Positions 1 to 64,000 of a DNA stretch of 64,000 bases are shown piece by piece (positions within the stretch are counted from its first letter, which is position 1; each line of letters starts with the position of its first letter). The stretch comes from an uncultured Bacteroidales bacterium. GTDB lineage: Bacteria > Bacteroidota > Bacteroidia > Bacteroidales > UBA3824. Location of the stretch: the NCBI GenBank assembly GCA_947168365.1, contig CAMVLO010000002.1:68770-132769 (forward strand), in the 5' to 3' direction. Made by a program: the position numbers and the translations under genes. The notes below the pieces were generated by a model that was not told the DNA's origin, ran no database searches, and saw nothing but the letters and a program-made list of their open reading frames with translations.

Positions 1-1214
1 TTCCTGACGTTGTTAACAAAGTATATGAAGTCAACAACTTTACATTTGGACCTTCTTACTTTATCCCAAAACCTGTAGATCCGCGTTTGATTACAGAAGT
101 TTCTACAGCAGTAGCCAAAGCCGCAATCGAATCGGGAGTAGCCCGTAAGAAAATAGAGGATTGGGATGCTTACAAATTGCATTTGAAACAGTTGATGGGT
201 TATGAATCAAAACTTTCAGCACAGCTCAACAACATCGCCCGTCAAGATCCGAAGAGAGTGGTATTTGCAGAAGGTATCCACCCGAATATGTTGAAAGCCG
301 CAGTTGAAGCCAAAAACGAAGGTATTTGTCATCCAATTTTGTTGGGAAATACCGAAAAAATTACTGCAATTGCCAAAGAAAACGAACTCAACCTTGACGG
401 TATCGAAATCATCAATCTTCGTGCAGACGGCGAAGCTGCAAGACGTGAAAAATATGCAAAAATCCTTACAGAAAAACGTCAACGCGAGGGCATGACATTC
501 CAAGAAGCCAACGACAAGATGTTCGATCGTAATTATTTTGGTATGATGATGGTAGAAACCGGCGATGCTGATGCCTTTATTACAGGTGTTTATACACGTT
601 ATCGTGATACAATTCAGATTGCAAAAGACGTAATTGGAATCAAGAAAGGTTACAACCATTTTGGAACAATGCACATCATGAATTCCGAAAAAGGTACATT
701 CTTCTTGGCAGATACGCTTATCAATCGTCATCCTGATGTAGATTCACTTGTTGACATCACCAAATTGGCAGCTGATACAGTAAAATTTTTCAACAACGAA
801 CCTGTTATCGCGATGTTGGCATATTCTAACTTTGGAGCTGACGAAGTTGGTACACCGGCTACAGTTCACAAAGCTACTGAGATTATTCATCAGCAGTGTC
901 CGGATTTGTTAGTTGACGGAGAAATGCAAGTAAACTTTGCTATCGATGACGAATTGCGAGACAAAACATTCCCGTTTAACCGTCTCAAAGGCAAAACTGT
1001 TAACACCTTGATATTCCCGAATTTAGGAAGTGCAAATGCAAGTTACAAACTGATGGCAGCCATGAACAACAATATCGAACTTATAGGACCTATCCAAATG
1101 GGTCTTAACAAACCAATTCACTTTATTGATTTTGAAAGTTCAGTAAATGATATTGTTAACATCGTTGCTGTGGCTGTAATTGATGCAATTACCGACAAGA
1201 AGAGAGCAAAATAA
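1..1214 (+). CDS. maeB: NADP-dependent malic enzyme, C-terminal part (5' end lies outside the window)
   Basis: Frame 3 is open from base 3 (PDVVNKVYEVNNFTFGPSYFIPKPVDPRLITEV...), so the listed ATG at 87 is internal. The rest resembles the phosphate-acetyltransferase-like C-terminal domain of MaeB-type malic enzymes. Stop at 1212-1214. Confidence 0.85.
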   Translation, partial: PDVVNKVYEVNNFTFGPSYFIPKPVDPRLITEVSTAVAKAAIESGVARKKIEDWDAYKLHLKQLMGYESKLSAQLNNIARQDPKRVVFAEGIHPNMLKAAVEAKNEGICHPILLGNTEKITAIAKENELNLDGIEIINLRADGEAARREKYAKILTEKRQREGMTFQEANDKMFDRNYFGMMMVETGDADAFITGVYTRYRDTIQIAKDVIGIKKGYNHFGTMHIMNSEKGTFFLADTLINRHPDVDSLVDITKLAADTVKFFNNEPVIAMLAYSNFGADEVGTPATVHKATEIIHQQCPDLLVDGEMQVNFAIDDELRDKTFPFNRLKGKTVNTLIFPNLGSANASYKLMAAMNNNIELIGPIQMGLNKPIHFIDFESSVNDIVNIVAVAVIDAITDKKRAK

Positions 1215-1250
1215 TTCATTTTTTGGACTTTTTTGATATTAATTTAAAGA

Positions 1251-1282
1251 GACTGTCATTTATTTGTGGCAGTCTTTTTTTT
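1251..1282 (+). terminator. Rho-independent terminator after maeB
   Basis: GACTGTCA...TGGCAGTC stem (one G-T pair) followed by a T8 run. Confidence 0.7.
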
Positions 1283-1447
1283 GATTGTATTTGTATTGAT
1301 TTGGGTAATCGTCATGGTTTTAATTAACTTGCCGTTCTGATTTCAGAGTCTAATTTTGTAAAAAAATCACAAATATAGCACATATTGCGGTGCACTTTAC
1401 ACCAAAGATATGAAACGTCTTATTGAGATTCCGAGAGGTAAGGCTGA

Positions 1448-1624
1448 AAAATTAAAAAGCAAATGTGGCGTTGTCCCGAAAACTCGTACCGCGCCGACGG
1501 AGCAAGAGGTCAGTACATTATTGTTTGTCCTGACAAAAACGCTGTGATAGCCGTTACCGCCGATTCGCCCGACCTTCAAGCCGAATTATCAAATATTTAC
1601 AAATATCTGTTCCCGGTATTGTAA
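1448..1624 (+). pseudogene. C-terminal remnant of a serine hydrolase (beta-lactamase-family) gene
   Basis: Short frame ...MWRCPENSYRADGARGQYIIVCPDKNAVIAVTADSPDLQAELSNIYKYLFPVL* resembles the conserved C-terminal GGxGQ-hhhV-P-hhhVhhT block of class C-like serine hydrolases. There is no N-terminal part, and the segment is locally GC-richer than its flanks. Confidence 0.4.
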
Positions 1625-1663
1625 CAAAGGCGATATATCTATAACCCCATACATCACAGCGCG

Positions 1664-2455
1664 TTAGTGCATGATGTGCGGGGTTAAATTGTCAAAAATA
1701 TAACCGCCCTGTTTTATTGCCGTTCTGATTTCAGAGTCTAATTTTTCCAAATCGAAATCAGTATTCCAAAATTCGTCTTCGGACATTTTTTTGTACGTAA
1801 ACAAATAATCAACGCGCAGACGGCTGACAAAATAGAAATAAACACCTTCCCATATTTTTTTGTCGCAATTTATTGTGTCAGAATACGTTTCGCCGTTTAA
1901 AAACAAAGGCAAAGCATCAGCAGTTTTGGCTGAGGACTGATTTGCAACATAATCAGCCATACCTTCCAATTTCCAATTTGGCGCAGTTCTATACTTGAAA
2001 AATCCCAATTTTTCCTGCTGATAAGAGTGTGTCAGTTCATGCGCAACAGTTCCGCTTAATGTGCGCTTGTTAAGAGCCGGACTTACGGCTTGAACTTCGT
2101 CATTGGTGATGTCCGCCTCTTGTATATACATTCTGTCTAAAAATTGAAAATTTTTGCCCCGTACACCGTTACTGAAAGTAATTGATTTTATCTTAAACTC
2201 TGTTGAACTTTTACAGAGATATACGGAATAATTTGAGTTTGGCATGGGGAATCCCTTGTCCGCAAATTTCTTCACAATTTTTTGATACAAATTGGTTAAA
2301 ACAGTGTCGTTGGTTACAACCTCATCGTGGTAATAGATTGTGATGTTGTTAAATTCCGTCTTTGCCATGCCAATCTTGTGGGACATAAAAAAAATCACAA
2401 CCACCAAAATATAACATACAGTTTGTATGAGATGTTTTTTTGTTTTGCGTTTCAT
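1664..2455 (-). CDS. Membrane-anchored HExxH metallopeptidase-like protein (peptidase MA-like)
   Basis: N-terminal TM helix (LIQTVCYILVVVIFFM). Motif AHELTHSYQ followed by WKLEGMADYV (HExxH ... EGxAxY). I prefer the ATG at 2455 over the TTG at 2494. Confidence 0.6.
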   Translation of the reverse strand: MKRKTKKHLIQTVCYILVVVIFFMSHKIGMAKTEFNNITIYYHDEVVTNDTVLTNLYQKIVKKFADKGFPMPNSNYSVYLCKSSTEFKIKSITFSNGVRGKNFQFLDRMYIQEADITNDEVQAVSPALNKRTLSGTVAHELTHSYQQEKLGFFKYRTAPNWKLEGMADYVANQSSAKTADALPLFLNGETYSDTINCDKKIWEGVYFYFVSRLRVDYLFTYKKMSEDEFWNTDFDLEKLDSEIRTAIKQGGYIFDNLTPHIMH

Positions 2456-2483
2456 TGTTATATAATTTTTATTTAATTCTACT

Positions 2484-3311
2484 TTATTCTTCAAACTCCA
2501 TCAAAAACGGTGATACATGAGTGTGGTCGCCCTCTCCGTCAAAATCTATCCTCACAAATGTATCAACATAATCGTAAATCTTGTTGGTTTTGGCTTGTTC
2601 AATAATTTGCTGATAATCCTCTTTCGTGCCGGAAACAACACCCGCCACATCATCTGAAACTTTTACGCGGTCGCCCTTGTCAAAAAATACCGGATAAGGC
2701 ACAAATGCGTTTTCAAAACGTTCTGAATCAAGGTTTTGAACCTCGCGGGTTTGTTCATTATCCAACTCCCAAGCATAAAATGTTGAAAGTTCGCCGTCTT
2801 TGTCAAATTCCATTTCTCCAAGTCGGTTTGGAATATCATCGACAGAATCAAACTCGGTTTGATGTTCAGAATCCATATTCCTTATTCCAAGGGAAGAATG
2901 CGAAACAACGGGTTCAAACTTTGACGATATAATTTGATATTTTTTTATAGTAAAATCATCTTTCATATCAGCAGCATTTTGCAGAGCCGTAGCATATTCT
3001 CTATAAATACCATGAATTGAATTATCAGGATATTGCACTACAAAAACGCATTTTGGATTCGTTTCTTTGAATTTCTCTAACAACAAATTGTCTACTGTAA
3101 TACGCTGATTTATTTGAGTTTTAAGATTTAAATCAGTTGTTGCGGCGGCAATTTGTTTCAATAATGCGATTGTTTTTTCATACGGCAACGACCAATTATA
3201 AATGAGTGCCGCTGTTTCAAAATCACTGAACTTCCAATCTGTCCGCTCAATTTCCGCTTTCATTGCCTTAGAAAAATCCGGCAACGAAAACAATAATTCT
3301 TTATTACTCAT
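2484..3311 (-). CDS. Hypothetical cytoplasmic acidic protein
   Basis: 275-aa ORF with an ATG start, same strand and tightly packed with its neighbours. No motif recognised. Confidence 0.55.
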   Translation of the reverse strand: MSNKELLFSLPDFSKAMKAEIERTDWKFSDFETAALIYNWSLPYEKTIALLKQIAAATTDLNLKTQINQRITVDNLLLEKFKETNPKCVFVVQYPDNSIHGIYREYATALQNAADMKDDFTIKKYQIISSKFEPVVSHSSLGIRNMDSEHQTEFDSVDDIPNRLGEMEFDKDGELSTFYAWELDNEQTREVQNLDSERFENAFVPYPVFFDKGDRVKVSDDVAGVVSGTKEDYQQIIEQAKTNKIYDYVDTFVRIDFDGEGDHTHVSPFLMEFEE

Positions 3312-3319
3312 AATGCATT

Positions 3320-3883
3320 TTAGTCTTTTAACATCAACAATTCCCTATTAAAATCACTGCAATACAAATCGTTATCATCTTTCATCTCAGACCCAAGCAA
3401 ATAAAGAAGTTTTGCAACAGGAAAATCAAAATTGTTCATACTGTCATCCCAACTGCGGGCATAACCCAAAATGCCATATTTTTTTATGGCATTAATTGCC
3501 GCTTTGCAAACCTCTTTTGTAAAATCGTCAAAGTTAAAAACTGTATCCAAAACAAGTTTTGTGTCTTCAAACATAAAACTATTGCCGCCAAAATTTGTTG
3601 CGTCAGAAAAATAATGAATAACTATATGTAAATCATCATTTTTTTTGCACAGACGAACAAGATGACCGTCAGGTTCGTCTTGCCAAACAAACTTACAAGA
3701 TCTATCAGATTCTTCAAAATGGTCGCTATGAAATTTCAAAGCCCAAAGACCATTGATAAGCGAATTTAACGGATTTTCGCCCATATACGTTGATTGAAAA
3801 CGGTAATGTCTGCCATCAAAATCCATTTCAACAACAGCCGCACCGTAATATTCAAAATCAAATTTAAAGTTAATTGCTGCCAT
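3320..3883 (-). CDS. Hypothetical protein
   Basis: 187-aa ORF with an ATG start, 19 nt downstream of the preceding gene on the same strand. No motif recognised. Confidence 0.55.
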   Translation of the reverse strand: MAAINFKFDFEYYGAAVVEMDFDGRHYRFQSTYMGENPLNSLINGLWALKFHSDHFEESDRSCKFVWQDEPDGHLVRLCKKNDDLHIVIHYFSDATNFGGNSFMFEDTKLVLDTVFNFDDFTKEVCKAAINAIKKYGILGYARSWDDSMNNFDFPVAKLLYLLGSEMKDDNDLYCSDFNRELLMLKD

Positions 3884-3902
3884 AATAATTTACAATTTGA
3901 AA

Positions 3903-5531
3903 TCACTCCTCTTCCATCACCCAATCCACAATGTTCTTTTCCGCGCTTGAAAAACTTACGCCGACTTTTATTACTTGACGGTCGTCCATTTTGAAACGTC
4001 CGGCGTAATTTTTTACGTTTATCTGATTGAGAGCCGTTTGAGCGTCTTGGTCAATTTTAAATTCAAAAATATAAACATACTTCTTGTTAATCAAAATGCT
4101 GTCGGCACGGCCTTTTGAAAAATGCGCCTCGCTGATGATATATTCGCCCAAAATGGTGAACAACAAGTAGATAACGTTTTGAAAATCACGTTCAATAAGG
4201 CGGAGGCTCTTGTTTTGGGCGTATGGCAATGCGCTAAACAAGGCTTTCATACGCTCGATTGCGCCCTCAACATCGCCGGTGCGGAAATCTTCCTTGAATT
4301 TTGTGTAATCCAATCCTGACGGATTTTCCATTGTAGTGTAAAACTCCTTGGCAAGCGATTCAAAAAAACTCATTTCTACTTCGTAATCCGGAAATCCGAG
4401 AGTATATGACCTGTATTCTTTGTCATACGATTTGATTGTCAGATAGCCGGTGTAATACAGCAACGGCACGAGGTCTGTCCTAAACTCATCGTCCTTGTAG
4501 TCAATCAGAGCGTCTTTGCCATATTCCAAGTCGCCACGAAGAGTTTTGATGTCAAAATAAGTATTCTTAATCCGTTGCATAAGGATTGTGGGCGTTCCTG
4601 TTTTGTACCAATAATTTTGAAAATCTTTGCCCTGCAACGCAGAAAACAGACTCACGGGATTGAATACTTTGATTCCCCGCTCGTGAAACAAGTAGGAATC
4701 ATACCATTTTTTGAGTTCGGCGAGCATTTCGTCAAACGAAATTTCTTCCTGATTTGCAAAGGCTTGGATTTCGTCTTTGAAATACGACAACAATTCGTCA
4801 TGCGTAATACCGCAGACTGCCGAATAATTCTGTTCCAACGAGATGTCGTATGGCTGGTTTGTACCGCTGAAAATCGAAGTCTTGGCGTATTTTGTAACGC
4901 CCGTCAAGAAAACAAAACGGAAATACCTGTCGGCAGACTTCAACACCGAGAAAAAACCACGGTAAATTTCCTTGTCTGTTTCAAGATTAACGCTCTTAAT
5001 TAGCGGATTGTCATATTCATCCACAATCATCACGGTTTGAAGTCCGGTTTTCTCATATACGGCTTTCAAATCATACTCCAAACGAAACGACAACGAAAAA
5101 CTTTCGACCTTCATCGGTTCGTTTTTTATTTTTTCATCAAGAGCCTCAATCCTCTCCTTGATGGTACTCTCATCGAATTGTATACCGTTTCCGTCCTCGT
5201 ATTCCTGCAAGGTAACCCTAATTTTGTCGATAAGCGTTATTGACCCTACTGTATAGTCGCCGCTCACGAAGTCGAGGTAAATCACGGGATACTTAATCCA
5301 ATCTTTCTCCAAATCATAGATTTTCAAGCCTTCAAAGAGATGCTTCTTGCCTTCAAAATATGCGCGCAAAGTATTACAAAACAGACTTTTTCCAAATCTG
5401 CGCGGACGGGCAAGAAAATAGGTTTTGCCTTTATGTGCAAGATTATAAACATATTCAGTCTTGTCAACATAGACACATTTTTTATTTCTAAGGTCTTCAA
5501 AACTCTGTATGCTAAGCGGATAATTCATCAT
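3903..5531 (-). CDS. AAA-ATPase-like protein with C-terminal PD-(D/E)xK nuclease-like domain (DUF1703-type)
   Basis: N-terminus SFEDLRNKKCVYVDKTEYVYNL...YFLARPRRFGKSLF and C-terminus SEAHFSKGRADSILINKKYVYIFEFKID are the characteristic ends of this Bacteroides-abundant family. Confidence 0.85.
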   Translation of the reverse strand: MMNYPLSIQSFEDLRNKKCVYVDKTEYVYNLAHKGKTYFLARPRRFGKSLFCNTLRAYFEGKKHLFEGLKIYDLEKDWIKYPVIYLDFVSGDYTVGSITLIDKIRVTLQEYEDGNGIQFDESTIKERIEALDEKIKNEPMKVESFSLSFRLEYDLKAVYEKTGLQTVMIVDEYDNPLIKSVNLETDKEIYRGFFSVLKSADRYFRFVFLTGVTKYAKTSIFSGTNQPYDISLEQNYSAVCGITHDELLSYFKDEIQAFANQEEISFDEMLAELKKWYDSYLFHERGIKVFNPVSLFSALQGKDFQNYWYKTGTPTILMQRIKNTYFDIKTLRGDLEYGKDALIDYKDDEFRTDLVPLLYYTGYLTIKSYDKEYRSYTLGFPDYEVEMSFFESLAKEFYTTMENPSGLDYTKFKEDFRTGDVEGAIERMKALFSALPYAQNKSLRLIERDFQNVIYLLFTILGEYIISEAHFSKGRADSILINKKYVYIFEFKIDQDAQTALNQINVKNYAGRFKMDDRQVIKVGVSFSSAEKNIVDWVMEEE

Positions 5532-5608
5532 AATACTTTGCTTTTTTCGGGTTTATTAATGCGCAAAGATAATGTTTTTTGCGGGGAAAGCAAAAAAACT
5601 TACATGGG

Positions 5609-6277
5609 TTAGTTGCTGCGCCGAACTGGACGAACAGACCGTCCGTAGCAACGGTAATTTCCAAGTAGAAATAAGGATTCTGAGTCAGAGCCAAAGCAAG
5701 CATCCCAGGCTAATTCCGGCATGTGGCGCGATGAAGACCAATAGTAACCTTCGGAATCAGTTTTATGGATATTTAAATCGATGCGGAAGCCTGCCGCTGG
5801 AAGAAAAATTTTATTGTTGTTTGGTCCTTTTACCTCAAATCCATTCATACCGTTGCACGTAGTCCATACCCATGAGCACATATCTCTGAGTTCCATCCAC
5901 TGTGATAACGTTGGCATACACCAATCGCTACCCCAACAGACTGTGGCTACATCGTCGGAAGAGTCGAGGTCTTTTGTATTATAGGTAAAGCCTTTATTTG
6001 GGGATTCTTCACCGTATTTGGTAAGCATTTTATAGTCGCCATCTTTGCAATATTTATAGTTGCTCCACGAATACGTGTCTTTGGGTTCTGTTTCACCCCA
6101 TGCATAATAGTTGCCGTAATCTTCTGGATTATCTGCGCCGACATTGCAAGTCGCCCAAAGTGTACCGGAAGGTAATCCGAGGTCAACGTACTCGTGTTTT
6201 TGTTGTGCCGTTACGCTGTCAATATTCACTAATAATAATGTCAACAATAATAGTATAATTGAAGTTTGTCTTTTCAT
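5609..6277 (-). CDS. Secreted protein, FISUMP/DUF1566-like domain
   Basis: Signal peptide (ILLLLTLLLVNIDSVTAQ). Motifs YVDLGLPSGTLWATCNVGA, YYAWGE, WCMPT..W.EL, YYWSSS and GRSVRPVR. Confidence 0.7.
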   Translation of the reverse strand: MKRQTSIILLLLTLLLVNIDSVTAQQKHEYVDLGLPSGTLWATCNVGADNPEDYGNYYAWGETEPKDTYSWSNYKYCKDGDYKMLTKYGEESPNKGFTYNTKDLDSSDDVATVCWGSDWCMPTLSQWMELRDMCSWVWTTCNGMNGFEVKGPNNNKIFLPAAGFRIDLNIHKTDSEGYYWSSSRHMPELAWDACFGSDSESLFLLGNYRCYGRSVRPVRRSN

Positions 6278-6345
6278 GATTGTAATCGTTTAATTTTTCA
6301 AAGTTACAAATTTAGTAAAAAAATATATAAAATATGAGAGAACCA

Positions 6346-6430
6346 TATCTTCCATACAAGATAAAAATACCTAAAAAGTATCTTGTATACAAGATAAAAT
6401 CACCTAAAAAGTATCTTGTATATAAGATAC
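6346..6430. promoter_or_regulatory. Three 18-20 bp dyad-symmetric sites at a 33-bp period (operator-like array)
   Basis: TATCTTccATACAAGATA (6346-6363), perfect palindrome TATCTTGTATACAAGATA (6379-6396) and GTATCTTGTATAtAAGATAC (6411-6430). Centres at 6354.5, 6387.5 and 6420.5. Confidence 0.6.
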
Positions 6431-6436
6431 TTTTTG

Positions 6437-6444
6437 TATATTTG
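6437..6444 (+). promoter_or_regulatory. Bacteroidetes-type -7 promoter box (TAnnTTTG)
   Basis: TATATTTG lies 17 nt upstream of the ATG at 6461 and directly abuts the third dyad. Confidence 0.5.
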
Positions 6445-6460
6445 CAGAAAAATTATTGAT

Positions 6461-7717
6461 ATGGACAAAGAGTTTGTAAGAAATATTATCGTTGAAAATC
6501 AACAACTTATACAGTCAATTGAGTTGATTGAACGTCCTTTTGAGTTTGAGGACAATGGAAACTATGTGTTTGTGGGTGTTCGTCAAGCGGGAAAATCTTA
6601 TATGCTTTATCAAAGGGCAAAACAATTGTTAAAAGCCGGTTACGACATCGACCAAATCGTTTATATCAGTTTCGACGACGAGCGTATCAACGAAATTAAG
6701 TCAAACGAACTTGATATTATTATACAAGCACACAGGCTTTTAACCGACTTGCAGCCTGTGTTGTTTCTCGACGAAATTCAAAATATCGATGGTTGGGAGC
6801 ATTTTGCCCGTCGCCTTGCCAACGAAAAATATACTGTGTATATCACGGGCAGCAATGCCAAAATGCTTAGCCGCGACATTCAAACAACTTTGGGCGGAAG
6901 ATATTGGGACATAGCTGTTTATCCGTTTTCGTTTGCGGAGTTTCTGAAAGCAAAGAATGTTAAATTGGAAAAGAATTGGCAGTTTTCAAAAACTCAAGGA
7001 ACAGTGGCAAGAGTGTTTGAAGAATATTTCTATTTTGGCGGTTTTCCTGAATTGCTAAACATCAAAGCCAAACGGCAATGGTTGACAAATATTTATAACA
7101 AAATATTTTTTAGCGACATCGTGGTTCGCAATTCTGTTAGAAGCGAAGAGGCTCTACGAATCACTGTAAAAAGACTTGCCACGTGTGTAATGCAGCCCAC
7201 ATCTTACAATCGACTTACTAATTTGGTTAAGTCGACCGGCATAAATATCAACGCTACCACTGTTGCCAATTTTATACAATATCTAAAAGATGCGTGTCTG
7301 TTGTTTTCGATAGAAAATTACGCTGATAAATTTGTTGACAAACAGACGACTAAGAAACATTATTTTGTTGACAACGGATTATTGAATCTGTTTTTAGCTA
7401 CCCCCGAAACGGCTCTTTTGGAGAATATTTGTGCAATATTTTTATATAAGAATTTCGGTAGCGGGTTGTATTATTACAACAAAAACATTGAGGTTGATTT
7501 TTTTGTTGCTGACGAAAAAATCGGTGTTCAAGTGTCGTACAGCATTGATGATAGCGAAACAATGGAACGTGAACTCAAAGCGTTGGTAGCTCTCAACAAA
7601 TTTTTCCCTCTAAACCGGGCTTTGGTTATAACCAAAAACACGGAAGAAACCGTTGAATACCAAGGTCTGAAAATTGAGATTATACCTATTTGGAAATTTG
7701 TGTTATTATTCTGCTAA
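6461..7717 (+). CDS. AAA+ ATPase with DUF4143-type C-terminal domain
   Basis: VGVRQAGKSYML P-loop and LFLDEIQ Walker B, with the typical ~400-aa AAA_14/DUF4143 architecture. I prefer the ATG at 6461 (MDKEFV...) over the TTG at 6416, which lies inside the palindrome. Confidence 0.85.
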   Translation: MDKEFVRNIIVENQQLIQSIELIERPFEFEDNGNYVFVGVRQAGKSYMLYQRAKQLLKAGYDIDQIVYISFDDERINEIKSNELDIIIQAHRLLTDLQPVLFLDEIQNIDGWEHFARRLANEKYTVYITGSNAKMLSRDIQTTLGGRYWDIAVYPFSFAEFLKAKNVKLEKNWQFSKTQGTVARVFEEYFYFGGFPELLNIKAKRQWLTNIYNKIFFSDIVVRNSVRSEEALRITVKRLATCVMQPTSYNRLTNLVKSTGININATTVANFIQYLKDACLLFSIENYADKFVDKQTTKKHYFVDNGLLNLFLATPETALLENICAIFLYKNFGSGLYYYNKNIEVDFFVADEKIGVQVSYSIDDSETMERELKALVALNKFFPLNRALVITKNTEETVEYQGLKIEIIPIWKFVLLFC

Positions 7718-7770
7718 ACCTTTCCCTTCTTTCTCCGTCAAACTTCTAAAAAACTAATACAAAACATCAG

Positions 7771-8436
7771 ATGAGAAAAATAATTCTTACTCTCGCGGCG
7801 GCTGCCGCGGTATTTTCGCTAAGCCAGTCTTGCAGCAACGGCGGCGAAAAATGTAAAAATGACACTAATTGTCAGAAAACCGAACAATGCTGTCAAAACG
7901 GTGAAAACCAAGTCGTTAAAGCCATGATGGATCGCCGCAGTATCCGCAAGTACAAAGACACTCCCGTTGAACACGAGAAACTTGAAACAATCGTAAAATG
8001 CGGAATCAACGCTCCAAGCGGTATGAACAAACAGCCGTGGGAAATCCGCGTAGTGGAAAGTCAGGAACTTATCAACCAAGTAAACGAGGTTTACAAAAAC
8101 GCCAACGCTGAAGCCGTTGCCAAAGACCCGGACTTCAAAAATATGTTCCGCAACGCTCCCAACATCATCTGCGTTGCCGCTGAAAACAATGCTGGTCTCG
8201 ACTGCGGACTCCTCGGCGAAAATATGATGCTCGCGGCTCAGTCTTTGGGTCTCGGCACATGCTGTTTGGGTGGTCCCGTGCGTTTTCTCAAAAGCAACGA
8301 CGACGCAAAGTTTTTTATCGACAAACTCGGATTTTCAGAAGGTTACGAATTGATTTACATCCTCGCGGTCGGCTATCCTGATGAAAGTCCGGAGGCAAAA
8401 CCGAGAGACGAAAACAAAGTGAAATTTATCAATTAA
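7771..8436 (+). CDS. Nitroreductase family protein with lipoprotein-type signal
   Basis: LSQSC lipobox. RRSIRKYKDTPV...INAPSGMNKQPWEIRVV is a nitroreductase signature. Confidence 0.85.
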   Translation: MRKIILTLAAAAAVFSLSQSCSNGGEKCKNDTNCQKTEQCCQNGENQVVKAMMDRRSIRKYKDTPVEHEKLETIVKCGINAPSGMNKQPWEIRVVESQELINQVNEVYKNANAEAVAKDPDFKNMFRNAPNIICVAAENNAGLDCGLLGENMMLAAQSLGLGTCCLGGPVRFLKSNDDAKFFIDKLGFSEGYELIYILAVGYPDESPEAKPRDENKVKFIN

Positions 8437-8468
8437 TTTTTTCTCGGAATCAAAAATAGTAAAAAAAA

Positions 8469-8498
8469 ATGTCAGAAGCGGAGGCGAAGTTCTGACAT
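8469..8498. terminator. Bidirectional rho-independent terminator between convergent genes
   Basis: ATGTCAGAA...TTCTGACAT perfect 9-bp stem, flanked by an A9 run on one side and a T7 run on the other. Confidence 0.7.
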
Positions 8499-8502
8499 TT
8501 TT

Positions 8503-10317
8503 TTATTCTGATATTTTGCGTTCTTTCATGTAACTTTTTAAATCGGTTCTTACTTCTTTTGACATCAAATAGAGAGTAAGAATATTGGGAAATGCTAACG
8601 AAAGATACAGTAAATCAGTCATATCGATTACTGCTCCTACGCTTGATGCTGCTCCTATTACCAAAAACATCAAGAAAAATATTTGGAATATTCGTGTTGA
8701 AACAAGTTCGTTTTTGATGAATCCTTTGGTGATAAATCTGAATGCTGTTGCGCTGTAATACGACCATGAAATGGCAGTAGAAAATGTAAACAGAAATATA
8801 CTTACCAACAACAAATACGGAAACCAACTGAAAACAGATTCAAATGCTTTGCTCGTAAGTTGTACTCCATCAAGATCTCCTGCAAGTTTGTAAGTTCCTG
8901 TAAATATGATTACTAAAGCTGTCATCGTACAGATTACAACTGTATCAATAAAAGGTTCCAACAATGCTACGATTCCTTCTTTGATTGGTTTGTCGGTTAA
9001 AACTGCTGAATGTGCTATCGGAGAACTTCCGATGCCGGCTTCGTTGCTAAGAGCAGCGCGTTGAAATCCTATTATGATGATTCCTAAAACTCCGCCTTTT
9101 AGTGCGCCCGGATTAAATGCGCCTTCCATTATTACTGTTACGGCGTTTGGTAATTCTTTGATATTGATGAAGATAATTATCAATGCGGTAACAATGTAAA
9201 GTAACGACATCGCCGGAACTGTTATACTTGTAAATTTTGCAATTGTTTTGATACCGCCGAAAATTACGAAAATTGCCAATCCTGCCATTACAAGTCCGAA
9301 AATTGCTCCGTATGGTGCGAGTGATGGAAAAACGTTGGCAAATTGTGCAAATGCTTGATTGGATTCAAACAGACAACCGCCGCCAATTCCGCCGCCAATT
9401 ATCAGTGCTGCAAATACATACGCTAAGGCTTTTCCTAATTTTGGAAGACCTATTTTTTTGAATGCTTTAGGAATATAGTACATGCCGCCGCCGAGGATTT
9501 TACCATTTTCTCCTACGTGGCGATATTTTACACCGAGTGTACATTCTACAAATTTGCTTGCCATTCCAAGAAATCCGGCAACTATCATCCAAAAAGTAGC
9601 GCCCGGTCCTCCAACCGTAATTGCAAGAGCTACTCCCGCAATGTTTCCAAGTCCGACAGTTGCCGATAATGCAGCTGTTAACGCCTGAAAATGTGAAATT
9701 TCGCCTTGCGTTTCTGAAGTGTGTTTTCTGTCGCGGCGACCCAAAACTATTCTGATTGATTCTTTCATGCAGCGGATATTTGGAAATCCCATGTAAATTG
9801 TACAGAAAACTGCACCGCAAATCAACCAAACAACTACAAATGGTAATTTCATTGTTTTAGGAGTACCGTTTGGATTCAAAACAGGATTACCGTTTTCGTC
9901 GCGGATTATATTGTCGTAAAGTCCAAGTTCTGCAAAAATGTCAGCCAAAATTACTCTTGCAAGTTTTCCGACTATCGGTGTGAATATCGAATTGATTTTT
10001 TCTGACAGACTTTCAGCAGGTTGCGAAAAACTAATTGATGCACTGTCGCCGTTTGCGTCATAAACTTTCAAGCCGTAAGAAATGCCTTCGGTCATGCCGT
10101 AAGATATTGAGTCAGTGAATCCTGACGTCGGATTGTCCCAACAATATTTATACGGTTTTTCGCCGCCGCTTACATGTGCCGTGGCGGTTACATCGTTGAG
10201 ATTTAATGATTGGTTTGCAGTCTCAATACTTATTTTTAGTGTGTCTTGTGATAATGCTGATTCGCTGATAATGAGCGAAATACATATTATAATCAGTTTC
10301 AGAAAATTGTTGAACAT
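8503..10317 (-). CDS. Alanine/glycine:cation symporter (AGCS) family transporter with an extra N-terminal extracytoplasmic domain
   Basis: Multi-TM body with AGCS-like blocks (ISHFQALTAALSATVGLGNIAGVA, GGPGATFWM, SNEAGIGSSPIAH). I prefer the ATG at 10317 (MFNNFLK...) over the TTG at 10338. Confidence 0.85.
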   Translation of the reverse strand: MFNNFLKLIIICISLIISESALSQDTLKISIETANQSLNLNDVTATAHVSGGEKPYKYCWDNPTSGFTDSISYGMTEGISYGLKVYDANGDSASISFSQPAESLSEKINSIFTPIVGKLARVILADIFAELGLYDNIIRDENGNPVLNPNGTPKTMKLPFVVVWLICGAVFCTIYMGFPNIRCMKESIRIVLGRRDRKHTSETQGEISHFQALTAALSATVGLGNIAGVALAITVGGPGATFWMIVAGFLGMASKFVECTLGVKYRHVGENGKILGGGMYYIPKAFKKIGLPKLGKALAYVFAALIIGGGIGGGCLFESNQAFAQFANVFPSLAPYGAIFGLVMAGLAIFVIFGGIKTIAKFTSITVPAMSLLYIVTALIIIFINIKELPNAVTVIMEGAFNPGALKGGVLGIIIIGFQRAALSNEAGIGSSPIAHSAVLTDKPIKEGIVALLEPFIDTVVICTMTALVIIFTGTYKLAGDLDGVQLTSKAFESVFSWFPYLLLVSIFLFTFSTAISWSYYSATAFRFITKGFIKNELVSTRIFQIFFLMFLVIGAASSVGAVIDMTDLLYLSLAFPNILTLYLMSKEVRTDLKSYMKERKISE

Positions 10318-10418
10318 ATTGCTTGAAAATTTTTGCAAAGATACTAAACTTATTGCAATTTTTGGTTTTTATAGTATAAGTGATTGACGTATTTGTTTTA
10401 AAACGTGATTTTTGTTGA

Positions 10419-13172
10419 TTAATTTATTTTGCCAATCACCGCCGCTTTTTTGTAAGTTTTTGACCAGCCTGTGGAATTTACGGCTTTTATAAGTACCACA
10501 TAAATTCCTGTTTTACAGCGGTTGGCATCGTTGTCATAACCGTCCCAAGTTACTTGGTCGTAATATGTTACAATCAGATTGTCAGCGAGAGTTCGTTTCA
10601 AATTGCCGTTGCTGTCAAAAACAGAGATGTTGAGAGTGGTTTGCGGATAATCAAAATTAAAAGTCATTTTGAATTCGCAATCTTCGTTTCCGGGTTTAAA
10701 CAATTGATTTTCAATTGTAATACCTTCACCGTAATCCATTGTTTCGCTCTTTTCAGAACTTTGTTGAATTGAATTTTTCAAGCCCGGAGTTGCAAAACCG
10801 TAACTTTCAGAGCATGATTGCCAATTAGATTTTTCTGTAGTAGACGCCTCAAAATCAATTCGTTCCAACGAAACGCCTTGTGTTGTTTCTAAGAATTTGT
10901 TTTGCCATTTGTCGTCGTAATACATCGAATCTAAGAGCGTTCCCTCTGAAGTTGTTATCGTAATAATTCCTTTTGAGTAGTCAAGTGCCGGAAATTTTGA
11001 GTTTTGAATAAAATAATTGCCTGAATTATAAAGCGTTTTTACGTTGCTACTATCCGCAGTCAAAACCAAGAAACAATTCGGAGAAAGCGATTTCATTTCG
11101 TTGATTGTACATGATTTTACTGTGTCTGTAGTTAAATAATTGAAATTCAGTCCGTAAAGAAAAATTTCATAATCGCTGTTGTTGTAAAATTCCACAAACC
11201 TTTTGCCGCCCGTGTTGGGATGATATAGTATTTCGTTGATTATTAAATCGTTATATTCCGGTTCGTGGTAAGTTACATCCAATGTCGTATCTTGAAATTT
11301 GCTATTGAAGATGTCTTTTATATTCTTGATATTCAGATTGATATTGCTGTTGTTTTCAAAATTTTTATCCGAAGTCAGCAAAACTGAAAATTTGTCTGAC
11401 GTAATTTCTGCTGATTGGGGATAATTGTTGTTGATTTCAAAGTAATTCTCTTGAATTTCAGTAAGTTGGTTGTTGAATTGTATCCAAATTTGATTTTCGC
11501 TCACGGCTATTACTTTTTCTACTTTTATTTTAGAATAATCAACCGTTAACATAATATCATTCAGAGAGTTGCCGCAAAAGTCAGAAATCGTACCGCTTAT
11601 ATTATTTGTTCCCTCGCGAAGATAATTTTCGAGATTTAAATTAATTGATTTTCCGTTGATTTCCGCATTGTTGATAGTTGTGTTGTTAACCGATAGATTA
11701 CAGAATTTTATTGGTTCGGATGTCGTGATTAAATATATGCAATTTTCTGTTACACTGCTGCTTACAATCGTTGGCGCAGTATTATCTTCGTTGATTGCAT
11801 ACACGGAATTCATCTTGCCCGGAGTGCCGCCGGAAATATCTGCCGAAGCTTTCCAATTGTTGCTTTGATTGCAAGTGTTTTCGGGGTCGATGCGTTCCAA
11901 AGAAAATCCTCCGCTTGATTTTTCCGAATAGTTGTACATCTTGTCGTTGTAAGTCAGCGAATCCAAAATTTGACCTAATTCGTTTTTTATCGCAATAAAT
12001 TTGCCCGAAATCGTGAGTTTCGCTTCTTCCAAAATTTCGACATATTCGCCGTAATCAGTAAACTCTTTTCCTGAAGTAATCAACAGATAATCAAATGGTT
12101 TTATCGTTATTTCTGGAAAAGTATATTCCAAATCTCCTATCTGAAGTTTGTAATTTTTGAGGTTGCAACCGTTTTCTGATTTGTTGTAAAGTTCTATATA
12201 TTTGTTGGCAGGTAATGCAAACGGTGCGGGATTTATATCACACATTATTTCATTGATAACTATTTGATTTTGTGAGGCTTGACTGAATGTATTTTGAAAA
12301 TCTTTTATTGTTTTACCATAAATATCTTTCAATCCGTTAACTGTTAAAACTAAGTCCCCGGAGGTCGGTAAATTGTTGAATTTCAAATCTATATATTTGC
12401 TTTTAACTTCTATTGAATTTGGGTTTAGAGAATTCAGATTGAAGTTTTGTATCGGTTGTTCGCTATTCAAACGCCCTGTGTAATAGATTCTTATCGTTTC
12501 ATTGTCGATTAATTCTGCTGAATCAATTGTTGTTTCGGGCGTTTCGGAACTGATGTTTTGATTGAATTCTGTAAATTTGAATGCAAATTTCTTCATTCCC
12601 GTTTTGTTGAATTTGAATTTTACGATGATAAATTTTGAATCGATAAATTTGTCATTGTCGGTATAAACTTGTGTTCCGTTTATTGTCCAAACTCCTGATG
12701 ACGTGCGGTTTACAGTAATTTCTTGAGATACAAATTTTTCAGTAAAAGTGTACAAAACTTCGATATCATTGCCATTGAATTTTGCAAAACTGAGTGCGTT
12801 GTATGTCGGTTTTTGTCCCGTAACTATTCCGTAGCCTTCAAAATCCTCGTAATCAGTGTTTTCATGGTTTGCGGTGAGAATTATTTGAAATCGGTTGACT
12901 GATGAATTTGTAAACTCGGTTTTAACATCAATTTTCCAATTTACAGAGCCTTGTTCCGGATAGAAATCTTTGATTTCTCGATATATAGCATCTATTCCGA
13001 CATTTGAATTTGTGTCGGTGATATATGATTCGGAATTGTTGCAAAATTTGTTGCATTGTTGTGTCCAATTTTCTACCGAATTGAAATTTTCAGTAATAAA
13101 ATCTATTGTTTGAGATTTGGAACTACCTGTAATTAAGGTTAATACTAAAATTATTATTATTTTGTATTTCAT
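10419..13172 (-). CDS. Large secreted lamin-tail-domain (LTD) protein with T9SS/FlgD-Ig-like C-terminal domain
   Basis: Signal peptide. Two LTD-like starts (VINEIMCDINPAP..., IINEILYHPNTGGKRFVEFYNNSDYEI). C-terminus VFDSNGNLKRTL...WDGYDNDANRCKTGIYVVLIKA is typical of T9SS-type sorting domains. Confidence 0.7.
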   Translation of the reverse strand: MKYKIIIILVLTLITGSSKSQTIDFITENFNSVENWTQQCNKFCNNSESYITDTNSNVGIDAIYREIKDFYPEQGSVNWKIDVKTEFTNSSVNRFQIILTANHENTDYEDFEGYGIVTGQKPTYNALSFAKFNGNDIEVLYTFTEKFVSQEITVNRTSSGVWTINGTQVYTDNDKFIDSKFIIVKFKFNKTGMKKFAFKFTEFNQNISSETPETTIDSAELIDNETIRIYYTGRLNSEQPIQNFNLNSLNPNSIEVKSKYIDLKFNNLPTSGDLVLTVNGLKDIYGKTIKDFQNTFSQASQNQIVINEIMCDINPAPFALPANKYIELYNKSENGCNLKNYKLQIGDLEYTFPEITIKPFDYLLITSGKEFTDYGEYVEILEEAKLTISGKFIAIKNELGQILDSLTYNDKMYNYSEKSSGGFSLERIDPENTCNQSNNWKASADISGGTPGKMNSVYAINEDNTAPTIVSSSVTENCIYLITTSEPIKFCNLSVNNTTINNAEINGKSINLNLENYLREGTNNISGTISDFCGNSLNDIMLTVDYSKIKVEKVIAVSENQIWIQFNNQLTEIQENYFEINNNYPQSAEITSDKFSVLLTSDKNFENNSNINLNIKNIKDIFNSKFQDTTLDVTYHEPEYNDLIINEILYHPNTGGKRFVEFYNNSDYEIFLYGLNFNYLTTDTVKSCTINEMKSLSPNCFLVLTADSSNVKTLYNSGNYFIQNSKFPALDYSKGIITITTSEGTLLDSMYYDDKWQNKFLETTQGVSLERIDFEASTTEKSNWQSCSESYGFATPGLKNSIQQSSEKSETMDYGEGITIENQLFKPGNEDCEFKMTFNFDYPQTTLNISVFDSNGNLKRTLADNLIVTYYDQVTWDGYDNDANRCKTGIYVVLIKAVNSTGWSKTYKKAAVIGKIN

Positions 13173-13269
13173 GGTTTTTTTGCAAAATTAATAAAATTTT
13201 TTCTAAGTTGATAAATTCTTTCATTTCATATTATTTATCAAAAAATATCGTTGGTTCACGAAAAATACT

Positions 13270-13277
13270 TACCTTTG
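13270..13277 (+). promoter_or_regulatory. TAnnTTTG -7 box
   Basis: TACCTTTG lies 26 nt upstream of the ATG at 13303. Confidence 0.45.
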
Positions 13278-13302
13278 TAACCTAAAACAGAGACGTACGA
13301 AA

Positions 13303-14061
13303 ATGGAACAATATACAGTAGCCAACGGTTTGAAAGTTAATTATAAACAAACCGGAAACGGCAAAGATGTGCTTCTTCTTCATGGCTGGGGATGTAGCGT
13401 TGAAATTTGGAAAACATTGCAAAGTCAGCTTGAAAATAATTATCGAGTTACTTCAATAGATTTTCCGGGATTTGGCAAAAGTGAAGAGCCAAAGGAAGTT
13501 TGGGGTGTAGAGGACTATACAAGATGTACCGAAGAATTGATACAAAATCTTGGTCTTCATAATCCAACTCTTATCGGACACTCGTTTGGCGGAAGGGTTT
13601 CCATACTCTTGTCATCGCGAAACAGTTATGTCAGCAAAGTAATTCTCACGGATTCTGCCGGTGTAAAACCTCATAATACTAAAATTTCGGTTTCAAGAGT
13701 TTTCTCAAAAATCAAAAAAATTACTACAAAAGTAATTGGCGAATCAGCAACCGAGAAACTTGTAAAACCTTTTGTAAATAGTTTGGCATCAGCTGATTAT
13801 AAAAATGCATCCGGCATTATGAAAGAAATTTTGAAAAAAGTGATTGACGAGGATTTGCAATCTGAAATGCCGAAAATAAAAGCTCCTGTGCTTTTGATTT
13901 GGGGGCAAAACGATACGGCAACTCCGGTTAGTGATGCCAAAATTATGGAAAGTTTGATTCCCGATGCAGGACTTGTGGTTTTCCCTAATTGTACACATTA
14001 TAGTTTCCTCGAAAATCCGAATTATTATTATACTATTGTTGACAACTTTTTGAAAAGCTAA
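13303..14061 (+). CDS. Alpha/beta hydrolase
   Basis: LLLHGWG oxyanion region and GHSFGG nucleophile elbow. 252 aa. Confidence 0.85.
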   Translation: MEQYTVANGLKVNYKQTGNGKDVLLLHGWGCSVEIWKTLQSQLENNYRVTSIDFPGFGKSEEPKEVWGVEDYTRCTEELIQNLGLHNPTLIGHSFGGRVSILLSSRNSYVSKVILTDSAGVKPHNTKISVSRVFSKIKKITTKVIGESATEKLVKPFVNSLASADYKNASGIMKEILKKVIDEDLQSEMPKIKAPVLLIWGQNDTATPVSDAKIMESLIPDAGLVVFPNCTHYSFLENPNYYYTIVDNFLKS

Positions 14062-14070
14062 TTTTTAAGT

Positions 14071-15651
14071 ATGGAAAAAATTATAACTCCTTTAACGATT
14101 GTTTTTTATGTTTTGATGCTTGGGTACAATGCCATAAAATATCGTAACGAATTACATAAGTTTCAGCAAAACAGTTATCGTAACGAACGATATTTCAAAT
14201 GGTTGAAGCATGGCAATTTTTGGTCGGGAGACAGAATTGTGATGTTTGCCGTGGTATTTTTTGTACTTGCAGCCGATTTTATTGGAATTTCTCTTAACCT
14301 TATTTTCTCTTTAGCTTGCGCAAGTTATGTTTTTATAAGTGTTAAATTGTTGAAATTCAAAGCTAAAGTTCCGTTGAAATTTACTTCAAGAGCAAAGCGT
14401 TTGTATTTTACTTCGCTTGCTATTGTGTTGATTATAAGTTTTTTACTTGGATATTTTGTAAACCCGAAATTCTTTCTTGTGTCGTTGCCTTTTGGCTCGT
14501 TTATGAGTTTTATAATTTTGCCGTTTGCAAATATTTTGTTGAAACCGGTGGAAAATCATATCAACAATTGGTATATCAACGATGCAAAACGTATTCTCGC
14601 CGAACATCCTGATTTGTTGATAGTTGGAATTACGGGTTCTTATGGTAAAACTTCTACCAAACATTTCTTGCATACAATTTTGTCTCAAAAATACAATGTT
14701 TTGATGACTCCGGGTTCGTTTAATACCACGATGGGCGTTGTTAGAACTATTCGTGAATATTTGAATCCTACTCATCAGGTTTTTATTTGTGAGATGGGTG
14801 CAAAACAAATCAATGATATCAAAGAAATTTGTGATATCGTACATCCTAAAATCGGTATTTTAACATCGGTTGCTGAGCAACATCTTGATACATTTCATAA
14901 TATCGAAAATGTCAGAAAAACCAAATTTGAGCTTATTGATTCTTTGCCTGAGGACGGTATGGCAATTCTTAACGGCGATTATGAGATTATCAAAAATACA
15001 CCGAAGTCAAAAACTACTCAATATTATTCAACTTCGGACGATAGCAATGATTTTTCTGTAAAAAATATTACATATTCTCAGCACGGTACTACATTTGATT
15101 TGTATCATTTTAAAGACAAAGTAGAAACATTTTCTACAGAACTTTTGGGTGAGTACAATATTTCCAACATCGTTGCTTGTATAGTTTGCGCTTATAAACT
15201 TGGACTTACAACCGATTCTATTTTGTATGGCGTTCATAAGTTGCAAGCTGTAGAACACAGAATGGAAATCAAACCGGGACCAAATGGCGTTGTGATTATT
15301 GACGATGCTTTCAATTCCAATCCGAAAGGTGCAAAAATGGCTTTAGATATTCTTTCGCAATTTACTAATTGTAAACGTATTGTAATTACTCCTGGAATTA
15401 TAGAACTTGCTGACCGTCAGGATTATTACAATGGCGAATTAGGAAAACAAATTGCTAAAAGTGCAGACTTCGCCGTTTTGGTAGGCAAGGAGCAGACCGA
15501 GGCAATTTACAATGGTCTGAAAGCAGAAAATTATCCGGAAGAACAGATTTATATCGCTCAGGGACTTGCAGATGCGGCAAATTTTGCTTATTCGAGAGCT
15601 CATGCCGGCGATGTTATTCTTTTTGAAAACGATTTGCCTGATTATCATTAG
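14071..15651 (+). CDS. Mur ligase family protein (MurF-like) with N-terminal multi-TM extension
   Basis: About 165 aa of hydrophobic helices, then GITGSYGKTSTK (Mur ligase P-loop), FICEMGA, EHRME and DDAFNSNPKGAKMALDIL (MurF-type C-terminal domain). Confidence 0.8.
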   Translation: MEKIITPLTIVFYVLMLGYNAIKYRNELHKFQQNSYRNERYFKWLKHGNFWSGDRIVMFAVVFFVLAADFIGISLNLIFSLACASYVFISVKLLKFKAKVPLKFTSRAKRLYFTSLAIVLIISFLLGYFVNPKFFLVSLPFGSFMSFIILPFANILLKPVENHINNWYINDAKRILAEHPDLLIVGITGSYGKTSTKHFLHTILSQKYNVLMTPGSFNTTMGVVRTIREYLNPTHQVFICEMGAKQINDIKEICDIVHPKIGILTSVAEQHLDTFHNIENVRKTKFELIDSLPEDGMAILNGDYEIIKNTPKSKTTQYYSTSDDSNDFSVKNITYSQHGTTFDLYHFKDKVETFSTELLGEYNISNIVACIVCAYKLGLTTDSILYGVHKLQAVEHRMEIKPGPNGVVIIDDAFNSNPKGAKMALDILSQFTNCKRIVITPGIIELADRQDYYNGELGKQIAKSADFAVLVGKEQTEAIYNGLKAENYPEEQIYIAQGLADAANFAYSRAHAGDVILFENDLPDYH

Positions 15652-15678
15652 TTTGAGATTTTTTTCTAAAATTATATA

Positions 15679-15770
15679 TCGCCAAAACTGCTCCAAAATA
15701 CATAGTTTTGGCGACATCTAAAAATTATAAACCGCCAAAACTGTAATTTTTTTACCTGTTTTGGCGGTTT
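15679..15770 (+). terminator. Two consecutive hairpins sharing a CGCCAAAAC core; the second is terminator-like
   Basis: TCGCCAAAACT...AGTTTTGGCGA (15679-15714) and AAACCGCCAAAAC...GTTTTGGCGGTTT (15729-15770), followed by a T-rich tract. Confidence 0.55.
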
Positions 15771-15923
15771 ATGTTTTTAAATTTTTGTTAGAAAGTGTTG
15801 TAATTTACAACTTTTTACCATAATATGCCACTTATTGTTGGATTATAACTAAAAAATCTTTTTTCATTTTGTTTTTTTTATTACTTTTGTCAGTTTTTCA
15901 ATGTAAAAAAATATAAACAAATC

Positions 15924-17165
15924 ATGATAACATTAGGCGTATTTTTCGGCGGAATGTCTGTAGAGCACGAAATATCAGTAATTTCCGCATTGCAAACAAT
16001 TCACGCATTTCCTGAATTTAAATACAATATTGTTCCGATTTACATCTCAAAAGATGGCGAATGGTATACAGGACCGGGATTAACAGCTGTTCAAAATTAC
16101 CGCAATATGAGCAAGTTGCTCTCTTGGTGCGAAAAAGTTTACATGACTCCAAATCGTGGTGATTTCAATTTGTACCGTTATAAATCAAACATGTTTAAAG
16201 GCAAAGTCGTAACAAAAATCGATGTAGCATTCCCGATTCTTCACGGTAGCTACGGCGAGGACGGTTCTTTGCAAGGTTTGTTTGAAATGATTGGTATTCC
16301 TTACGTTGGTTCCAACCTCAGAGCCAGCAACATCGCAATGGACAAGATTGCTACAAAATATATGTGCAAGGCTAATAATATTCCTTGTGTTGATTATATG
16401 TGGACTACCGACCGTGAATGGTTTGAACAGCACGATGCTAAGAAAGCCGAGGCAGAGGAAATCGGTTATCCTCTTATCGTAAAACCTGCCGGATTGGGTT
16501 CGTCGGTTGGTATTTCTAAGGCTGCTAATTCTGAGGAACTTGATGCAGCTGTGGAACTTGCATCAAAATTCACTGACAAAATCATCATCGAAAAGATGGT
16601 TCAAAATCTTCAGGAAATCAACTGTTCTGTTTACGGAAGTTATCACGATTGTCACGCCTCAGTTTTGGAAGAACCTGTAAGAAGCGGTGATATCCTTTCT
16701 TACAAAGATAAGTATATGGGTTCCGGCTCTGCAAAGGGCGGCGCCAAAGGAATGAAATTTGGTGCAAAAGGTGGTAAGTTCGGATCTAAATCCGGCAGTC
16801 AAGGTATGTCAGGAAGTCAGAGAAAATGTCCGGCAGATCTTCCGGAAGATGTTACAAAATACATCCAACAGCTTGCTATCAAGACATTTAAGGAAATGAA
16901 CGCCACAGGTATTATTCGTATAGATTTTATGCGCGATTCTGTAAACGGCGATGTTTATGTTAACGAAATCAACGCAATTCCGGGTTCACTCGCTTTCTAT
17001 CTTTGGGAAGCTACCGGCAAAAAATTCGTTGACGTTCTCGACGAAGTAATCAATATTGCAATCAAAGAGGCTCAGGAAAAACATAAACTCAAAGTAAGTT
17101 TCGATCAAAATATTTTCGCTATGGGTGCAGGAATTTCTCCAAAACTCGGTGGCGCAAAAAGATAG
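15924..17165 (+). CDS. D-alanine--D-alanine ligase family (ATP-grasp) protein with a Gly/Lys-rich loop insertion
   Basis: GVFFGGMSVEHEISVIS, PILHGSYGEDGSLQGLFE, IVKPAGLGSSVGISKA and VNEINAIPGS are Ddl-family blocks. 413 aa is longer than canonical Ddl. Confidence 0.8.
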   Translation: MITLGVFFGGMSVEHEISVISALQTIHAFPEFKYNIVPIYISKDGEWYTGPGLTAVQNYRNMSKLLSWCEKVYMTPNRGDFNLYRYKSNMFKGKVVTKIDVAFPILHGSYGEDGSLQGLFEMIGIPYVGSNLRASNIAMDKIATKYMCKANNIPCVDYMWTTDREWFEQHDAKKAEAEEIGYPLIVKPAGLGSSVGISKAANSEELDAAVELASKFTDKIIIEKMVQNLQEINCSVYGSYHDCHASVLEEPVRSGDILSYKDKYMGSGSAKGGAKGMKFGAKGGKFGSKSGSQGMSGSQRKCPADLPEDVTKYIQQLAIKTFKEMNATGIIRIDFMRDSVNGDVYVNEINAIPGSLAFYLWEATGKKFVDVLDEVINIAIKEAQEKHKLKVSFDQNIFAMGAGISPKLGGAKR

Positions 17166-17202
17166 TTTGCTTATCAATTTTGTTTATTTGAGCAAAAAAA
17201 TT

Positions 17203-17241
17203 ATAACCACATTGAAAAAAAACAGTGTGGTTATTTTTTTT
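17203..17241 (+). terminator. Rho-independent terminator
   Basis: ATAACCACA...TGTGGTTAT stem followed by a T9 run. Confidence 0.65.
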
Positions 17242-17335
17242 ATTGAATTGTTTTGTTATATTTGTGGTTACAAAAAAATTATTAGCTCAGCAAATTGTTT
17301 TATTTTTTGCTATTTTAACTTAAAACATTAATATT

Positions 17336-18457
17336 ATGGATACAACCGTATTAAAATGTCCGAATTGTAATTCGATGCTTCCATACAATCCGGTTACCGG
17401 AACATGGAGATGTATATATTGCGGTTCTGAATTTACAAAGGAACAAATTCTCCAACTTACGCAGGAGAAATCCGATAAAGATGTTGATATCAACAAACAG
17501 GAATACGCTGATTATCAAGAACAAAATAAGCAAGTAGGAACAGATCCCGTACCTCCGTTGCATCCAAGTCAGGAATATTCCGGCGAGCAGCCCAATCTTA
17601 CACTTTACCGTTGCGAAAGTTGCGGAGCGGAAATGGTGGCAGACGAAAATACAGCATCAACATTTTGCGTATATTGCGGAAATACAGCGATATTGAAGTC
17701 CAGACTCGAAGGTGAGTTCCGTCCGAAATATATAATTCCTTTTGCAAATACAAAAGATTCAGCCATAGCGGCTTACAACTCGCTGCGAAAAGGCAGATTT
17801 CTTGCTCCGGACGAGTTTGGTAAACCCGAAAATGTTCAAAAAATTACCGGAGTTTATATTCCGTTTTGGCTTTACAAAGGATTTTCACAAGGTAAAATTT
17901 CCGGAGAACGCCATGAGAAATCAAGTTGGCGTTCAGGCGATTACATCGTTACAAAAACAGATGTCTATTCCGAAATACGAGCTGGTAGCGAACAATTTGA
18001 AAATGTACCTGCCGACGGTTCAGAGAAATTTGACGATAATTTGATGGATTCTATCGAGCCGTTTGATTTTTCAAAAATTGAGAATTTCAACTACTCTTAT
18101 TTGTCAGGATTTTTGGCAGAAAAATTCGACGTGGATTCCAAAGAAGACGAAAAACGTGCATCGCTCAGAATGAATAATTCTCTGCGTCAGTCACTTTACA
18201 GTACAATCAACGGAAGTTTGATAAATGCAAACGAAAATATTAATTGTACAATAGAAGGTGTTGACTATGCATTGTTGCCGGTGTGGATGCTCAATACATT
18301 TGTTGACGGCAAGGCTCACACATTTGCTATGAACGGTCAAACCGGAAAAATTGTAGGCGATATCCCGATTGATAAGAAAAAAGCAACATGGTTTTTTATT
18401 GCATTGCTAATCGGAGGTTTCAGTATTTGTGCATTGATTAATTTTCTTTTTGATTAG
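17336..18457 (+). CDS. Double zinc-ribbon protein with C-terminal TM anchor
   Basis: CPNC...CIYCG and CESCG...CVYCG CxxC pairs. C-terminal helix WFFIALLIGGFSICALINFLF. Confidence 0.6.
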   Translation: MDTTVLKCPNCNSMLPYNPVTGTWRCIYCGSEFTKEQILQLTQEKSDKDVDINKQEYADYQEQNKQVGTDPVPPLHPSQEYSGEQPNLTLYRCESCGAEMVADENTASTFCVYCGNTAILKSRLEGEFRPKYIIPFANTKDSAIAAYNSLRKGRFLAPDEFGKPENVQKITGVYIPFWLYKGFSQGKISGERHEKSSWRSGDYIVTKTDVYSEIRAGSEQFENVPADGSEKFDDNLMDSIEPFDFSKIENFNYSYLSGFLAEKFDVDSKEDEKRASLRMNNSLRQSLYSTINGSLINANENINCTIEGVDYALLPVWMLNTFVDGKAHTFAMNGQTGKIVGDIPIDKKKATWFFIALLIGGFSICALINFLFD

Positions 18458-18469
18458 GAGGACATCATT

Positions 18470-19438
18470 ATGAAAAAAATTATATTATCCTTATTGATGT
18501 TGATGAGTTTCACGTACTTGAGTGCGCAGAATCTCAGTTCACCGCAAGAATCTTATACTGAAGAATCTGAGGATTCTTTTGATGATTACGATGTAGATAA
18601 TAATTCTAGCATCGAGAAAAAAAGTTCAGCAAATACCGGAGTAAATCATGAGGTTCATATTAAAGGAGAGCGTACCGAAAGCGATCCGAAAGTTCGTAAG
18701 TATACTGTTACTCCGCAAAAAATGCCGTATATTTTGTCTACTCCATACGTAGATACTACATATAAAATTTACGATTTTGCTGACGTATTGACACAGGAAC
18801 AGGAAGACAAAATTACGAAACGTTGTCACGAATTTGTACAGGCCACAGGTTTGGATATAGCAATTGTTACATTAAATTATGTGAATCATCAATCGTATGG
18901 ACAGTGGACTTCGTATGAAACCTATATCCAAGATTTTTATGATTACAACGATTTCGGAAAAGATGAAAAATTTTCCGGAGTAATGCTTTTGCTTGATTTA
19001 CAGCATGGTAAAAATTCAATATTTGATGCCGGAAAACCATTTGAGCAGAGTTTTATGGCTTATCAATTGGAGTATTACGGTCCGGAAATGCGACCTCTTT
19101 TCGATAGGCAGCAATATTTTGATGAAATAATGTGGTTTATCGAAAATACGGAGTCAGATTGGTGTTACGACCAATCGTTTCCATTTTGGAAATGTCTGAT
19201 TTTCGGTTCGTTAATCGCAATGATAATTTTCTTTGCTCACAAGTCGCGTTACAAACTTGTGTTCAAAATGACTTCGGCAAACAGTTATAAAGTAAAAGAT
19301 TCATTTAATCTTACACAAAACTCAACAACCTTTGTAAAAACTTTTACAACAAGAACTTACTCACCTCGCTCTTCATCGTCAGGCGGCAGTTCCGGTTCTG
19401 GCAGTTCCGGTGGCGGTCACTCCGGTGGTAGTTTCTAA
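18470..19438 (+). CDS. TPM-domain (YgcG-like) protein
   Basis: Signal peptide. YDFADVLTQEQEDKITKRCHEF...GLDIAIVT is a TPM-like start. There is a TM helix and a Gly/Ser-rich tail (SSSSGGSSGSGSSGGGHSGGSF) typical of this family. Confidence 0.75.
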   Translation: MKKIILSLLMLMSFTYLSAQNLSSPQESYTEESEDSFDDYDVDNNSSIEKKSSANTGVNHEVHIKGERTESDPKVRKYTVTPQKMPYILSTPYVDTTYKIYDFADVLTQEQEDKITKRCHEFVQATGLDIAIVTLNYVNHQSYGQWTSYETYIQDFYDYNDFGKDEKFSGVMLLLDLQHGKNSIFDAGKPFEQSFMAYQLEYYGPEMRPLFDRQQYFDEIMWFIENTESDWCYDQSFPFWKCLIFGSLIAMIIFFAHKSRYKLVFKMTSANSYKVKDSFNLTQNSTTFVKTFTTRTYSPRSSSSGGSSGSGSSGGGHSGGSF

Positions 19439-19474
19439 ATAAAAGTAAAATAAACTATTTGTTAATATAAAAAA

Positions 19475-19508
19475 AATCCTCTTTGTATATGCCGAGGAGG
19501 ATTTTTTT
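19475..19508 (+). terminator. Rho-independent terminator
   Basis: AATCCTC...GAGGATT stem followed by a T run. Confidence 0.6.
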
Positions 19509-19559
19509 CGTTATCTATATATCAAACTTTTAATTTCGTTCTTTTATATTTCCTAAACC

Positions 19560-20495
19560 ATGAAAAAGATTTTAACTTTATTAATAATTTGTTTGGCATA
19601 TAACTCACTTTTGGGACAGGTTTCGCCATTATCGTTGAAAGGTACCAAAATCGTGGATGATAAAGGTGACATTGTAAAACTTTATGGAATGAGTTTTTCT
19701 TGGCACAATTGGTGGGGAAAATATTATAATGCCAACTATACTTCGCAACTAAAAAACGATTGGAATTGCAATGTTGTGCGAGCTTCGATTGGAGTTGCAG
19801 AAAAAAACGACTGGATAAAAAATTCTTTTTATGCTCAGCAATGCCTTGATAATGTTGTAACTGAGGCAATTAATCAAAATCTTTATGTGATTATCGATTT
19901 CCATTCGCACGAGCTGAAACTCAAAGAGGCAATTCGATTTTTTGGAATTCAAGCGAAAAAATACGGTAAATATCCGAATGTGATTTTTGAAATTTTCAAC
20001 GAACCGGTAAATCAAACTTGGCCTGAGTTGAAAAAATACGCTGAAGATGTATGCAAAGTTATCAGAAAATATTCCGACAATCTTATTTTGATGGGAACTC
20101 CTCAATGGAATCAGCAGTTGCTTATGGCTGTGGAAGATCCGATAAAAGGTTTTGACAATCTGATGTATACATTGCATTTCTATTCAGGAACTCACAAAGA
20201 CGGATTGCGCCGAATTCTCAAAAAAGCCCTTGATGCCGGGTTGCCCGTTTTTGTATCAGAGTGTGGGGCGATGAGTGCCGATGGCAGAGGCGTTATCAAC
20301 GAGTCTGAATTCAACATCTGGGTTGATTTGCTCGAAAAATACGATGTGCCAATTATACTTTGGTCTATTGCCGATAAGGAGGAAACTTGTTCAATTCTGA
20401 AACCTGATACAGATCCCGATGCACATATCGACGATTCTGTTTTAACAGAATGGGGTTTGATGTGCAAAAAATTTATTTCAGAACACAACAAGTAA
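19560..20495 (+). CDS. Glycoside hydrolase family 5 (endoglucanase-like)
   Basis: Signal peptide. VIIDFHSH, IFEIFNEP (acid/base Glu) and FVSECG (nucleophile Glu) are GH5 blocks. Confidence 0.85.
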   Translation: MKKILTLLIICLAYNSLLGQVSPLSLKGTKIVDDKGDIVKLYGMSFSWHNWWGKYYNANYTSQLKNDWNCNVVRASIGVAEKNDWIKNSFYAQQCLDNVVTEAINQNLYVIIDFHSHELKLKEAIRFFGIQAKKYGKYPNVIFEIFNEPVNQTWPELKKYAEDVCKVIRKYSDNLILMGTPQWNQQLLMAVEDPIKGFDNLMYTLHFYSGTHKDGLRRILKKALDAGLPVFVSECGAMSADGRGVINESEFNIWVDLLEKYDVPIILWSIADKEETCSILKPDTDPDAHIDDSVLTEWGLMCKKFISEHNK

Positions 20496-20714
20496 AAAAC
20501 GTATTATCTTTTTCTTAATTTTTATAAATTTAATTTACTATTTTAAGTTAATTAACAAATTTAGTCGGACTGTAAAAACTAAACCATCCCCCTACGCTTT
20601 ATTTTAGTGTAGGGGTTTCCTGTTTTAATATTTTTTTACAAAATAATAATCGTATTTTTGTCAATGTAAAATAAAGTAACTATTTTTGCTAATCAGATAA
20701 AAAAGTTAAAAGAA

Positions 20715-21111
20715 TTGGTTTTCAGGTTTTTGATACTACTGTTTTTATTGCTTTCAACGTCTTGTAAAGATATTAAGCAAGACGTTGAAAATCAGTATGC
20801 CAGCACTTTTCAAAACGATGATACGGACTGCGATTTTTTGAAAATACGTGAGTTTATGTTTGACGGCGACCGTTACAACGACGTTGAAAAAACTTTACGA
20901 GGCGGTCGATTTCAGCGGAATGTTGGACATTCCTCACAATGCTGCAAACAAAATGATGCTGAAAATCCTTTACGCAACCGATTACAGCATTGCGTATTCT
21001 CAGTTGTACAAATTTTCTTCCGAGACTTACAATTTTGAGCCTCAGACGAAAATCCGTATTCACAAAGACGCTGAATGTCAGAAAATCAACACGTTGGTAA
21101 TTAGTTATTAG
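20715..21111 (+). pseudogene. Small lipoprotein gene, apparently frameshifted
   Basis: Frame A gives a good lipoprotein N-terminus (LLLLSTSCKD...) up to about 20890. Frame B gives a protein-like C-terminus (LYEAVDFSGMLDIPHNAANKMMLKILYATDY...) from about 20893 to 21111. The frames switch at an A6 run (20887-20892). Confidence 0.4.
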
Positions 21112-21120
21112 TGTTCTTTT

Positions 21121-21171
21121 GGAGTGCGGGCTTCCAGCCCGCTTTTTGGGCGGACGAGCCGTCCGCACTCC
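21121..21171. other. GC-rich compound hairpin element (includes a terminator-like hairpin plus T5)
   Basis: Outer stem GGAGTGCGG/CCGCACTCC. Inner hairpins GCGGGC-ttcca-GCCCGC (+TTTTT) and GCGGAC-gagcc-GTCCGC. Confidence 0.5.
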
Positions 21172-21262
21172 AATTATTTATAATAGTTAACGCCCTATCA
21201 ACCAATTCCAAAATTTTTCAAAAAAAACTTCAAAAAAATTTTTTTATTCCAAATAACGTCTC

Positions 21263-21270
21263 TATTTTTG
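21263..21270 (+). promoter_or_regulatory. TAnnTTTG -7 box
   Basis: TATTTTTG lies 26 nt upstream of the ATG at 21296. Confidence 0.45.
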
Positions 21271-21295
21271 CGGTGTACTAATACATTAATACACT

Positions 21296-22117
21296 ATGAT
21301 TGTAATCAACGATTTAAAATTCAATTATGCAAAACACGAGGTGTTTGATAATTTGAGCCTTACTTTTAACGAAGGTAAAATTTACGGTCTTCTCGGTCTG
21401 AACGGCGCGGGAAAAAGTACTCTGCTTTATTTGATGTCGGGTTTGCTTTTCGCTGACAAAGGCAAAATTGAGTTCAACGGATACGACGTTACAAAACGTA
21501 ACCCAAAAGCCTTGGCGGATATGTTTTTGGTGCCGGAAGAGTTTGAACTGCCGAGACTTACGTTTGAAAAATACGTAGAACTCAACGCGCCTTTTTATCC
21601 GAATTTCAGCCGCGAAACCTTTGAAAAATGTCTTCAAGGTTTCAACATGAGTGCCGACATCCGTCTCGACAAACTCTCAATGGGTCAGAAGAAAAAAGCG
21701 TTTATGTGTTTTGCCCTCGCCGCAAACACTTCGCTCCTGATTATGGACGAGCCGACCAACGGTCTTGACATTCCCTCAAAAAGTCAATTCCGACAAGTGG
21801 TTTCGTCGTGCATGAACGACAACCGCACAATCGTAATTTCAACGCATCAAGTCCGTGATGTTGAGAACCTTATCGACCATATCACAATCATCAACGACAA
21901 AAAAGCCGTGTTTGATTACAGCGTTGCCGACATCACCGAAAAACTCTTTTTCACGACCGAAAAAACTGAAAATCCGCTTTTTACGCAAGAAGTTTTCGGC
22001 GGACAACTTTCGGTTTGCAAACGTCAAAACGAAAACGACGAAACTCCGCTCAACATCGAACTCCTTTTCAACGCGGTTTTGGCGGATTGCGGAAAAATCA
22101 ATGAAGTGTTTAATTAA
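21296..22117 (+). CDS. ABC transporter ATP-binding protein (YtrB-like)
   Basis: GLNGAGKSTLL (Walker A), LSMGQKKK (signature), LLIMDEPTNGLD (Walker B). Confidence 0.9.
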   Translation: MIVINDLKFNYAKHEVFDNLSLTFNEGKIYGLLGLNGAGKSTLLYLMSGLLFADKGKIEFNGYDVTKRNPKALADMFLVPEEFELPRLTFEKYVELNAPFYPNFSRETFEKCLQGFNMSADIRLDKLSMGQKKKAFMCFALAANTSLLIMDEPTNGLDIPSKSQFRQVVSSCMNDNRTIVISTHQVRDVENLIDHITIINDKKAVFDYSVADITEKLFFTTEKTENPLFTQEVFGGQLSVCKRQNENDETPLNIELLFNAVLADCGKINEVFN

Positions 22118-22183
22118 CCACAGAAAACACAGAATACACGGAAAATTGAAAATAATTCTGTGATTTCCGTGTCTTCCGTGGTT
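22116..22183. repeat. Imperfect inverted repeat built from CAC(A/G)GAA-type words (REP-like hairpin)
   Basis: AACCACAGAAAACACAGAATACACGGAAA ... TTCTGTGATTTCCGTGTCTTCCGTGGTT. A related half-copy lies at 25497-25527. Confidence 0.5.
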
Positions 22184-22202
22184 CAAAAAAATATAAAAAG
22201 TT

Positions 22203-22937
22203 ATGAATGAAGTATTTAGTTTTTTCAGACTTTCAAAACTGTTGAAATTACAGTTTAGACTTGCCGCCAAACCGCTGATTCTCTATGCGTCAGTTTCTCT
22301 TTTCTTTTATGTGCTGACTCTGTGGCTTATCGGAACGCAAAGCGGCAAAAGGATTTGGGAAGGTTTTTGGATTTTGACGTGCATAACAGGTACGGGCGGT
22401 GTGCTTTTGGTTTCAAGCGCGGTTTGCGCAAATATCCGCAACAAAATCGCATTTCAAAACTTTAACCTTTTGCCAGCGTCAAACTTGGAAAAAATCTTGT
22501 CAAGAGTGCTGATTTGCAATATTTTACCGCTGACAATCTGGCTTGTGCTGTCGTTTTTGCTCCATTTTAACGATGACTTTGCTTTTAACCTCGGATTTGG
22601 AGAGCCAACCGTCGTGATTGTACATACTGTTATGTTCTTTATTTTGGTGTGGCTTTCGTCGCTAAGCACGTTTTGGGGCGTGGTGTTCAGAAGGTTTGGA
22701 TTTGTGGCTTTTGTTGTTACGACAACGCTCTTTATCGTGCTGATTGTTAACTGGTTGATAGAGGCAAATCTGATGTTTTTAGACCCGGTATTCCGCTTTA
22801 TTTCAAATGATGCGACATACAAAAATTTGCTGCTTGTAACGGGGCTTTTTTTCGGCTTGTTAACGCTGATTAATTTAACGGCTGCGTATTTCGTATACCG
22901 CCGTAAAGAAATGAAACTCAAACTTTTAAACTGGTAA
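22203..22937 (+). CDS. Multi-pass membrane protein (ABC-associated)
   Basis: 244 aa with about 6 hydrophobic helices. Same strand, between the ABC ATPase and the GntR regulator. Confidence 0.7.
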   Translation: MNEVFSFFRLSKLLKLQFRLAAKPLILYASVSLFFYVLTLWLIGTQSGKRIWEGFWILTCITGTGGVLLVSSAVCANIRNKIAFQNFNLLPASNLEKILSRVLICNILPLTIWLVLSFLLHFNDDFAFNLGFGEPTVVIVHTVMFFILVWLSSLSTFWGVVFRRFGFVAFVVTTTLFIVLIVNWLIEANLMFLDPVFRFISNDATYKNLLLVTGLFFGLLTLINLTAAYFVYRRKEMKLKLLNW

Positions 22938-22942
22938 AAATT

Positions 22943-23653
22943 ATGGAAGAATTTAATTTTAAAAGGTTTTGGAACGTTTTTCGGCTCGAACTCACCAAAA
23001 TCAAAACAATATATATCGCGACGGCGGTTTTTATCCTCAGCGTCATCGTGTTATCTGACACGCTTTTGATGATTCCGCAGATTCAGAGAAACATAGTTTT
23101 AATGATTGCGAATGTGTCAAAAGGTTTGCTGTTTATCGGCGTGATTTATTCGAGCATGATGTTTGCCTATGCGGGCTGGAACAAAACCATGATTCCCGAC
23201 CTTATGCAACCCGCTTTGCCTGCCGAAAAATTCTGGGCAAAATTTTCAGTTTATTGGCTGATTCCTGCGCTGTTTGCGTTTTTTACCATTTGGATAACAC
23301 CGCAAATGGAGTATGACGGCTCAGAGGTTTCCACATGGGAAGGTGCGCGGTTGTTGTTTTGTCTGTATCTCTGTTTTTCAGGCATTATGATTTTGGCGGG
23401 AGCAATTTTTTTCAAAAAAGCAGCCGGAAAAATGCTTGGCGTTTTGGTCGGAATTATTATTTTTTCGACGATAATGCTCGCTAATTTCGGCAAAAATATT
23501 CCGAAGCCTGAATGGATACACCAATTCGCCAACTATCTCGCGGCTGAAAGTTACAGAATTACAATTTTTCAACTCGCAGTCGGCTTTTTGGTCGTAACGG
23601 TTTGCACAGCAATCGCTTACAGAAGATTCAAACGTTTAACTCTTAAACATTAA
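22943..23653 (+). CDS. Multi-pass membrane protein (ABC-associated)
   Basis: 236 aa with about 6 hydrophobic helices. Starts 5 nt after the preceding stop. Confidence 0.7.
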   Translation: MEEFNFKRFWNVFRLELTKIKTIYIATAVFILSVIVLSDTLLMIPQIQRNIVLMIANVSKGLLFIGVIYSSMMFAYAGWNKTMIPDLMQPALPAEKFWAKFSVYWLIPALFAFFTIWITPQMEYDGSEVSTWEGARLLFCLYLCFSGIMILAGAIFFKKAAGKMLGVLVGIIIFSTIMLANFGKNIPKPEWIHQFANYLAAESYRITIFQLAVGFLVVTVCTAIAYRRFKRLTLKH

Positions 23654-23659
23654 AAAATT

Positions 23660-24022
23660 ATGGATTTCAAAGAAAGCAGACCGATATATTTGCAGATTGC
23701 CGATAAAATCTGCGGCGAAATCTTAACCGGCAAATTCGCTGAAAATGAGCGTATTCCCTCGGTCAGAGAATATGCTTCCGGGTTGGAAGTAAACGCCAAC
23801 ACCGTAGTCCGCTCATACGATTTTTTGCAAAACAAAGACATCATTTTCAACAAGCGCGGAATAGGATATTTTGTGGCGGAAGGTGCGGCGGAAAAAATCC
23901 TTCAAATGCGCAGAGAGATGTTTATGAATGAGCAACTTAAAGATTTTTTCAACGAAATCGACATCCTCAAAATCTCTATCAACGAAATTGTGGAACTGTA
24001 TAATCAACGGAATAAATCATGA
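23660..24022 (+). CDS. GntR family transcriptional regulator (YtrA subfamily, short form)
   Basis: PIYLQIADKI...RIPSVREYASGLEVNANTVVRSYDFLQNKDIIFNKRGIGYFV is a winged-HTH GntR signature. 120 aa. Confidence 0.85.
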   Translation: MDFKESRPIYLQIADKICGEILTGKFAENERIPSVREYASGLEVNANTVVRSYDFLQNKDIIFNKRGIGYFVAEGAAEKILQMRREMFMNEQLKDFFNEIDILKISINEIVELYNQRNKS

Positions 24023-25416
24023 AAAAGATAATATTGTCGGTTGTAACGGCGGTGATGTTTGCCGCCTGCAACCCTTACGGCAGCGAAATACCTCGTTCTT
24101 TGGTCGGTAATTACATCAGTCTGAATGACAGAGGATGGAAACTCGGACTTTTTGAAGAGTTTGCGATTTATCAGAACGATTTTTGGAACTACAAATCAGT
24201 TTCGGACAATGAAATAGTTTTAACGAAAAAAAACGGAGAATCTGCAACGCTGAAATTTTCAAAATCAGAGTTTTCAAAAGTGGTTGAAACTGGCGAATGT
24301 AATTTCCCTGCTCTTGTTTTTAACGGTGATACTATTGTAAATTTTGACATGCCGTCCAAGGCTTTTCTTTCGGGAATTTCACCGTGGTACAAAACGTTTT
24401 TTGAAAACATCGAGCCTGATACGTCGCAATTAAAAAAGCACGAATACAAAATCGACACGGCAGTCGTTAGGCTTTACATCAGAAACACGGCAAAAGGTAT
24501 GATTGCATTTAAAAAACGGAAACAGAACCGCCTTCATGACTTTACTGTTTTAAATTATTTGGAAGAGAGATCAATTTCGGGTTTCCCGCTTGATTCTACA
24601 GAACATTATGGTTACCGTTACGAATTCAAAATTCCGGTTACAGGCATTTCTGAACTGCCGTCATGCGAATTATGCGATTATCATCATCCACATTGGAATT
24701 ATTGTTTCCCTTCAAACAAAAATCTTAATTTTATTGTTGAGCCGGGCGATACGCTGATGTTTTATGCTTTTGAAGATGATATTTCTTTTGTATCAAACAA
24801 TGCAAGTGGCAAAATTGAATGTATGGGCGGCAACGCTCGTTTCAATGCAGAGAAAAACGCGACACTTGGATTGCAGGATGGTCCGTATCATCGTGAAATA
24901 AACTATAGTGACGGAACGAAAGAAACCTTCGATCGAAACCTTGTGTTTGCCGAATCTGAAGTGCTTTTTTCTGATAAGTTTAAGAAAATATGGAACTTAA
25001 AATACGGAGACGGCGGTTCGTTATTAAGTGAGGACAAAATTTTTATGGCTGTCAATATGTTTGACAGCGTGAACAATACCATTATGGCGAGTGCCGATTC
25101 GTTACCTTCAACGGAGAAAAATCTTTCGCTTCATCCGGACTGGATTCTTTGTGAAAGCGATTCTGTTAATACTATCATAAATCCCGAATTTATAACTAAA
25201 GAAATGGGACTGAGTGCGGATTTTGTAGAGTTTTACAGACTTATGCACGCGGTACAGTTTTATGATGATTTTTCAGAACCGAAACCGTTTAAAGATTTTG
25301 AGTATCAAAATGTTATAAATAATCTTTCACGAGAGGATTACAAACGTTATTTGAACGATAAAATTAAACAGAAGGAAAGAACTTTGTATCATCAGAACTC
25401 GTTTTCCTATTTGTAA
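24019..25416 (+). CDS. Lipoprotein, paralog family member A (no thioredoxin domain)
   Basis: MKKIILSVVTAVMFAACNPYGSEIP lipobox. The start overlaps the GntR stop (ATGA). The N-terminal half is similar to the next gene. Confidence 0.7.
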   Translation: MKKIILSVVTAVMFAACNPYGSEIPRSLVGNYISLNDRGWKLGLFEEFAIYQNDFWNYKSVSDNEIVLTKKNGESATLKFSKSEFSKVVETGECNFPALVFNGDTIVNFDMPSKAFLSGISPWYKTFFENIEPDTSQLKKHEYKIDTAVVRLYIRNTAKGMIAFKKRKQNRLHDFTVLNYLEERSISGFPLDSTEHYGYRYEFKIPVTGISELPSCELCDYHHPHWNYCFPSNKNLNFIVEPGDTLMFYAFEDDISFVSNNASGKIECMGGNARFNAEKNATLGLQDGPYHREINYSDGTKETFDRNLVFAESEVLFSDKFKKIWNLKYGDGGSLLSEDKIFMAVNMFDSVNNTIMASADSLPSTEKNLSLHPDWILCESDSVNTIINPEFITKEMGLSADFVEFYRLMHAVQFYDDFSEPKPFKDFEYQNVINNLSREDYKRYLNDKIKQKERTLYHQNSFSYL

Positions 25417-25496
25417 ACCGTTTTACTATTCGGTTGCATAGAAATAAGAAAAAATTTTACGGGCGTTTTTTGCTCGGAACTGTCTACATTTTTTTT

Positions 25497-25527
25497 AACC
25501 ACGAAAAGCACGGAGTACACAAAAAAG
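25497..25527. repeat. Half-copy of the CAC(A/G)GAA-word element
   Basis: AACCACGAAAAGCACGGAGTACACAAAAAAG resembles the left arm of the element at 22116-22183. Confidence 0.4.
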
Positions 25528-25582
25528 TAAATTTTTCGGTTTTTCAGTGAATTTCGTTGTAAATTTTAAAAATTGTAAAATC

Positions 25583-27391
25583 ATGAAAAAGATAATATTG
25601 TCAGTTGTAACGGCGGTGATGTTTGCCGCCTGCAACCCTTACGGCAGCGAAATACCAAAACAACTCGTCGGAAACTGGATTAATGAACAAAACGGTAATT
25701 ACGATTACGGTTTTTTTGAAGAATTTGCTGTCATAAAAAACGATTTTTGGAAATACAAATCCGTTACGGAAAAAGAAATCGTCTTGGAAAATAAAAACAC
25801 ACAAAAAACTTTGTCAGTCAATGTTTTAAGCGATTCAACGATAACTGTTGACGGCGAAAAATATTTCAAAATCATTTATCCCGAAGGCGTAGAAAACACT
25901 TCCCTGTTGGAAGTGAAAAAAATAGCCGATGTGTATTTGCAAAAAATGTCGTATTTCCCTGACGTTAAAGAAGATACATCAGATTTTGCGCCGTACGTTT
26001 ACAACCGTTACGACTCTGCGACGGTAAACTATTACGAAAGAAACACGGCTAAGGGTTTTAATTCGTTTTCAAGGCGGTTTCATTCTGGTAATCATACCAA
26101 ATATTTGGACATCGTGAAAATGAACAACAACGGTTTTCACGGCTGCGGGTCGCATATCATTGACACGACGGAGCATTACGGCGAAAGATATGTTTTCAGA
26201 GTTCCGACCGAGGGTGTCAGCGAAATTCATGACGGCAATCTGCTTGAAAATTGGGGCGAAGTCATTTATTTGCCGTCAATTATCGAACCTGATGACACGC
26301 TGTCGTTTTTCCTTTCACGCGAGACTTTTGATGTTTTCGGTTATAGAAACGAACATTACGTAATGGGCAACAATCAGAGGTTTTACCGCGAGCAGGATTT
26401 GTTTTTCAATTATCTTGTAAGTCAGAATATTAGAGAATACAACTATGGTAGAAGTGGTGAAATGGATCCAGATTCTACTTCTTATTATTACAGACGTTAT
26501 AAAAGTTTTGTAGAGGATACAACGCTTTTGGCAAAATTTGTCGCGCAAAGCAAAATGCCGCTGTCAAAAAAATTTGTGCATTACAACAAAAATGTAACGC
26601 TTTACAAATTTGCTTCGGAGATTGTCGGATGCGAAGAGGCGGAAGATTTTTTCAAGCAAAATCCGCAACTTTTCAACGAACAGGAAGTTTTGCTGAGTTA
26701 CTGGGGCGTTACCTTTGTGATGAAATATCTTAAAAATCAACGAGATACTATTGAAATTGTCCAAGATAATAACCCCTATATTATGTGTGTAGGCGGGTTT
26801 ATCAATCCGAAAAAAGTAAAAGATTTGGGTTTCAGCGATGATTTTGTGGACTTGTTGAGGTTCGAGTTTTTTGATATTTATAAGGACAAAATGGGAGACG
26901 ATTATGTGTATGCTTTTACAGATGAGGAAAAGCAGCATTTTCTTTCCAATGTCAAAAGCGAAAAATACCGCAAGGAAATGGAGTACTTTTTTGCCCAAAC
27001 CGGCGATTCTGTTTTTGCGGATTTGATAAAGGATTACAAAGGCAAAGTTGTGCTGTTGGAATTTTTTGATGCGTTTGGTAAAGAAAGCCGGACAATGACT
27101 TTCGAGACAATAAAATTGGAAGACGAATTTTTAAGCAAGGACGTTGAATTTGTGTATATTGCGAGGGATTTTGGGACGGATTGGAAGGATTTTAGAAATA
27201 AAACCAAAGGACATCTTTTTCCGCTTCAAGATTATAAGTTTATCGGCGTGCTTAATAAATTTCAAGCGTCAATGTATCTTCCGTTATATGTCATTGTCGG
27301 CAAAGACGGCGAGGTGAAAGATTTTCACACGGGATTCAAAGGCGCGGAATATTACAGGGAAAAATTTGAAGAAGAGTTGGGAAAAAATTGA
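25583..27391 (+). CDS. Lipoprotein, paralog family member B, with degenerate thioredoxin-like C-terminal domain (no CxxC)
   Basis: Same signal peptide as member A. The C-terminus aligns with member C (ADLIKDYKGKVVLLEFFDAFGKES vs VDLIKDFKGKVVLVDFWNTWCGPC; IVGKDGEVKDFHTGFKGAEYY vs IIGKDGMVKDFHTGFHGAEYY). I prefer the ATG at 25583. Confidence 0.75.
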   Translation: MKKIILSVVTAVMFAACNPYGSEIPKQLVGNWINEQNGNYDYGFFEEFAVIKNDFWKYKSVTEKEIVLENKNTQKTLSVNVLSDSTITVDGEKYFKIIYPEGVENTSLLEVKKIADVYLQKMSYFPDVKEDTSDFAPYVYNRYDSATVNYYERNTAKGFNSFSRRFHSGNHTKYLDIVKMNNNGFHGCGSHIIDTTEHYGERYVFRVPTEGVSEIHDGNLLENWGEVIYLPSIIEPDDTLSFFLSRETFDVFGYRNEHYVMGNNQRFYREQDLFFNYLVSQNIREYNYGRSGEMDPDSTSYYYRRYKSFVEDTTLLAKFVAQSKMPLSKKFVHYNKNVTLYKFASEIVGCEEAEDFFKQNPQLFNEQEVLLSYWGVTFVMKYLKNQRDTIEIVQDNNPYIMCVGGFINPKKVKDLGFSDDFVDLLRFEFFDIYKDKMGDDYVYAFTDEEKQHFLSNVKSEKYRKEMEYFFAQTGDSVFADLIKDYKGKVVLLEFFDAFGKESRTMTFETIKLEDEFLSKDVEFVYIARDFGTDWKDFRNKTKGHLFPLQDYKFIGVLNKFQASMYLPLYVIVGKDGEVKDFHTGFKGAEYYREKFEEELGKN

Positions 27392-27466
27392 TTTTTTTCT
27401 GTAATATTTTTGAAATTCTGTTGTCTAATATGCGGAATATTCCAAAACACATAAATTATTAAAATA

Positions 27467-29635
27467 ATGAAAAAACTGCTACTAATTTTAACCATCTTGT
27501 TGCCGATGATTGTTTCGGCACAAAAGACAATTGAAAACCCTGTAATCGGGGCAAAAGGCATTGGCACTCTGGGGCTTGCTATTGAAAAAATCGTTCTTCA
27601 AAACGATATGACAAAACTTTACATGGTGTATTATCATGGACAAGGCGGCAGTTTCAATATGAACGGTACTAGCCGTATTGTCGCTAATGGTAAGGAACTC
27701 AAAGTTATTTCGTCTGAGGGTATTGAGCTTAACGGTCCTTACATCCAAAAGTTCAACAATGAAGAAACACATTTTGTACTTAACTTTCCGGCTTTGGACA
27801 AGGACGTTGACAAAATCGATTTCATTGAAGATTATTGCCTTCAGTGTTTCAAAATTTTTGACATCGCGATTTCTGAAAAAGCTGTAAAAGAAAACAGTCA
27901 AAAAAGTACCGTTCCTGATGAAGTTCGCAATTATGCAAAAAGCATCAAGGACAACGGTCAAAGTCTTGAAAAAAATGACTTTACTTTTGATACGGCTGTT
28001 GTGAAAGGTAAAATTTACGGTTTTGACATCCGAATATTCGGAGATAAATTGAATCCGGAAATTGTGGTTTATTTTTACAATCCTTTTTTGGCGGAGCAAC
28101 TCTCGTATTCGGGACGAATCAACCACGACGGCACTTTCGAGGTAAAGGTGCCGATGACCAACAAGCATCAAGCCGTCTATGTGTCGGTTAACCCAATAAT
28201 CAGCAGCGATATCCTGATTTCCGCAGGCAAGACCGTAGAGGTCTATTTCGACTTTCTGCAGATTTACAAGCCGTGGGAACTGCCCGAAAGCCGTCTGATT
28301 CCGTATTTTGCGGGTGAGAATGTTGACATCAACTATGCCTTGTCGTTGGGCTTGTCGCGCAATCTATATCAGGAATTGATTATAAATCCGAATACTATTG
28401 ATAACGTTTCAAAATTTTCGATGGCGGAGTTCAAGGATTATGTCCTCAATTTTTTTGACAATTACAATTCCCGCATTGACGCAATTCCCGTCACCAAACG
28501 TGCGAAGGAATTTCTGAGGATTGATTTGAAAGTTAAAGAGGCGTATTACCTTTCGATGGGAAGCTATTGGATTGAGAGCGCGTACCGCAACATCCACGGC
28601 AAGGGTTACAAGGATCCAATCCCCGATTTTAAAAGGCCAGAGATTGGAACGGATTATTTGGACTATCCCAAACTTCTTGGCATAGATGATGTTATGATGT
28701 TTTACGCCAATGATTTTGGTTACAACATCACAGGCTGGTCAATGTGTTTTGAGCAGGTTTTCAACAAGTACAGATATTTGGACGAGTACGTTGCGTTGAA
28801 CTTCAACACGTGGATGGAGTTGGATAAATATCACAAAATTCCCAAAAAAGAACAATCGGTGTTCGCTTCCGTCAAACGAAAAATGAAAGACAAAGACACC
28901 TCCCGTACTGAGGCTGAAAAGGCTTTCACCAATAAATATGCGCGTGTAGTTGATCAGCACATTGAGGAAGTCGAAACCAAATGCGCCGAGGGTGCGGAAG
29001 ATTACAAAAACGAAATTTTTGGTGAGGGCGGCAGTTATTTCAAGGATTTTATCAAATTGCAAGAGTATTGCCGACCGTTTAGCCGTCAGACAGTTGTTCC
29101 CGATTCCATTGTCGCTGAAATTGAGAAAATGCGTTTCCCGTTTTATGCAGAATATGTCAAAGCCAAAAACGCCGAAATATTTGTCAAAATCGAGGCAGAA
29201 AAGGCTCGTGGCGGCTATCACGTTCATAAGGCGGGCGAAAGCGAAGGAGATTCCCTGTTTGTGGATTTGATAAAGGACTTCAAGGGCAAGGTGGTTTTGG
29301 TTGATTTTTGGAATACTTGGTGCGGCCCTTGCCGTCAAGCGATCAAACAGATGGAGCCTTTGGAAAAGTATTTTGAGGGCAAGGACGTTGAGTTTCTGTT
29401 TGTTGCCGACGAGACATCACCTATAGACGAGTACAACAGCATGATAGTTTCGATGAAAGGACATCATTATCGGTTAACAGAAAGTCAGGCAAGTTCGTTG
29501 AAACGCAAATGGAATTTTAACGGTATTCCTTCCTATGTCATTATTGGAAAAGACGGAATGGTAAAAGATTTTCATACCGGATTTCATGGTGCGGAATATT
29601 ACAGTCAAAAGATTGAAGAAGAGTTGAAAAAATAA
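27467..29635 (+). CDS. TlpA/ResA-like thiol:disulfide oxidoreductase lipoprotein/secreted protein, paralog family member C
   Basis: Signal peptide. C-terminal thioredoxin fold with FWNTWCGPC (29318-29332 encodes WCGPC). Confidence 0.8.
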   Translation: MKKLLLILTILLPMIVSAQKTIENPVIGAKGIGTLGLAIEKIVLQNDMTKLYMVYYHGQGGSFNMNGTSRIVANGKELKVISSEGIELNGPYIQKFNNEETHFVLNFPALDKDVDKIDFIEDYCLQCFKIFDIAISEKAVKENSQKSTVPDEVRNYAKSIKDNGQSLEKNDFTFDTAVVKGKIYGFDIRIFGDKLNPEIVVYFYNPFLAEQLSYSGRINHDGTFEVKVPMTNKHQAVYVSVNPIISSDILISAGKTVEVYFDFLQIYKPWELPESRLIPYFAGENVDINYALSLGLSRNLYQELIINPNTIDNVSKFSMAEFKDYVLNFFDNYNSRIDAIPVTKRAKEFLRIDLKVKEAYYLSMGSYWIESAYRNIHGKGYKDPIPDFKRPEIGTDYLDYPKLLGIDDVMMFYANDFGYNITGWSMCFEQVFNKYRYLDEYVALNFNTWMELDKYHKIPKKEQSVFASVKRKMKDKDTSRTEAEKAFTNKYARVVDQHIEEVETKCAEGAEDYKNEIFGEGGSYFKDFIKLQEYCRPFSRQTVVPDSIVAEIEKMRFPFYAEYVKAKNAEIFVKIEAEKARGGYHVHKAGESEGDSLFVDLIKDFKGKVVLVDFWNTWCGPCRQAIKQMEPLEKYFEGKDVEFLFVADETSPIDEYNSMIVSMKGHHYRLTESQASSLKRKWNFNGIPSYVIIGKDGMVKDFHTGFHGAEYYSQKIEEELKK

Positions 29636-29708
29636 TTGATTGAAACTATTTGCGGTCAAGACTAATAGTTGACAGATTATTTATAAATCTGTTAAAAAAA
29701 TATTCAAA

Positions 29709-30008
29709 ATGAGAAACTTACTACTGATTTTAACCATTATGACACTTGCGCTCGCATCGCGTGGACAAGTAAAATGCCATATCGAGGGCGAAATTATCGA
29801 CACCACACAGGGGTCAACTGTTATTTTGCATCCATACGATGTGGACATCCGTGCATCTGACGATTACATCAAAATAAAAGCCGATGCTCAAGGATGTTTC
29901 TCTTGTGATGTTTCGAGCAAGGAAATTACTCTTTACATCGCATTGTTGGAGGAACAAATTATGCAAGGACGTTGGATGGAAGGAAATCAGAAAGTCGTTG
30001 AATATTGA
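29709..30008 (+). CDS. Small secreted protein resembling the N-terminal domain of TlpA-like proteins (possible truncated paralog)
   Basis: Signal peptide, then VKCHIEGEIIDTTQGSTVILHPYD...ADAQGCFSCDV. This is the beta-sandwich pattern seen N-terminal to Bacteroidetes TlpA-like proteins. Only 99 aa. Confidence 0.4.
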   Translation: MRNLLLILTIMTLALASRGQVKCHIEGEIIDTTQGSTVILHPYDVDIRASDDYIKIKADAQGCFSCDVSSKEITLYIALLEEQIMQGRWMEGNQKVVEY

Positions 30009-30136
30009 ATAACGATTCATAGAACCAATAAAAATCTCAATTATCGATTTGGTTTTTTTGTTGGTTCTTTAATTTATTGATAATCACTTGTATAATCAAA
30101 CAAGGTGAAAATAATACATTTTTATTTGCAATCATA

Positions 30137-30400
30137 ATGATTCCGATGTTGATGGTTGCGTGTCAGAATAATGACAATAAAACTGAGGAGACTGCAATAG
30201 AATTTAATCTTACCGACATCCCGGAGGAACTGAAAATTAACAGCAGTGTCGGTTTCAATAAGAATACCAAAGTTTCAATTGGAGAGGTCGGACATTGTCG
30301 TTTGACATTTGAATCGCTTCCAAATGGTGTCAAACAGTTTGATTTTATTGCCGGCGATGTCAACGAAGTTATCAGAGTAGCAGATCTGAAAATATTTTGA
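30137..30400 (+). CDS. Small putative lipoprotein
   Basis: MIPMLMVACQNNDNK lipobox from the ATG at 30137. 87 aa, no other motif. Confidence 0.4.
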   Translation: MIPMLMVACQNNDNKTEETAIEFNLTDIPEELKINSSVGFNKNTKVSIGEVGHCRLTFESLPNGVKQFDFIAGDVNEVIRVADLKIF

Positions 30401-30401
30401 T

Positions 30402-30426
30402 ATTCGCCGAAGATTTTTCGGCGAAT
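30402..30426. promoter_or_regulatory. Perfect 10-bp-arm palindrome (terminator and/or operator) upstream of fic
   Basis: ATTCGCCGAA-gattt-TTCGGCGAAT, plus a third half-site TATTCGCCGAA at 30434-30444. Confidence 0.5.
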
Positions 30427-30476
30427 AATTGCGTATTCGCCGAAAAAATGTCATCTTTGTCAAAATATCAGTTTTT

Positions 30477-31565
30477 ATGTATTTGCACAAAAAAAATAAT
30501 TGGCAGAATTTCAGGTACAACAACGATTTGATTGTTAGTATTTTGGGTAAAATAAGACTTCTTCAGGGTATTTTGTTAGGTAAGTCTTGCCGTCTTGGAT
30601 TCAATGTCCAAAATGAAAAATATCTTGAAACATTATCTCTCGAAATTATCAAATCGTCAGAGATAGAGGGTGAAAGCCTTAATATCCAACAAGTACGCTC
30701 GTCTTTAGCGCGTCGTCTTGGTATTAATGCTGCGGGGCTTGTGCCGTCAGCAAGGTACATCGACGGCATTGTAGAGATGAATCTTGATGCCACGCGCAAT
30801 TACAATCAACCGCTCACTGATGAAAGGCTTTTCGGTTGGCACAACGTACTATTTCCGACCGGTAGGAGCGGACTTTACAAAATTGAAGTTGGCAGATACC
30901 GTACGCGCGAGATGGAAGTAGTGTCAGAGCCGATGGGCATGGAGACTGTTCATTATCAAGCTCCTTCGCCGGATAGAGTTCCCGAAGAAATGCAAAAGTT
31001 TTTAACGTGGTTCAATGCGGGCAATGATATGGATTTAGTCTTGAAAGCTGCAATAGCGCATTTTTGGTTTGTAACTATTCATCCTTTTGACGATGGCAAC
31101 GGGCGTATTGCTCGTGCGTTGACGGATATGTTGCTCGCCAAATCAGAGGATTCTCCGTTGAGGTTTTACAGTGTTTCCAACGAAATAAATGCGGATCGCA
31201 ACGGTTATTACAGTATCCTCGAAGATACTGAGACCGGTGACGGCGATATTACATATTGGTTGCAATGGTTTCTTGAAAGTCTCAGAAAATCAATTGATAA
31301 GTCTATAGTTACGATTGATAAGGTTTTGGATAAAACTGATTTTTTTGCAAAAATATCTTCGCTTGCTGTTAATCAGCGTCAAAAGAAAATCCTGACGATG
31401 CTTTTGGACGGATTTGACGGCAAACTCACCACTGCCAAATATGCGAAAATAAACAAATGTTCGCAAGATACGGCATTGAATGATATCAAATTCCTTATTG
31501 AAAATGGAATTCTCGAAAAGACCGCTGACAAAGGGAAAAATACAGGATATCAACTTTTAAATTAA
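30477..31565 (+). CDS. Fic family protein (DUF4172-type N-terminus)
   Basis: Core Fic motif HPFDDGNGRIARAL. C-terminal winged-helix-like tail. I prefer the ATG at 30477 (MYLHKKNNWQNF...). Confidence 0.85.
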   Translation: MYLHKKNNWQNFRYNNDLIVSILGKIRLLQGILLGKSCRLGFNVQNEKYLETLSLEIIKSSEIEGESLNIQQVRSSLARRLGINAAGLVPSARYIDGIVEMNLDATRNYNQPLTDERLFGWHNVLFPTGRSGLYKIEVGRYRTREMEVVSEPMGMETVHYQAPSPDRVPEEMQKFLTWFNAGNDMDLVLKAAIAHFWFVTIHPFDDGNGRIARALTDMLLAKSEDSPLRFYSVSNEINADRNGYYSILEDTETGDGDITYWLQWFLESLRKSIDKSIVTIDKVLDKTDFFAKISSLAVNQRQKKILTMLLDGFDGKLTTAKYAKINKCSQDTALNDIKFLIENGILEKTADKGKNTGYQLLN

Positions 31566-32717
31566 AAATCCGCCGATGAGGATATCGTCCATTTGGACGT
31601 AACCTCCTTTCCATTTGTCAATAAAATCAGAGAGTTGCTGTTTTTGATATTCTCCGGAAGTATTTTGCTTACAAAGCTCGGTCAAAAGCTCTTTCAATCG
31701 TCCGTAAGTTACCTTTCGTTTGGTTGTTCCGCTGAATTGGTCAGCAAATCCGTCTGAAAACATGTATAAGTAATCGCCTTTTTGGGCTTGAATTGTTACT
31801 GTTTCAAAAGTTTTGGGGCGCGGATGTTGACCAATCGGATTTTTTATGCCTTTGTATTCTGTGAGTTCGCCGTTTCTTACGATGTAAAGTGGATTGTTTG
31901 CTCCGGAAAACTTCAGTTCCAAAGTGTCAAGATTTAGTAGACAGAATGCCATATCCATTCCGTCTTTTGGCTCGTCTTCGCATTGATGTTGACTCAATGC
32001 ATTGATAATAAAGCCTCTCAAGTTTTCAAGAATTTCCGACGGTGAGGATTTTTCTGTGATATTGCTGCATACTTCATTAAGAAAAGTCACGCCCAAAAGA
32101 CTCATGAACGAACCCGGCACACCGTGTCCTGTACAATCCGCAATTGTGAATGCAATAATATTTCCGCAGCGTTTCATCCAATAAAAATCGCCTGAAACTA
32201 TTTCTCTTGGTCGCCAAAACAGAAAATAGTCGGTGAAAGCATTTTTCAGAATTTCTGTTGGCGGCAAAACTGCGAGTTGTATTCTTTGTGCGTACTTAAT
32301 ACTGTCTGTTACAGCGCGATGCTTGCGTTCTATTTCGTTTTTTAGGATATTGATATGTTCCTTTTCTTTTTGCATTTGAATGCTCATCGACCAAAGCCGC
32401 TTGTTTTTCTCGGAAAATTCTATTTTTTCTTGTTCAAGTTTCTTTTGTTCGAGTAAAATTGTTGCTGCATCTACATTTACTTGAGTGGAAATTTGGGTTT
32501 GTTTTTCTTCCTGTTTAGTGTTTTTAAGATGTTCATAAAGAGCATTTTGACGGTCGTAAGCATCTTTGTAAATGCGTATTTGTTGTTTCATACGGTTTTC
32601 GGTGCGACGTGCTGATTTTTGCGCAATATTTCTGTTACGAAAATACAGCACAATTGCTATCACTCCAAAAAGTAATGCTACAACTATCAGGATAATATCT
32701 AATGTATTGAGTGTCAA
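31557..32717 (-). CDS. Membrane-anchored PP2C-family (SpoIIE/RsbU-like) serine phosphatase with coiled coil
   Basis: N-terminal TM (LDIILIVVALLFGVIAIVLYF), a coiled-coil stretch, then KYAQRIQLAVLP, SGDFYW, ADCTGHGVPG and FSDGFADQ. The TTG start overlaps the upstream stop (TTGA). Confidence 0.85.
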   Translation of the reverse strand: MTLNTLDIILIVVALLFGVIAIVLYFRNRNIAQKSARRTENRMKQQIRIYKDAYDRQNALYEHLKNTKQEEKQTQISTQVNVDAATILLEQKKLEQEKIEFSEKNKRLWSMSIQMQKEKEHINILKNEIERKHRAVTDSIKYAQRIQLAVLPPTEILKNAFTDYFLFWRPREIVSGDFYWMKRCGNIIAFTIADCTGHGVPGSFMSLLGVTFLNEVCSNITEKSSPSEILENLRGFIINALSQHQCEDEPKDGMDMAFCLLNLDTLELKFSGANNPLYIVRNGELTEYKGIKNPIGQHPRPKTFETVTIQAQKGDYLYMFSDGFADQFSGTTKRKVTYGRLKELLTELCKQNTSGEYQKQQLSDFIDKWKGGYVQMDDILIGGFLI

Positions 32718-34057
32718 TTTATCTGTAGATTTTCTAAGTTTGGTACATTATAAACATAAACCACAGAACCTACTGTAGTATTTGTTGAGGTTGATAAGTT
32801 GGTAACTGTTTGATTTGTTACTTTTGTTAAGTAAACATTGTAACCCGAATCGGAATCTTTGAATGTCGCAAAACATGCTACTCCGTCATCGTAATCCATT
32901 GTAACATTTGTTACCAATTCTCCGTCTTCAGTCAATATCAAAATCGAACCTGACAAACTGCTCAATCTTGATAACAAATCGTTTAAGGAATTGATTGATG
33001 ACGAGCCGGAAATATTTACGCCGGAAAAACATATATTACCGTTCAATTCTGTGACGTTCAGATATATAGATTCAGCGATGTAAGATTCATCGTTTCGATA
33101 TATTTCGTTGCCTTCGCTGTCTGTTTTTATTATTATGCTTTGACTGCTGCTACTTGCCGAAATATATGCGTAATCGCCTATTCGTGAACATGTTAAAGGA
33201 TAATAATCTATTTGTGAGGATTTAATTTCGTTGCCGTTTAAATCAAATATTTTCAAATAGTATTGAGAGTTTTCGTTTTCGTAATAGATGAAAACATTGT
33301 TGTTGACCGAAATTACCTCCAAAATATTGATAGTTTCAGAAAATTGCAATTCATTTTCGCTAACCCATTCGCCGTTGCTGTTGATATATCGGAGCGTAAG
33401 ATTGTACGAACTTGTTTGCATCATTCCTTGGTTCGGAGTTTGAAGAATCATGGCGTAACCTCCATTGTCCAAAGGAGTTCCGTTGGTTGGAACTCTGTTT
33501 GTATTATTTTTCTGATCCATCATATTTCCGCCTGCCATAGAAACTATGCTGTCGATTTGGAAAATTTTGTTGCAATCTTTGTCAAATTTTATTACCGCAA
33601 AATATGTACGTCCGAACGAATTTGCTGAATAATATTCGATGAAAAATTCGTCATTTACATTTTTTGTGATTTTTCCCGAGGAGATGTCAACTTTCGTATG
33701 ATTAGTTTCTTCCGGGCTGGGATTATTATTGTTATTATTTTCTTTGTTGTCCTCTTGGTTAGATAAATTGCCGTTGTTTGGATTGAATTGATTATTTGTT
33801 TCTAAATTCCACGACATCGTAAATTCTGTGGAAGTGGTTTCTGCTTTTTTGTCGATTTTTACAAATTTATACGTTGTAGTGTCGCCTTCGGAAGTTACAG
33901 TAATTATCGAACCGTCAGAGCATGCCACGGGCGTATAAATCGAAGCATTTTCAATCGATTTTATTGGTGAATCTTCGTAGTCGGAATACACGGGTTCTTT
34001 CTGACATGATACTGATAACAAGGCAATTGCCGATAATATGTTGATTGTATTTTTCAT
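32714..34057 (-). CDS. Lipoprotein with repeated beta-propeller-like strands and an Asn-rich linker
   Basis: LLSVSCQKE lipobox. Recurrent D/N-x-x-G-N/E-h motifs (INSNGEWV, IFDLNGNEI, KTDSEGNEIY, LTEDGELV). Low-complexity segment NKENNNNNNPSPEE. Confidence 0.7.
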   Translation of the reverse strand: MKNTINILSAIALLSVSCQKEPVYSDYEDSPIKSIENASIYTPVACSDGSIITVTSEGDTTTYKFVKIDKKAETTSTEFTMSWNLETNNQFNPNNGNLSNQEDNKENNNNNNPSPEETNHTKVDISSGKITKNVNDEFFIEYYSANSFGRTYFAVIKFDKDCNKIFQIDSIVSMAGGNMMDQKNNTNRVPTNGTPLDNGGYAMILQTPNQGMMQTSSYNLTLRYINSNGEWVSENELQFSETINILEVISVNNNVFIYYENENSQYYLKIFDLNGNEIKSSQIDYYPLTCSRIGDYAYISASSSSQSIIIKTDSEGNEIYRNDESYIAESIYLNVTELNGNICFSGVNISGSSSINSLNDLLSRLSSLSGSILILTEDGELVTNVTMDYDDGVACFATFKDSDSGYNVYLTKVTNQTVTNLSTSTNTTVGSVVYVYNVPNLENLQIN

Positions 34058-34079
34058 TGCTTTTATTTTCCTCCTTTTA

Positions 34080-35252
34080 TTAAAATCCGTATCCGTATTT
34101 AGCTTTTACCGAGTATCCGAATTTAAATTTGTAACCTACTCTTATATTGAAAGTTGCTAAGTGGATTGCGTCCGGTACAAACATCTTGTTGTAAAGCAAG
34201 TTGTGATTGTAATAATTGTACTCCGCATTGTTGAACGGGCGCAACATGTAAGAGAAACTTGCATCTGCGAAAAATGTATTTTGATTGAAATTGCGGTTGA
34301 TTCTCAATCCGCCGAAAACCGAACAGTTTATTCTGTTTTTGGTTTTCAGATCAATACTGTTGTCGCTTATTGTATTTTGTTGAGATTCACCGTATTCGTT
34401 GTAAGATTCGTATTTGGTTTTCAGCAAATAGTTTTGTTGGAATCCTGCATAAAATTCGGGAACTATTTTTTCTTTTCGGGTTGGATAAGTGATTGTTACA
34501 TATACCGGAACAGTCAGTAAATGAGATGATTCCTTATACACAAATTTGTAATCCAATTTCATTGAATTGTAATAAAAACTGTGATTTTCGGTTCTGGTAT
34601 ATTGCATAAAATTGTATTGCAATCCGGCAGCTACCGACACAAATTTTGTAATATAATACTGAAATCCTATTTCCGCTATAAAACCTTCAGTAGAAGAATA
34701 GTCGGGTTTGTTTTTGGAGTCTTCGTTGATAACATGTACAGTATCAATTATTACCATCGGTGTTGAGAGTCCGAAATTTATCCATGTTGCAAAACGCGGA
34801 AATGTGTAGAAATTTTTCTTCATTTCCTTAAAAGGCATCGGGTCGCTAACTTGTGTTTCGTAAAACGGATTTTTCTTTAGAAACAATTTCGTAACAGAAT
34901 CGGCTTCACGGTCAAAACCGGCTTCTTTGAGCGTTGATGCATAATATTTTAGAAATTCGGAATTTTCTTTGCTATTGAATTTTGTTTTGTTTAATGTTTT
35001 TGCTGTTTTAATCGCCTCGCTGTATTTTCCGGCATTGTACAACCTTTTGAAATTATACAAAAGAGTTTCGTTGCTGTTGTCTTGAGTGTTTTCTGCAAAT
35101 TCCGCAGTGCCGGTTTCTCCATCGGAATTCAGATTGTCAAAAAAATCTTTGAAATCTAAATCACTTGCGGTGGAATCCGGATTTTGTGCGCTCATTTTCA
35201 GCGACATCATCACAGCTATTATTGTTAATATTAATATTTTTGACGTCTTCAT
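34080..35252 (-). CDS. Outer-membrane beta-barrel protein with N-terminal helical (TPR-like) region
   Basis: Signal peptide ending MSAQ. Alternating-hydrophobic strands in the C-terminal two thirds, ending in aromatic ...KAKYGYGF. Confidence 0.6.
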   Translation of the reverse strand: MKTSKILILTIIAVMMSLKMSAQNPDSTASDLDFKDFFDNLNSDGETGTAEFAENTQDNSNETLLYNFKRLYNAGKYSEAIKTAKTLNKTKFNSKENSEFLKYYASTLKEAGFDREADSVTKLFLKKNPFYETQVSDPMPFKEMKKNFYTFPRFATWINFGLSTPMVIIDTVHVINEDSKNKPDYSSTEGFIAEIGFQYYITKFVSVAAGLQYNFMQYTRTENHSFYYNSMKLDYKFVYKESSHLLTVPVYVTITYPTRKEKIVPEFYAGFQQNYLLKTKYESYNEYGESQQNTISDNSIDLKTKNRINCSVFGGLRINRNFNQNTFFADASFSYMLRPFNNAEYNYYNHNLLYNKMFVPDAIHLATFNIRVGYKFKFGYSVKAKYGYGF

Positions 35253-35272
35253 ATTTTTTTTCTCTCTTTTTT

Positions 35273-38200
35273 TTACAATTCTTCTTTGGAGAATTCCTTT
35301 CCTAAAATCAGTTCTTTTTCTTCGGCTGAAAGCGGGTCCAGCTTTTGGTTGAATGTTTTTAATATTCTGGCGTAACTCTTAATATCTGTATTCCAAAAAC
35401 GAATCAATTTGTCTTCGGTAAGCGCAAAAATCATTCCTTTGGTATTGAAACTCATGTTTTTGACTTTGAATCCGTTGAGCGCGTGATCCTCAATATTCAG
35501 AATTTTGCTGTTTTCAATATCTTTGGTATCTATCAGCGAAATCCTTTTGTCGGCACTCGCTACTGCTAACAGTTGCGTATTCTTATCGTAAAACATATTT
35601 TCGATTTGAGAATGTGCGCAAACTTTGGTGCAGGTCTGTTTGTCGTTTTTGGTATTGAAAAATACTACATTTCCGTTTGAAACGCCGATTACAATCAGAT
35701 TTTTGTCGGGAATTGATGTCAGCGCAAATGCGTAGTTGCCCGGCGATTCGTAAATCGGTGTGGCTTCGCCCGTTTCGGGATTCCATTTCATAAGTTCGCT
35801 GGTGTGTGTTGCCAAATAGATATTGTTGTCAACAATACAGAATTCCGACACTTTGGATTGCGATGTAAATTCGTGTGACGGCTTTTCTTTGGGTTCGTAT
35901 GGATTCAATACCAAGATTTTGCCGTTGTTGAATGACAGTATGATATGTTTTTGGTCGCTTGTAAAAGTAGCGGCTGTTACATAATCTTTTATTGTTTTCA
36001 GTTGTGTTGATTTTTTATTATCGATGTCAACAAAATAAATGGATTTGTCTTTCATCGAAACCAACGCGTATTTGTCAGAAAGTAATATCGCTTTCAGTAC
36101 CGGTGCTTTGTTTTCGTTGACATTAAATGTCTTAATCAATTTTGCCTTGTTGGCTCCGAGTGCGTAAGTGCTGATTTGTGCATCATTTGTTATCAGACAT
36201 ATTTGATTGGCATTATTGATTTTGAATGTTGAGATATTTTTGGGAACATCTTTTAATATATTGTCGAAAACTTGTTGTTGTTCTATGGCGTAAAGCATTG
36301 CATCATAAAGTATTGCATCGTTGTTTCTGATATTGCGTTTTTCGCTGAGTTTGTATGCTGCCCAAGCAAGTTTCAGATTTAGTTCTTTGTCTTCGTATTG
36401 ATTTTTTGCATTCATAGCCAACATGTTGCAAAGTGTGATGTCATAAAGACGTTCCGAAGAATCTTTCGCCATTTTAGCATCTTTTTCACCTCTTTCGGCA
36501 CGCTCTTGAGCATCCTTTGCATTTCTCTCACCGGTTTCGGCACGCAAAAGGTTGGATAACGCTTGTTTTTCAGCTTTTTCGGCTCGTGAACGTTCTTCGT
36601 TGGCTTGTAAGAGTGCGCGTTCGGTAGCTTGTTGAGCAAGTCGGGCTTTTTGTTCTTCGTCGCGGGCATTTTGAGCGGCAATTTCTGCGGCTTCTTGCGC
36701 ATCATTGGCTTTTTGTCGCTCTGTTTCGGCTTCCAAACGTTTTTCTTCGGTTTTGGCTCTTTGTATTTCGGCAAGCTTTTGAGAATCTTCGGCTTTTGAC
36801 TTTTCTCTCATTGCCCAACCCGAAAACAAAAGCATTGTTACAATAAAGGCTATTGCGACAGCAATTATGGTTTTGAACTTACGCTTTTTAGCTTCTTCTT
36901 TTTCTAAAATTGCTTTTTTACTTGCCTCGATATAGTCAATACAATTTTCAAAATGAGTTGTTGCCTTTTCGATTTTTTCTTTTTCGGAAATTTTGCTGTT
37001 GTCGTACCTTGCAAGCCAATACGCATTGGGACGGCTTTTCTGATACCAATCGTTGAAATAGTTGTAAGAACCCGTAGGCAACAGATATTCTGCGCTTTGC
37101 TCGTGATGAAGCCAGCGTTTTACTTGTGCATCAAAATCATAAAAATCTTTTTGATTGTTTTCCATCTCGTAGCCCCACGATGCCAACATCTTCCAGTTAC
37201 GGATTAACGCCTCGTGAGTGATATCCAAAACAGTATCACCGCTAAGATATTGAGATTCAAAATTGTCCGGCTCGCTAAACGGGCGCAACAATGTGTTTTC
37301 GGGACTGCGGAATATATTGATAACGCCGCAAACTGTAGCGTTGTTAACATTGTCTTTGTTTATCATGCCCGTGATTTCGTCGAGAGTGCTGCGGTTTCTT
37401 ACAGGACGGTTGTTGTCTATTTTTACAAGACTTTTGAAAACCGTTTCAATAATTTGTTTACTCTCTTCGCGGGTGATATTCTTGGGAGCCCAACTTGCAT
37501 TCTGCTGAAAATGGTCGTAAGCCGATTCGTACAAAATTCCGGCGTGAGCGTTGAGAACATTGTTGAGGTCGGGCTTTTCAAAATACTTTTTCTCGTAATC
37601 GGGAAGTTTGGCAAACCATTGGTCAAAATCTTTTTGTTCTTCGTCGGAAAGTACATCTCTTGAAATTCCTGCAATTTTGGCAAGGTGCAACAAGTCAAGC
37701 TGTTTTTTGCCGTTGTCAGCCATTTTCCAAAGCAGATTGAGAGCGTGTTGAAGTACAGGAAGTTGGTCGGCACCGTCGTTGATATTATTTACAATTACTT
37801 CTGTAAGACGCGGCGATACACTTCCGCCCGCAAGTGTTGCAGGTTCTTCTATTACTTGACATATTTCCGTACGTTTTAGTTGAGGTACAAAAAACTGACT
37901 GTAGGCTATAAATTCAGGAAGATGTTTGAATACCGTACACTGACTTATAAAGTCACTACGCATTGTAAATGCCACATAGACAGGCAATTTTTGTGTAACA
38001 GCAATTCTTACGGTTTCCAAAAGAAGATTTATTGTAGTATAACATTCTTCGCTTGGGATTCCGTTGTTGAAATTATCTGAATTTGTAAAAACCTCTTCAA
38101 ATTGGTCGGCAATTATCAGAAGGTTTTTACCTCGATTAGCAGCGTCATCGCCTTCAGTTACATAAAAACCGTTCTTTTTGTACAAGTCAATTACAGAAGA

Positions 38201-38542
38201 AAATCCGTGGCTGAGTTCTTCAAGACAAGTATCATAATCAAGATCGGCATTTTGAGCAATAGACAGCGCAAGCGAAGCAAGAGGATTTCTCTGAGGTTTG
38301 AAATCTGCAATTATCCAGCTGTTGAAATCTGCCTTGAAAAATCCGGCTCTGATATACGGAACAACACCGGCATAAACCATCGATGATTTTCCGTCGCCGG
38401 AGGCTCCCGTGATGAAAACCATTTTGTTTTCTTCCAACAGTTTTACAATTTGACGTATATGTAAATCCCTGCCTTTGAAGAAAATCGATTCTTCTTCGGT
38501 AAAAGGTCTTAAACCCGGATATGGACAGATATTGGTTTTCAT
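35273..38542 (-). CDS. STAND (NLR-like) NTPase with internal TM helix, long charged coiled coil and C-terminal WD40-like beta-propeller
   Basis: CPYPGLRPFTEEESIFFKGRD, then ITGASGDGKSS (Walker A) and LLIIADQFEEVFT (Walker B). TM KFKTIIAVAIAFIVTMLLFSGWAM (about 36806-36880). E/A/K/R/Q-rich coiled coil (about 36440-36800). WD-like strands LLAVASADKRISLIDT and IFALTEDKLIRFWNT. Confidence 0.8.
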   Translation of the reverse strand: MKTNICPYPGLRPFTEEESIFFKGRDLHIRQIVKLLEENKMVFITGASGDGKSSMVYAGVVPYIRAGFFKADFNSWIIADFKPQRNPLASLALSIAQNADLDYDTCLEELSHGFSSVIDLYKKNGFYVTEGDDAANRGKNLLIIADQFEEVFTNSDNFNNGIPSEECYTTINLLLETVRIAVTQKLPVYVAFTMRSDFISQCTVFKHLPEFIAYSQFFVPQLKRTEICQVIEEPATLAGGSVSPRLTEVIVNNINDGADQLPVLQHALNLLWKMADNGKKQLDLLHLAKIAGISRDVLSDEEQKDFDQWFAKLPDYEKKYFEKPDLNNVLNAHAGILYESAYDHFQQNASWAPKNITREESKQIIETVFKSLVKIDNNRPVRNRSTLDEITGMINKDNVNNATVCGVINIFRSPENTLLRPFSEPDNFESQYLSGDTVLDITHEALIRNWKMLASWGYEMENNQKDFYDFDAQVKRWLHHEQSAEYLLPTGSYNYFNDWYQKSRPNAYWLARYDNSKISEKEKIEKATTHFENCIDYIEASKKAILEKEEAKKRKFKTIIAVAIAFIVTMLLFSGWAMREKSKAEDSQKLAEIQRAKTEEKRLEAETERQKANDAQEAAEIAAQNARDEEQKARLAQQATERALLQANEERSRAEKAEKQALSNLLRAETGERNAKDAQERAERGEKDAKMAKDSSERLYDITLCNMLAMNAKNQYEDKELNLKLAWAAYKLSEKRNIRNNDAILYDAMLYAIEQQQVFDNILKDVPKNISTFKINNANQICLITNDAQISTYALGANKAKLIKTFNVNENKAPVLKAILLSDKYALVSMKDKSIYFVDIDNKKSTQLKTIKDYVTAATFTSDQKHIILSFNNGKILVLNPYEPKEKPSHEFTSQSKVSEFCIVDNNIYLATHTSELMKWNPETGEATPIYESPGNYAFALTSIPDKNLIVIGVSNGNVVFFNTKNDKQTCTKVCAHSQIENMFYDKNTQLLAVASADKRISLIDTKDIENSKILNIEDHALNGFKVKNMSFNTKGMIFALTEDKLIRFWNTDIKSYARILKTFNQKLDPLSAEEKELILGKEFSKEEL

Positions 38543-39408
38543 AATGCCGTTTTTGCAGTTGTTTTGTCAAAAAATACTTTGATATCCAACGGTAAAAGGC
38601 TGATTTCGTGAATTATTGTTTCGATAATTCCGTCAAAAATTTTCAGTTCTTCTTCGTTGGCATGTGCGCTGTTGCCCACCAAAAAAATCGGAGTTTTGCC
38701 GGATTGACCACCGTTGTCTTTCCACACTTGTCTTGCAAACGATACCGCCCAATCGCCGGCATAATTATAATATATCACTCCAATTTTGCAGCCGGAGAGT
38801 TGATTTTTGATATATTCGGTATAATCGATATTGCTGTTCATAGATATTCCGAGAGTAGTTACAGTTTGAATATCTTCCAACATGTGGGAAATCTCTTCAG
38901 CTGTTTGCTTGTCTAAATCGTTGTAAATAAAAAAGATGTCTTTGTGTTGAATTTCTTGTTGAACTTCGGTACGGATATTCATAATCGTTCTGAGTTCTTC
39001 TACAAAAACAATCGCAGAAGTTTTGGACGAGTAAATAGTGTTTTCTACAATTTCGCGTCTGATATTGTTGATATACTTATTGTTGTCAGTAATCTGTCCC
39101 GACGGATTCCATACAAACATCTTGAAAGTTTTGCTTCTGAGATTTTTTGCCAATCGGTATTGTTTGCCGGCATTGCTGTTGAAACCTTTGCCTTGAGGGT
39201 CGTAAATATCTACGTTGCCCAATAGATGTATCGAACAATCTGATTGTTGCATCAATTGTATATCAGTATCCTCGTTGCCGGACGAGTTGAAAACCTTGAT
39301 TCCGGCTTTTCCCAAAATAATACATAGCTTATTTTTCGTTTCCGACATATCGTTAGAAACATCGGCAACAAATACTTTTATTTCATGTGTAAATAAGCTA
39401 ATATCCAT
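38539..39408 (-). CDS. Two-domain protein: DUF4062-like N-terminal domain plus TIR-like C-terminal domain
   Basis: N-terminus KVFVADVSNDMSETKNKL...SDCSIHLLGN follows the DUF4062 pattern. C-terminus DIFFIYNDLDKQTAEEISHML...IGVIYYNYAGDWA follows the TIR beta-A/alpha-A start. The stop overlaps the STAND gene start (ATGA). Confidence 0.55.
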   Translation of the reverse strand: MDISLFTHEIKVFVADVSNDMSETKNKLCIILGKAGIKVFNSSGNEDTDIQLMQQSDCSIHLLGNVDIYDPQGKGFNSNAGKQYRLAKNLRSKTFKMFVWNPSGQITDNNKYINNIRREIVENTIYSSKTSAIVFVEELRTIMNIRTEVQQEIQHKDIFFIYNDLDKQTAEEISHMLEDIQTVTTLGISMNSNIDYTEYIKNQLSGCKIGVIYYNYAGDWAVSFARQVWKDNGGQSGKTPIFLVGNSAHANEEELKIFDGIIETIIHEISLLPLDIKVFFDKTTAKTAL

Positions 39409-39461
39409 CTTTTGTTTTACTTTGTAATTGTTTTTACATGCATTAATGATACCATTTGACG

Positions 39462-39469
39462 CAAATTTA
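39462..39469 (-). promoter_or_regulatory. TAnnTTTG -7 box for the 39408-31557 operon
   Basis: The minus strand reads TAAATTTG, about 54 nt upstream of the ATG at 39408. Confidence 0.4.
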
Positions 39470-39601
39470 AGATTTTTTTTCTTAATCGAATCAAATAAAT
39501 TGCTAAAAAAAGTAAAAGGTTCGATTATTTGTGTAATTTTGTCCCGATTTTCTAATCAGAAACAATACACGTATTTTATTAATTTAACACAAATCACATC
39601 A

Positions 39602-39949
39602 ATGGAAAACAACGAACAAAACACCGTAAATATAGCCGGTGAGAACACTGCTAACGAGTTGGAAAACAAAGAACAGTCAATCGCAGTAAATGTAGATGAA
39701 GCACAACAAAAGATGTCACAAGCCGATATTGATAGAGAAATGAGACGAATGCAATACCAGGTAAAAAACGCCATAGCGGCACAAGGTGGAAAAGGAATTG
39801 TTATCGGTTTGCTTTTGATTATAGTTGGTGCAATTTTTACATTTACTTCAACTACAAAAATATATATCGGCGCATTTATAGTCGGCGGTATTTACATCGT
39901 GAAAGGTATTTATCATTTGATAAAAGCAGCACGAATTAAGATTAGATGA
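39602..39949 (+). CDS. Small membrane protein (two C-terminal TM helices)
   Basis: From ATG 39602: MENNEQNTVNIAG..., then GIVIGLLLIIVGAIFTF and IYIGAFIVGGIYIVKGIY. Confidence 0.55.
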   Translation: MENNEQNTVNIAGENTANELENKEQSIAVNVDEAQQKMSQADIDREMRRMQYQVKNAIAAQGGKGIVIGLLLIIVGAIFTFTSTTKIYIGAFIVGGIYIVKGIYHLIKAARIKIR

Positions 39950-40095
39950 GTCGTGAAATGTTCCGGGGAATTTATAATCAACCTCGGTTTCATCATCGCA
40001 GTCCCGAAGGGACGGCATAAAATATCCGGGGGTGTTGTCGGCAACGACAAAAACCCCCGGATAATTGACGCATTAATTTCGAAGTAACGGTGATA

Positions 40096-40131
40096 TAAAA
40101 AAAGAGCGGAACGATAAAATCGAACCGCTCT
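40096..40131 (-). terminator. Rho-independent terminator of the 40155-40892 gene
   Basis: On the minus strand, an AGAGCGG...CCGCTCT stem followed by T7. Confidence 0.7.
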
Positions 40132-40154
40132 AATTGTTAGAGTGTCAAAAGGAA

Positions 40155-40892
40155 TTAAGAATTTGTTACCTCCGTTTTTACCTCGGTGTCAGTAGACACT
40201 TCGGTAGTAGAGTTTTTGTTTAATCCCTTCGATTTGTCAAACAATTCGTTGATAATCAATGCAAACTCGTTGCATGACTTAGGAGCTATATAAGCATTAT
40301 ATGCGTTGACATAATCTGCAAATTCGCCCCATGCTTTGTTCAAAGCATCGCGTGCGCCCGGTTTGTAACCCTTATTCGCTTGGTAATAATTACCTCTTAA
40401 GTCGTATAAACTTTCGTGTTTATCCAACAAATTTGCTACTATTGACAATAAGATGTCAATACTAAGTGTTTTGAGAGCCGGTTTCCCAAGTTGATTAAAC
40501 TCGTTTAATTGTCGTTTAATTTTTTCAATTTTCTTAAACAAATTATTTCCTTTGAGAATGCCGTATTTGTCAACAATCTCTTTGGCTGTCTTTGCGAGAT
40601 CCGAAATTTGTGTTTCCGGATTATACACATTGGCAGTGATAATCTGTCTAATTGAATTAAAGACATTAAACATCTGTTTCCTCACCTCGGTAAGCTCTAC
40701 CGTATAAGGGTTGGTTCTCTGTTTTTCAACAGCTGTTACCAACAAATTGTAGTTTTCAGTGAAATTTTTAGCATATTCACTGTTTCGTACTTCTTCAGGC
40801 AACTTTCCCAAAGTTGCGAGTGCTCGTGCCGCGAAGTACAGCGTTTCTAGGTTCGAAAACCTAACGAGACTTTTTAAACAAAAGTAGTTCAT
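40155..40892 (-). CDS. Hypothetical all-helical protein (possibly the Bacteroidota-specific DUF6261-like family; from memory only)
   Basis: 245-aa ORF with an ATG start and its own terminator. Segment VRNSEYAKNF resembles the LRNxEHxxF motif of that family. Thr/Glu/Val-rich tail. Confidence 0.6.
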   Translation of the reverse strand: MNYFCLKSLVRFSNLETLYFAARALATLGKLPEEVRNSEYAKNFTENYNLLVTAVEKQRTNPYTVELTEVRKQMFNVFNSIRQIITANVYNPETQISDLAKTAKEIVDKYGILKGNNLFKKIEKIKRQLNEFNQLGKPALKTLSIDILLSIVANLLDKHESLYDLRGNYYQANKGYKPGARDALNKAWGEFADYVNAYNAYIAPKSCNEFALIINELFDKSKGLNKNSTTEVSTDTEVKTEVTNS

Positions 40893-41239
40893 AGTGTTTA
40901 AAAATTTAAAAGTGTTAATAAATAAAGTTAATTATAATTGCCTAATGATTTAATTACAACCGACTGTTTTATTCTTTTTTGCTATTCTCTATTATTTCGA
41001 GTCGGAATTACGTTTGTTCAATCAATTAGAACACTACAATGATACAAAATCTTTTTTAATTGTGCAAATCTTTGCTATTCAATGACTTCTATAATCTATC
41101 AAAAATCATATAAAAATATCCGTTTTTGTAGTAAAATTCGCCTTTACAGATACTTGTGGCGGTTTTTGTTAAAAAATATTAAATTATATAATTGATTATC
41201 AAACAGATATGTAATTCTTGCTGATTTTGACATCTTTTT

Positions 41240-41765
41240 GTTTGAAAAATTCTTGGAATTCTTGAAAATTGTATCGCTACGAGAAATGAAAATTCTTGGA
41301 ATTCTTGAAAATTGTATCGCTACAAGAAATGAAATTACCGGAAATTATTAATCTTGTATCGCTACAAGAAATGAAATTACCGGAAATTATTAATCTTGTA
41401 TCGCTACAAGAAATGAAATTACCGGAAATTATTAATCTTGTATCGCTACAAGAAATGAAATTACCGAAAATTATTAATCTTGTATAGCTACAAGAAATGA
41501 AATTACCGGAAATTATTAATCTTGTATCGCTACAAGAAATGAAATTACCGAAAATTATTAATCTTGTATCGTTACAATAAAGGAAATTACCGGAAATTAT
41601 TAATCTTGTATCGCTACAATAAAGGAAATTTCCGGAAATTATTAATCTTGTATCGCTACAATAAAGGAATTTTCTGAAAATTATTAATCTTGTCACGCGA
41701 CAAGAAAGGAAATTATCGGGAATTATGAATCTTGTTGCGACAATATTTTGTATTTTCTGACATCT
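41240..41765. repeat. Tandem array of 12 units, 42-bp period, two dyad motifs per unit
   Basis: The GTATCGCTAC core recurs at 41271, 41314, 41356, 41398, 41440, 41482, 41524, 41566, 41608, 41650, 41692 and 41734. Consensus unit: CTTGTATCGCTACAAGAAATGAAATTACCGGAAATTATTAAT. Confidence 0.9.
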
Positions 41766-41905
41766 TGTCTTATTATATTCTGTCAAAAAGTTAGTCGATT
41801 GTCATTTTTTGTGACAGTTTGTCATTAAAATTTATTCGGTACGGGGTTTGATTGTTGGCATTCGGAAATTTTAATTTAAGTAAAACATCTAAAACTATAT
41901 AAAAT

Positions 41906-43972
41906 ATGGCAACGACAGGTAAAATTGGAGTTACAAGTGAGAACATCTTCCCTGTAATCAAAAAATTCTTGTATTCAGAACAGGAAATCTTTTTAAGAGA
42001 ATTGGTTTCCAACGCAGTAGATGCTACTACAAAGGTAAAAGCATTGGCAAGAAAAGGCGATCTCAAGGAAGACCTTGGCGATTTGACAGTAAGAGTGAAT
42101 GTTGACAAAGATAAAAAGACTATCACTATTTCGGATCACGGTATCGGTATGACTTCTGAGGAGGTTGACAAATATATCAATCAGATTGCATTCTCATCAG
42201 CAGGCGACTTCCTTGAAAAATACAAGGATTCTATTGATGCTATTATCGGTCATTTCGGACTCGGATTCTACTCTGCATTTATGGTTTCAGAAAAGGTTGA
42301 CATCATCACAAAGAGTTGGCAGCCTGATTCCAAAGCTGTAAAATGGAGTTGCGACGGCAGCCCTGAGTATCAGATGGAAGAAACCGAAAAGGCTGAACGT
42401 GGTACTGATATTATTCTTCATATCGACAACGATTCGGCAGAGTATCTCGAAGATGCCAAGATTGAAGGTTTGCTCAAGAAATATTGTATGTTCCTTCCTG
42501 TTCCTATTGCTTTTGGCAAGATTAAGGAATGGAAAGAAGATAAATATGTTGATACCGACAAAGATAAGGTTATCAATGATACTGAACCGCTTTGGACTAA
42601 AAAACCGTCGGAACTCAAGGATGAGGATTACAAGAATTTCTACAAGAAACTTTATCCTTCTACTTTTGAAGATCCGTTGTTTAATATCCATTTGAATGTA
42701 GATTATCCGTTTACACTTACAGGTATTTTGTATTTCCCGAAAATCCGTACTAATTTGGAAATTCAGAAAAACAAAATCCAGTTGTATTGCAACCAAGTAT
42801 ATGTTACAGACAATGTAGAAGGTATTGTGCCTGAGTTCTTAACATTGCTTCATGGTGTATTGGATTCTCCGGATATTCCTTTGAATGTATCAAGAAGTTA
42901 TTTGCAGTCGGATTCTAATGTAAAGAAAATCAGCAACCATATTACAAAGAAAGTTGCTGACAAGCTTACAGATATTTTCAAGAATCAGCGCGAAGATTTG
43001 GAAAAGAAATGGGACGATCTCCGTTTGTTCATTCAATACGGTATGCTTACAAACGACAAGTTCTATGAGTCAGCCAAAGATTTCTTCTTGTACAAAAATA
43101 CCGAAGACAAATATTTTACTTTGGATGAATACAAGAATATCATCAAAGCAAACCAAACTGACAAAAACAATACTATAATAATACTTTACGCTACCAACAA
43201 GGAAGATCAGTATTCATTTATTTCGGCAGCCAAAGAAAAAGGTTACGATGTATTGATTTTGGATTCAGCATTTGATTCACATTTTATCAACCAGGTAGAA
43301 CAAAAGAATTCAGATGTAAGATTTATGCGTGTAGATTCTGATACATTGGACAAACTTATCAGAAAAGAAGACGCTCCAAAATCTACATTGACCGATACCG
43401 AAAAATCAGATTTGTCAGCAGTATTCAATTCACAAACACCAAAGAATTCCAACAAGAATTTCACAGTAGAATTTGATACCTTGTCGGCAGACGATATGCC
43501 TGTATTGATTACCCAGAGCGAATTTATGCGTCGTATGAAAGATATGGGTAAGATGGGCGGTCCAGAATCAAGTTTCTACAACAATCTTCCTGACAATCTC
43601 AATCTTGTTGTCAACGAAAACCATCCGATAGTAAAATCAATAATTGCGGATGCAAAATCGGCAACAGCAGCTGATGTTACAAAATTGGAAGACGAGTTGA
43701 AACCTTTGAAATCTGATTTGGAAAGTCTTGAAAAGCTTACCAAAGACAAGAAAGAGGAAGAAATCAGTACCGAAGAGAAAACCAAGAAAGAGGAATTACA
43801 GAAGAAAATCTCAGACTTGGAATCAAAACGCAAAGAGGTATTTGAGAAATATGCCGGCGGCAACAAGTTGGTTAAACAATTGATAGACTTGGCATTGTTG
43901 GCAAACAACATGCTTAGAGGCGAAGATCTTACCAAATTTGTAAAACGTTCGGTAGAATTTATTGGAAAATAA
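41906..43972 (+). CDS. htpG: Molecular chaperone HtpG (Hsp90)
   Basis: IFLRELVSNAVDA, SDHGIGMT, IGHFGLGFYSAFMV and LNVSRSYLQ are Hsp90 signature blocks. 688 aa. Confidence 0.95.
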   Translation: MATTGKIGVTSENIFPVIKKFLYSEQEIFLRELVSNAVDATTKVKALARKGDLKEDLGDLTVRVNVDKDKKTITISDHGIGMTSEEVDKYINQIAFSSAGDFLEKYKDSIDAIIGHFGLGFYSAFMVSEKVDIITKSWQPDSKAVKWSCDGSPEYQMEETEKAERGTDIILHIDNDSAEYLEDAKIEGLLKKYCMFLPVPIAFGKIKEWKEDKYVDTDKDKVINDTEPLWTKKPSELKDEDYKNFYKKLYPSTFEDPLFNIHLNVDYPFTLTGILYFPKIRTNLEIQKNKIQLYCNQVYVTDNVEGIVPEFLTLLHGVLDSPDIPLNVSRSYLQSDSNVKKISNHITKKVADKLTDIFKNQREDLEKKWDDLRLFIQYGMLTNDKFYESAKDFFLYKNTEDKYFTLDEYKNIIKANQTDKNNTIIILYATNKEDQYSFISAAKEKGYDVLILDSAFDSHFINQVEQKNSDVRFMRVDSDTLDKLIRKEDAPKSTLTDTEKSDLSAVFNSQTPKNSNKNFTVEFDTLSADDMPVLITQSEFMRRMKDMGKMGGPESSFYNNLPDNLNLVVNENHPIVKSIIADAKSATAADVTKLEDELKPLKSDLESLEKLTKDKKEEEISTEEKTKKEELQKKISDLESKRKEVFEKYAGGNKLVKQLIDLALLANNMLRGEDLTKFVKRSVEFIGK

Positions 43973-44005
43973 TTTTGTAATTTGTGTTAATTATAATTAA
44001 TTTAG

Positions 44006-44037
44006 AGGCTTGAAGTTAACTGCTTCAGGCCTTTTTT
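44006..44037 (+). terminator. Rho-independent terminator after htpG
   Basis: AGGCTTGAAG...CTTCAGGCCT stem (one mismatch) followed by T6. Confidence 0.65.
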
Positions 44038-44227
44038 CGTATAAAATAAAAAATAATAAAATTTGGTACAATACCTTCTTTTTGGTACGCTGTTTGCCTA
44101 TTCGGGAGATAGGAAACAGTAAAGAATATAAACAACAAAAAGATTAAATATTTAACTCTGCGTGAGGTAGTTACCCACGTTTTTATTTTTATTTATAAAA
44201 GATGTAAAAACATAAAACAACAGACGA

Positions 44228-44701
44228 ATGAAAATAAAATTTGTAGTGGTTGGCAAAACCGTGGAGAAATATTTAATAGACGCGTGTGCCGAATACGAAA
44301 AGAGGATTAAAAAATATATCCAATTTGAGTATATCGTTCTCAAAGACCTTAAAAATGCTTCGTCGCTCAGTCACGACCAAGTGAAAGAGCAGGAAGCCAA
44401 ACTATTAGAACCGTATATGACGCCCAATACTTATCGGATAATACTCGATGAGCACGGCAAAGAGTATACGAGTGTAGAATTTTCCGAATATATAGGTCGG
44501 AAAATGGCGAATTTAGGGAAAGATATAACATTTGTGATAGGAGGTCCATACGGTTTTGATCCTAAAATCAGTGCTTTGGCAGACGATAAGATTTCGCTTT
44601 CCAAAATGACATTTTCTCACCAGATGGTCAGACTGATATTCTTGGAGCAATTGTACCGTGCGTATACAATCATGCGCGGAGAACCTTATCATCACGAATA
44701 A
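44228..44701 (+). CDS. rlmH: 23S rRNA (pseudouridine1915-N3)-methyltransferase RlmH
   Basis: 157 aa of SPOUT fold: MKIKFVVVGK..., FVIGGPYGF, SLSKMTFSHQMVRLIFLEQLYRAYTIMRGEPYHH. Confidence 0.9.
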   Translation: MKIKFVVVGKTVEKYLIDACAEYEKRIKKYIQFEYIVLKDLKNASSLSHDQVKEQEAKLLEPYMTPNTYRIILDEHGKEYTSVEFSEYIGRKMANLGKDITFVIGGPYGFDPKISALADDKISLSKMTFSHQMVRLIFLEQLYRAYTIMRGEPYHHE

Positions 44702-44831
44702 CGAAAAATGGAGATATCAGAAGAATTTTTATTTATTTTTACATAGAAATAACTACTCAAGGAAAAAACTTTTTTAATAGACTACAAACAATTATTTTTT
44801 AGACACTATTAAAATTCAAGGACAAAAACAA

Positions 44832-47800
44832 GTGAAAGAGAAGTTTGTACAACTGTTTGTGAAATTTCAGTTTCTGGTATATGCAACAATACTGTGCATA
44901 TCTGCAACTGTATTGGAATCGTATCTCAGTGGAGTTACCTCGGCGAGAATAGATTCCGACAGGGTGGAGAATGTATTGCATATAAAAGAAACAAAACTTG
45001 ACAGCATTCTGACGTTTTTTCAAAATGAGGTAGAGAAAGGAGAAAACTTTCATAAAGAAAATTCGATATGGCTGTTTAAACAAAATCTTGATTATCTCAA
45101 AGACGAAGGTTTTACGGTATTTGTCTACGAGAAAGATACATTGAGATTTTGGACAGATAATGTTGTACCCGCAGGCAGAATATTTTCGCAGTCGTTGCTC
45201 AATAATACATTTGCTAATCTTGACAATGCTTGGTACGAAATCCGCACCGTAATCAACGGCGACTATCGTTATGTCGGATTAATTTTTCTGAAGAATAAGT
45301 ATAATCTCAAAAACAAATATCTTAAAAACGAATTTTTACCCGATTTTAATCACGGTCCTGAGATTCAAATTTCTATGGTACCGGTAAGTTTCGGTATGGA
45401 TATCCGTGACAAAGACGGTAAATATGTTTTTACGCTTGTACCTACAAGTACTTACGACATGGAGGGCGAGAAATTTAATTCCGTCGGAATACTTTATTTC
45501 CTGTCGTTGGTGATGATGTTGATTTTTATTTATACTGTAATTTGCCGGCTTGCCAAGGAGGACGGTAATTACCTGAAAATAATATCAATAATAATAGGTG
45601 TAGTGGTAGTAAGAACATTGATGGCGATATTCAAGCTGCCGCCGTCGATATATTCTTTAAACTTTTTTGATCCGGAATTCTTTTTAGGACCGGGAATATT
45701 TTCAAGGTTTGGTGATTTTATTATCAATTCGGTAGTAATATTAGCAGTAGTAGTTTATATCTTTAAACTTACAGAATACAACAAAGTAGGCGATTATTTG
45801 AAAACTGCTCCGAAGAAAAATCTGTATACGATTTGGGGATTTTCGTTGACAGTTTACTTTTTGTTTTTCGGATACTTGTATTCTGTTACAAAACAGCTTA
45901 TAGGTCACAGCAAAATATTGTTTCAGCTTACAAATATCATAGAGCTTGATATTTACAGTATATCCGGCATTATGATTTTGATAATACTGACAGCTGCACT
46001 TATATATACATCAGTAAAGATGACATCTTATTTTGATTATTCTTTGATAAAAAATCTGAATAAGACATTATTAATAAGTGCCGGAGTCGGAGTAGTATTA
46101 TTTATAGTATCATCGTTGATATTCAGTCTGCAAACAGCAATAGCCTTGTTGTATGTATGTTTGATATTGGGTGCATCTATGATTATGCATTACAAAAATG
46201 CAGAAACAAGTGTCTACCGTTATATATTTATGGTATTTTTGAGTGCGGTATTTACATGTAATCTTATAAGTAATACCACAGAACAAAAAATCATAGAAGA
46301 AAGCAAAACATTGGTAACCTATCCGGCAGACGAGCGCGATCAAATTGCGGAACTTCTTTTGAGTGATATTTCTCAAAAGCTGCCTAACGATGAGGTAATT
46401 ACAGATTTCTTGAGAATTTCAGACACTCAACAGCGAGTTTCCAAACTTCGTGATTATATTCAGCATCAGTATTTCAACGAGTTTAGAAGCAAATATAATC
46501 TTAGTACCAAAGTTTTTAAATTAGAGCCCGGAGAATTGTTTGCCGATATAGATGATGATTTTGTAAAAGCCGTAGAGCAACACGGCAAGTCGGTAAATGC
46601 TACAGGTTTTTATTTTGTTGACAAAAATGACGGTACAATCAGTTACATGTGTCCGTTGAGATATGTAATCAGTCAACAGATATTTTATTTGTGTATTTCG
46701 TTGGATTCCAAACCGATACCTCAAGAATTGGGTTATCCGGAATTGTTGATGGATAATAGTGTAAAACCATCACCGATACGAGATTACAGTTACGCGAAGT
46801 ATTCACGCAGTCGCAAGATTTCTCAAAACGGAAATTATAATTACGATTTGACTGACGGTGTATATATTGCTGAAGTAGGGGAGGGGGATACCATCGCTAC
46901 TACCAAAACCGGCGATTATATTCATACAATTTATCGTAACGGCGAGAATACCATTGTGTTGTCGCATAGAAAATTATCAATATCTGATTTTGTAACACAA
47001 TTTGCGTATTTGTTTGTAACATATATTACTGTTTTGTTGATAGTATTGGTAATCAAGATGTTTCTTACAAACAATACAAATTACCGTTATCAAATAAAAA
47101 CGCGATTGATATTTTCGATAACAGGAATATTGATGTTGTCATTCATATTTATATGTATTGCAACGGCATATATCAATTTCCATCGTTTCAAGGAAGACAA
47201 CATGAAGAGTATCGACGAAAAGGTTAAGAGTGTTTACATGGAATTGGAACATACCTGCGGCGATACTACAAGTTTTTCAACGATGTGGAATCCAAATACA
47301 AATAGTGTGATGGATGAATATTTGGTACAATTGTCACATATATTTTTCATTGATATCAATTTGTATGGACCACACGGACAATTGATAGCAAGTTCACGCC
47401 CGGAAATATTTAGACAGGGACTTATCAGTACCCGTATGAATACTACCGTTTTACGACAATTTGTATTAGGAAACAAGTCAAATATAATTCAAGACGAGAA
47501 AATCGGACAAATGCAGTATGCATCAGCCTATATTCCGTTTTACAATTATAAAGACAATTTGATGGGTTACATCAATTTGCCGTATTTTACAAAGCCTGAC
47601 GTTTTTAAACGTGAGCTTAGCAATTTGATAGTTTCAATTATCAATCTGTATGTTGTTTTGATGATGCTAAGTATTGTAGTTGCAGTATTTGTATCAGAAC
47701 GTATCGTTCAGCCAATCAAGTTGATACAGCACAAGATGGAGAAAATAGAGCTTGGCAAACAGCACGAGAAAATCGAGTATGACCGCAAAGACGAGTTGGG

Positions 47801-48554
47801 ACAACTTGTTGCCGAGTACAACAATATGGCAGAAAAGTTGGAAGAAAGTGCGAAATTGTTGGCACAAGGAGAGCGAGAAAGTGCATGGCGTGAGATGGCA
47901 AAACAAATTGCGCATGAAATCAAAAATCCGCTTACACCGATGAAACTCAGTATCCAGTTTTTGATGAGTCGCAGGTCAGATGCCGGTTTCGACGGAATTT
48001 TGGAAAAAGTTTCAAATACATTGATTCAACAAATTGATACATTGTCATCAATAGCAACCGGATTTTCCAACTTTGCAAAGATGCCGAAGCCAAACGAACA
48101 TCCTTTCAATGTGGTTGAAACATTGGAAAATGTTATTCAATTGTTCAATAATGTTGACAATATGGATATTACCTCGGATTTGGGCGGCTACAAAGAGATA
48201 ATAATTGTAGCAGACAAAGAGCAGATTTCGCGTGTGTTTATCAACTTGATAAAAAATGCAACACAAGCAATACCCGATGGTGTAAGAGGTAAGATTCATG
48301 TAACATTGGAATGTAAAGAAAAGCTTGTAATAAAAATTGCTGACAACGGTTGTGGTATTCCTGACGAAATTCGAGGAAAATTGTTTACTCCGTCTTTTAC
48401 AACGAAGAGTAGCGGTTCGGGTTTAGGATTAGCAATGGTTAAAAATATAATAATCAATGCGAAAGGAGATATTACCTTTGAATCTGAAGTAGGAAAAGGA
48501 ACAACCTTTATTGTAACATTGCCTATCAATAAAAAGCCACAGCAGACAACTTGA
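44832..48554 (+). CDS. Large multi-TM sensor histidine kinase
   Basis: More than 10 hydrophobic helices and a HAMP-like linker. HisKA box MAKQIAHEIKNPLTPM. HATPase blocks NLIKNATQA, DNGCGIP and GSGLGLA. The GTG start at 44832 is uncertain. Confidence 0.85.
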   Translation: MKEKFVQLFVKFQFLVYATILCISATVLESYLSGVTSARIDSDRVENVLHIKETKLDSILTFFQNEVEKGENFHKENSIWLFKQNLDYLKDEGFTVFVYEKDTLRFWTDNVVPAGRIFSQSLLNNTFANLDNAWYEIRTVINGDYRYVGLIFLKNKYNLKNKYLKNEFLPDFNHGPEIQISMVPVSFGMDIRDKDGKYVFTLVPTSTYDMEGEKFNSVGILYFLSLVMMLIFIYTVICRLAKEDGNYLKIISIIIGVVVVRTLMAIFKLPPSIYSLNFFDPEFFLGPGIFSRFGDFIINSVVILAVVVYIFKLTEYNKVGDYLKTAPKKNLYTIWGFSLTVYFLFFGYLYSVTKQLIGHSKILFQLTNIIELDIYSISGIMILIILTAALIYTSVKMTSYFDYSLIKNLNKTLLISAGVGVVLFIVSSLIFSLQTAIALLYVCLILGASMIMHYKNAETSVYRYIFMVFLSAVFTCNLISNTTEQKIIEESKTLVTYPADERDQIAELLLSDISQKLPNDEVITDFLRISDTQQRVSKLRDYIQHQYFNEFRSKYNLSTKVFKLEPGELFADIDDDFVKAVEQHGKSVNATGFYFVDKNDGTISYMCPLRYVISQQIFYLCISLDSKPIPQELGYPELLMDNSVKPSPIRDYSYAKYSRSRKISQNGNYNYDLTDGVYIAEVGEGDTIATTKTGDYIHTIYRNGENTIVLSHRKLSISDFVTQFAYLFVTYITVLLIVLVIKMFLTNNTNYRYQIKTRLIFSITGILMLSFIFICIATAYINFHRFKEDNMKSIDEKVKSVYMELEHTCGDTTSFSTMWNPNTNSVMDEYLVQLSHIFFIDINLYGPHGQLIASSRPEIFRQGLISTRMNTTVLRQFVLGNKSNIIQDEKIGQMQYASAYIPFYNYKDNLMGYINLPYFTKPDVFKRELSNLIVSIINLYVVLMMLSIVVAVFVSERIVQPIKLIQHKMEKIELGKQHEKIEYDRKDELGQLVAEYNNMAEKLEESAKLLAQGERESAWREMAKQIAHEIKNPLTPMKLSIQFLMSRRSDAGFDGILEKVSNTLIQQIDTLSSIATGFSNFAKMPKPNEHPFNVVETLENVIQLFNNVDNMDITSDLGGYKEIIIVADKEQISRVFINLIKNATQAIPDGVRGKIHVTLECKEKLVIKIADNGCGIPDEIRGKLFTPSFTTKSSGSGLGLAMVKNIIINAKGDITFESEVGKGTTFIVTLPINKKPQQTT

Positions 48555-48626
48555 TGTAAAAAAGGTTATAAAAAAATGTTGAAGTAAAAAAATTAATAAA
48601 TGATTTACTTTATCATTTTTTTTATA

Positions 48627-48634
48627 TACCTTTG
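48627..48634 (+). promoter_or_regulatory. TAnnTTTG -7 box
   Basis: TACCTTTG lies 23 nt upstream of the ATG at 48657. Confidence 0.45.
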
Positions 48635-48656
48635 CCCAAAATTTTTAATACAATAA

Positions 48657-49439
48657 ATGAAACAATTAAAGTATATATTAACATCACTATTAGCTGTAAT
48701 AATTGTTGGATGTAAAACTCCTAAAGATATAGCGTATTTTCAAGATTTGAAAGAAGATACGGTTATGAAAATTGAGAGCGAGAGCCCTAACTTCAGATTG
48801 AAACCGGGGGATAAATTATCGATCGTTGTAACATGTCGTGATAAGCAAGTTGCAGAGATGTTTAATTTAATCAGACCGACTTTCAACAGTGGTGGTAGTT
48901 CCGGTTCAATTGTTTATTATACCGTAAATCCTGATGGTACAATTGATTTCCCTTTAATTGGTTCAATAGAAGTAGTGAATTTGACACGTTCTGAATTGGA
49001 AAATTTAATAAAAAGTAAACTCATTGAACTTCAATATATACAAGATCCGGTTGTAATAGTAGAATTTAATAGTCTTTATTACAATGTTTTGGGCGAGGTT
49101 ACAAAACCCGGTCGCTATAATATCACAACAGATAAATTTACTGTTCTTGATGCAATAGGAGCTGCCGGAGATTTAACCATTCAAGGCTTGAGAAAGAATG
49201 TTAAAATAATTAGAGAAGAAGCCAACGGTCGTCAAGTTTATGAAATAGATTTGACCAACGCTGAAAGTATTCTCACGTCTCCTGCATATTATATTCAACA
49301 GAATGATGTTTTGTATGTAGAAGGAAACAATCAGCGTAAGAGACAATCTCTTGTAAACGGAAATACAACGCATTCAGCATCGTTTTGGATTTCGGTTGCA
49401 TCACTCTTGGGATCTATGTATGTAATATTTGTAAAGTAA
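48657..49439 (+). CDS. Polysaccharide export protein (Wza-like)
   Basis: Lipoprotein signal (IIVGCKTP). DIAYFQDL and FRLKPGDKLSIVV Poly_export motifs, plus a SLBB-like region. Confidence 0.85.
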   Translation: MKQLKYILTSLLAVIIVGCKTPKDIAYFQDLKEDTVMKIESESPNFRLKPGDKLSIVVTCRDKQVAEMFNLIRPTFNSGGSSGSIVYYTVNPDGTIDFPLIGSIEVVNLTRSELENLIKSKLIELQYIQDPVVIVEFNSLYYNVLGEVTKPGRYNITTDKFTVLDAIGAAGDLTIQGLRKNVKIIREEANGRQVYEIDLTNAESILTSPAYYIQQNDVLYVEGNNQRKRQSLVNGNTTHSASFWISVASLLGSMYVIFVK

Positions 49440-49451
49440 CTTTTTAAAGAA

Positions 49452-51983
49452 ATGGTAGAAAATCAGGTAGCTGAAACACAACAAGTTGAAGCAAAAGAAA
49501 TATCAGCACAAAGTACATTAAATATTCCGGATTTGATATTTGCATGCCTATCAAGATGGTGGTGGTTTGCTGTATCAGTTTTGATTTGTGCATCAATTGC
49601 TGTTGCGTATTTACTTACAACTCCCAAAATATATACTCGTTCTGCTGCGATTATGATTAAAGAAGAAAGTAAAAAAACTTCTTCTTTTAGTAGTAAGATG
49701 AATTCGTTCGCAGAAATGGGTATGTTTTCGATGGAGTCAAGTGTTTACAACGAACTTATTGCTATACAATCTCCTTCATTGATGTTGGAAGTTGTAAAGA
49801 GATTAAAACTTGATTACAATTATGCAATTGAAGATAAATTTCGTAAGTTAGTTGTATACGGATATTCACTTCCGTTTGAGGCAGAATTGTTGGATGCAAC
49901 GGATATGACTTCAGGAAGTTTTACAATTGTATTGTCATCTGACGGTTCATTTTTTATGACTGACTTTTTGTTTCCGGGAACTGATGAGCCAATTAAGGAA
50001 ATTGTAAAAGGTGTTGCCGGTACTAAAGTCAACACTCCGCTTGGTGATGTTTTGATTACAGGAAATAAGTACCTTAGTAAAATAGAAAAACCTACAAAAT
50101 ATTTTGTTAGTAAAAGTTCTTTGAGAGGTTCGATGTTGGCATATAGCGGTAAATTTTCAGCATCTTTAAATGATAAAAAAGCTTCTGTAATTACACTTAC
50201 TGTAAATGATCAAAATATTCAGAGGGCAGAGGACATCTTGAATATGATGATTACAGTATACAATGAGAAGTGGGTAGAAGATAAAAACCAACTTGCTATT
50301 AGTACTTCATATTTTATTAACGACCGTTTGAATAAAATCGAGCAGGAGTTAGGAAGTATTGATGGTGATGTTTCTTCGTTTAAGTCGTCTAACTTATTAC
50401 CTGATATTGAGAAATCAAGTGATATGTTTTATACTCAGGCCAATACGCTTAATAATCAGATTATTTTACTGAACACTCAGTTGTATATGGCTCAGCAAGT
50501 GAAGTCGTATGTGGCTGACACTACAAAAAAATATCAACTGATTCCGGTATATTTGGGCGGCGAAAACAATGGAGCTACAGAACGTCAAGTTTCGGAATAC
50601 AACGCTGCTGTATTGCAACGTAATAGTTTGATTGCTTCTTCTTCTGAGAAAAACCCGTTGGTGAAAGATATAAATGAGAAAATCGATGATATGAGAGCTA
50701 CTATTATCGGTTCTATCAACAATCAGATAAATTACATCAATGCTCAGATTAAGTCGTTGAAAAACAATTTGAATCAGAGTATTTCTCATATTTCGAGCAA
50801 CCCTGACAAAGCTAAATATTTGTTGACAATTCAAAGACAGCAAAAGATTAAAGAATCACTTTATTTGTTTTTACTTCAAAAACGTGAAGAAAATGAATTG
50901 TCACAAGCATTTACTGCATACAATACACGTTTGATTACGCCTCCTATGGGTGCTAACAAACCGACAAAACCTCAGAATATGAAGATTATAGGTATTGCGG
51001 TAGCTTTGGGACTTGTAATTCCGTTTGGTATTATATTCTTGATTGAATCCAATAATACCAAAGTACGTTCTCGCAAAGATTTGGAGAATCTTTCAATTCC
51101 TTTTGTTGGAGAGATTCCTCAACATACTCGTATTCATCGCAAAGGTATATTAAAATTTCTCAAACGCAGAAAAGAATATGATGTTGACGTAAAACAGATA
51201 CTTGTAAAACCCGATTGTAAAAATGTTACTAATGAGGCTTTCAGAGTTGTGAGAAGTAACATCGAGTTTATTAATACTACCGAGGAAAAAAAAGTTGTAC
51301 TTGTAACATCGTTGATGACAGGTAGTGGTAAGTCGTTTATTTCGTCTAACTTGGGTGCTTCTTTTGCGTTAAAATCCAAGAAAACTATTGTAATTGACTT
51401 AGACTTACGTAAAGCTTCTTTGAGTCAGTTAGTTGACAGTCCTGAATCCGGAGTTTCTACATTTCTTGCCGGTTACGACCAGGATTGGAAACCATTAGTA
51501 AAACAGATTCGTGAGAATTATTATATTTTGCCGGCGGGTGTTATTCCGCCTAATCCGGCTGAACTTCTTTACTCAAATCGTTTTGACCGTATGATCAACG
51601 AAATGAAAGAAGAATATGACTGGATTCTTTTGGACTGTCCTCCGGTAGAAATTGTTGCTGATACAAGTATTATTGCACGTCATGTCAACATGTCGTTGTT
51701 CATTGTAAGAATTGGTAATCTTGATCGTAGTATGCTTCCGATTATTGATAAGATGTATCTTAGCAAGAAGTTGCCGAATGTTTGTTTGCTTCTTAACGGT
51801 AGCAAAACTGCCAATGGTCATTACGGTTACTCACGTTACGGTTATGGTTACGGATACGGTTACGGCTATGGCTATGGATACGGTTACGGCTATGGTTATG
51901 GATACGGTTACGGAGTTTCTGATGATGAAGCTTTCGATGATGACGTTGAAACTGTTCCGAAAAAGAAACATCGTAAAAAGTAG
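49452..51983 (+). CDS. Polysaccharide co-polymerase / BY-type tyrosine kinase (Wzc-like)
   Basis: Wzz-like N-terminus with two TM helices. VTSLMTGSGKSF Walker A and ILLDCPP Walker B. Tyr-rich C-terminal tail. Confidence 0.85.
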   Translation: MVENQVAETQQVEAKEISAQSTLNIPDLIFACLSRWWWFAVSVLICASIAVAYLLTTPKIYTRSAAIMIKEESKKTSSFSSKMNSFAEMGMFSMESSVYNELIAIQSPSLMLEVVKRLKLDYNYAIEDKFRKLVVYGYSLPFEAELLDATDMTSGSFTIVLSSDGSFFMTDFLFPGTDEPIKEIVKGVAGTKVNTPLGDVLITGNKYLSKIEKPTKYFVSKSSLRGSMLAYSGKFSASLNDKKASVITLTVNDQNIQRAEDILNMMITVYNEKWVEDKNQLAISTSYFINDRLNKIEQELGSIDGDVSSFKSSNLLPDIEKSSDMFYTQANTLNNQIILLNTQLYMAQQVKSYVADTTKKYQLIPVYLGGENNGATERQVSEYNAAVLQRNSLIASSSEKNPLVKDINEKIDDMRATIIGSINNQINYINAQIKSLKNNLNQSISHISSNPDKAKYLLTIQRQQKIKESLYLFLLQKREENELSQAFTAYNTRLITPPMGANKPTKPQNMKIIGIAVALGLVIPFGIIFLIESNNTKVRSRKDLENLSIPFVGEIPQHTRIHRKGILKFLKRRKEYDVDVKQILVKPDCKNVTNEAFRVVRSNIEFINTTEEKKVVLVTSLMTGSGKSFISSNLGASFALKSKKTIVIDLDLRKASLSQLVDSPESGVSTFLAGYDQDWKPLVKQIRENYYILPAGVIPPNPAELLYSNRFDRMINEMKEEYDWILLDCPPVEIVADTSIIARHVNMSLFIVRIGNLDRSMLPIIDKMYLSKKLPNVCLLLNGSKTANGHYGYSRYGYGYGYGYGYGYGYGYGYGYGYGYGVSDDEAFDDDVETVPKKKHRKK

Positions 51984-52133
51984 ATTTAATTTTTATTCTA
52001 TATTTAGTTTTATGAAGGTTGCAATTGTGATTAAGTTCGCTGTTGTGACCTTTTTTATTTTTACATACTATTTATTTTGAAATTGCGTTTATAATTATGA
52101 ATAGACTTATATTATAACAACAATAAAACTAAT

Positions 52134-52165
52134 CCGACAGAGAATTAATTTTCTGTCGGTTTTTT
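52134..52165 (+). terminator. Rho-independent terminator
   Basis: CCGACAGA...TCTGTCGG stem followed by T6. Confidence 0.65.
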
Positions 52166-52201
52166 ATTTTGCAAATTTTGAGTTCTGTAACAAAAAAATC
52201 T

Positions 52202-52209
52202 TACCTTTG
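52202..52209 (+). promoter_or_regulatory. TAnnTTTG -7 box
   Basis: TACCTTTG lies 27 nt upstream of the ATG at 52236. Confidence 0.45.
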
Positions 52210-52235
52210 CGCGGTATTTATTAACAGTTACAAAA

Positions 52236-53000
52236 ATGGTAGAGATTTGCAGTTTGGCTTCCGGTAGTAATGGAAATTGTTATTATATTGGAAATCAGGA
52301 AAATGGAATTATTATTGATGATGGTATTTATTATAAACGTTTGGTAGAGCGTTGCGAAGTCGCTAATATTCCGTTGGAAAAGATTAGAGCCGTTTTTGTT
52401 TCGCACGAGCATGCTGACCATGTTCGCGGTGTAAGAGTTTTAAATAAAAGAACTAATATTCCTGCTTATTTTACTTCTAAAACTTATTACCAAACTTTCA
52501 AGAAAGATCGTCCTGCCAATTTTTGTGAACTTATTCCCGGTGAAGTTGTTGATATCTTTGGAATAAAAGTTCATTGTTTTAGTAAGCATCATGATGCCAA
52601 AGATCCTGTGAGTTTCAGAATCGAAATCAACGGTCTGAATATCGGCGTGATGACTGATATTGGTGTTGCGGACGAAATCCTTCAGTCTGAATTTTCTAAA
52701 TGTCAAGCTGTATTTTTGGAAAGCAATTATGACGAAGAGATGTTAAAAAATGGTTCCTATCCGTATTATTTGAAAGAACGTGTAGCTTCTGAAGTAGGAC
52801 ATCTTTCTAATACTCAGGCTTTTGAATTAGTACGTGATTTTGCAAATGAGAATCTTTCGCACTTGATTTTTTCTCATATTTCGGCTGAAAACAATACTAA
52901 AGAAAAAGTCCTTGAAAAGTTTGAACCTTTCAAGGACAAGTATAAGATGTATGTTGCTCCGCGTTACGAATGTGGCGAAGTTATAAAATTATCTGACTAA
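52236..53000 (+). CDS. MBL-fold metallo-hydrolase
   Basis: VSHEHADHVRG (HxHxDH motif). 254 aa. Confidence 0.85.
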   Translation: MVEICSLASGSNGNCYYIGNQENGIIIDDGIYYKRLVERCEVANIPLEKIRAVFVSHEHADHVRGVRVLNKRTNIPAYFTSKTYYQTFKKDRPANFCELIPGEVVDIFGIKVHCFSKHHDAKDPVSFRIEINGLNIGVMTDIGVADEILQSEFSKCQAVFLESNYDEEMLKNGSYPYYLKERVASEVGHLSNTQAFELVRDFANENLSHLIFSHISAENNTKEKVLEKFEPFKDKYKMYVAPRYECGEVIKLSD

Positions 53001-55145
53001 ATCAAGCTCTTTGATGATATTTTGTGCATTCCCGAGCTTGTCGATAAGGAAAACTACGTAACGGATATCTACCGAGATATTGCGGCAAATTTCCGGATTG
53101 TAATTGATATCGCTCATTGTGCCTTGCCAACAACGGTCAAAATTTATTCCGATAAGTTCTCCGTTGGCATTTACAACCGGACTTCCTGAGTTGCCGCCTG
53201 TTGTGTGGTTCGATCCCGTAAAACATACATGGATTTTCCCGTCACTCTTGTCGGCATATTTTCCGTAATTCTTTGTACGATAGAGTTCTTTCAATTTTTC
53301 AGGAACGTGATAATCGTAGATGTCAGGATTATCTTTTTCGATTACGCCTTCCAATGTTGTATAAGGTTTGAAAATTACACCGTCGTTGGGTTCGTAACCT
53401 TTTACTTTGCCGTATGTAAATCTCAATGTGAAATTTGCGTCAGGAAATTGAATCTTTTCAGGCATATATTTAATCATCGCACTCTGATATTCTTTGTCCA
53501 AATTGTCATTTTGGTTGTAGAAATTTCTGAGTTGAGGCATGATTTTGTCAAAATACATCGTTATGAATCGATAGTAATAAATTATTCCCGGATCTTTAAG
53601 TAATGTATTTTTCATTGTTTTTACATTTTTTTCCCATTTAGATTGACTGTTTCCGATATTTGCTAAATACTTGTCAATAAAACTTTTAAGTTTCACAGTA
53701 TCAGCCAATACTGAATTGTTGTAATAGTAATTTACATAATCAGAGGCATTTTTGATGCCGTTGTTTTTGTAAATTGTAGCAAATGTATCGGGCATGAAAG
53801 CCGCACACGAATCGGAATAAATCTGTAAAAGTCTTGTAAAAAGTCTGCGTTCCAAGGCTTTGTCTCTTGATGATACTATTGATTTTACATCGTTGTAAAT
53901 CGAATATGCTTCTTTTTGCAATTCTGTCGGAGTAAGATTTTCGCTTATTGTAGCAAGTTTATAAAGTTTTTCTCCGGTTTTAAATTGCATTGTTTGGTAG
54001 ATACTTTCTACAAAATATGCATCGGCTCTTAGTACGTTAATCGAATTTTTGTAAGATTCGTTGTACTGTTTGAGCAATGTAGAATAATCGGCATCGTTGC
54101 TGATTTGTTTGCTGAAATCTTTTTCAAAATTGCGTTTTTGATTTATAACATCAAAACGTTTCAGACCCAAAATCACGCCTTCCCATTTTTTCTTTGCATT
54201 TTCTACTCCTGCGTAACGGCTTGTGTATTTTAGCCTTACAGTTCTGTCTGCATCAATTGCTTCTTCCATAAGGTCCATGATATTTTGACGGACAAATATT
54301 CTTGATGGAAACAATACATTTTGACGCGCATCTACACCGTATGAACTGAGGTAAAGTTCTGTATTTCCCGGATATCCGAATACCATCGTAAAATCTCCTT
54401 CCTGAACTCCTTTCAACGAGATTTTGAAATGTTGTTTAGGTTGGTACGGAACATTTTCCGGTGAATAGTCAGCCGGTTCGTTGTTTTTGTCAGCATAAAT
54501 TCTAAACATCGAAAAATCACCGCCGTGACGAGGCCACATCCAGTTGTCGGTATCGCCGCCGAAATTTCCGATTGATGACGGTGGTGCGCCTACTAATCTT
54601 ACATCACTAAATACTTTGTATACAAACAAATAGTAAACATTTCCGGCATAAAAATTTTCAATTTCGTATTCAAGTTTTTCTCCGAAACGTTTTTTTGCAT
54701 CTTCTATGCAAGCTTTTTCACCTTCTTTGTTGGTAACGTCAAATTTCTGAAGATTAATTTCTTCCATGCGTTCAAGAATCTGAATTGTCAAACCCTTGCA
54801 TGGTAATTCTTCATTAAGACTTTTTGCCCAAAATCCGTCGGTCAAATAATCGTGTTCCAATGTGCTGTGGCTCTGAATTTGTCCGCGTCCGCAGTGATGA
54901 TTTGTTAACAACAAACCTTTGTTGCTGACAATTTCGCCGGTGCAGCCGCCGCCAAACTGAAGTACTGCATCTTTCATACAAGCTTTGTTGATACTGTAAA
55001 CGTCTTCGGCTGTAAGTTTGAATCCGTTTGCCTGCATATCTTTGATATGGTCGCCTACCAAAATAGGTAGCCACATCCCGCCGTCGGCAAGCAATATGCT
55101 GCTGCTTGTCAACAACAATGCTAATGATAATAAAATTTTTTTCAT
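52989..55145 (-). CDS. S46 family dipeptidyl-peptidase (DPP7/DPP11-like)
   Basis: Signal peptide. DGGMWLP, TNHHCG (catalytic His) and TGGNSGSPV (catalytic Ser). 718 aa. Confidence 0.85.
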   Translation of the reverse strand: MKKILLSLALLLTSSSILLADGGMWLPILVGDHIKDMQANGFKLTAEDVYSINKACMKDAVLQFGGGCTGEIVSNKGLLLTNHHCGRGQIQSHSTLEHDYLTDGFWAKSLNEELPCKGLTIQILERMEEINLQKFDVTNKEGEKACIEDAKKRFGEKLEYEIENFYAGNVYYLFVYKVFSDVRLVGAPPSSIGNFGGDTDNWMWPRHGGDFSMFRIYADKNNEPADYSPENVPYQPKQHFKISLKGVQEGDFTMVFGYPGNTELYLSSYGVDARQNVLFPSRIFVRQNIMDLMEEAIDADRTVRLKYTSRYAGVENAKKKWEGVILGLKRFDVINQKRNFEKDFSKQISNDADYSTLLKQYNESYKNSINVLRADAYFVESIYQTMQFKTGEKLYKLATISENLTPTELQKEAYSIYNDVKSIVSSRDKALERRLFTRLLQIYSDSCAAFMPDTFATIYKNNGIKNASDYVNYYYNNSVLADTVKLKSFIDKYLANIGNSQSKWEKNVKTMKNTLLKDPGIIYYYRFITMYFDKIMPQLRNFYNQNDNLDKEYQSAMIKYMPEKIQFPDANFTLRFTYGKVKGYEPNDGVIFKPYTTLEGVIEKDNPDIYDYHVPEKLKELYRTKNYGKYADKSDGKIHVCFTGSNHTTGGNSGSPVVNANGELIGINFDRCWQGTMSDINYNPEICRNISVDIRYVVFLIDKLGNAQNIIKELDLVR

Positions 55146-55175
55146 GTGCTTATCTTTAAAAAAAATAAAAATTGA

Positions 55176-55769
55176 TTATTCTTGGTGTCTGCCTTTCAAA
55201 ACAGCTACCACGTCTTCGATTTTTTTGCCTCTTGAACTTAGCAATACAATTACATGATACAGTAAATCAGCCGCTTCGTTTAAGAATAATGAATCGTTGT
55301 TGTCTTTGGATTCTATGATAAGTTCTACAGCTTCTTCTCCAACTTTTTTTGCAATCTTGTTGGTGCCTTCGCGGAAAAGCTTGGTTGTGTAGCTTCCTAC
55401 AGGACGTTCTGCATTGCGTTTGTCGATAAATTGTTGTAAATAAGACAAAAATCCGATGTTAGACTCTTCAAAATCAAAACATGATGTTGTGCCTTTGTGG
55501 CATGTCGGTCCGTCGGCTTTGGCTTTAATTAAAATTGTATCGTTGTCGCAATCTACGTACATCTCTTTTACGTGAAGAAAATTTCCTGAAGTTTCGCCCT
55601 TGGTCCAAAGGCAGTTGCGAGAACGACTCCAAAATGTTACTTTGCCGGTTTCTTGAGTTTTCTTGTAACTTTCCTCGTTCATGTAGCCGAGCATCAATAC
55701 TTGAAGTGTCTGATAATCTTGTATAACGGCGGGAATTAATCCGCCCATTTTCTGAAAGTCTAAATTCAT
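55176..55769 (-). CDS. hisIE: Bifunctional phosphoribosyl-AMP cyclohydrolase / phosphoribosyl-ATP pyrophosphatase
   Basis: GLIPAVIQD...WSRSR..LW.KGETSG..L (HisI), then a HisE-like helical C-terminus (EEAVELIIE...EAADLLYH). Position in the his operon. Confidence 0.9.
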   Translation of the reverse strand: MNLDFQKMGGLIPAVIQDYQTLQVLMLGYMNEESYKKTQETGKVTFWSRSRNCLWTKGETSGNFLHVKEMYVDCDNDTILIKAKADGPTCHKGTTSCFDFEESNIGFLSYLQQFIDKRNAERPVGSYTTKLFREGTNKIAKKVGEEAVELIIESKDNNDSLFLNEAADLLYHVIVLLSSRGKKIEDVVAVLKGRHQE

Positions 55770-55774
55770 GGTTT

Positions 55775-56530
55775 TTATGGTCTTACGTTTATTTTTTCTT
55801 TTATTAAATACTGTTTTAGTTCCGGAATTGCGATTTTGCCGAAATGAAAAATACTTGCTGCCAAAGCTGCATCGGCTTTACCTTTTGTAAAAACATCCTT
55901 AAAATGTTCCATTTCTCCAGCACCGCCGGAAGCAATTACCGGAATGGTAAGCATTTCCGATAGTTTTGCAAGCGATTCGTTGGCAAAACCGTTTTGATGT
56001 CCGTCGTGATTCATCGAAGTAAAAAGAATTTCGCCTGCGCCACGTTCTTCCATTTCTTTCGCCCAAGAGTAGAGTTCTAGATTGGTTGCTTTTTTGCCGC
56101 CGTGTGTATGTACAATCCATTGATTATTAATTTCTTTGGCGTCTATCGCTACTACAACGAATTGTTTTCCGAATTTTTTTGCCAAATCGCTTACCAATTG
56201 AGGATTTTTTACGGCTGCCGAATTTACTGAAATTTTGTCAGCGCCGTAAATCAAAAGATTTTCAGCATCTTCCACACTGGAAATTCCGCCGCCGATTGTA
56301 AACGGTATTGATAGGTTTTTCGCAACACTTTCTACCAACGAGTAAATTTGTTTTCTGCCTTCGTTGGTGGCTGTAATATCCAGATACACAAGCTCGTCCA
56401 CGCCTTGTTCCGAATATGCTTTGCCCAATTCCACAGGGTCGCCGGCGTATCGCAAATTCTCAAAACTTACGCCTTTTACTGTCTGTCCGTCTTTTACATC
56501 AAGACATGCTATTATTCTTTTTGCTAACAT
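55775..56530 (-). CDS. hisF: Imidazole glycerol phosphate synthase cyclase subunit
   Basis: [32 protein letters not shown] and [14 protein letters not shown]. Confidence 0.95.
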
Positions 56531-56535
56531 CTTTT

Positions 56536-57258
56536 TTATTCTGAGGTTAATTGAGCCAATTCTCTTAATGTAACACGTTTTTCGTAAATTGCTTTGCCTA
56601 CAATTGCGGAATGCAGATTGTTGTTTGCCAAGTTTTCAAGATCTTTAATTCCTGATACTCCGCCGCTTGCAGTGATTTTCAATGTTGGAAATTCTTTCTG
56701 TAATTTTTGATAAAGTTCAATATCCGGACCTTGTAACATCCCGTCACATTTTATAGCTGTTACACAAACACGTTGCAATCCGTGTGCAAGAAATTTCTTT
56801 ATCAAATCATTTATCGTAATATGCGCATCATCTTGCCAGCCGTGAATCCTTACCATGTTGCCCATAACATCGGCACTGAGAATTATTTTGTCAGAACCGT
56901 ATTTTTTCAGACAATTGATCATAAGGTCGGGATCTTTTACGGCTGCGCTGCCGAGGTTAACAGCGTATGCCCCAAGCGAAAACAGCATTTCTACATCGCC
57001 GAGAGTTTTGATACCGCCGCCGCAGTCAATTTTCAAATCCGTATTTCGGGCGATGTCGCTCAATACCGCTGTGTTAACAAGAATACCTTGTTTTGCGCCG
57101 TCCAAATCTACAAGATGAAGATGTGTTAATCCGGCTTCTACATATTCTTCTGCTACTTTTACGGGTTCGAGGTCGTATTTTTTTACATTTTCATATTTGC
57201 CTTGTTGAAGTCTTACACAACGACCGTCAATGATGTCTATTGCTGGAATTATTATCAT
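56536..57258 (-). CDS. hisA: 1-(5-phosphoribosyl)-5-[(5-phosphoribosylamino)methylideneamino]imidazole-4-carboxamide isomerase
   Basis: [20 protein letters not shown]..., LHLVDLDGA. The true start at 57258 overlaps the hisH stop (ATGA). The longer listed ORF (to 57378) overlaps hisH and is rejected. Confidence 0.9.
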
Positions 57259-57842
57259 AGTTTTATAAAGTTTTCTAATATTAGTTGACCAATAGTACCA
57301 CTTTTTTCGGGGTGAAATTGTACACCGTAAAAATTGTCTTTTGCAATCGACGCCGAAAATTCTGTTGTATAATTGCATTTTGCTGCCGTGTATTCAAACA
57401 CCGGTACCATATAGCTGTGAACAAAATACATAAAACTGTTGTCCGTAATGCCTTTGTAAAGAGGAGTTTTCAGGTTATAAATTTCGTTCCAACCCATGTG
57501 AGGAATTTTTTCTCCGTTAGTTGCATTAAATTTTACCACGTTGATATCAAAAATTCCGAGACCATCGGTGTCTTCTTCTTGAGAATGTCGGCACATCAAC
57601 TGCATACCAAGACATATACCGAGTACCGGCTGTTTGAGTTCGGGGATAATTTTGTTTAAGCCCGTAGATTTCAGGGCTTCCATAGCAGCGCCGGCGTTTC
57701 CCACTCCGGGGAAAATCACTTTGTCAGCAGAGGTGATTACGTCATGTTCCTTAGTTAAAACAGTTTGACAACCAAGTCGTTGCAATGCTGCTTCTACTGA
57801 TTTGATATTTCCGGCTTTGTAGTCGATAATAGCGATTTTCAC
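57255..57842 (-). CDS. hisH: Imidazole glycerol phosphate synthase glutamine amidotransferase subunit
   Basis: KIAIIDYKAGNIKSV, GVGNAG, GICLGMQL (catalytic Cys) and FHPEKSG. I infer a GTG start at 57842; the TTG at 57863 is an alternative. Confidence 0.85.
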   Translation of the reverse strand: MKIAIIDYKAGNIKSVEAALQRLGCQTVLTKEHDVITSADKVIFPGVGNAGAAMEALKSTGLNKIIPELKQPVLGICLGMQLMCRHSQEEDTDGLGIFDINVVKFNATNGEKIPHMGWNEIYNLKTPLYKGITDNSFMYFVHSYMVPVFEYTAAKCNYTTEFSASIAKDNFYGVQFHPEKSGTIGQLILENFIKL

Positions 57843-58091
57843 AATGTAATTTATTTTTGGCAAAGATAATAATTATACATTATTAATCAATATATTTTTT
57901 CAGAAAATTACAACACTGTTAATTAACGTCCGTGAAAATTGATTTTTTTATGACATCTTCACATGAAAATATTGTCAGAAATTGTTGTAACAAACTTTTT
58001 CAATAAAAATTTGCAGGTGTAATTTTAAATGTATAATTTTGGAAACAATTTCTTAACATCAAAATACAATTACACTAAAAAGACATTAAAA

Positions 58092-59543
58092 ATGGCCTCT
58101 TTAAAAGAAAAAATCGGCTATGCCCTTGGAGATGCGGCTTCAGGCGGTATTACATGGAAAATTATGTCCATTGCCTTTCCGCTTTATTTTACAAATGTTT
58201 TCGGACTTTCGCTTGCAGATGCTGCTGTGCTGATGCTTGTTGCACGTCTTTTTGACGTGGTAACCGACCCTTTGATGGGTAGTCTTTCGGACAGAACACA
58301 GTCGAAATTCGGTACATACCGTCCTTGGTTGATTTTCGGAGCTATTCCTTTCGGATTGATTTTCGCATTGTTGCTTTACACTCCGGATTTTGATGCTACC
58401 GGAAAACGTATTTACGCTTATACTTTGTATCTTGTAATGATGGCGATGTATACGGCTGTAAATGTGCCTTACGGTTCGCTTTTGGGCGTAATGACCGATG
58501 ATGACAACGAGAAAAATCAGTTTTCATCGTTCCGTATGGTAGGTGCGTATGCGATGGGCTTTATTACATTGCTTTCGTTCCCGTATATTCAAGGTTGGAT
58601 TGGCGGTGGCGAGTATTCTGAACTTAATAATAAACTCGTTGAACTGAAAGCTATTGAGAATCCTTCTGATGATATTAAAAATCAAATTCAATCAATCAGT
58701 CAATCCTTGGTTCCGATGTTGCAACATCAATATGCTGTAATTGGTGTAACATTCGGTATAATTGCCGCAGTTATGACACTTGCTTGCGGTCTTCTTACAA
58801 AGGAAAGATTAAAACCGGTAAGAGCCGAGAAATTCTCGTTTAAGCAGTTTGCCGATTTGGTGAAAAACAAACCGTGGATTTATTTGACTTCAATTGGTAT
58901 TTGTACAAACTTTTTCAACGGATTCCGTTATGCAGTAGCCGGTTATATGTTTACATATTGTCTTAACGGCGATGTTACATTGGGATCGTTTATTATCAAT
59001 TACACCGTGTTTATGGCATTCGGTGAAGTAATTTGTATGATATTCGGTGGAGTTTCGCCGGTATTTACAAAGAAAATCGGTTCAAAGAAAATGGCGTTTT
59101 TCTATGCTTCAATTATTTGTCTTGTATTTTCAGTGTTGTTTTTCTTGATTCCGATGGACAAATCTTATATGTGGTTGATGATAGTATTTGTAATTCTCAC
59201 ATCTGTCGGTGTAGGTCTTTACTCTCCGCTTCTTTGGTCGATGTATGCCGATGTTGCTGACTATGCTACTGAGAAAAACGGTACATCTTCTACCGGACTT
59301 ATTTTCTCGTCAGGTACAATGGCTCAGAAACTTGGCGGTGCGGTATCAGGTTCGTTGATAGCGTTGCTTCTTGGTGTTGCGGGTGCTACAATGATAGAAG
59401 ATGCTATGGGCAACCTTACAATAGATGCTGTATCGGTAACCGATTCTGTTAAAACAATGATTTGGTCGTTGTTCTCACTATTCCCGGCATTGTTTGCAGG
59501 TATCATGGCGATTTTGGCTTACAAATTCCCATTGAAAAAGTAA
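58092..59543 (+). CDS. GPH-family (glycoside-pentoside-hexuronide):cation symporter, MFS superfamily
   Basis: KIGYALGD, then ARLFDVVTDPLMGSLSDRTQSKFGTYRPW (GPH signature D-x-x-DP-x-x-G-x-x-DRT). About 12 TM helices. I prefer the ATG at 58092. Confidence 0.8.
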   Translation: MASLKEKIGYALGDAASGGITWKIMSIAFPLYFTNVFGLSLADAAVLMLVARLFDVVTDPLMGSLSDRTQSKFGTYRPWLIFGAIPFGLIFALLLYTPDFDATGKRIYAYTLYLVMMAMYTAVNVPYGSLLGVMTDDDNEKNQFSSFRMVGAYAMGFITLLSFPYIQGWIGGGEYSELNNKLVELKAIENPSDDIKNQIQSISQSLVPMLQHQYAVIGVTFGIIAAVMTLACGLLTKERLKPVRAEKFSFKQFADLVKNKPWIYLTSIGICTNFFNGFRYAVAGYMFTYCLNGDVTLGSFIINYTVFMAFGEVICMIFGGVSPVFTKKIGSKKMAFFYASIICLVFSVLFFLIPMDKSYMWLMIVFVILTSVGVGLYSPLLWSMYADVADYATEKNGTSSTGLIFSSGTMAQKLGGAVSGSLIALLLGVAGATMIEDAMGNLTIDAVSVTDSVKTMIWSLFSLFPALFAGIMAILAYKFPLKK

Positions 59544-59563
59544 ATTTCAGTAAATAAAAAAAA

Positions 59564-59603
59564 GCAGGATGCGTATAAGAACATACACATCCTGCTTTTT
59601 TTT
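59564..59603. terminator. Bidirectional rho-independent terminator
   Basis: GCAGGATG...CATCCTGC stem flanked by A8 and T8 runs, between convergent genes. Confidence 0.7.
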
Positions 59604-59623
59604 ACTAATAATTGTCGTAAAAA

Positions 59624-60244
59624 TTAGTAAATCAACTCTTTTACACCTTCTCTGATGATTTCGATGTCCGAACCTGTACAATCTACTATAGCAGTCGGTT
59701 CGTTGAGACCGTAACCGCCGTTGATTACTAAGTCAACTTGATTTTTATAACGTTCCCAAATCAGTTCGGGGTCTGTAGAATATTCTATGATTTCGTCTTC
59801 GTCGTGAATTGAAGTTGTAAGTAGCGGATTGCCAAGATGTTCTACTATTTGGTACAGAATTTTGGAATCCGGAACACGAAGACCTACTTCTTTTCTTGAA
59901 TTATCAAACATCCTTGGAATTTTTTTGCTTGCCGGAAGAATAAATGTAAACGGACCGGGAGTATTTTTTTTCAACAATTTGAAAATCCTTGTATCCAAAG
60001 GCATTGTATATTCCGAGATGTCTTGTAAATCTTTGCAAATAAATGAGAATCTTGCTTTTGCGAGTTTTATGCCTTTGAATCTGGCGAGTCTTTCAAGAGC
60101 TTTTTTGCTTGTCATGCTGCAACCCAAGGCGTAGACGGAGTCTGTCGGATAAATGATAACGCCGTCGTGTTGAAGGATATCCACAGCCTGAAGTATGGCT
60201 TGAAGCTGCGGAGTTTCCGGATGTATTCTTAAAAGTGTACCCAT
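59624..60244 (-). CDS. tsaC: L-threonylcarbamoyladenylate synthase (YrdC/TsaC family)
   Basis: GVIIYPTDSVYALGC, KGIKLAKARFSF and PGPFTFIL are YrdC-domain blocks. 206 aa. Confidence 0.8.
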   Translation of the reverse strand: MGTLLRIHPETPQLQAILQAVDILQHDGVIIYPTDSVYALGCSMTSKKALERLARFKGIKLAKARFSFICKDLQDISEYTMPLDTRIFKLLKKNTPGPFTFILPASKKIPRMFDNSRKEVGLRVPDSKILYQIVEHLGNPLLTTSIHDEDEIIEYSTDPELIWERYKNQVDLVINGGYGLNEPTAIVDCTGSDIEIIREGVKELIY

Positions 60245-60342
60245 GATAATTGTTGTTTGTGTTAATTTCAGGGTACAAAAATAAGATATTTATTGGTAGA
60301 TTATTATTACAAAAACAAAAAAAATTTGCTAAGTATTTGTTA

Positions 60343-60726
60343 TTATGATTTTTTCGCAACCGGAATCAGGTTGAACGGAAGATTTATGATTTGGCTGTAT
60401 TCATCGCCAATAGCTTGCATATCTTCATCGATTTCTTTGTAATACCAATTTACTGTGATATCGCTTTTGTCTTTGAAATTTTGTAATAGTAAAAGTATTT
60501 GGATAATTTGTTTGCTGGATGCAGTGTTGAAATACTCCAATTTCATATCAAAGACAGTTTTTGGATTAGGATTTTCAGCGTATTCAGTAAACCATTGAAT
60601 AATAGGGGCATAAAAATCCACAGCATCTTCGGGCAACGACATCTGGGCTAGTTCAAATATTCCTTTGTCGGCGTCTAATACTACTTTGGGTGTATCAACA
60701 GTTGGTTCTTTTACAAATGGTTCCAT
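60343..60726 (-). CDS. DUF1987 (SiaC-like) protein
   Basis: 127 aa: TPKVVLDADKGIFELAQMSLPEDAVDFYAPIIQW...FDMKLEYFNTASSKQI matches the DUF1987 pattern as I remember it. Confidence 0.7.
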   Translation of the reverse strand: MEPFVKEPTVDTPKVVLDADKGIFELAQMSLPEDAVDFYAPIIQWFTEYAENPNPKTVFDMKLEYFNTASSKQIIQILLLLQNFKDKSDITVNWYYKEIDEDMQAIGDEYSQIINLPFNLIPVAKKS

Positions 60727-60770
60727 TTTTTTATCGCAAATTTTTTTCTTTTTAATGTGTTTTATTTTTG

Positions 60771-61892
60771 TTAATCTTTTTTATTTATTGTGGTTTTAAC
60801 TGTAAAAAAGTCAGTTTTGTCGTTGACATTTATTATAGAATACTCAATCTGAGTACCTGTTTTTCTTCTAATATCAATGAATCCCAATCCTGTAGAAACG
60901 GGGTTGTTTACTTCCGGATTTAGTAGGATTGCATTGTATTCTTTTGTCAACTGCTTGTAATCCATTTTGTTCAAACGGTCGATTCTATCCGCAATTGGAC
61001 GTGAGTGCTCTTTACGGATGTAATTACCCGCCAAAAGTGCAAATTTTTCTTCATATTCGCAAATATAGAATACACCGGCTTTCCAATCTTTTGTGTTGTC
61101 GATATTGTCGGCATGTTTTACGATATTTTGCAATAATTCCACCATTACGCCGTAAAGCTTTATCCTAGTGGAAGTTTCGCTCATTCCGGATTTTAGAATC
61201 GACAGCAAAGATAGTAAATTTTCTTGATTGAAATCTCCTTTGAACGAAAGTGTCAAATTATTTTTGGAGAATGATTCGTGATCTTCTATCAGCCTTTGTA
61301 TCGGATATTCTGTATTTGATGCGGAGTTTTTTTCGCTTTCTTCTGATTCTGTTTCGATTTCAGTAGTGAGATAGAAATACGAAAATTCATCATCAACGGG
61401 TTTTATCTGGTATTCAAGTTTGTTTCCTGAACGTTTTGCCATTTCTATAAGTCCGAGGCTTGCACCGCCTTTGTCTGTAAGTCCTGTGGTGGTACGAGTT
61501 TCCCGGCTCAGTTCTTTCAGCTCCGACGGGTCGAGATGATTGATAAGTTCAAGTTTCGCTCTGAGAGCTTTTTCCTCGGCTTTCAACATTAGATTGCCGG
61601 TTGCAATTATGTATTTGTGAGCTTTTTTGTGAATTACAATTATCGCTTCTTTGTCATTGTCTTTGTCTGAACTTTCTGCTTGATGACGTGTAATATTCTG
61701 AAGACCTTCGCCCATGATATAGTATATACGTGATCTGAGTTTGCGAGTATCTTCAGCTTGGGCAAGGTTGCTTTTGGCAAAATCAAGGATGTCCATTACA
61801 AGTACCGGAGTGATTTCGCCCCGATAGATGTATTCCATGTCATTCTTTTCGATGTCAATGAAATGGTTGTATAAGTCCAGTGATTGATTCAT
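60771..61892 (-). CDS. Tandem SiaB-like (anti-sigma-kinase/GHKL-like) protein
   Basis: Two internal repeats, each with YRGEI/FKGDF ... hh-E-hLQNI-x-(R/K)H (GEGLQNITRHQ and VELLQNIVKHAD) and a G-x-G block (GGASLGLIEM, STGLGFIDI). Directly upstream of the DUF1987 gene. Confidence 0.6.
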   Translation of the reverse strand: MNQSLDLYNHFIDIEKNDMEYIYRGEITPVLVMDILDFAKSNLAQAEDTRKLRSRIYYIMGEGLQNITRHQAESSDKDNDKEAIIVIHKKAHKYIIATGNLMLKAEEKALRAKLELINHLDPSELKELSRETRTTTGLTDKGGASLGLIEMAKRSGNKLEYQIKPVDDEFSYFYLTTEIETESEESEKNSASNTEYPIQRLIEDHESFSKNNLTLSFKGDFNQENLLSLLSILKSGMSETSTRIKLYGVMVELLQNIVKHADNIDNTKDWKAGVFYICEYEEKFALLAGNYIRKEHSRPIADRIDRLNKMDYKQLTKEYNAILLNPEVNNPVSTGLGFIDIRRKTGTQIEYSIINVNDKTDFFTVKTTINKKD

Positions 61893-62108
61893 ATAGTTAT
61901 TTAATTGTAACGCAGCATTGTTTTACTATTGTTTTCAGTTTCAAAGATAACAAAAATCGGGCTATTTCATAATTTTTTGATGCTTTTTTTGCTGAAAATC
62001 TTTTATTTTATAATTTTTCTGAAAAATTAAGCTAAAAAAATTTTTTATTGTACATCGTTTTTTTCATATCTTAGCAGTACACAAATGTATTAATCTTTAT
62101 ATTCTATT

Positions 62109-63617
62109 ATGAATTTAAATATCAATAAATTAACAACTTGGATTGGTCTTGGAACTTTAGGACTGATTACGGCATGCGGCGGCAACAATAATTGTCCGCT
62201 CAAGGATTTTGCTCCTAACGAAATTATTGGCACTTATCAGAAAATTTATAATAACGAGCCGCTTAATGCTCAGGCTCAGCGTTTTGCAATTTATCTCGAT
62301 TATTCAGGAAGTGTAAAAACTGCATTCAAAGATGCTAATACTCAGCAGTTTTATCAGCTTTTTATCAATAGTTTGAAAATCTCTACTGTTGATTTTTTTG
62401 AGGTTAACAATTTTAGTGTTGACAAAATTGATAATCTTGAAAAATCTCAGTTGTACAAAAAAGTAAAAGACGCTTCCAAATTCAAAGGCGACAATGCACC
62501 TCTCAACAAGACTGTGGAACAGATAGTTGCGAATAATACCGAGGCGGTTTTTATTACTGACGGCGAACTTTGGGAAAATGGTGAGCGTGACGACCCGTGG
62601 GCTCGCGAAGAGTTTGAAAAATGGTTGAAAAACGGTAACAAACTCGAATTTTTTGTAACTAATCATCTTGACGGTGGCAAACAAAAACACCTCTTTTATA
62701 TATGTTTTGTTCCGAAAAATACCGAAAGTGCTGTGGCTTCGGATTTCAAATTTTATCTTGACAACTCGGTGGAAGCCAAGAATTTTCAGTACAGTTATTT
62801 CTCTTTTTCCAACAATACTACCAAAATTACAAAAACAGATTATCAGCTAAAAACCGGCGGTCTTAACGAAAATACTTTTATGGACGAGACTGTTTATATT
62901 AATCAGCCTGATTACGAATTTATTTCATTATCAAGTAGTTGGAAAGATTTGTTTAAGTATATCGCCAATGCTTACGACAAAAACGGAAATCCGATAAAAG
63001 GCGGTGCTCCGCTTCTGAGTCGTCTTGGCGTGGATGTTAGCGGTTTGGAATTTTACGATGTTAACAATTTATCTGTCAAGGTGTACAATATCTCGGATGA
63101 TTTTCATAAGCTGAAACGAATAATGGAAGTAAAAGAAAATACTCCAACATTTTGGACTGATGAAAACGGCGAAATAGTTTTGGACGAAAACCGTCAGAAA
63201 ACCGTAATTTGTCCCGGTGATTGGGAAGGTTACAACGATAAGGGCGAACTTGTGATGGATACAGTTTTCAAAACTTCCAAAGGGTTGCCCGTGATTGAAG
63301 GTTTGTTGACAATAGATCAGGATTTACTTGCAGATTTCAAGTCGCAGAAAAAAGGTGAAGTTAATCTTAAACTCAGTCAGAATTTTTCCGGTTCGATGTC
63401 TGAGAGCGATTATAATTTGTTGAGAGTAGATATCTGTTTGTCAGGCGTTACTGTAAATACAAGTAATATTAATTTTCAGAATTTTATCTGGCAGGGAAAA
63501 CAAGTAAAAGAAAACCGAAGTATGTACAACTCTATTTTGGGTGCGCTGAATGCTGCTAATCCAGAAGGCAAAGTTGTTTATACATATTACATCAATACAT
63601 TACCATACAAAAACTAA
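62109..63617 (+). CDS. Lipoprotein with vWA-like (MIDAS) N-terminal domain
   Basis: LGLITACGG lipobox. FAIYLDYSGSV (DxSxS), APLNKT and AVFITDGE resemble MIDAS elements. 502 aa. Confidence 0.55.
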   Translation: MNLNINKLTTWIGLGTLGLITACGGNNNCPLKDFAPNEIIGTYQKIYNNEPLNAQAQRFAIYLDYSGSVKTAFKDANTQQFYQLFINSLKISTVDFFEVNNFSVDKIDNLEKSQLYKKVKDASKFKGDNAPLNKTVEQIVANNTEAVFITDGELWENGERDDPWAREEFEKWLKNGNKLEFFVTNHLDGGKQKHLFYICFVPKNTESAVASDFKFYLDNSVEAKNFQYSYFSFSNNTTKITKTDYQLKTGGLNENTFMDETVYINQPDYEFISLSSSWKDLFKYIANAYDKNGNPIKGGAPLLSRLGVDVSGLEFYDVNNLSVKVYNISDDFHKLKRIMEVKENTPTFWTDENGEIVLDENRQKTVICPGDWEGYNDKGELVMDTVFKTSKGLPVIEGLLTIDQDLLADFKSQKKGEVNLKLSQNFSGSMSESDYNLLRVDICLSGVTVNTSNINFQNFIWQGKQVKENRSMYNSILGALNAANPEGKVVYTYYINTLPYKN

Positions 63618-63622
63618 AAAAT

Positions 63623-64000
63623 ATGAAAGATATTCTTTATCACAATCCAAACGAAGTAGCAGGATTGGTAAGCAACACTTATATATTGTCGGCTGTTGCT
63701 GCAATAGTATTTTTGTTGATTGCAATGATAATCAGCAAAACGATAGCATACGAGGGCGGCAAAAATCCTCAGGATCCGAAACGCAGAAGAATTTGGTTTT
63801 GGATTGTTGGAATTGTAGCTACAGTAGCATTCTTTTGTTACAATTATTTTGTAGTAAAAAATCAAATAGTACCAAATCAGATGCTTTTGGACGATTTTGC
63901 GAAACACATGGCAATTGCCACCGGCGTTACATTTGTTATTTATTTGACAGCCGGATATTTACTCAGTCATTTTGTTTTCAAAAGCGGAAAATTCGGAACT
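63623..64000 (+). CDS. Membrane protein, 5' part (continues beyond the window)
   Basis: ATG at 63623, then open to base 64000: MKDILYHNPNEVAGLVSNTYILSAVAAIVFLLIAMIIS...WFWIVGIVATVAFFCY... At least three hydrophobic helices. Absent from the ORF track because it has no stop. Confidence 0.6.
   Translation, partial: MKDILYHNPNEVAGLVSNTYILSAVAAIVFLLIAMIISKTIAYEGGKNPQDPKRRRIWFWIVGIVATVAFFCYNYFVVKNQIVPNQMLLDDFAKHMAIATGVTFVIYLTAGYLLSHFVFKSGKFGT

Follow-up and report, generated by a model that had tools for sequence, protein, structure and literature searches.

In the sopC centromere of the F plasmid, a 43-bp unit is directly repeated 12 times, and every unit has a 16-bp inverted repeat to which SopB binds (PMC3177203); SopB is a type Ia ParB. 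In P. gingivalis, tandem repeats are carried by MITEs: BrickBuilt, a minisatellite inside a MITE with promoter activity, is built from 23-nt repeats, and MITEPgRS/MITE464 contains up to 14 copies of the 41-nt tandem "Repeat C" (PMC4596501, PMC2575886). REP/BIME elements are extragenic palindromes in regular clusters of species-specific sequence, and the partner RAYT is encoded by a single-copy gene flanked by a repeat that is also dispersed elsewhere. Iterons, ParR–parC sites and omega-type arrays are short, helically phased repeats upstream of a regulated operon, with a phasing of 21–22 bp and fast co-evolution of the repeats; a spacing of 21 bp is typical of iterons.

The DNA that we analysed (the window, 64 kb) comes from the chromosome of an uncultured Bacteroidales bacterium, represented by a MAG, and contains a tandem array whose resemblance to sopC had been pointed out in a preliminary description. 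The resemblance holds for repeat geometry: both have 12 repeats of about four helical turns (42 bp here vs. 43 bp in sopC), a 16-bp inverted repeat in each, and dyads on one face of the helix. It does not extend further: sopC is accompanied by sopA/sopB, whereas the locus described here lacks par genes, is not plasmid-borne and does not resemble sopC in sequence; in addition, each unit of the window array has two different dyads, and the linked gene belongs to the DUF6261 family. Iterons and parC share the spacing, the rapid change of repeat sequence and the placement upstream of a gene and, if the regulation that we propose is correct, the control of that gene; however, they are direct repeats with a Rep or ribbon-helix-helix (RHH) protein encoded next door, whereas the present locus has dyads, is chromosomal and has no such gene.

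Compared by description, the P. gingivalis MITEs share with the window array the phylum, the intergenic position, a similar unit length and a variable copy number, and they occur in many copies per genome, as do sister arrays in Proteiniphilum, Verrucomicrobiales and Bacteroidia MAGs. They differ in having IS5-type terminal inverted repeats plus a leader and tail, whereas no such repeats were found here, in being multicopy, whereas this species has one known locus, and in that no link to DUF6261 is described for them. Like REP/BIME elements, the arrays described here are regularly clustered extragenic palindromes of species-specific sequence, and a DUF6261-linked array can share its repeat with dispersed copies. 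In BIMEs, a single palindrome recurs in alternating orientation, mostly 3′ of genes and in hundreds of copies, and RAYTs are HUH/Y1 enzymes, whereas DUF6261 proteins are predicted helical bundles with no catalytic fold.

Architecture of the array and its flanks

TRF reports a repeat at 41269–41735 (period 42, 11.1 copies, 91% matches, score 708), the sole long-period array with at least three copies in the window. Printed in register, its units start at 41262, 41305, 41347 and so on to 41725, with a first interval of 43 bp and 42 bp for the rest, and the array matches itself at a lag of 42 with a score of 0.99. The features of the locus are as follows:

40109–40130, minus strand: terminator-like hairpin and T-run, directly past the DUF6261 stop codon
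40155–40892, minus strand: DUF6261 (PF19775) gene, 245 aa; Pfam E = 6.2e-7, 29.9 bits vs. a gathering score of 27
40931–40959, minus strand: promoter-like TTGTAA-17-TATAAT, ending 38 nt before the DUF6261 ATG
40960–41261, no strand: AT-rich spacer from the array to the DUF6261 promoter, from comparison of the window with strain L062
41262–41766, no strand: tandem array of 12 units, from TRF and the in-register print; central consensus ATTAATCTTGTATCGCTACAAGAAATGAAATTACCGGAAATT
41353–41368, no strand: dyad 1, example copy CTTGTA-tcgc-TACAAG
41375–41388, no strand: dyad 2, example copy AATTaCCGGAAATT, centred 21 bp from the centre of dyad 1
41627–41640, no strand: dyad 2 as the perfect 14-bp palindrome AATTTCCGGAAATT
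41689–41704, no strand: compensated copy of dyad 1, CTTGTC-acgc-GACAAG, in the unit from 41683; A to C in one arm, T to G in the other
41906–43972, plus strand: htpG (Pfam HSP90), 140 bp from the array end, on the side opposite to DUF6261

The core of dyad 1, TTGTA-N4-TACAA, is intact or symmetrically replaced in all 12 units. Its exact extended form, CTTGTA-N4-TACAAG, occurs five times in the array and seven times in the whole window, compared with 0.02 expected by chance. Dyad 2, AATTWCCGGAAATT, is repeated in every central unit; the two dyads are centred at 41360.5 and 41381.5, a spacing of exactly 21 bp. The number and period of units, the paired dyads, the perfect palindrome and the 1013-bp gap (40893–41905) between a hypothetical gene and htpG were all correctly given in the preliminary description. 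So was the greater divergence of the outer units, two of which retain their dyad through symmetric changes: the compensated copy listed above, and CTTGT-tgcg-ACAAT in the unit from 41725. A further element of that description, the motif TGACATCTT just outside both ends, stands only in part: it is present at 41228–41236 and again at 41758–41766, but the left copy is missing from the sibling strain L062. The two copies are therefore probably a chance pair, and a target-site duplication was rejected.

No flanking inverted repeat of at least 13 nt brackets the window array, and the layout is not of the CRISPR type, the units abutting with no unique spacers between repeats. Searches for tRNA and tmRNA found none, and Rfam gave nothing at the gathering score and matches at chance level only up to E = 10. 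One minus-strand frame is open across the array, and a 55-aa ORF is called from it in strain L054, but a coding repeat was rejected: periods of 41 and 43 occur among homologous arrays, from which we conclude that the array is non-coding. A protein search with the pseudo-protein of the open frame returned no matches.

The DUF6261 gene is divergent from the array, with transcription running away from it, and its ATG lies 370 bp from the array end; the product aligns to family members from residue 1. The terminator-like hairpin and T-run suggest that the gene is monocistronic.

Linkage of the array to DUF6261 genes

The window array belongs to a group of arrays, with repeats of about 42 bp, found ahead of DUF6261 genes across Bacteroidota, and its conserved partner is the DUF6261 gene at 40155–40892 on the minus strand, not htpG. 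A tandem array with a period of 41–43 bp lies upstream of the gene in 15 of 16 DUF6261 loci from different Bacteroidota, the window included. In an unbiased sample of eight family members, chosen solely for lying on long contigs, seven loci (L072, L073, L074, L075, L077, L079, L080) have their top self-match at a lag of 41–43 in the upstream 900–1000 bp, and L078, which has no array, is the sole exception; L076 was left out because its sequence ends 40 bp upstream of the gene. In the control region, comprising the gene and the downstream 900 bp, the self-match never exceeded 0.44 and the best lags were random. Arrays are also present at two further loci, which were identified by the protein alone (L063, 41 bp × 5.2; L066, 41 bp × 5.3), and in each of the loci found through the repeat pattern (L020, L024, L039, L045, L053) the 5′ end of DUF6261 faces the array.

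The neighbouring genes are unrelated from one DUF6261 locus to another, and the sequence of the unit is often wholly different; at two syntenic Mangrovibacterium loci, the proteins are 59% identical and the promoter region can be aligned, whereas the array units cannot. The period stays at 41–43 bp while the unit sequence changes. Two dyads half a period apart are present in about 6 of 13 arrays, as judged partly by eye. The distance from array end to DUF6261 ATG varies from 43 to 390 bp, and the distance between array and promoter is not fixed. Between the array and the ATG, a TTGnnn-N17-TAnnnT motif is found in 12 of 15 DUF6261 loci vs. 24% of shuffled sequences, with TTGACT as the first hexamer in seven cases. 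As this promoter-like site intervenes between array and gene, the array appears to be upstream DNA that lies outside the mRNA. The strict Bacteroidetes −7 motif TAnnTTTG was rejected, being present upstream of DUF6261 at just 1 of 14 loci. We propose the DUF6261-associated 41–43-bp array as a previously undescribed class; the window has its period, its place 5′ of a PF19775 gene, its palindromes and its intervening promoter-like site.

Comparison of copy number and dyads among strains, suggested in the preliminary description, shows that every strain sampled from the species retains the array, with 12 or 10 units, and that the CTTGTC-acgc-GACAAG variant is also present in strains L054–L062. 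Between the window and L062, conservation upstream of the ATG is good near the promoter and lower towards the array.

The profile of the DUF6261 family gathers 4,981 clusters (50% identity) at E ≤ 1e-10. The AF2 model of the window protein is all-helical (pLDDT 82.5; 86.5 for a second DUF6261 model), and the median pI of the family is 5.3; DUF6261 is thus predicted to be an acidic bundle of helices that lacks a DNA-binding fold. No HTH or RHH was found in DUF6261. Foldseek searches with the models gave nothing below E = 0.05, matching generic coiled-coil bundles and no nuclease or HUH fold; the only PDB match by sequence was a weak one, to BibA (E = 0.002); and NCBIfam, PADLOC and PHROGs gave no matches. 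On these searches, a recognisable DNA-binding or defence protein was rejected. The family is absent from IMG/VR, and a full-text search for "DUF6261" returned only a study of daptomycin resistance in Streptococcus oralis that, by its title and abstract, is not about the family. DUF6261 loci often lie within variable or defence-like islands. The linkage to the array provides a first handle on this large family, which lacks an assigned function.

Alternative explanations

A sopC-like partition centromere, or an iteron or other replication-control array, was the form of nucleoprotein site first suggested for the array, and the close formal likeness (12 × 43 bp vs. 12 × 42 bp, 16-bp dyads) and the iteron-like 21-bp spacing speak for it. 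We find it scarcely credible: among ORFs of at least 120 aa in the window, Pfam detects no ParA, ParB/ParBc, ParR, Rep, RHH or KorB protein, the only P-loop AAA_31 protein being a Wzc-like tyrosine kinase adjoining wza; the genes of the window are chromosomal housekeeping genes (murein ligase, ddl, his genes, pta, rlmH); blastn against 72,556 PLSDB plasmids gives no match; DnaA boxes are not enriched (18 vs. 20 expected, with none within 600 bp of the array); the conserved partner is predicted to have no centromere-binding fold; and several such arrays occur per genome elsewhere. An oriC was rejected on the same DnaA-box count, and a plasmid or phage origin on the lack of plasmid matches and on phage matches of 54 bp that are due to chance at E = 1e-3; five pattern matches in IMG/VR are coding repeats or chance. 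The other early suggestion was that phased, intrinsically curved DNA adjusts expression of the heat-shock gene htpG, perhaps as a thermosensor. The array end is close to the htpG ATG, the units are AT-rich, a period of an integer number of turns would sum the bends of the units in phase, and the array of L031 adjoins a chaperonin gene, though at its 3′ end. We nevertheless consider control of htpG very unlikely, and htpG is probably not the functional partner of the array: the gene adjoins none of the other 15 DUF6261 loci, whereas the array lies upstream of DUF6261 at nearly all of them; the GC-rich arrays of L072 and L079 keep the period without A-tracts; and TGTCA-N7-TGACA at 41800–41827, between the array and htpG, is a separate candidate operator of htpG. 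An apparent htpG homologue downstream of another array was rejected, as the 686-aa ORF concerned (L040) encodes a GH67 glycosidase.

The array might instead be a selfish or neutral minisatellite, slippage-prone or MITE-borne, that spreads in permissive intergenic DNA, its link to DUF6261 reflecting co-mobility or a tolerant long upstream region without function. In other genomes, similar arrays lie within dispersed repeats of about 650 bp, with a range of 600–790 bp: a Proteiniphilum MAG has four copies, a Verrucomicrobiales MAG has them on six contigs, and Bacteroidia DATDOJ has two. Their neighbours include genes for GH67, an esterase, tatA, peroxiredoxin, greA and the 3′ end of groEL, and in L031 an array with the same dyad lies between convergent genes. 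DUF6261-linked arrays share sequence with dispersed ones (L039 with L018; L020 with L017, L044 and L050), and evidently new sites can acquire copies of the element. The preliminary description had held that a dispersed, MITE-like repeat beside unrelated genes would refute an assembly site; we find such dispersal for the sister arrays elsewhere and not in this species, where the only other public contig with the unit, from a metagenome, carries the same htpG/DUF6261 locus, the sole locus found in the incomplete assemblies of the species. Because the dispersed arrays lie beside unrelated genes, this explanation stays a serious rival, and the difference in copy number between strains, the degenerate edge units, the fast turnover of unit sequence between congeners, the frequency of DUF6261 loci in variable islands and the precedent of BrickBuilt and MITEPgRS/MITE464 in the same phylum (PMC4596501, PMC2575886) are consistent with it. 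We regard it as rather unlikely all the same, since the array keeps the same position relative to DUF6261 at all but one locus despite unrelated contexts and diverged sequences, the period holds whatever the sequence, a constancy that neutral slippage would not predict, dyad symmetry is maintained through compensated changes, and the window array lacks terminal inverted repeats and a conserved 9-bp duplication. The array might also act as a single-stranded nucleic acid, either as a noncoding RNA with two stem-loops per 42 nt (a sponge or a processed RNA) or as cruciform or ssDNA hairpins whose structure would be recognised as REP elements are by RAYT transposases. Every unit has inverted repeats, stems change through compensated substitutions, arrays at most loci fold far better than shuffled sequence, and the dyads persist across lineages while their sequence changes, which fits recognition of structure; the sequence shared between DUF6261-linked and dispersed copies in the same genome recalls RAYT–REP. 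We judge a single-stranded role unlikely, as folding energy shows no consistent strand preference (7 vs. 6), G·T pairs are no commoner than A·C pairs (15 each in 47 units from eight arrays), and Rfam gives no match; moreover, the short stems are rich in AT, loop-less palindromes among the dyads cannot form full-length RNA hairpins, the promoter motif comes after the array in the direction of DUF6261 transcription, the arrays of L072, L073 and L075 fold barely better than shuffles, and DUF6261 lacks a nuclease or HUH fold.

Proposed function of the element

In the same 47 units, the half-sites TTGTA and TACAA are conserved, the central 4 bp vary freely (even flipping between CCCC and GGGG within one array), and the inner pairs of dyad 1 are Watson–Crick in about 90% of units. 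Conserved half-sites with a free centre, the lack of strand bias and the lack of Rfam matches together favour a platform of double-stranded DNA. A free centre between conserved half-sites is also a property of CRP/FNR-type operators, and dyad 1 shares its 5-N4-5 geometry with the FNR box, TTGAT-N4-ATCAA; however, known CRP/FNR sites stand singly or in pairs at promoters, whereas here there are 12 phased copies, and no CRP/FNR gene is linked to the array. A literature search for TTGTA-N4-TACAA found nothing relevant.

In our preferred reading, for which we see roughly even chances, the window array represents, in this species, a conserved cis-element upstream of DUF6261 genes that acts as a double-stranded DNA platform. 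The broader proposal of a nucleoprotein assembly site thus remains the best reading of the array, given the constrained period, the dyads on one face, the compensated changes and the absence of RNA signals, although its centromere or iteron form does not. The element comprises from 3 to at least 12 tandem units of 41–43 bp, about four helical turns, with one or two short palindromes in each, upstream of a promoter-like site and a putatively monocistronic DUF6261 gene, and would most likely act in double-stranded form. With a period that equals an integer number of turns of the helix, the dyads, one every 21 bp in the window array, should all lie on one face, and any intrinsic bends should add. 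A putative dimeric, sequence-specific protein would bind the phased dyads cooperatively; it would recognise TTGTA-N4-TACAA, and a second protein might recognise the TTCCGGAA-type dyad. The bound array would then set the activity of adjacent promoters, above all that of DUF6261. DUF6261 itself, as modelled, does not look like the binder. The arrays of L073, L075, L079 and L080 lack TTGTA-N4-TACAA; given this absence and the fast turnover of units, a single conserved factor cannot explain all arrays.

More tentatively, in a reading that we consider less likely than not, the DUF6261 gene and the phased 41–43-bp dyad array could be an undescribed two-part system of Bacteroidota with a co-evolving binder, which would be DUF6261, through a new mode of DNA binding, or a putative partner protein. 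The array would then serve as a fast-evolving, genome-specific lattice whose copies, seeded elsewhere in the chromosome, are further targets. Such a two-part system, if real, would follow a logic like that of ParB–parS or RAYT–REP with new components, and its role could lie in chromosome organisation, silencing or stress response.

This cis-element keeps its geometry, a four-turn period and dyads, while its sequence is replaced, and such elements offer natural models of cooperative protein–DNA lattices and of co-evolution between repeats and binders. Should DUF6261, or the two divergent promoters together, be under control of the array, changes of copy number in 42-bp steps would tune expression while preserving phase. 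Contigs of this species terminate within the array; such arrays break short-read assemblies, which may explain why the element has gone unnoticed.

Structure of the array and its retention within the species

The array between the DUF6261 gene and htpG is the only long-period array that Tandem Repeats Finder (TRF) detects in the 64-kb window (41269-41735; period 42, 11.1 copies, 91% matches, score 708). An in-register print resolves 12 units, starting at 41262, 41305, 41347 and so on to 41725; successive starts are 42 bp apart, except for a first interval of 43 bp. The central unit reads ATTAAT-CTTGTA-tcgc-TACAAG-aaatga-AATTaCCGGAAATT and contains two dyads whose centres lie exactly 21 bp apart: dyad 1, of the type CTTGTA-N4-TACAAG, and dyad 2, with AATTWCCGGAAATT present in every central unit and in perfectly palindromic form at 41627-41640. 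CTTGTA-N(0-8)-TACAAG occurs seven times in the window (0.02 expected), five times within the array. Divergence is greatest in the outer units, and in two of these dyad 1 is preserved by symmetric changes, as CTTGTC-acgc-GACAAG in one and, with one base gone per arm, as CTTGT-tgcg-ACAAT in the other. Reading the region, together with the print, bore out every detail of the array in the preliminary description, including both copies of the 9-mer TGACATCTT. A search around the array found no terminal inverted repeats.

All eight contigs from other samples that encode an identical HtpG carry the array, and short-read contigs of the species (within L054-L061) terminate inside it. The comparison of copy number among strains that the preliminary description had proposed shows the array retained, with 12 units in the window and 10 each in MAG contig L054 (two 42-bp units fewer) and L062; the latter, the one contig recovered by scanning JGI metagenomes with a 30-nt unit pattern, again has the DUF6261-array-htpG arrangement. 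Its left flank is unlike that of the window and lacks the 9-mer, and TGACATCTT is therefore not a target-site duplication. In a large protein collection, the contigs that encode DUF6261 proteins are mostly just 1-3 kb long. Assemblies are probably broken by the arrays, which would hide the element from MAG-based surveys.

Association of the array with DUF6261 genes

We searched GTDB, taking a single genome for each species, for pairs of CTTGTA-N4-TACAA dyads separated by 20-40 bp; this returned 48 loci, in which TRF finds arrays of 3-14 units. Although 21 spacings were permitted, most periods are exactly 42 bp and some 41 or 43 bp. Dyad 1 is typically TTGTAA-N2-TTACAA in these arrays; the rest of the unit is variable, with a frequent TTTCCG/CGGAAA dyad. 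The carriers are many Bacteroidota MAGs and isolates (e.g. Proteiniphilum, Tannerellaceae, Chitinophaga, Saprospiraceae, Prolixibacteraceae, Odoribacter and Parabacteroides), a Verrucomicrobiales MAG and an Ignavibacteria MAG with 21-bp units.

All-against-all BLASTP of the flanking ORFs grouped three of ~245-312 aa; Pfam assigns these, a flanking ORF at L045 and the window gene (40155-40892, minus strand) to DUF6261 (PF19775), and a local profile search added L020. At every one of these loci the 5' end of the DUF6261 gene faces the array. Profile searches starting from the protein led to the same arrangement: member P0004 (marine metagenome) has an upstream array of 41 bp x 5.2, and P0001 (Parabacteroides-like) one of 41 bp x 5.3. 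For an unbiased sample, nine of 107 homologues of the L024 protein were picked solely for sitting on long contigs. Within the 900-1000 bp upstream of the gene, self-match peaks at a lag of 41-43 bp at L072, L073, L074, L075, L077, L079 and L080; L078 shows no such periodicity in that interval, and L076, whose sequence ends 40 bp upstream of the gene, was left out of the count. In the control (gene plus downstream 900 bp), the self-match never exceeded 0.44 and the lags were random.

In total, an array is present at 15 of 16 informative DUF6261 loci. The genes flanking these loci are unrelated from one locus to another, and htpG is a neighbour in the window only. The conserved partner of the array is DUF6261, not htpG, which makes the suggestion of the preliminary description that curved DNA controls htpG a less likely one.

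In DUF6261 orientation the array lies upstream, with 43-390 bp between the ATG and its gene-proximal end. A promoter-like TTGnnn-N17-TAnnnT, always with a 17-nt spacer, is found between array and gene at 12 of 15 loci compared to 24% of shuffled controls (TTGACT-17-TAAnTT in seven loci; TTGTAA-17-TATAAT at 40959-40931 in the window). Therefore, the array is upstream of the likely promoter and outside the DUF6261 mRNA. The DUF6261 gene looks monocistronic, and the copy in the window is followed by a terminator-like hairpin.

Unit sequence differs greatly among arrays: of 13 aligned arrays, 8 have a TTGYA-N4-TRCAA core; L073 has TTTCCCGAAAATGGGAAA and L075 has CCCGAGTGTCGGG; and L079 and L080 have other dyad pairs. 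Paired dyads separated by about half a period are seen in the window, L039, L053, L077, L079 and L080 (read by eye in the window and L079), but not in every array. At the syntenic loci L074 (Mangrovibacterium lignilyticum) and L080 (M. marinum), the DUF6261 proteins are 59% identical and ~110 bp of promoter region beside the gene can be aligned; the array units, ~3 weak ones in one species and at least 9 of 41 bp in the other, are unalignable despite the synteny. The arrays therefore turn over fast while keeping their period.

The DUF6261 family is large: its profile recovers 4,981 clusters (50% identity) at E <= 1e-10. AlphaFold2 predicts ten helices and a disordered tail both for the window protein (pLDDT 82.5) and for a typical member (pLDDT 86.5); Foldseek searches of PDB and BFVD gave nothing below E = 0.05, the matches being generic elongated coiled-coil bundles. 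The family is acidic (median pI 5.3; the window protein, at 8.9, is an outlier), has no match in NCBIfam, PADLOC or PHROGs, and has no homologues in IMG/VR. On this evidence, DUF6261 is not an evident DNA-binding protein. Searching full texts for "DUF6261" yielded a single paper, which deals with daptomycin resistance in Streptococcus oralis and whose title and abstract are not about the family.

DUF6261 loci elsewhere often adjoin mobile or defence-type genes, and the gene-plus-array module may be located in variable islands:
L072 and L079: N6 DNA methylases
L079: RhuM
L077: zeta toxin
L075: Y1 (IS200/IS605-type) transposase

Nature of the array

We surveyed dyad 1 pairing in 47 units from eight arrays. 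The five inner pairs are Watson-Crick in 38-42 of the 47 units. Conservation of the half-sites extends across families; the central 4 bp are free to vary and are even inverted within one array (CCCC vs. GGGG). A hairpin RNA or cruciform would be one reading of such compensated dyads, and predicted folding energy does beat shuffles in most arrays, barely so in three. G.T and A.C pairs are equally numerous in the survey (15 each), which favours neither strand as RNA; the more stable strand is the sense strand in seven arrays and the antisense strand in six; some dyads are loop-less perfect palindromes (for example AATTTCCGGAAATT, TTGTAACGTTACAA and GTAGGCCTAC); and the window contains no Rfam family. 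With RNA signals absent, we consider this reading less likely. A coding repeat is excluded by the 41- and 43-bp periods. The period stays within 41-43 bp whatever the sequence, about 4 x 10.5 bp, which fits phasing on double-helical DNA.

Phased repeat arrays are of known kinds (sopC, iterons, parC), and a centromere or iteron was the first proposal for this one. The window (G+C 36.7%, no tRNA) encodes, in ORFs of at least 120 aa scanned with Pfam, chromosomal housekeeping and envelope genes (pta, Mur ligase, ddl, his genes, htpG, rlmH, wza/wzc, a GH5 enzyme, an S46 peptidase and transporters); no ParA, ParB, Rep or RHH domain, for which the preliminary description had suggested looking, is among them. 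The array has no blastn match in 72,556 plasmids and only chance-level 54-bp matches in phages, and DnaA boxes in the window are at background level. These results argue against a centromere or iteron.

The strongest competing explanation is a minisatellite, selfish or neutral. In several genomes the arrays lie inside dispersed repeats of 600-790 bp (blastn; four-copy alignment) beside unrelated genes (GH67, esterase, tatA, peroxiredoxin, greA, the groEL 3' end), and DUF6261-linked arrays resemble others of the same genome (L039 vs. L018, 81%; L020 vs. L017/L044/L050, 79-83%). The dispersed, MITE-like behaviour that the preliminary description had regarded as contrary to a binding site is thus real in other genomes; in this species a single locus was found. 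Minisatellite-bearing intergenic elements are a known kind in Bacteroidota, and the dispersed repeats recall the Porphyromonas gingivalis MITEs BrickBuilt, which contains 23-nt repeats, and MITEPgRS/MITE464, with up to 14 copies of a 41-nt tandem repeat (PMC4596501, PMC2575886). Copy-number variation and rapid unit turnover also favour a minisatellite; it is weakened by the presence of arrays at 15 of 16 DUF6261 loci, by a period that does not vary and by dyads maintained through compensating changes.

Of the readings considered, the evidence best supports a conserved upstream element of DUF6261 genes, of which the array is the form present at this locus. Its double-stranded DNA, with many dyads in helical phase, would let a dimeric protein, or two proteins, assemble cooperatively and so control the adjacent promoter; the proximity of htpG would be incidental. 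The data show the array, its conserved position and period, the promoter motif and the absence of RNA signals; protein binding and a regulatory output are what we infer from them. In open-access full text we found no description of a phylum-wide pairing of 41-43-bp dyad arrays with DUF6261, or of array geometry kept while sequence is replaced.

In the Verrucomicrobiales MAG RYN_621, six contigs (L007, L016, L021, L032, L034, L048) carry a 650-720-bp repeat with 42-bp TTGTACGCGTACAA arrays, and no DUF6261 gene was detected at these loci; either the repeat has spread outside the phylum or these contigs are an artefact of binning.

Other repeats and a gene cluster in the window

Between array and htpG, GATTGTCAttttttGTGACAgttTGTCAtt (41800-41827; 80-105 bp upstream of the htpG ATG) comprises a TGTCA-N7-TGACA dyad and a third TGTCA, and is a candidate htpG operator distinct from the array.

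A cluster adjoining the DUF6261 gene (30429-39408), on the minus strand apart from the Fic/DOC gene, resembles a conflict or signalling island and has no PADLOC match:
30429-31565, plus strand: Fic/DOC protein
31557-32717, minus strand: SpoIIE-type phosphatase
35273-38542, minus strand: nSTAND1-WD40 NTPase
within 30429-39408, minus strand: unannotated proteins of 289, 390 and 447 aa

At 6346-6429, a 33-bp tandem repeat (2.5 copies) has in each unit the 18-bp palindrome TATCTTGTATACAAGATA, with the TCTTGTA half-site of the array in spacer-less form. It lies immediately 5' of an AAA_14/DUF4143 ATPase gene (6416-7717, plus strand), divergent from an unannotated 222-aa ORF (5609-6277, minus strand), and is likely an operator set. 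The 6/12/24-bp repeat (GTTACG...) at 51835-51913 is an ordinary coding repeat: it specifies a tyrosine cluster, (Gly-Tyr)n, close to the C-terminal end of a Wzc-like protein of 843 aa (49452-51983) whose gene adjoins wza (48657-49439).
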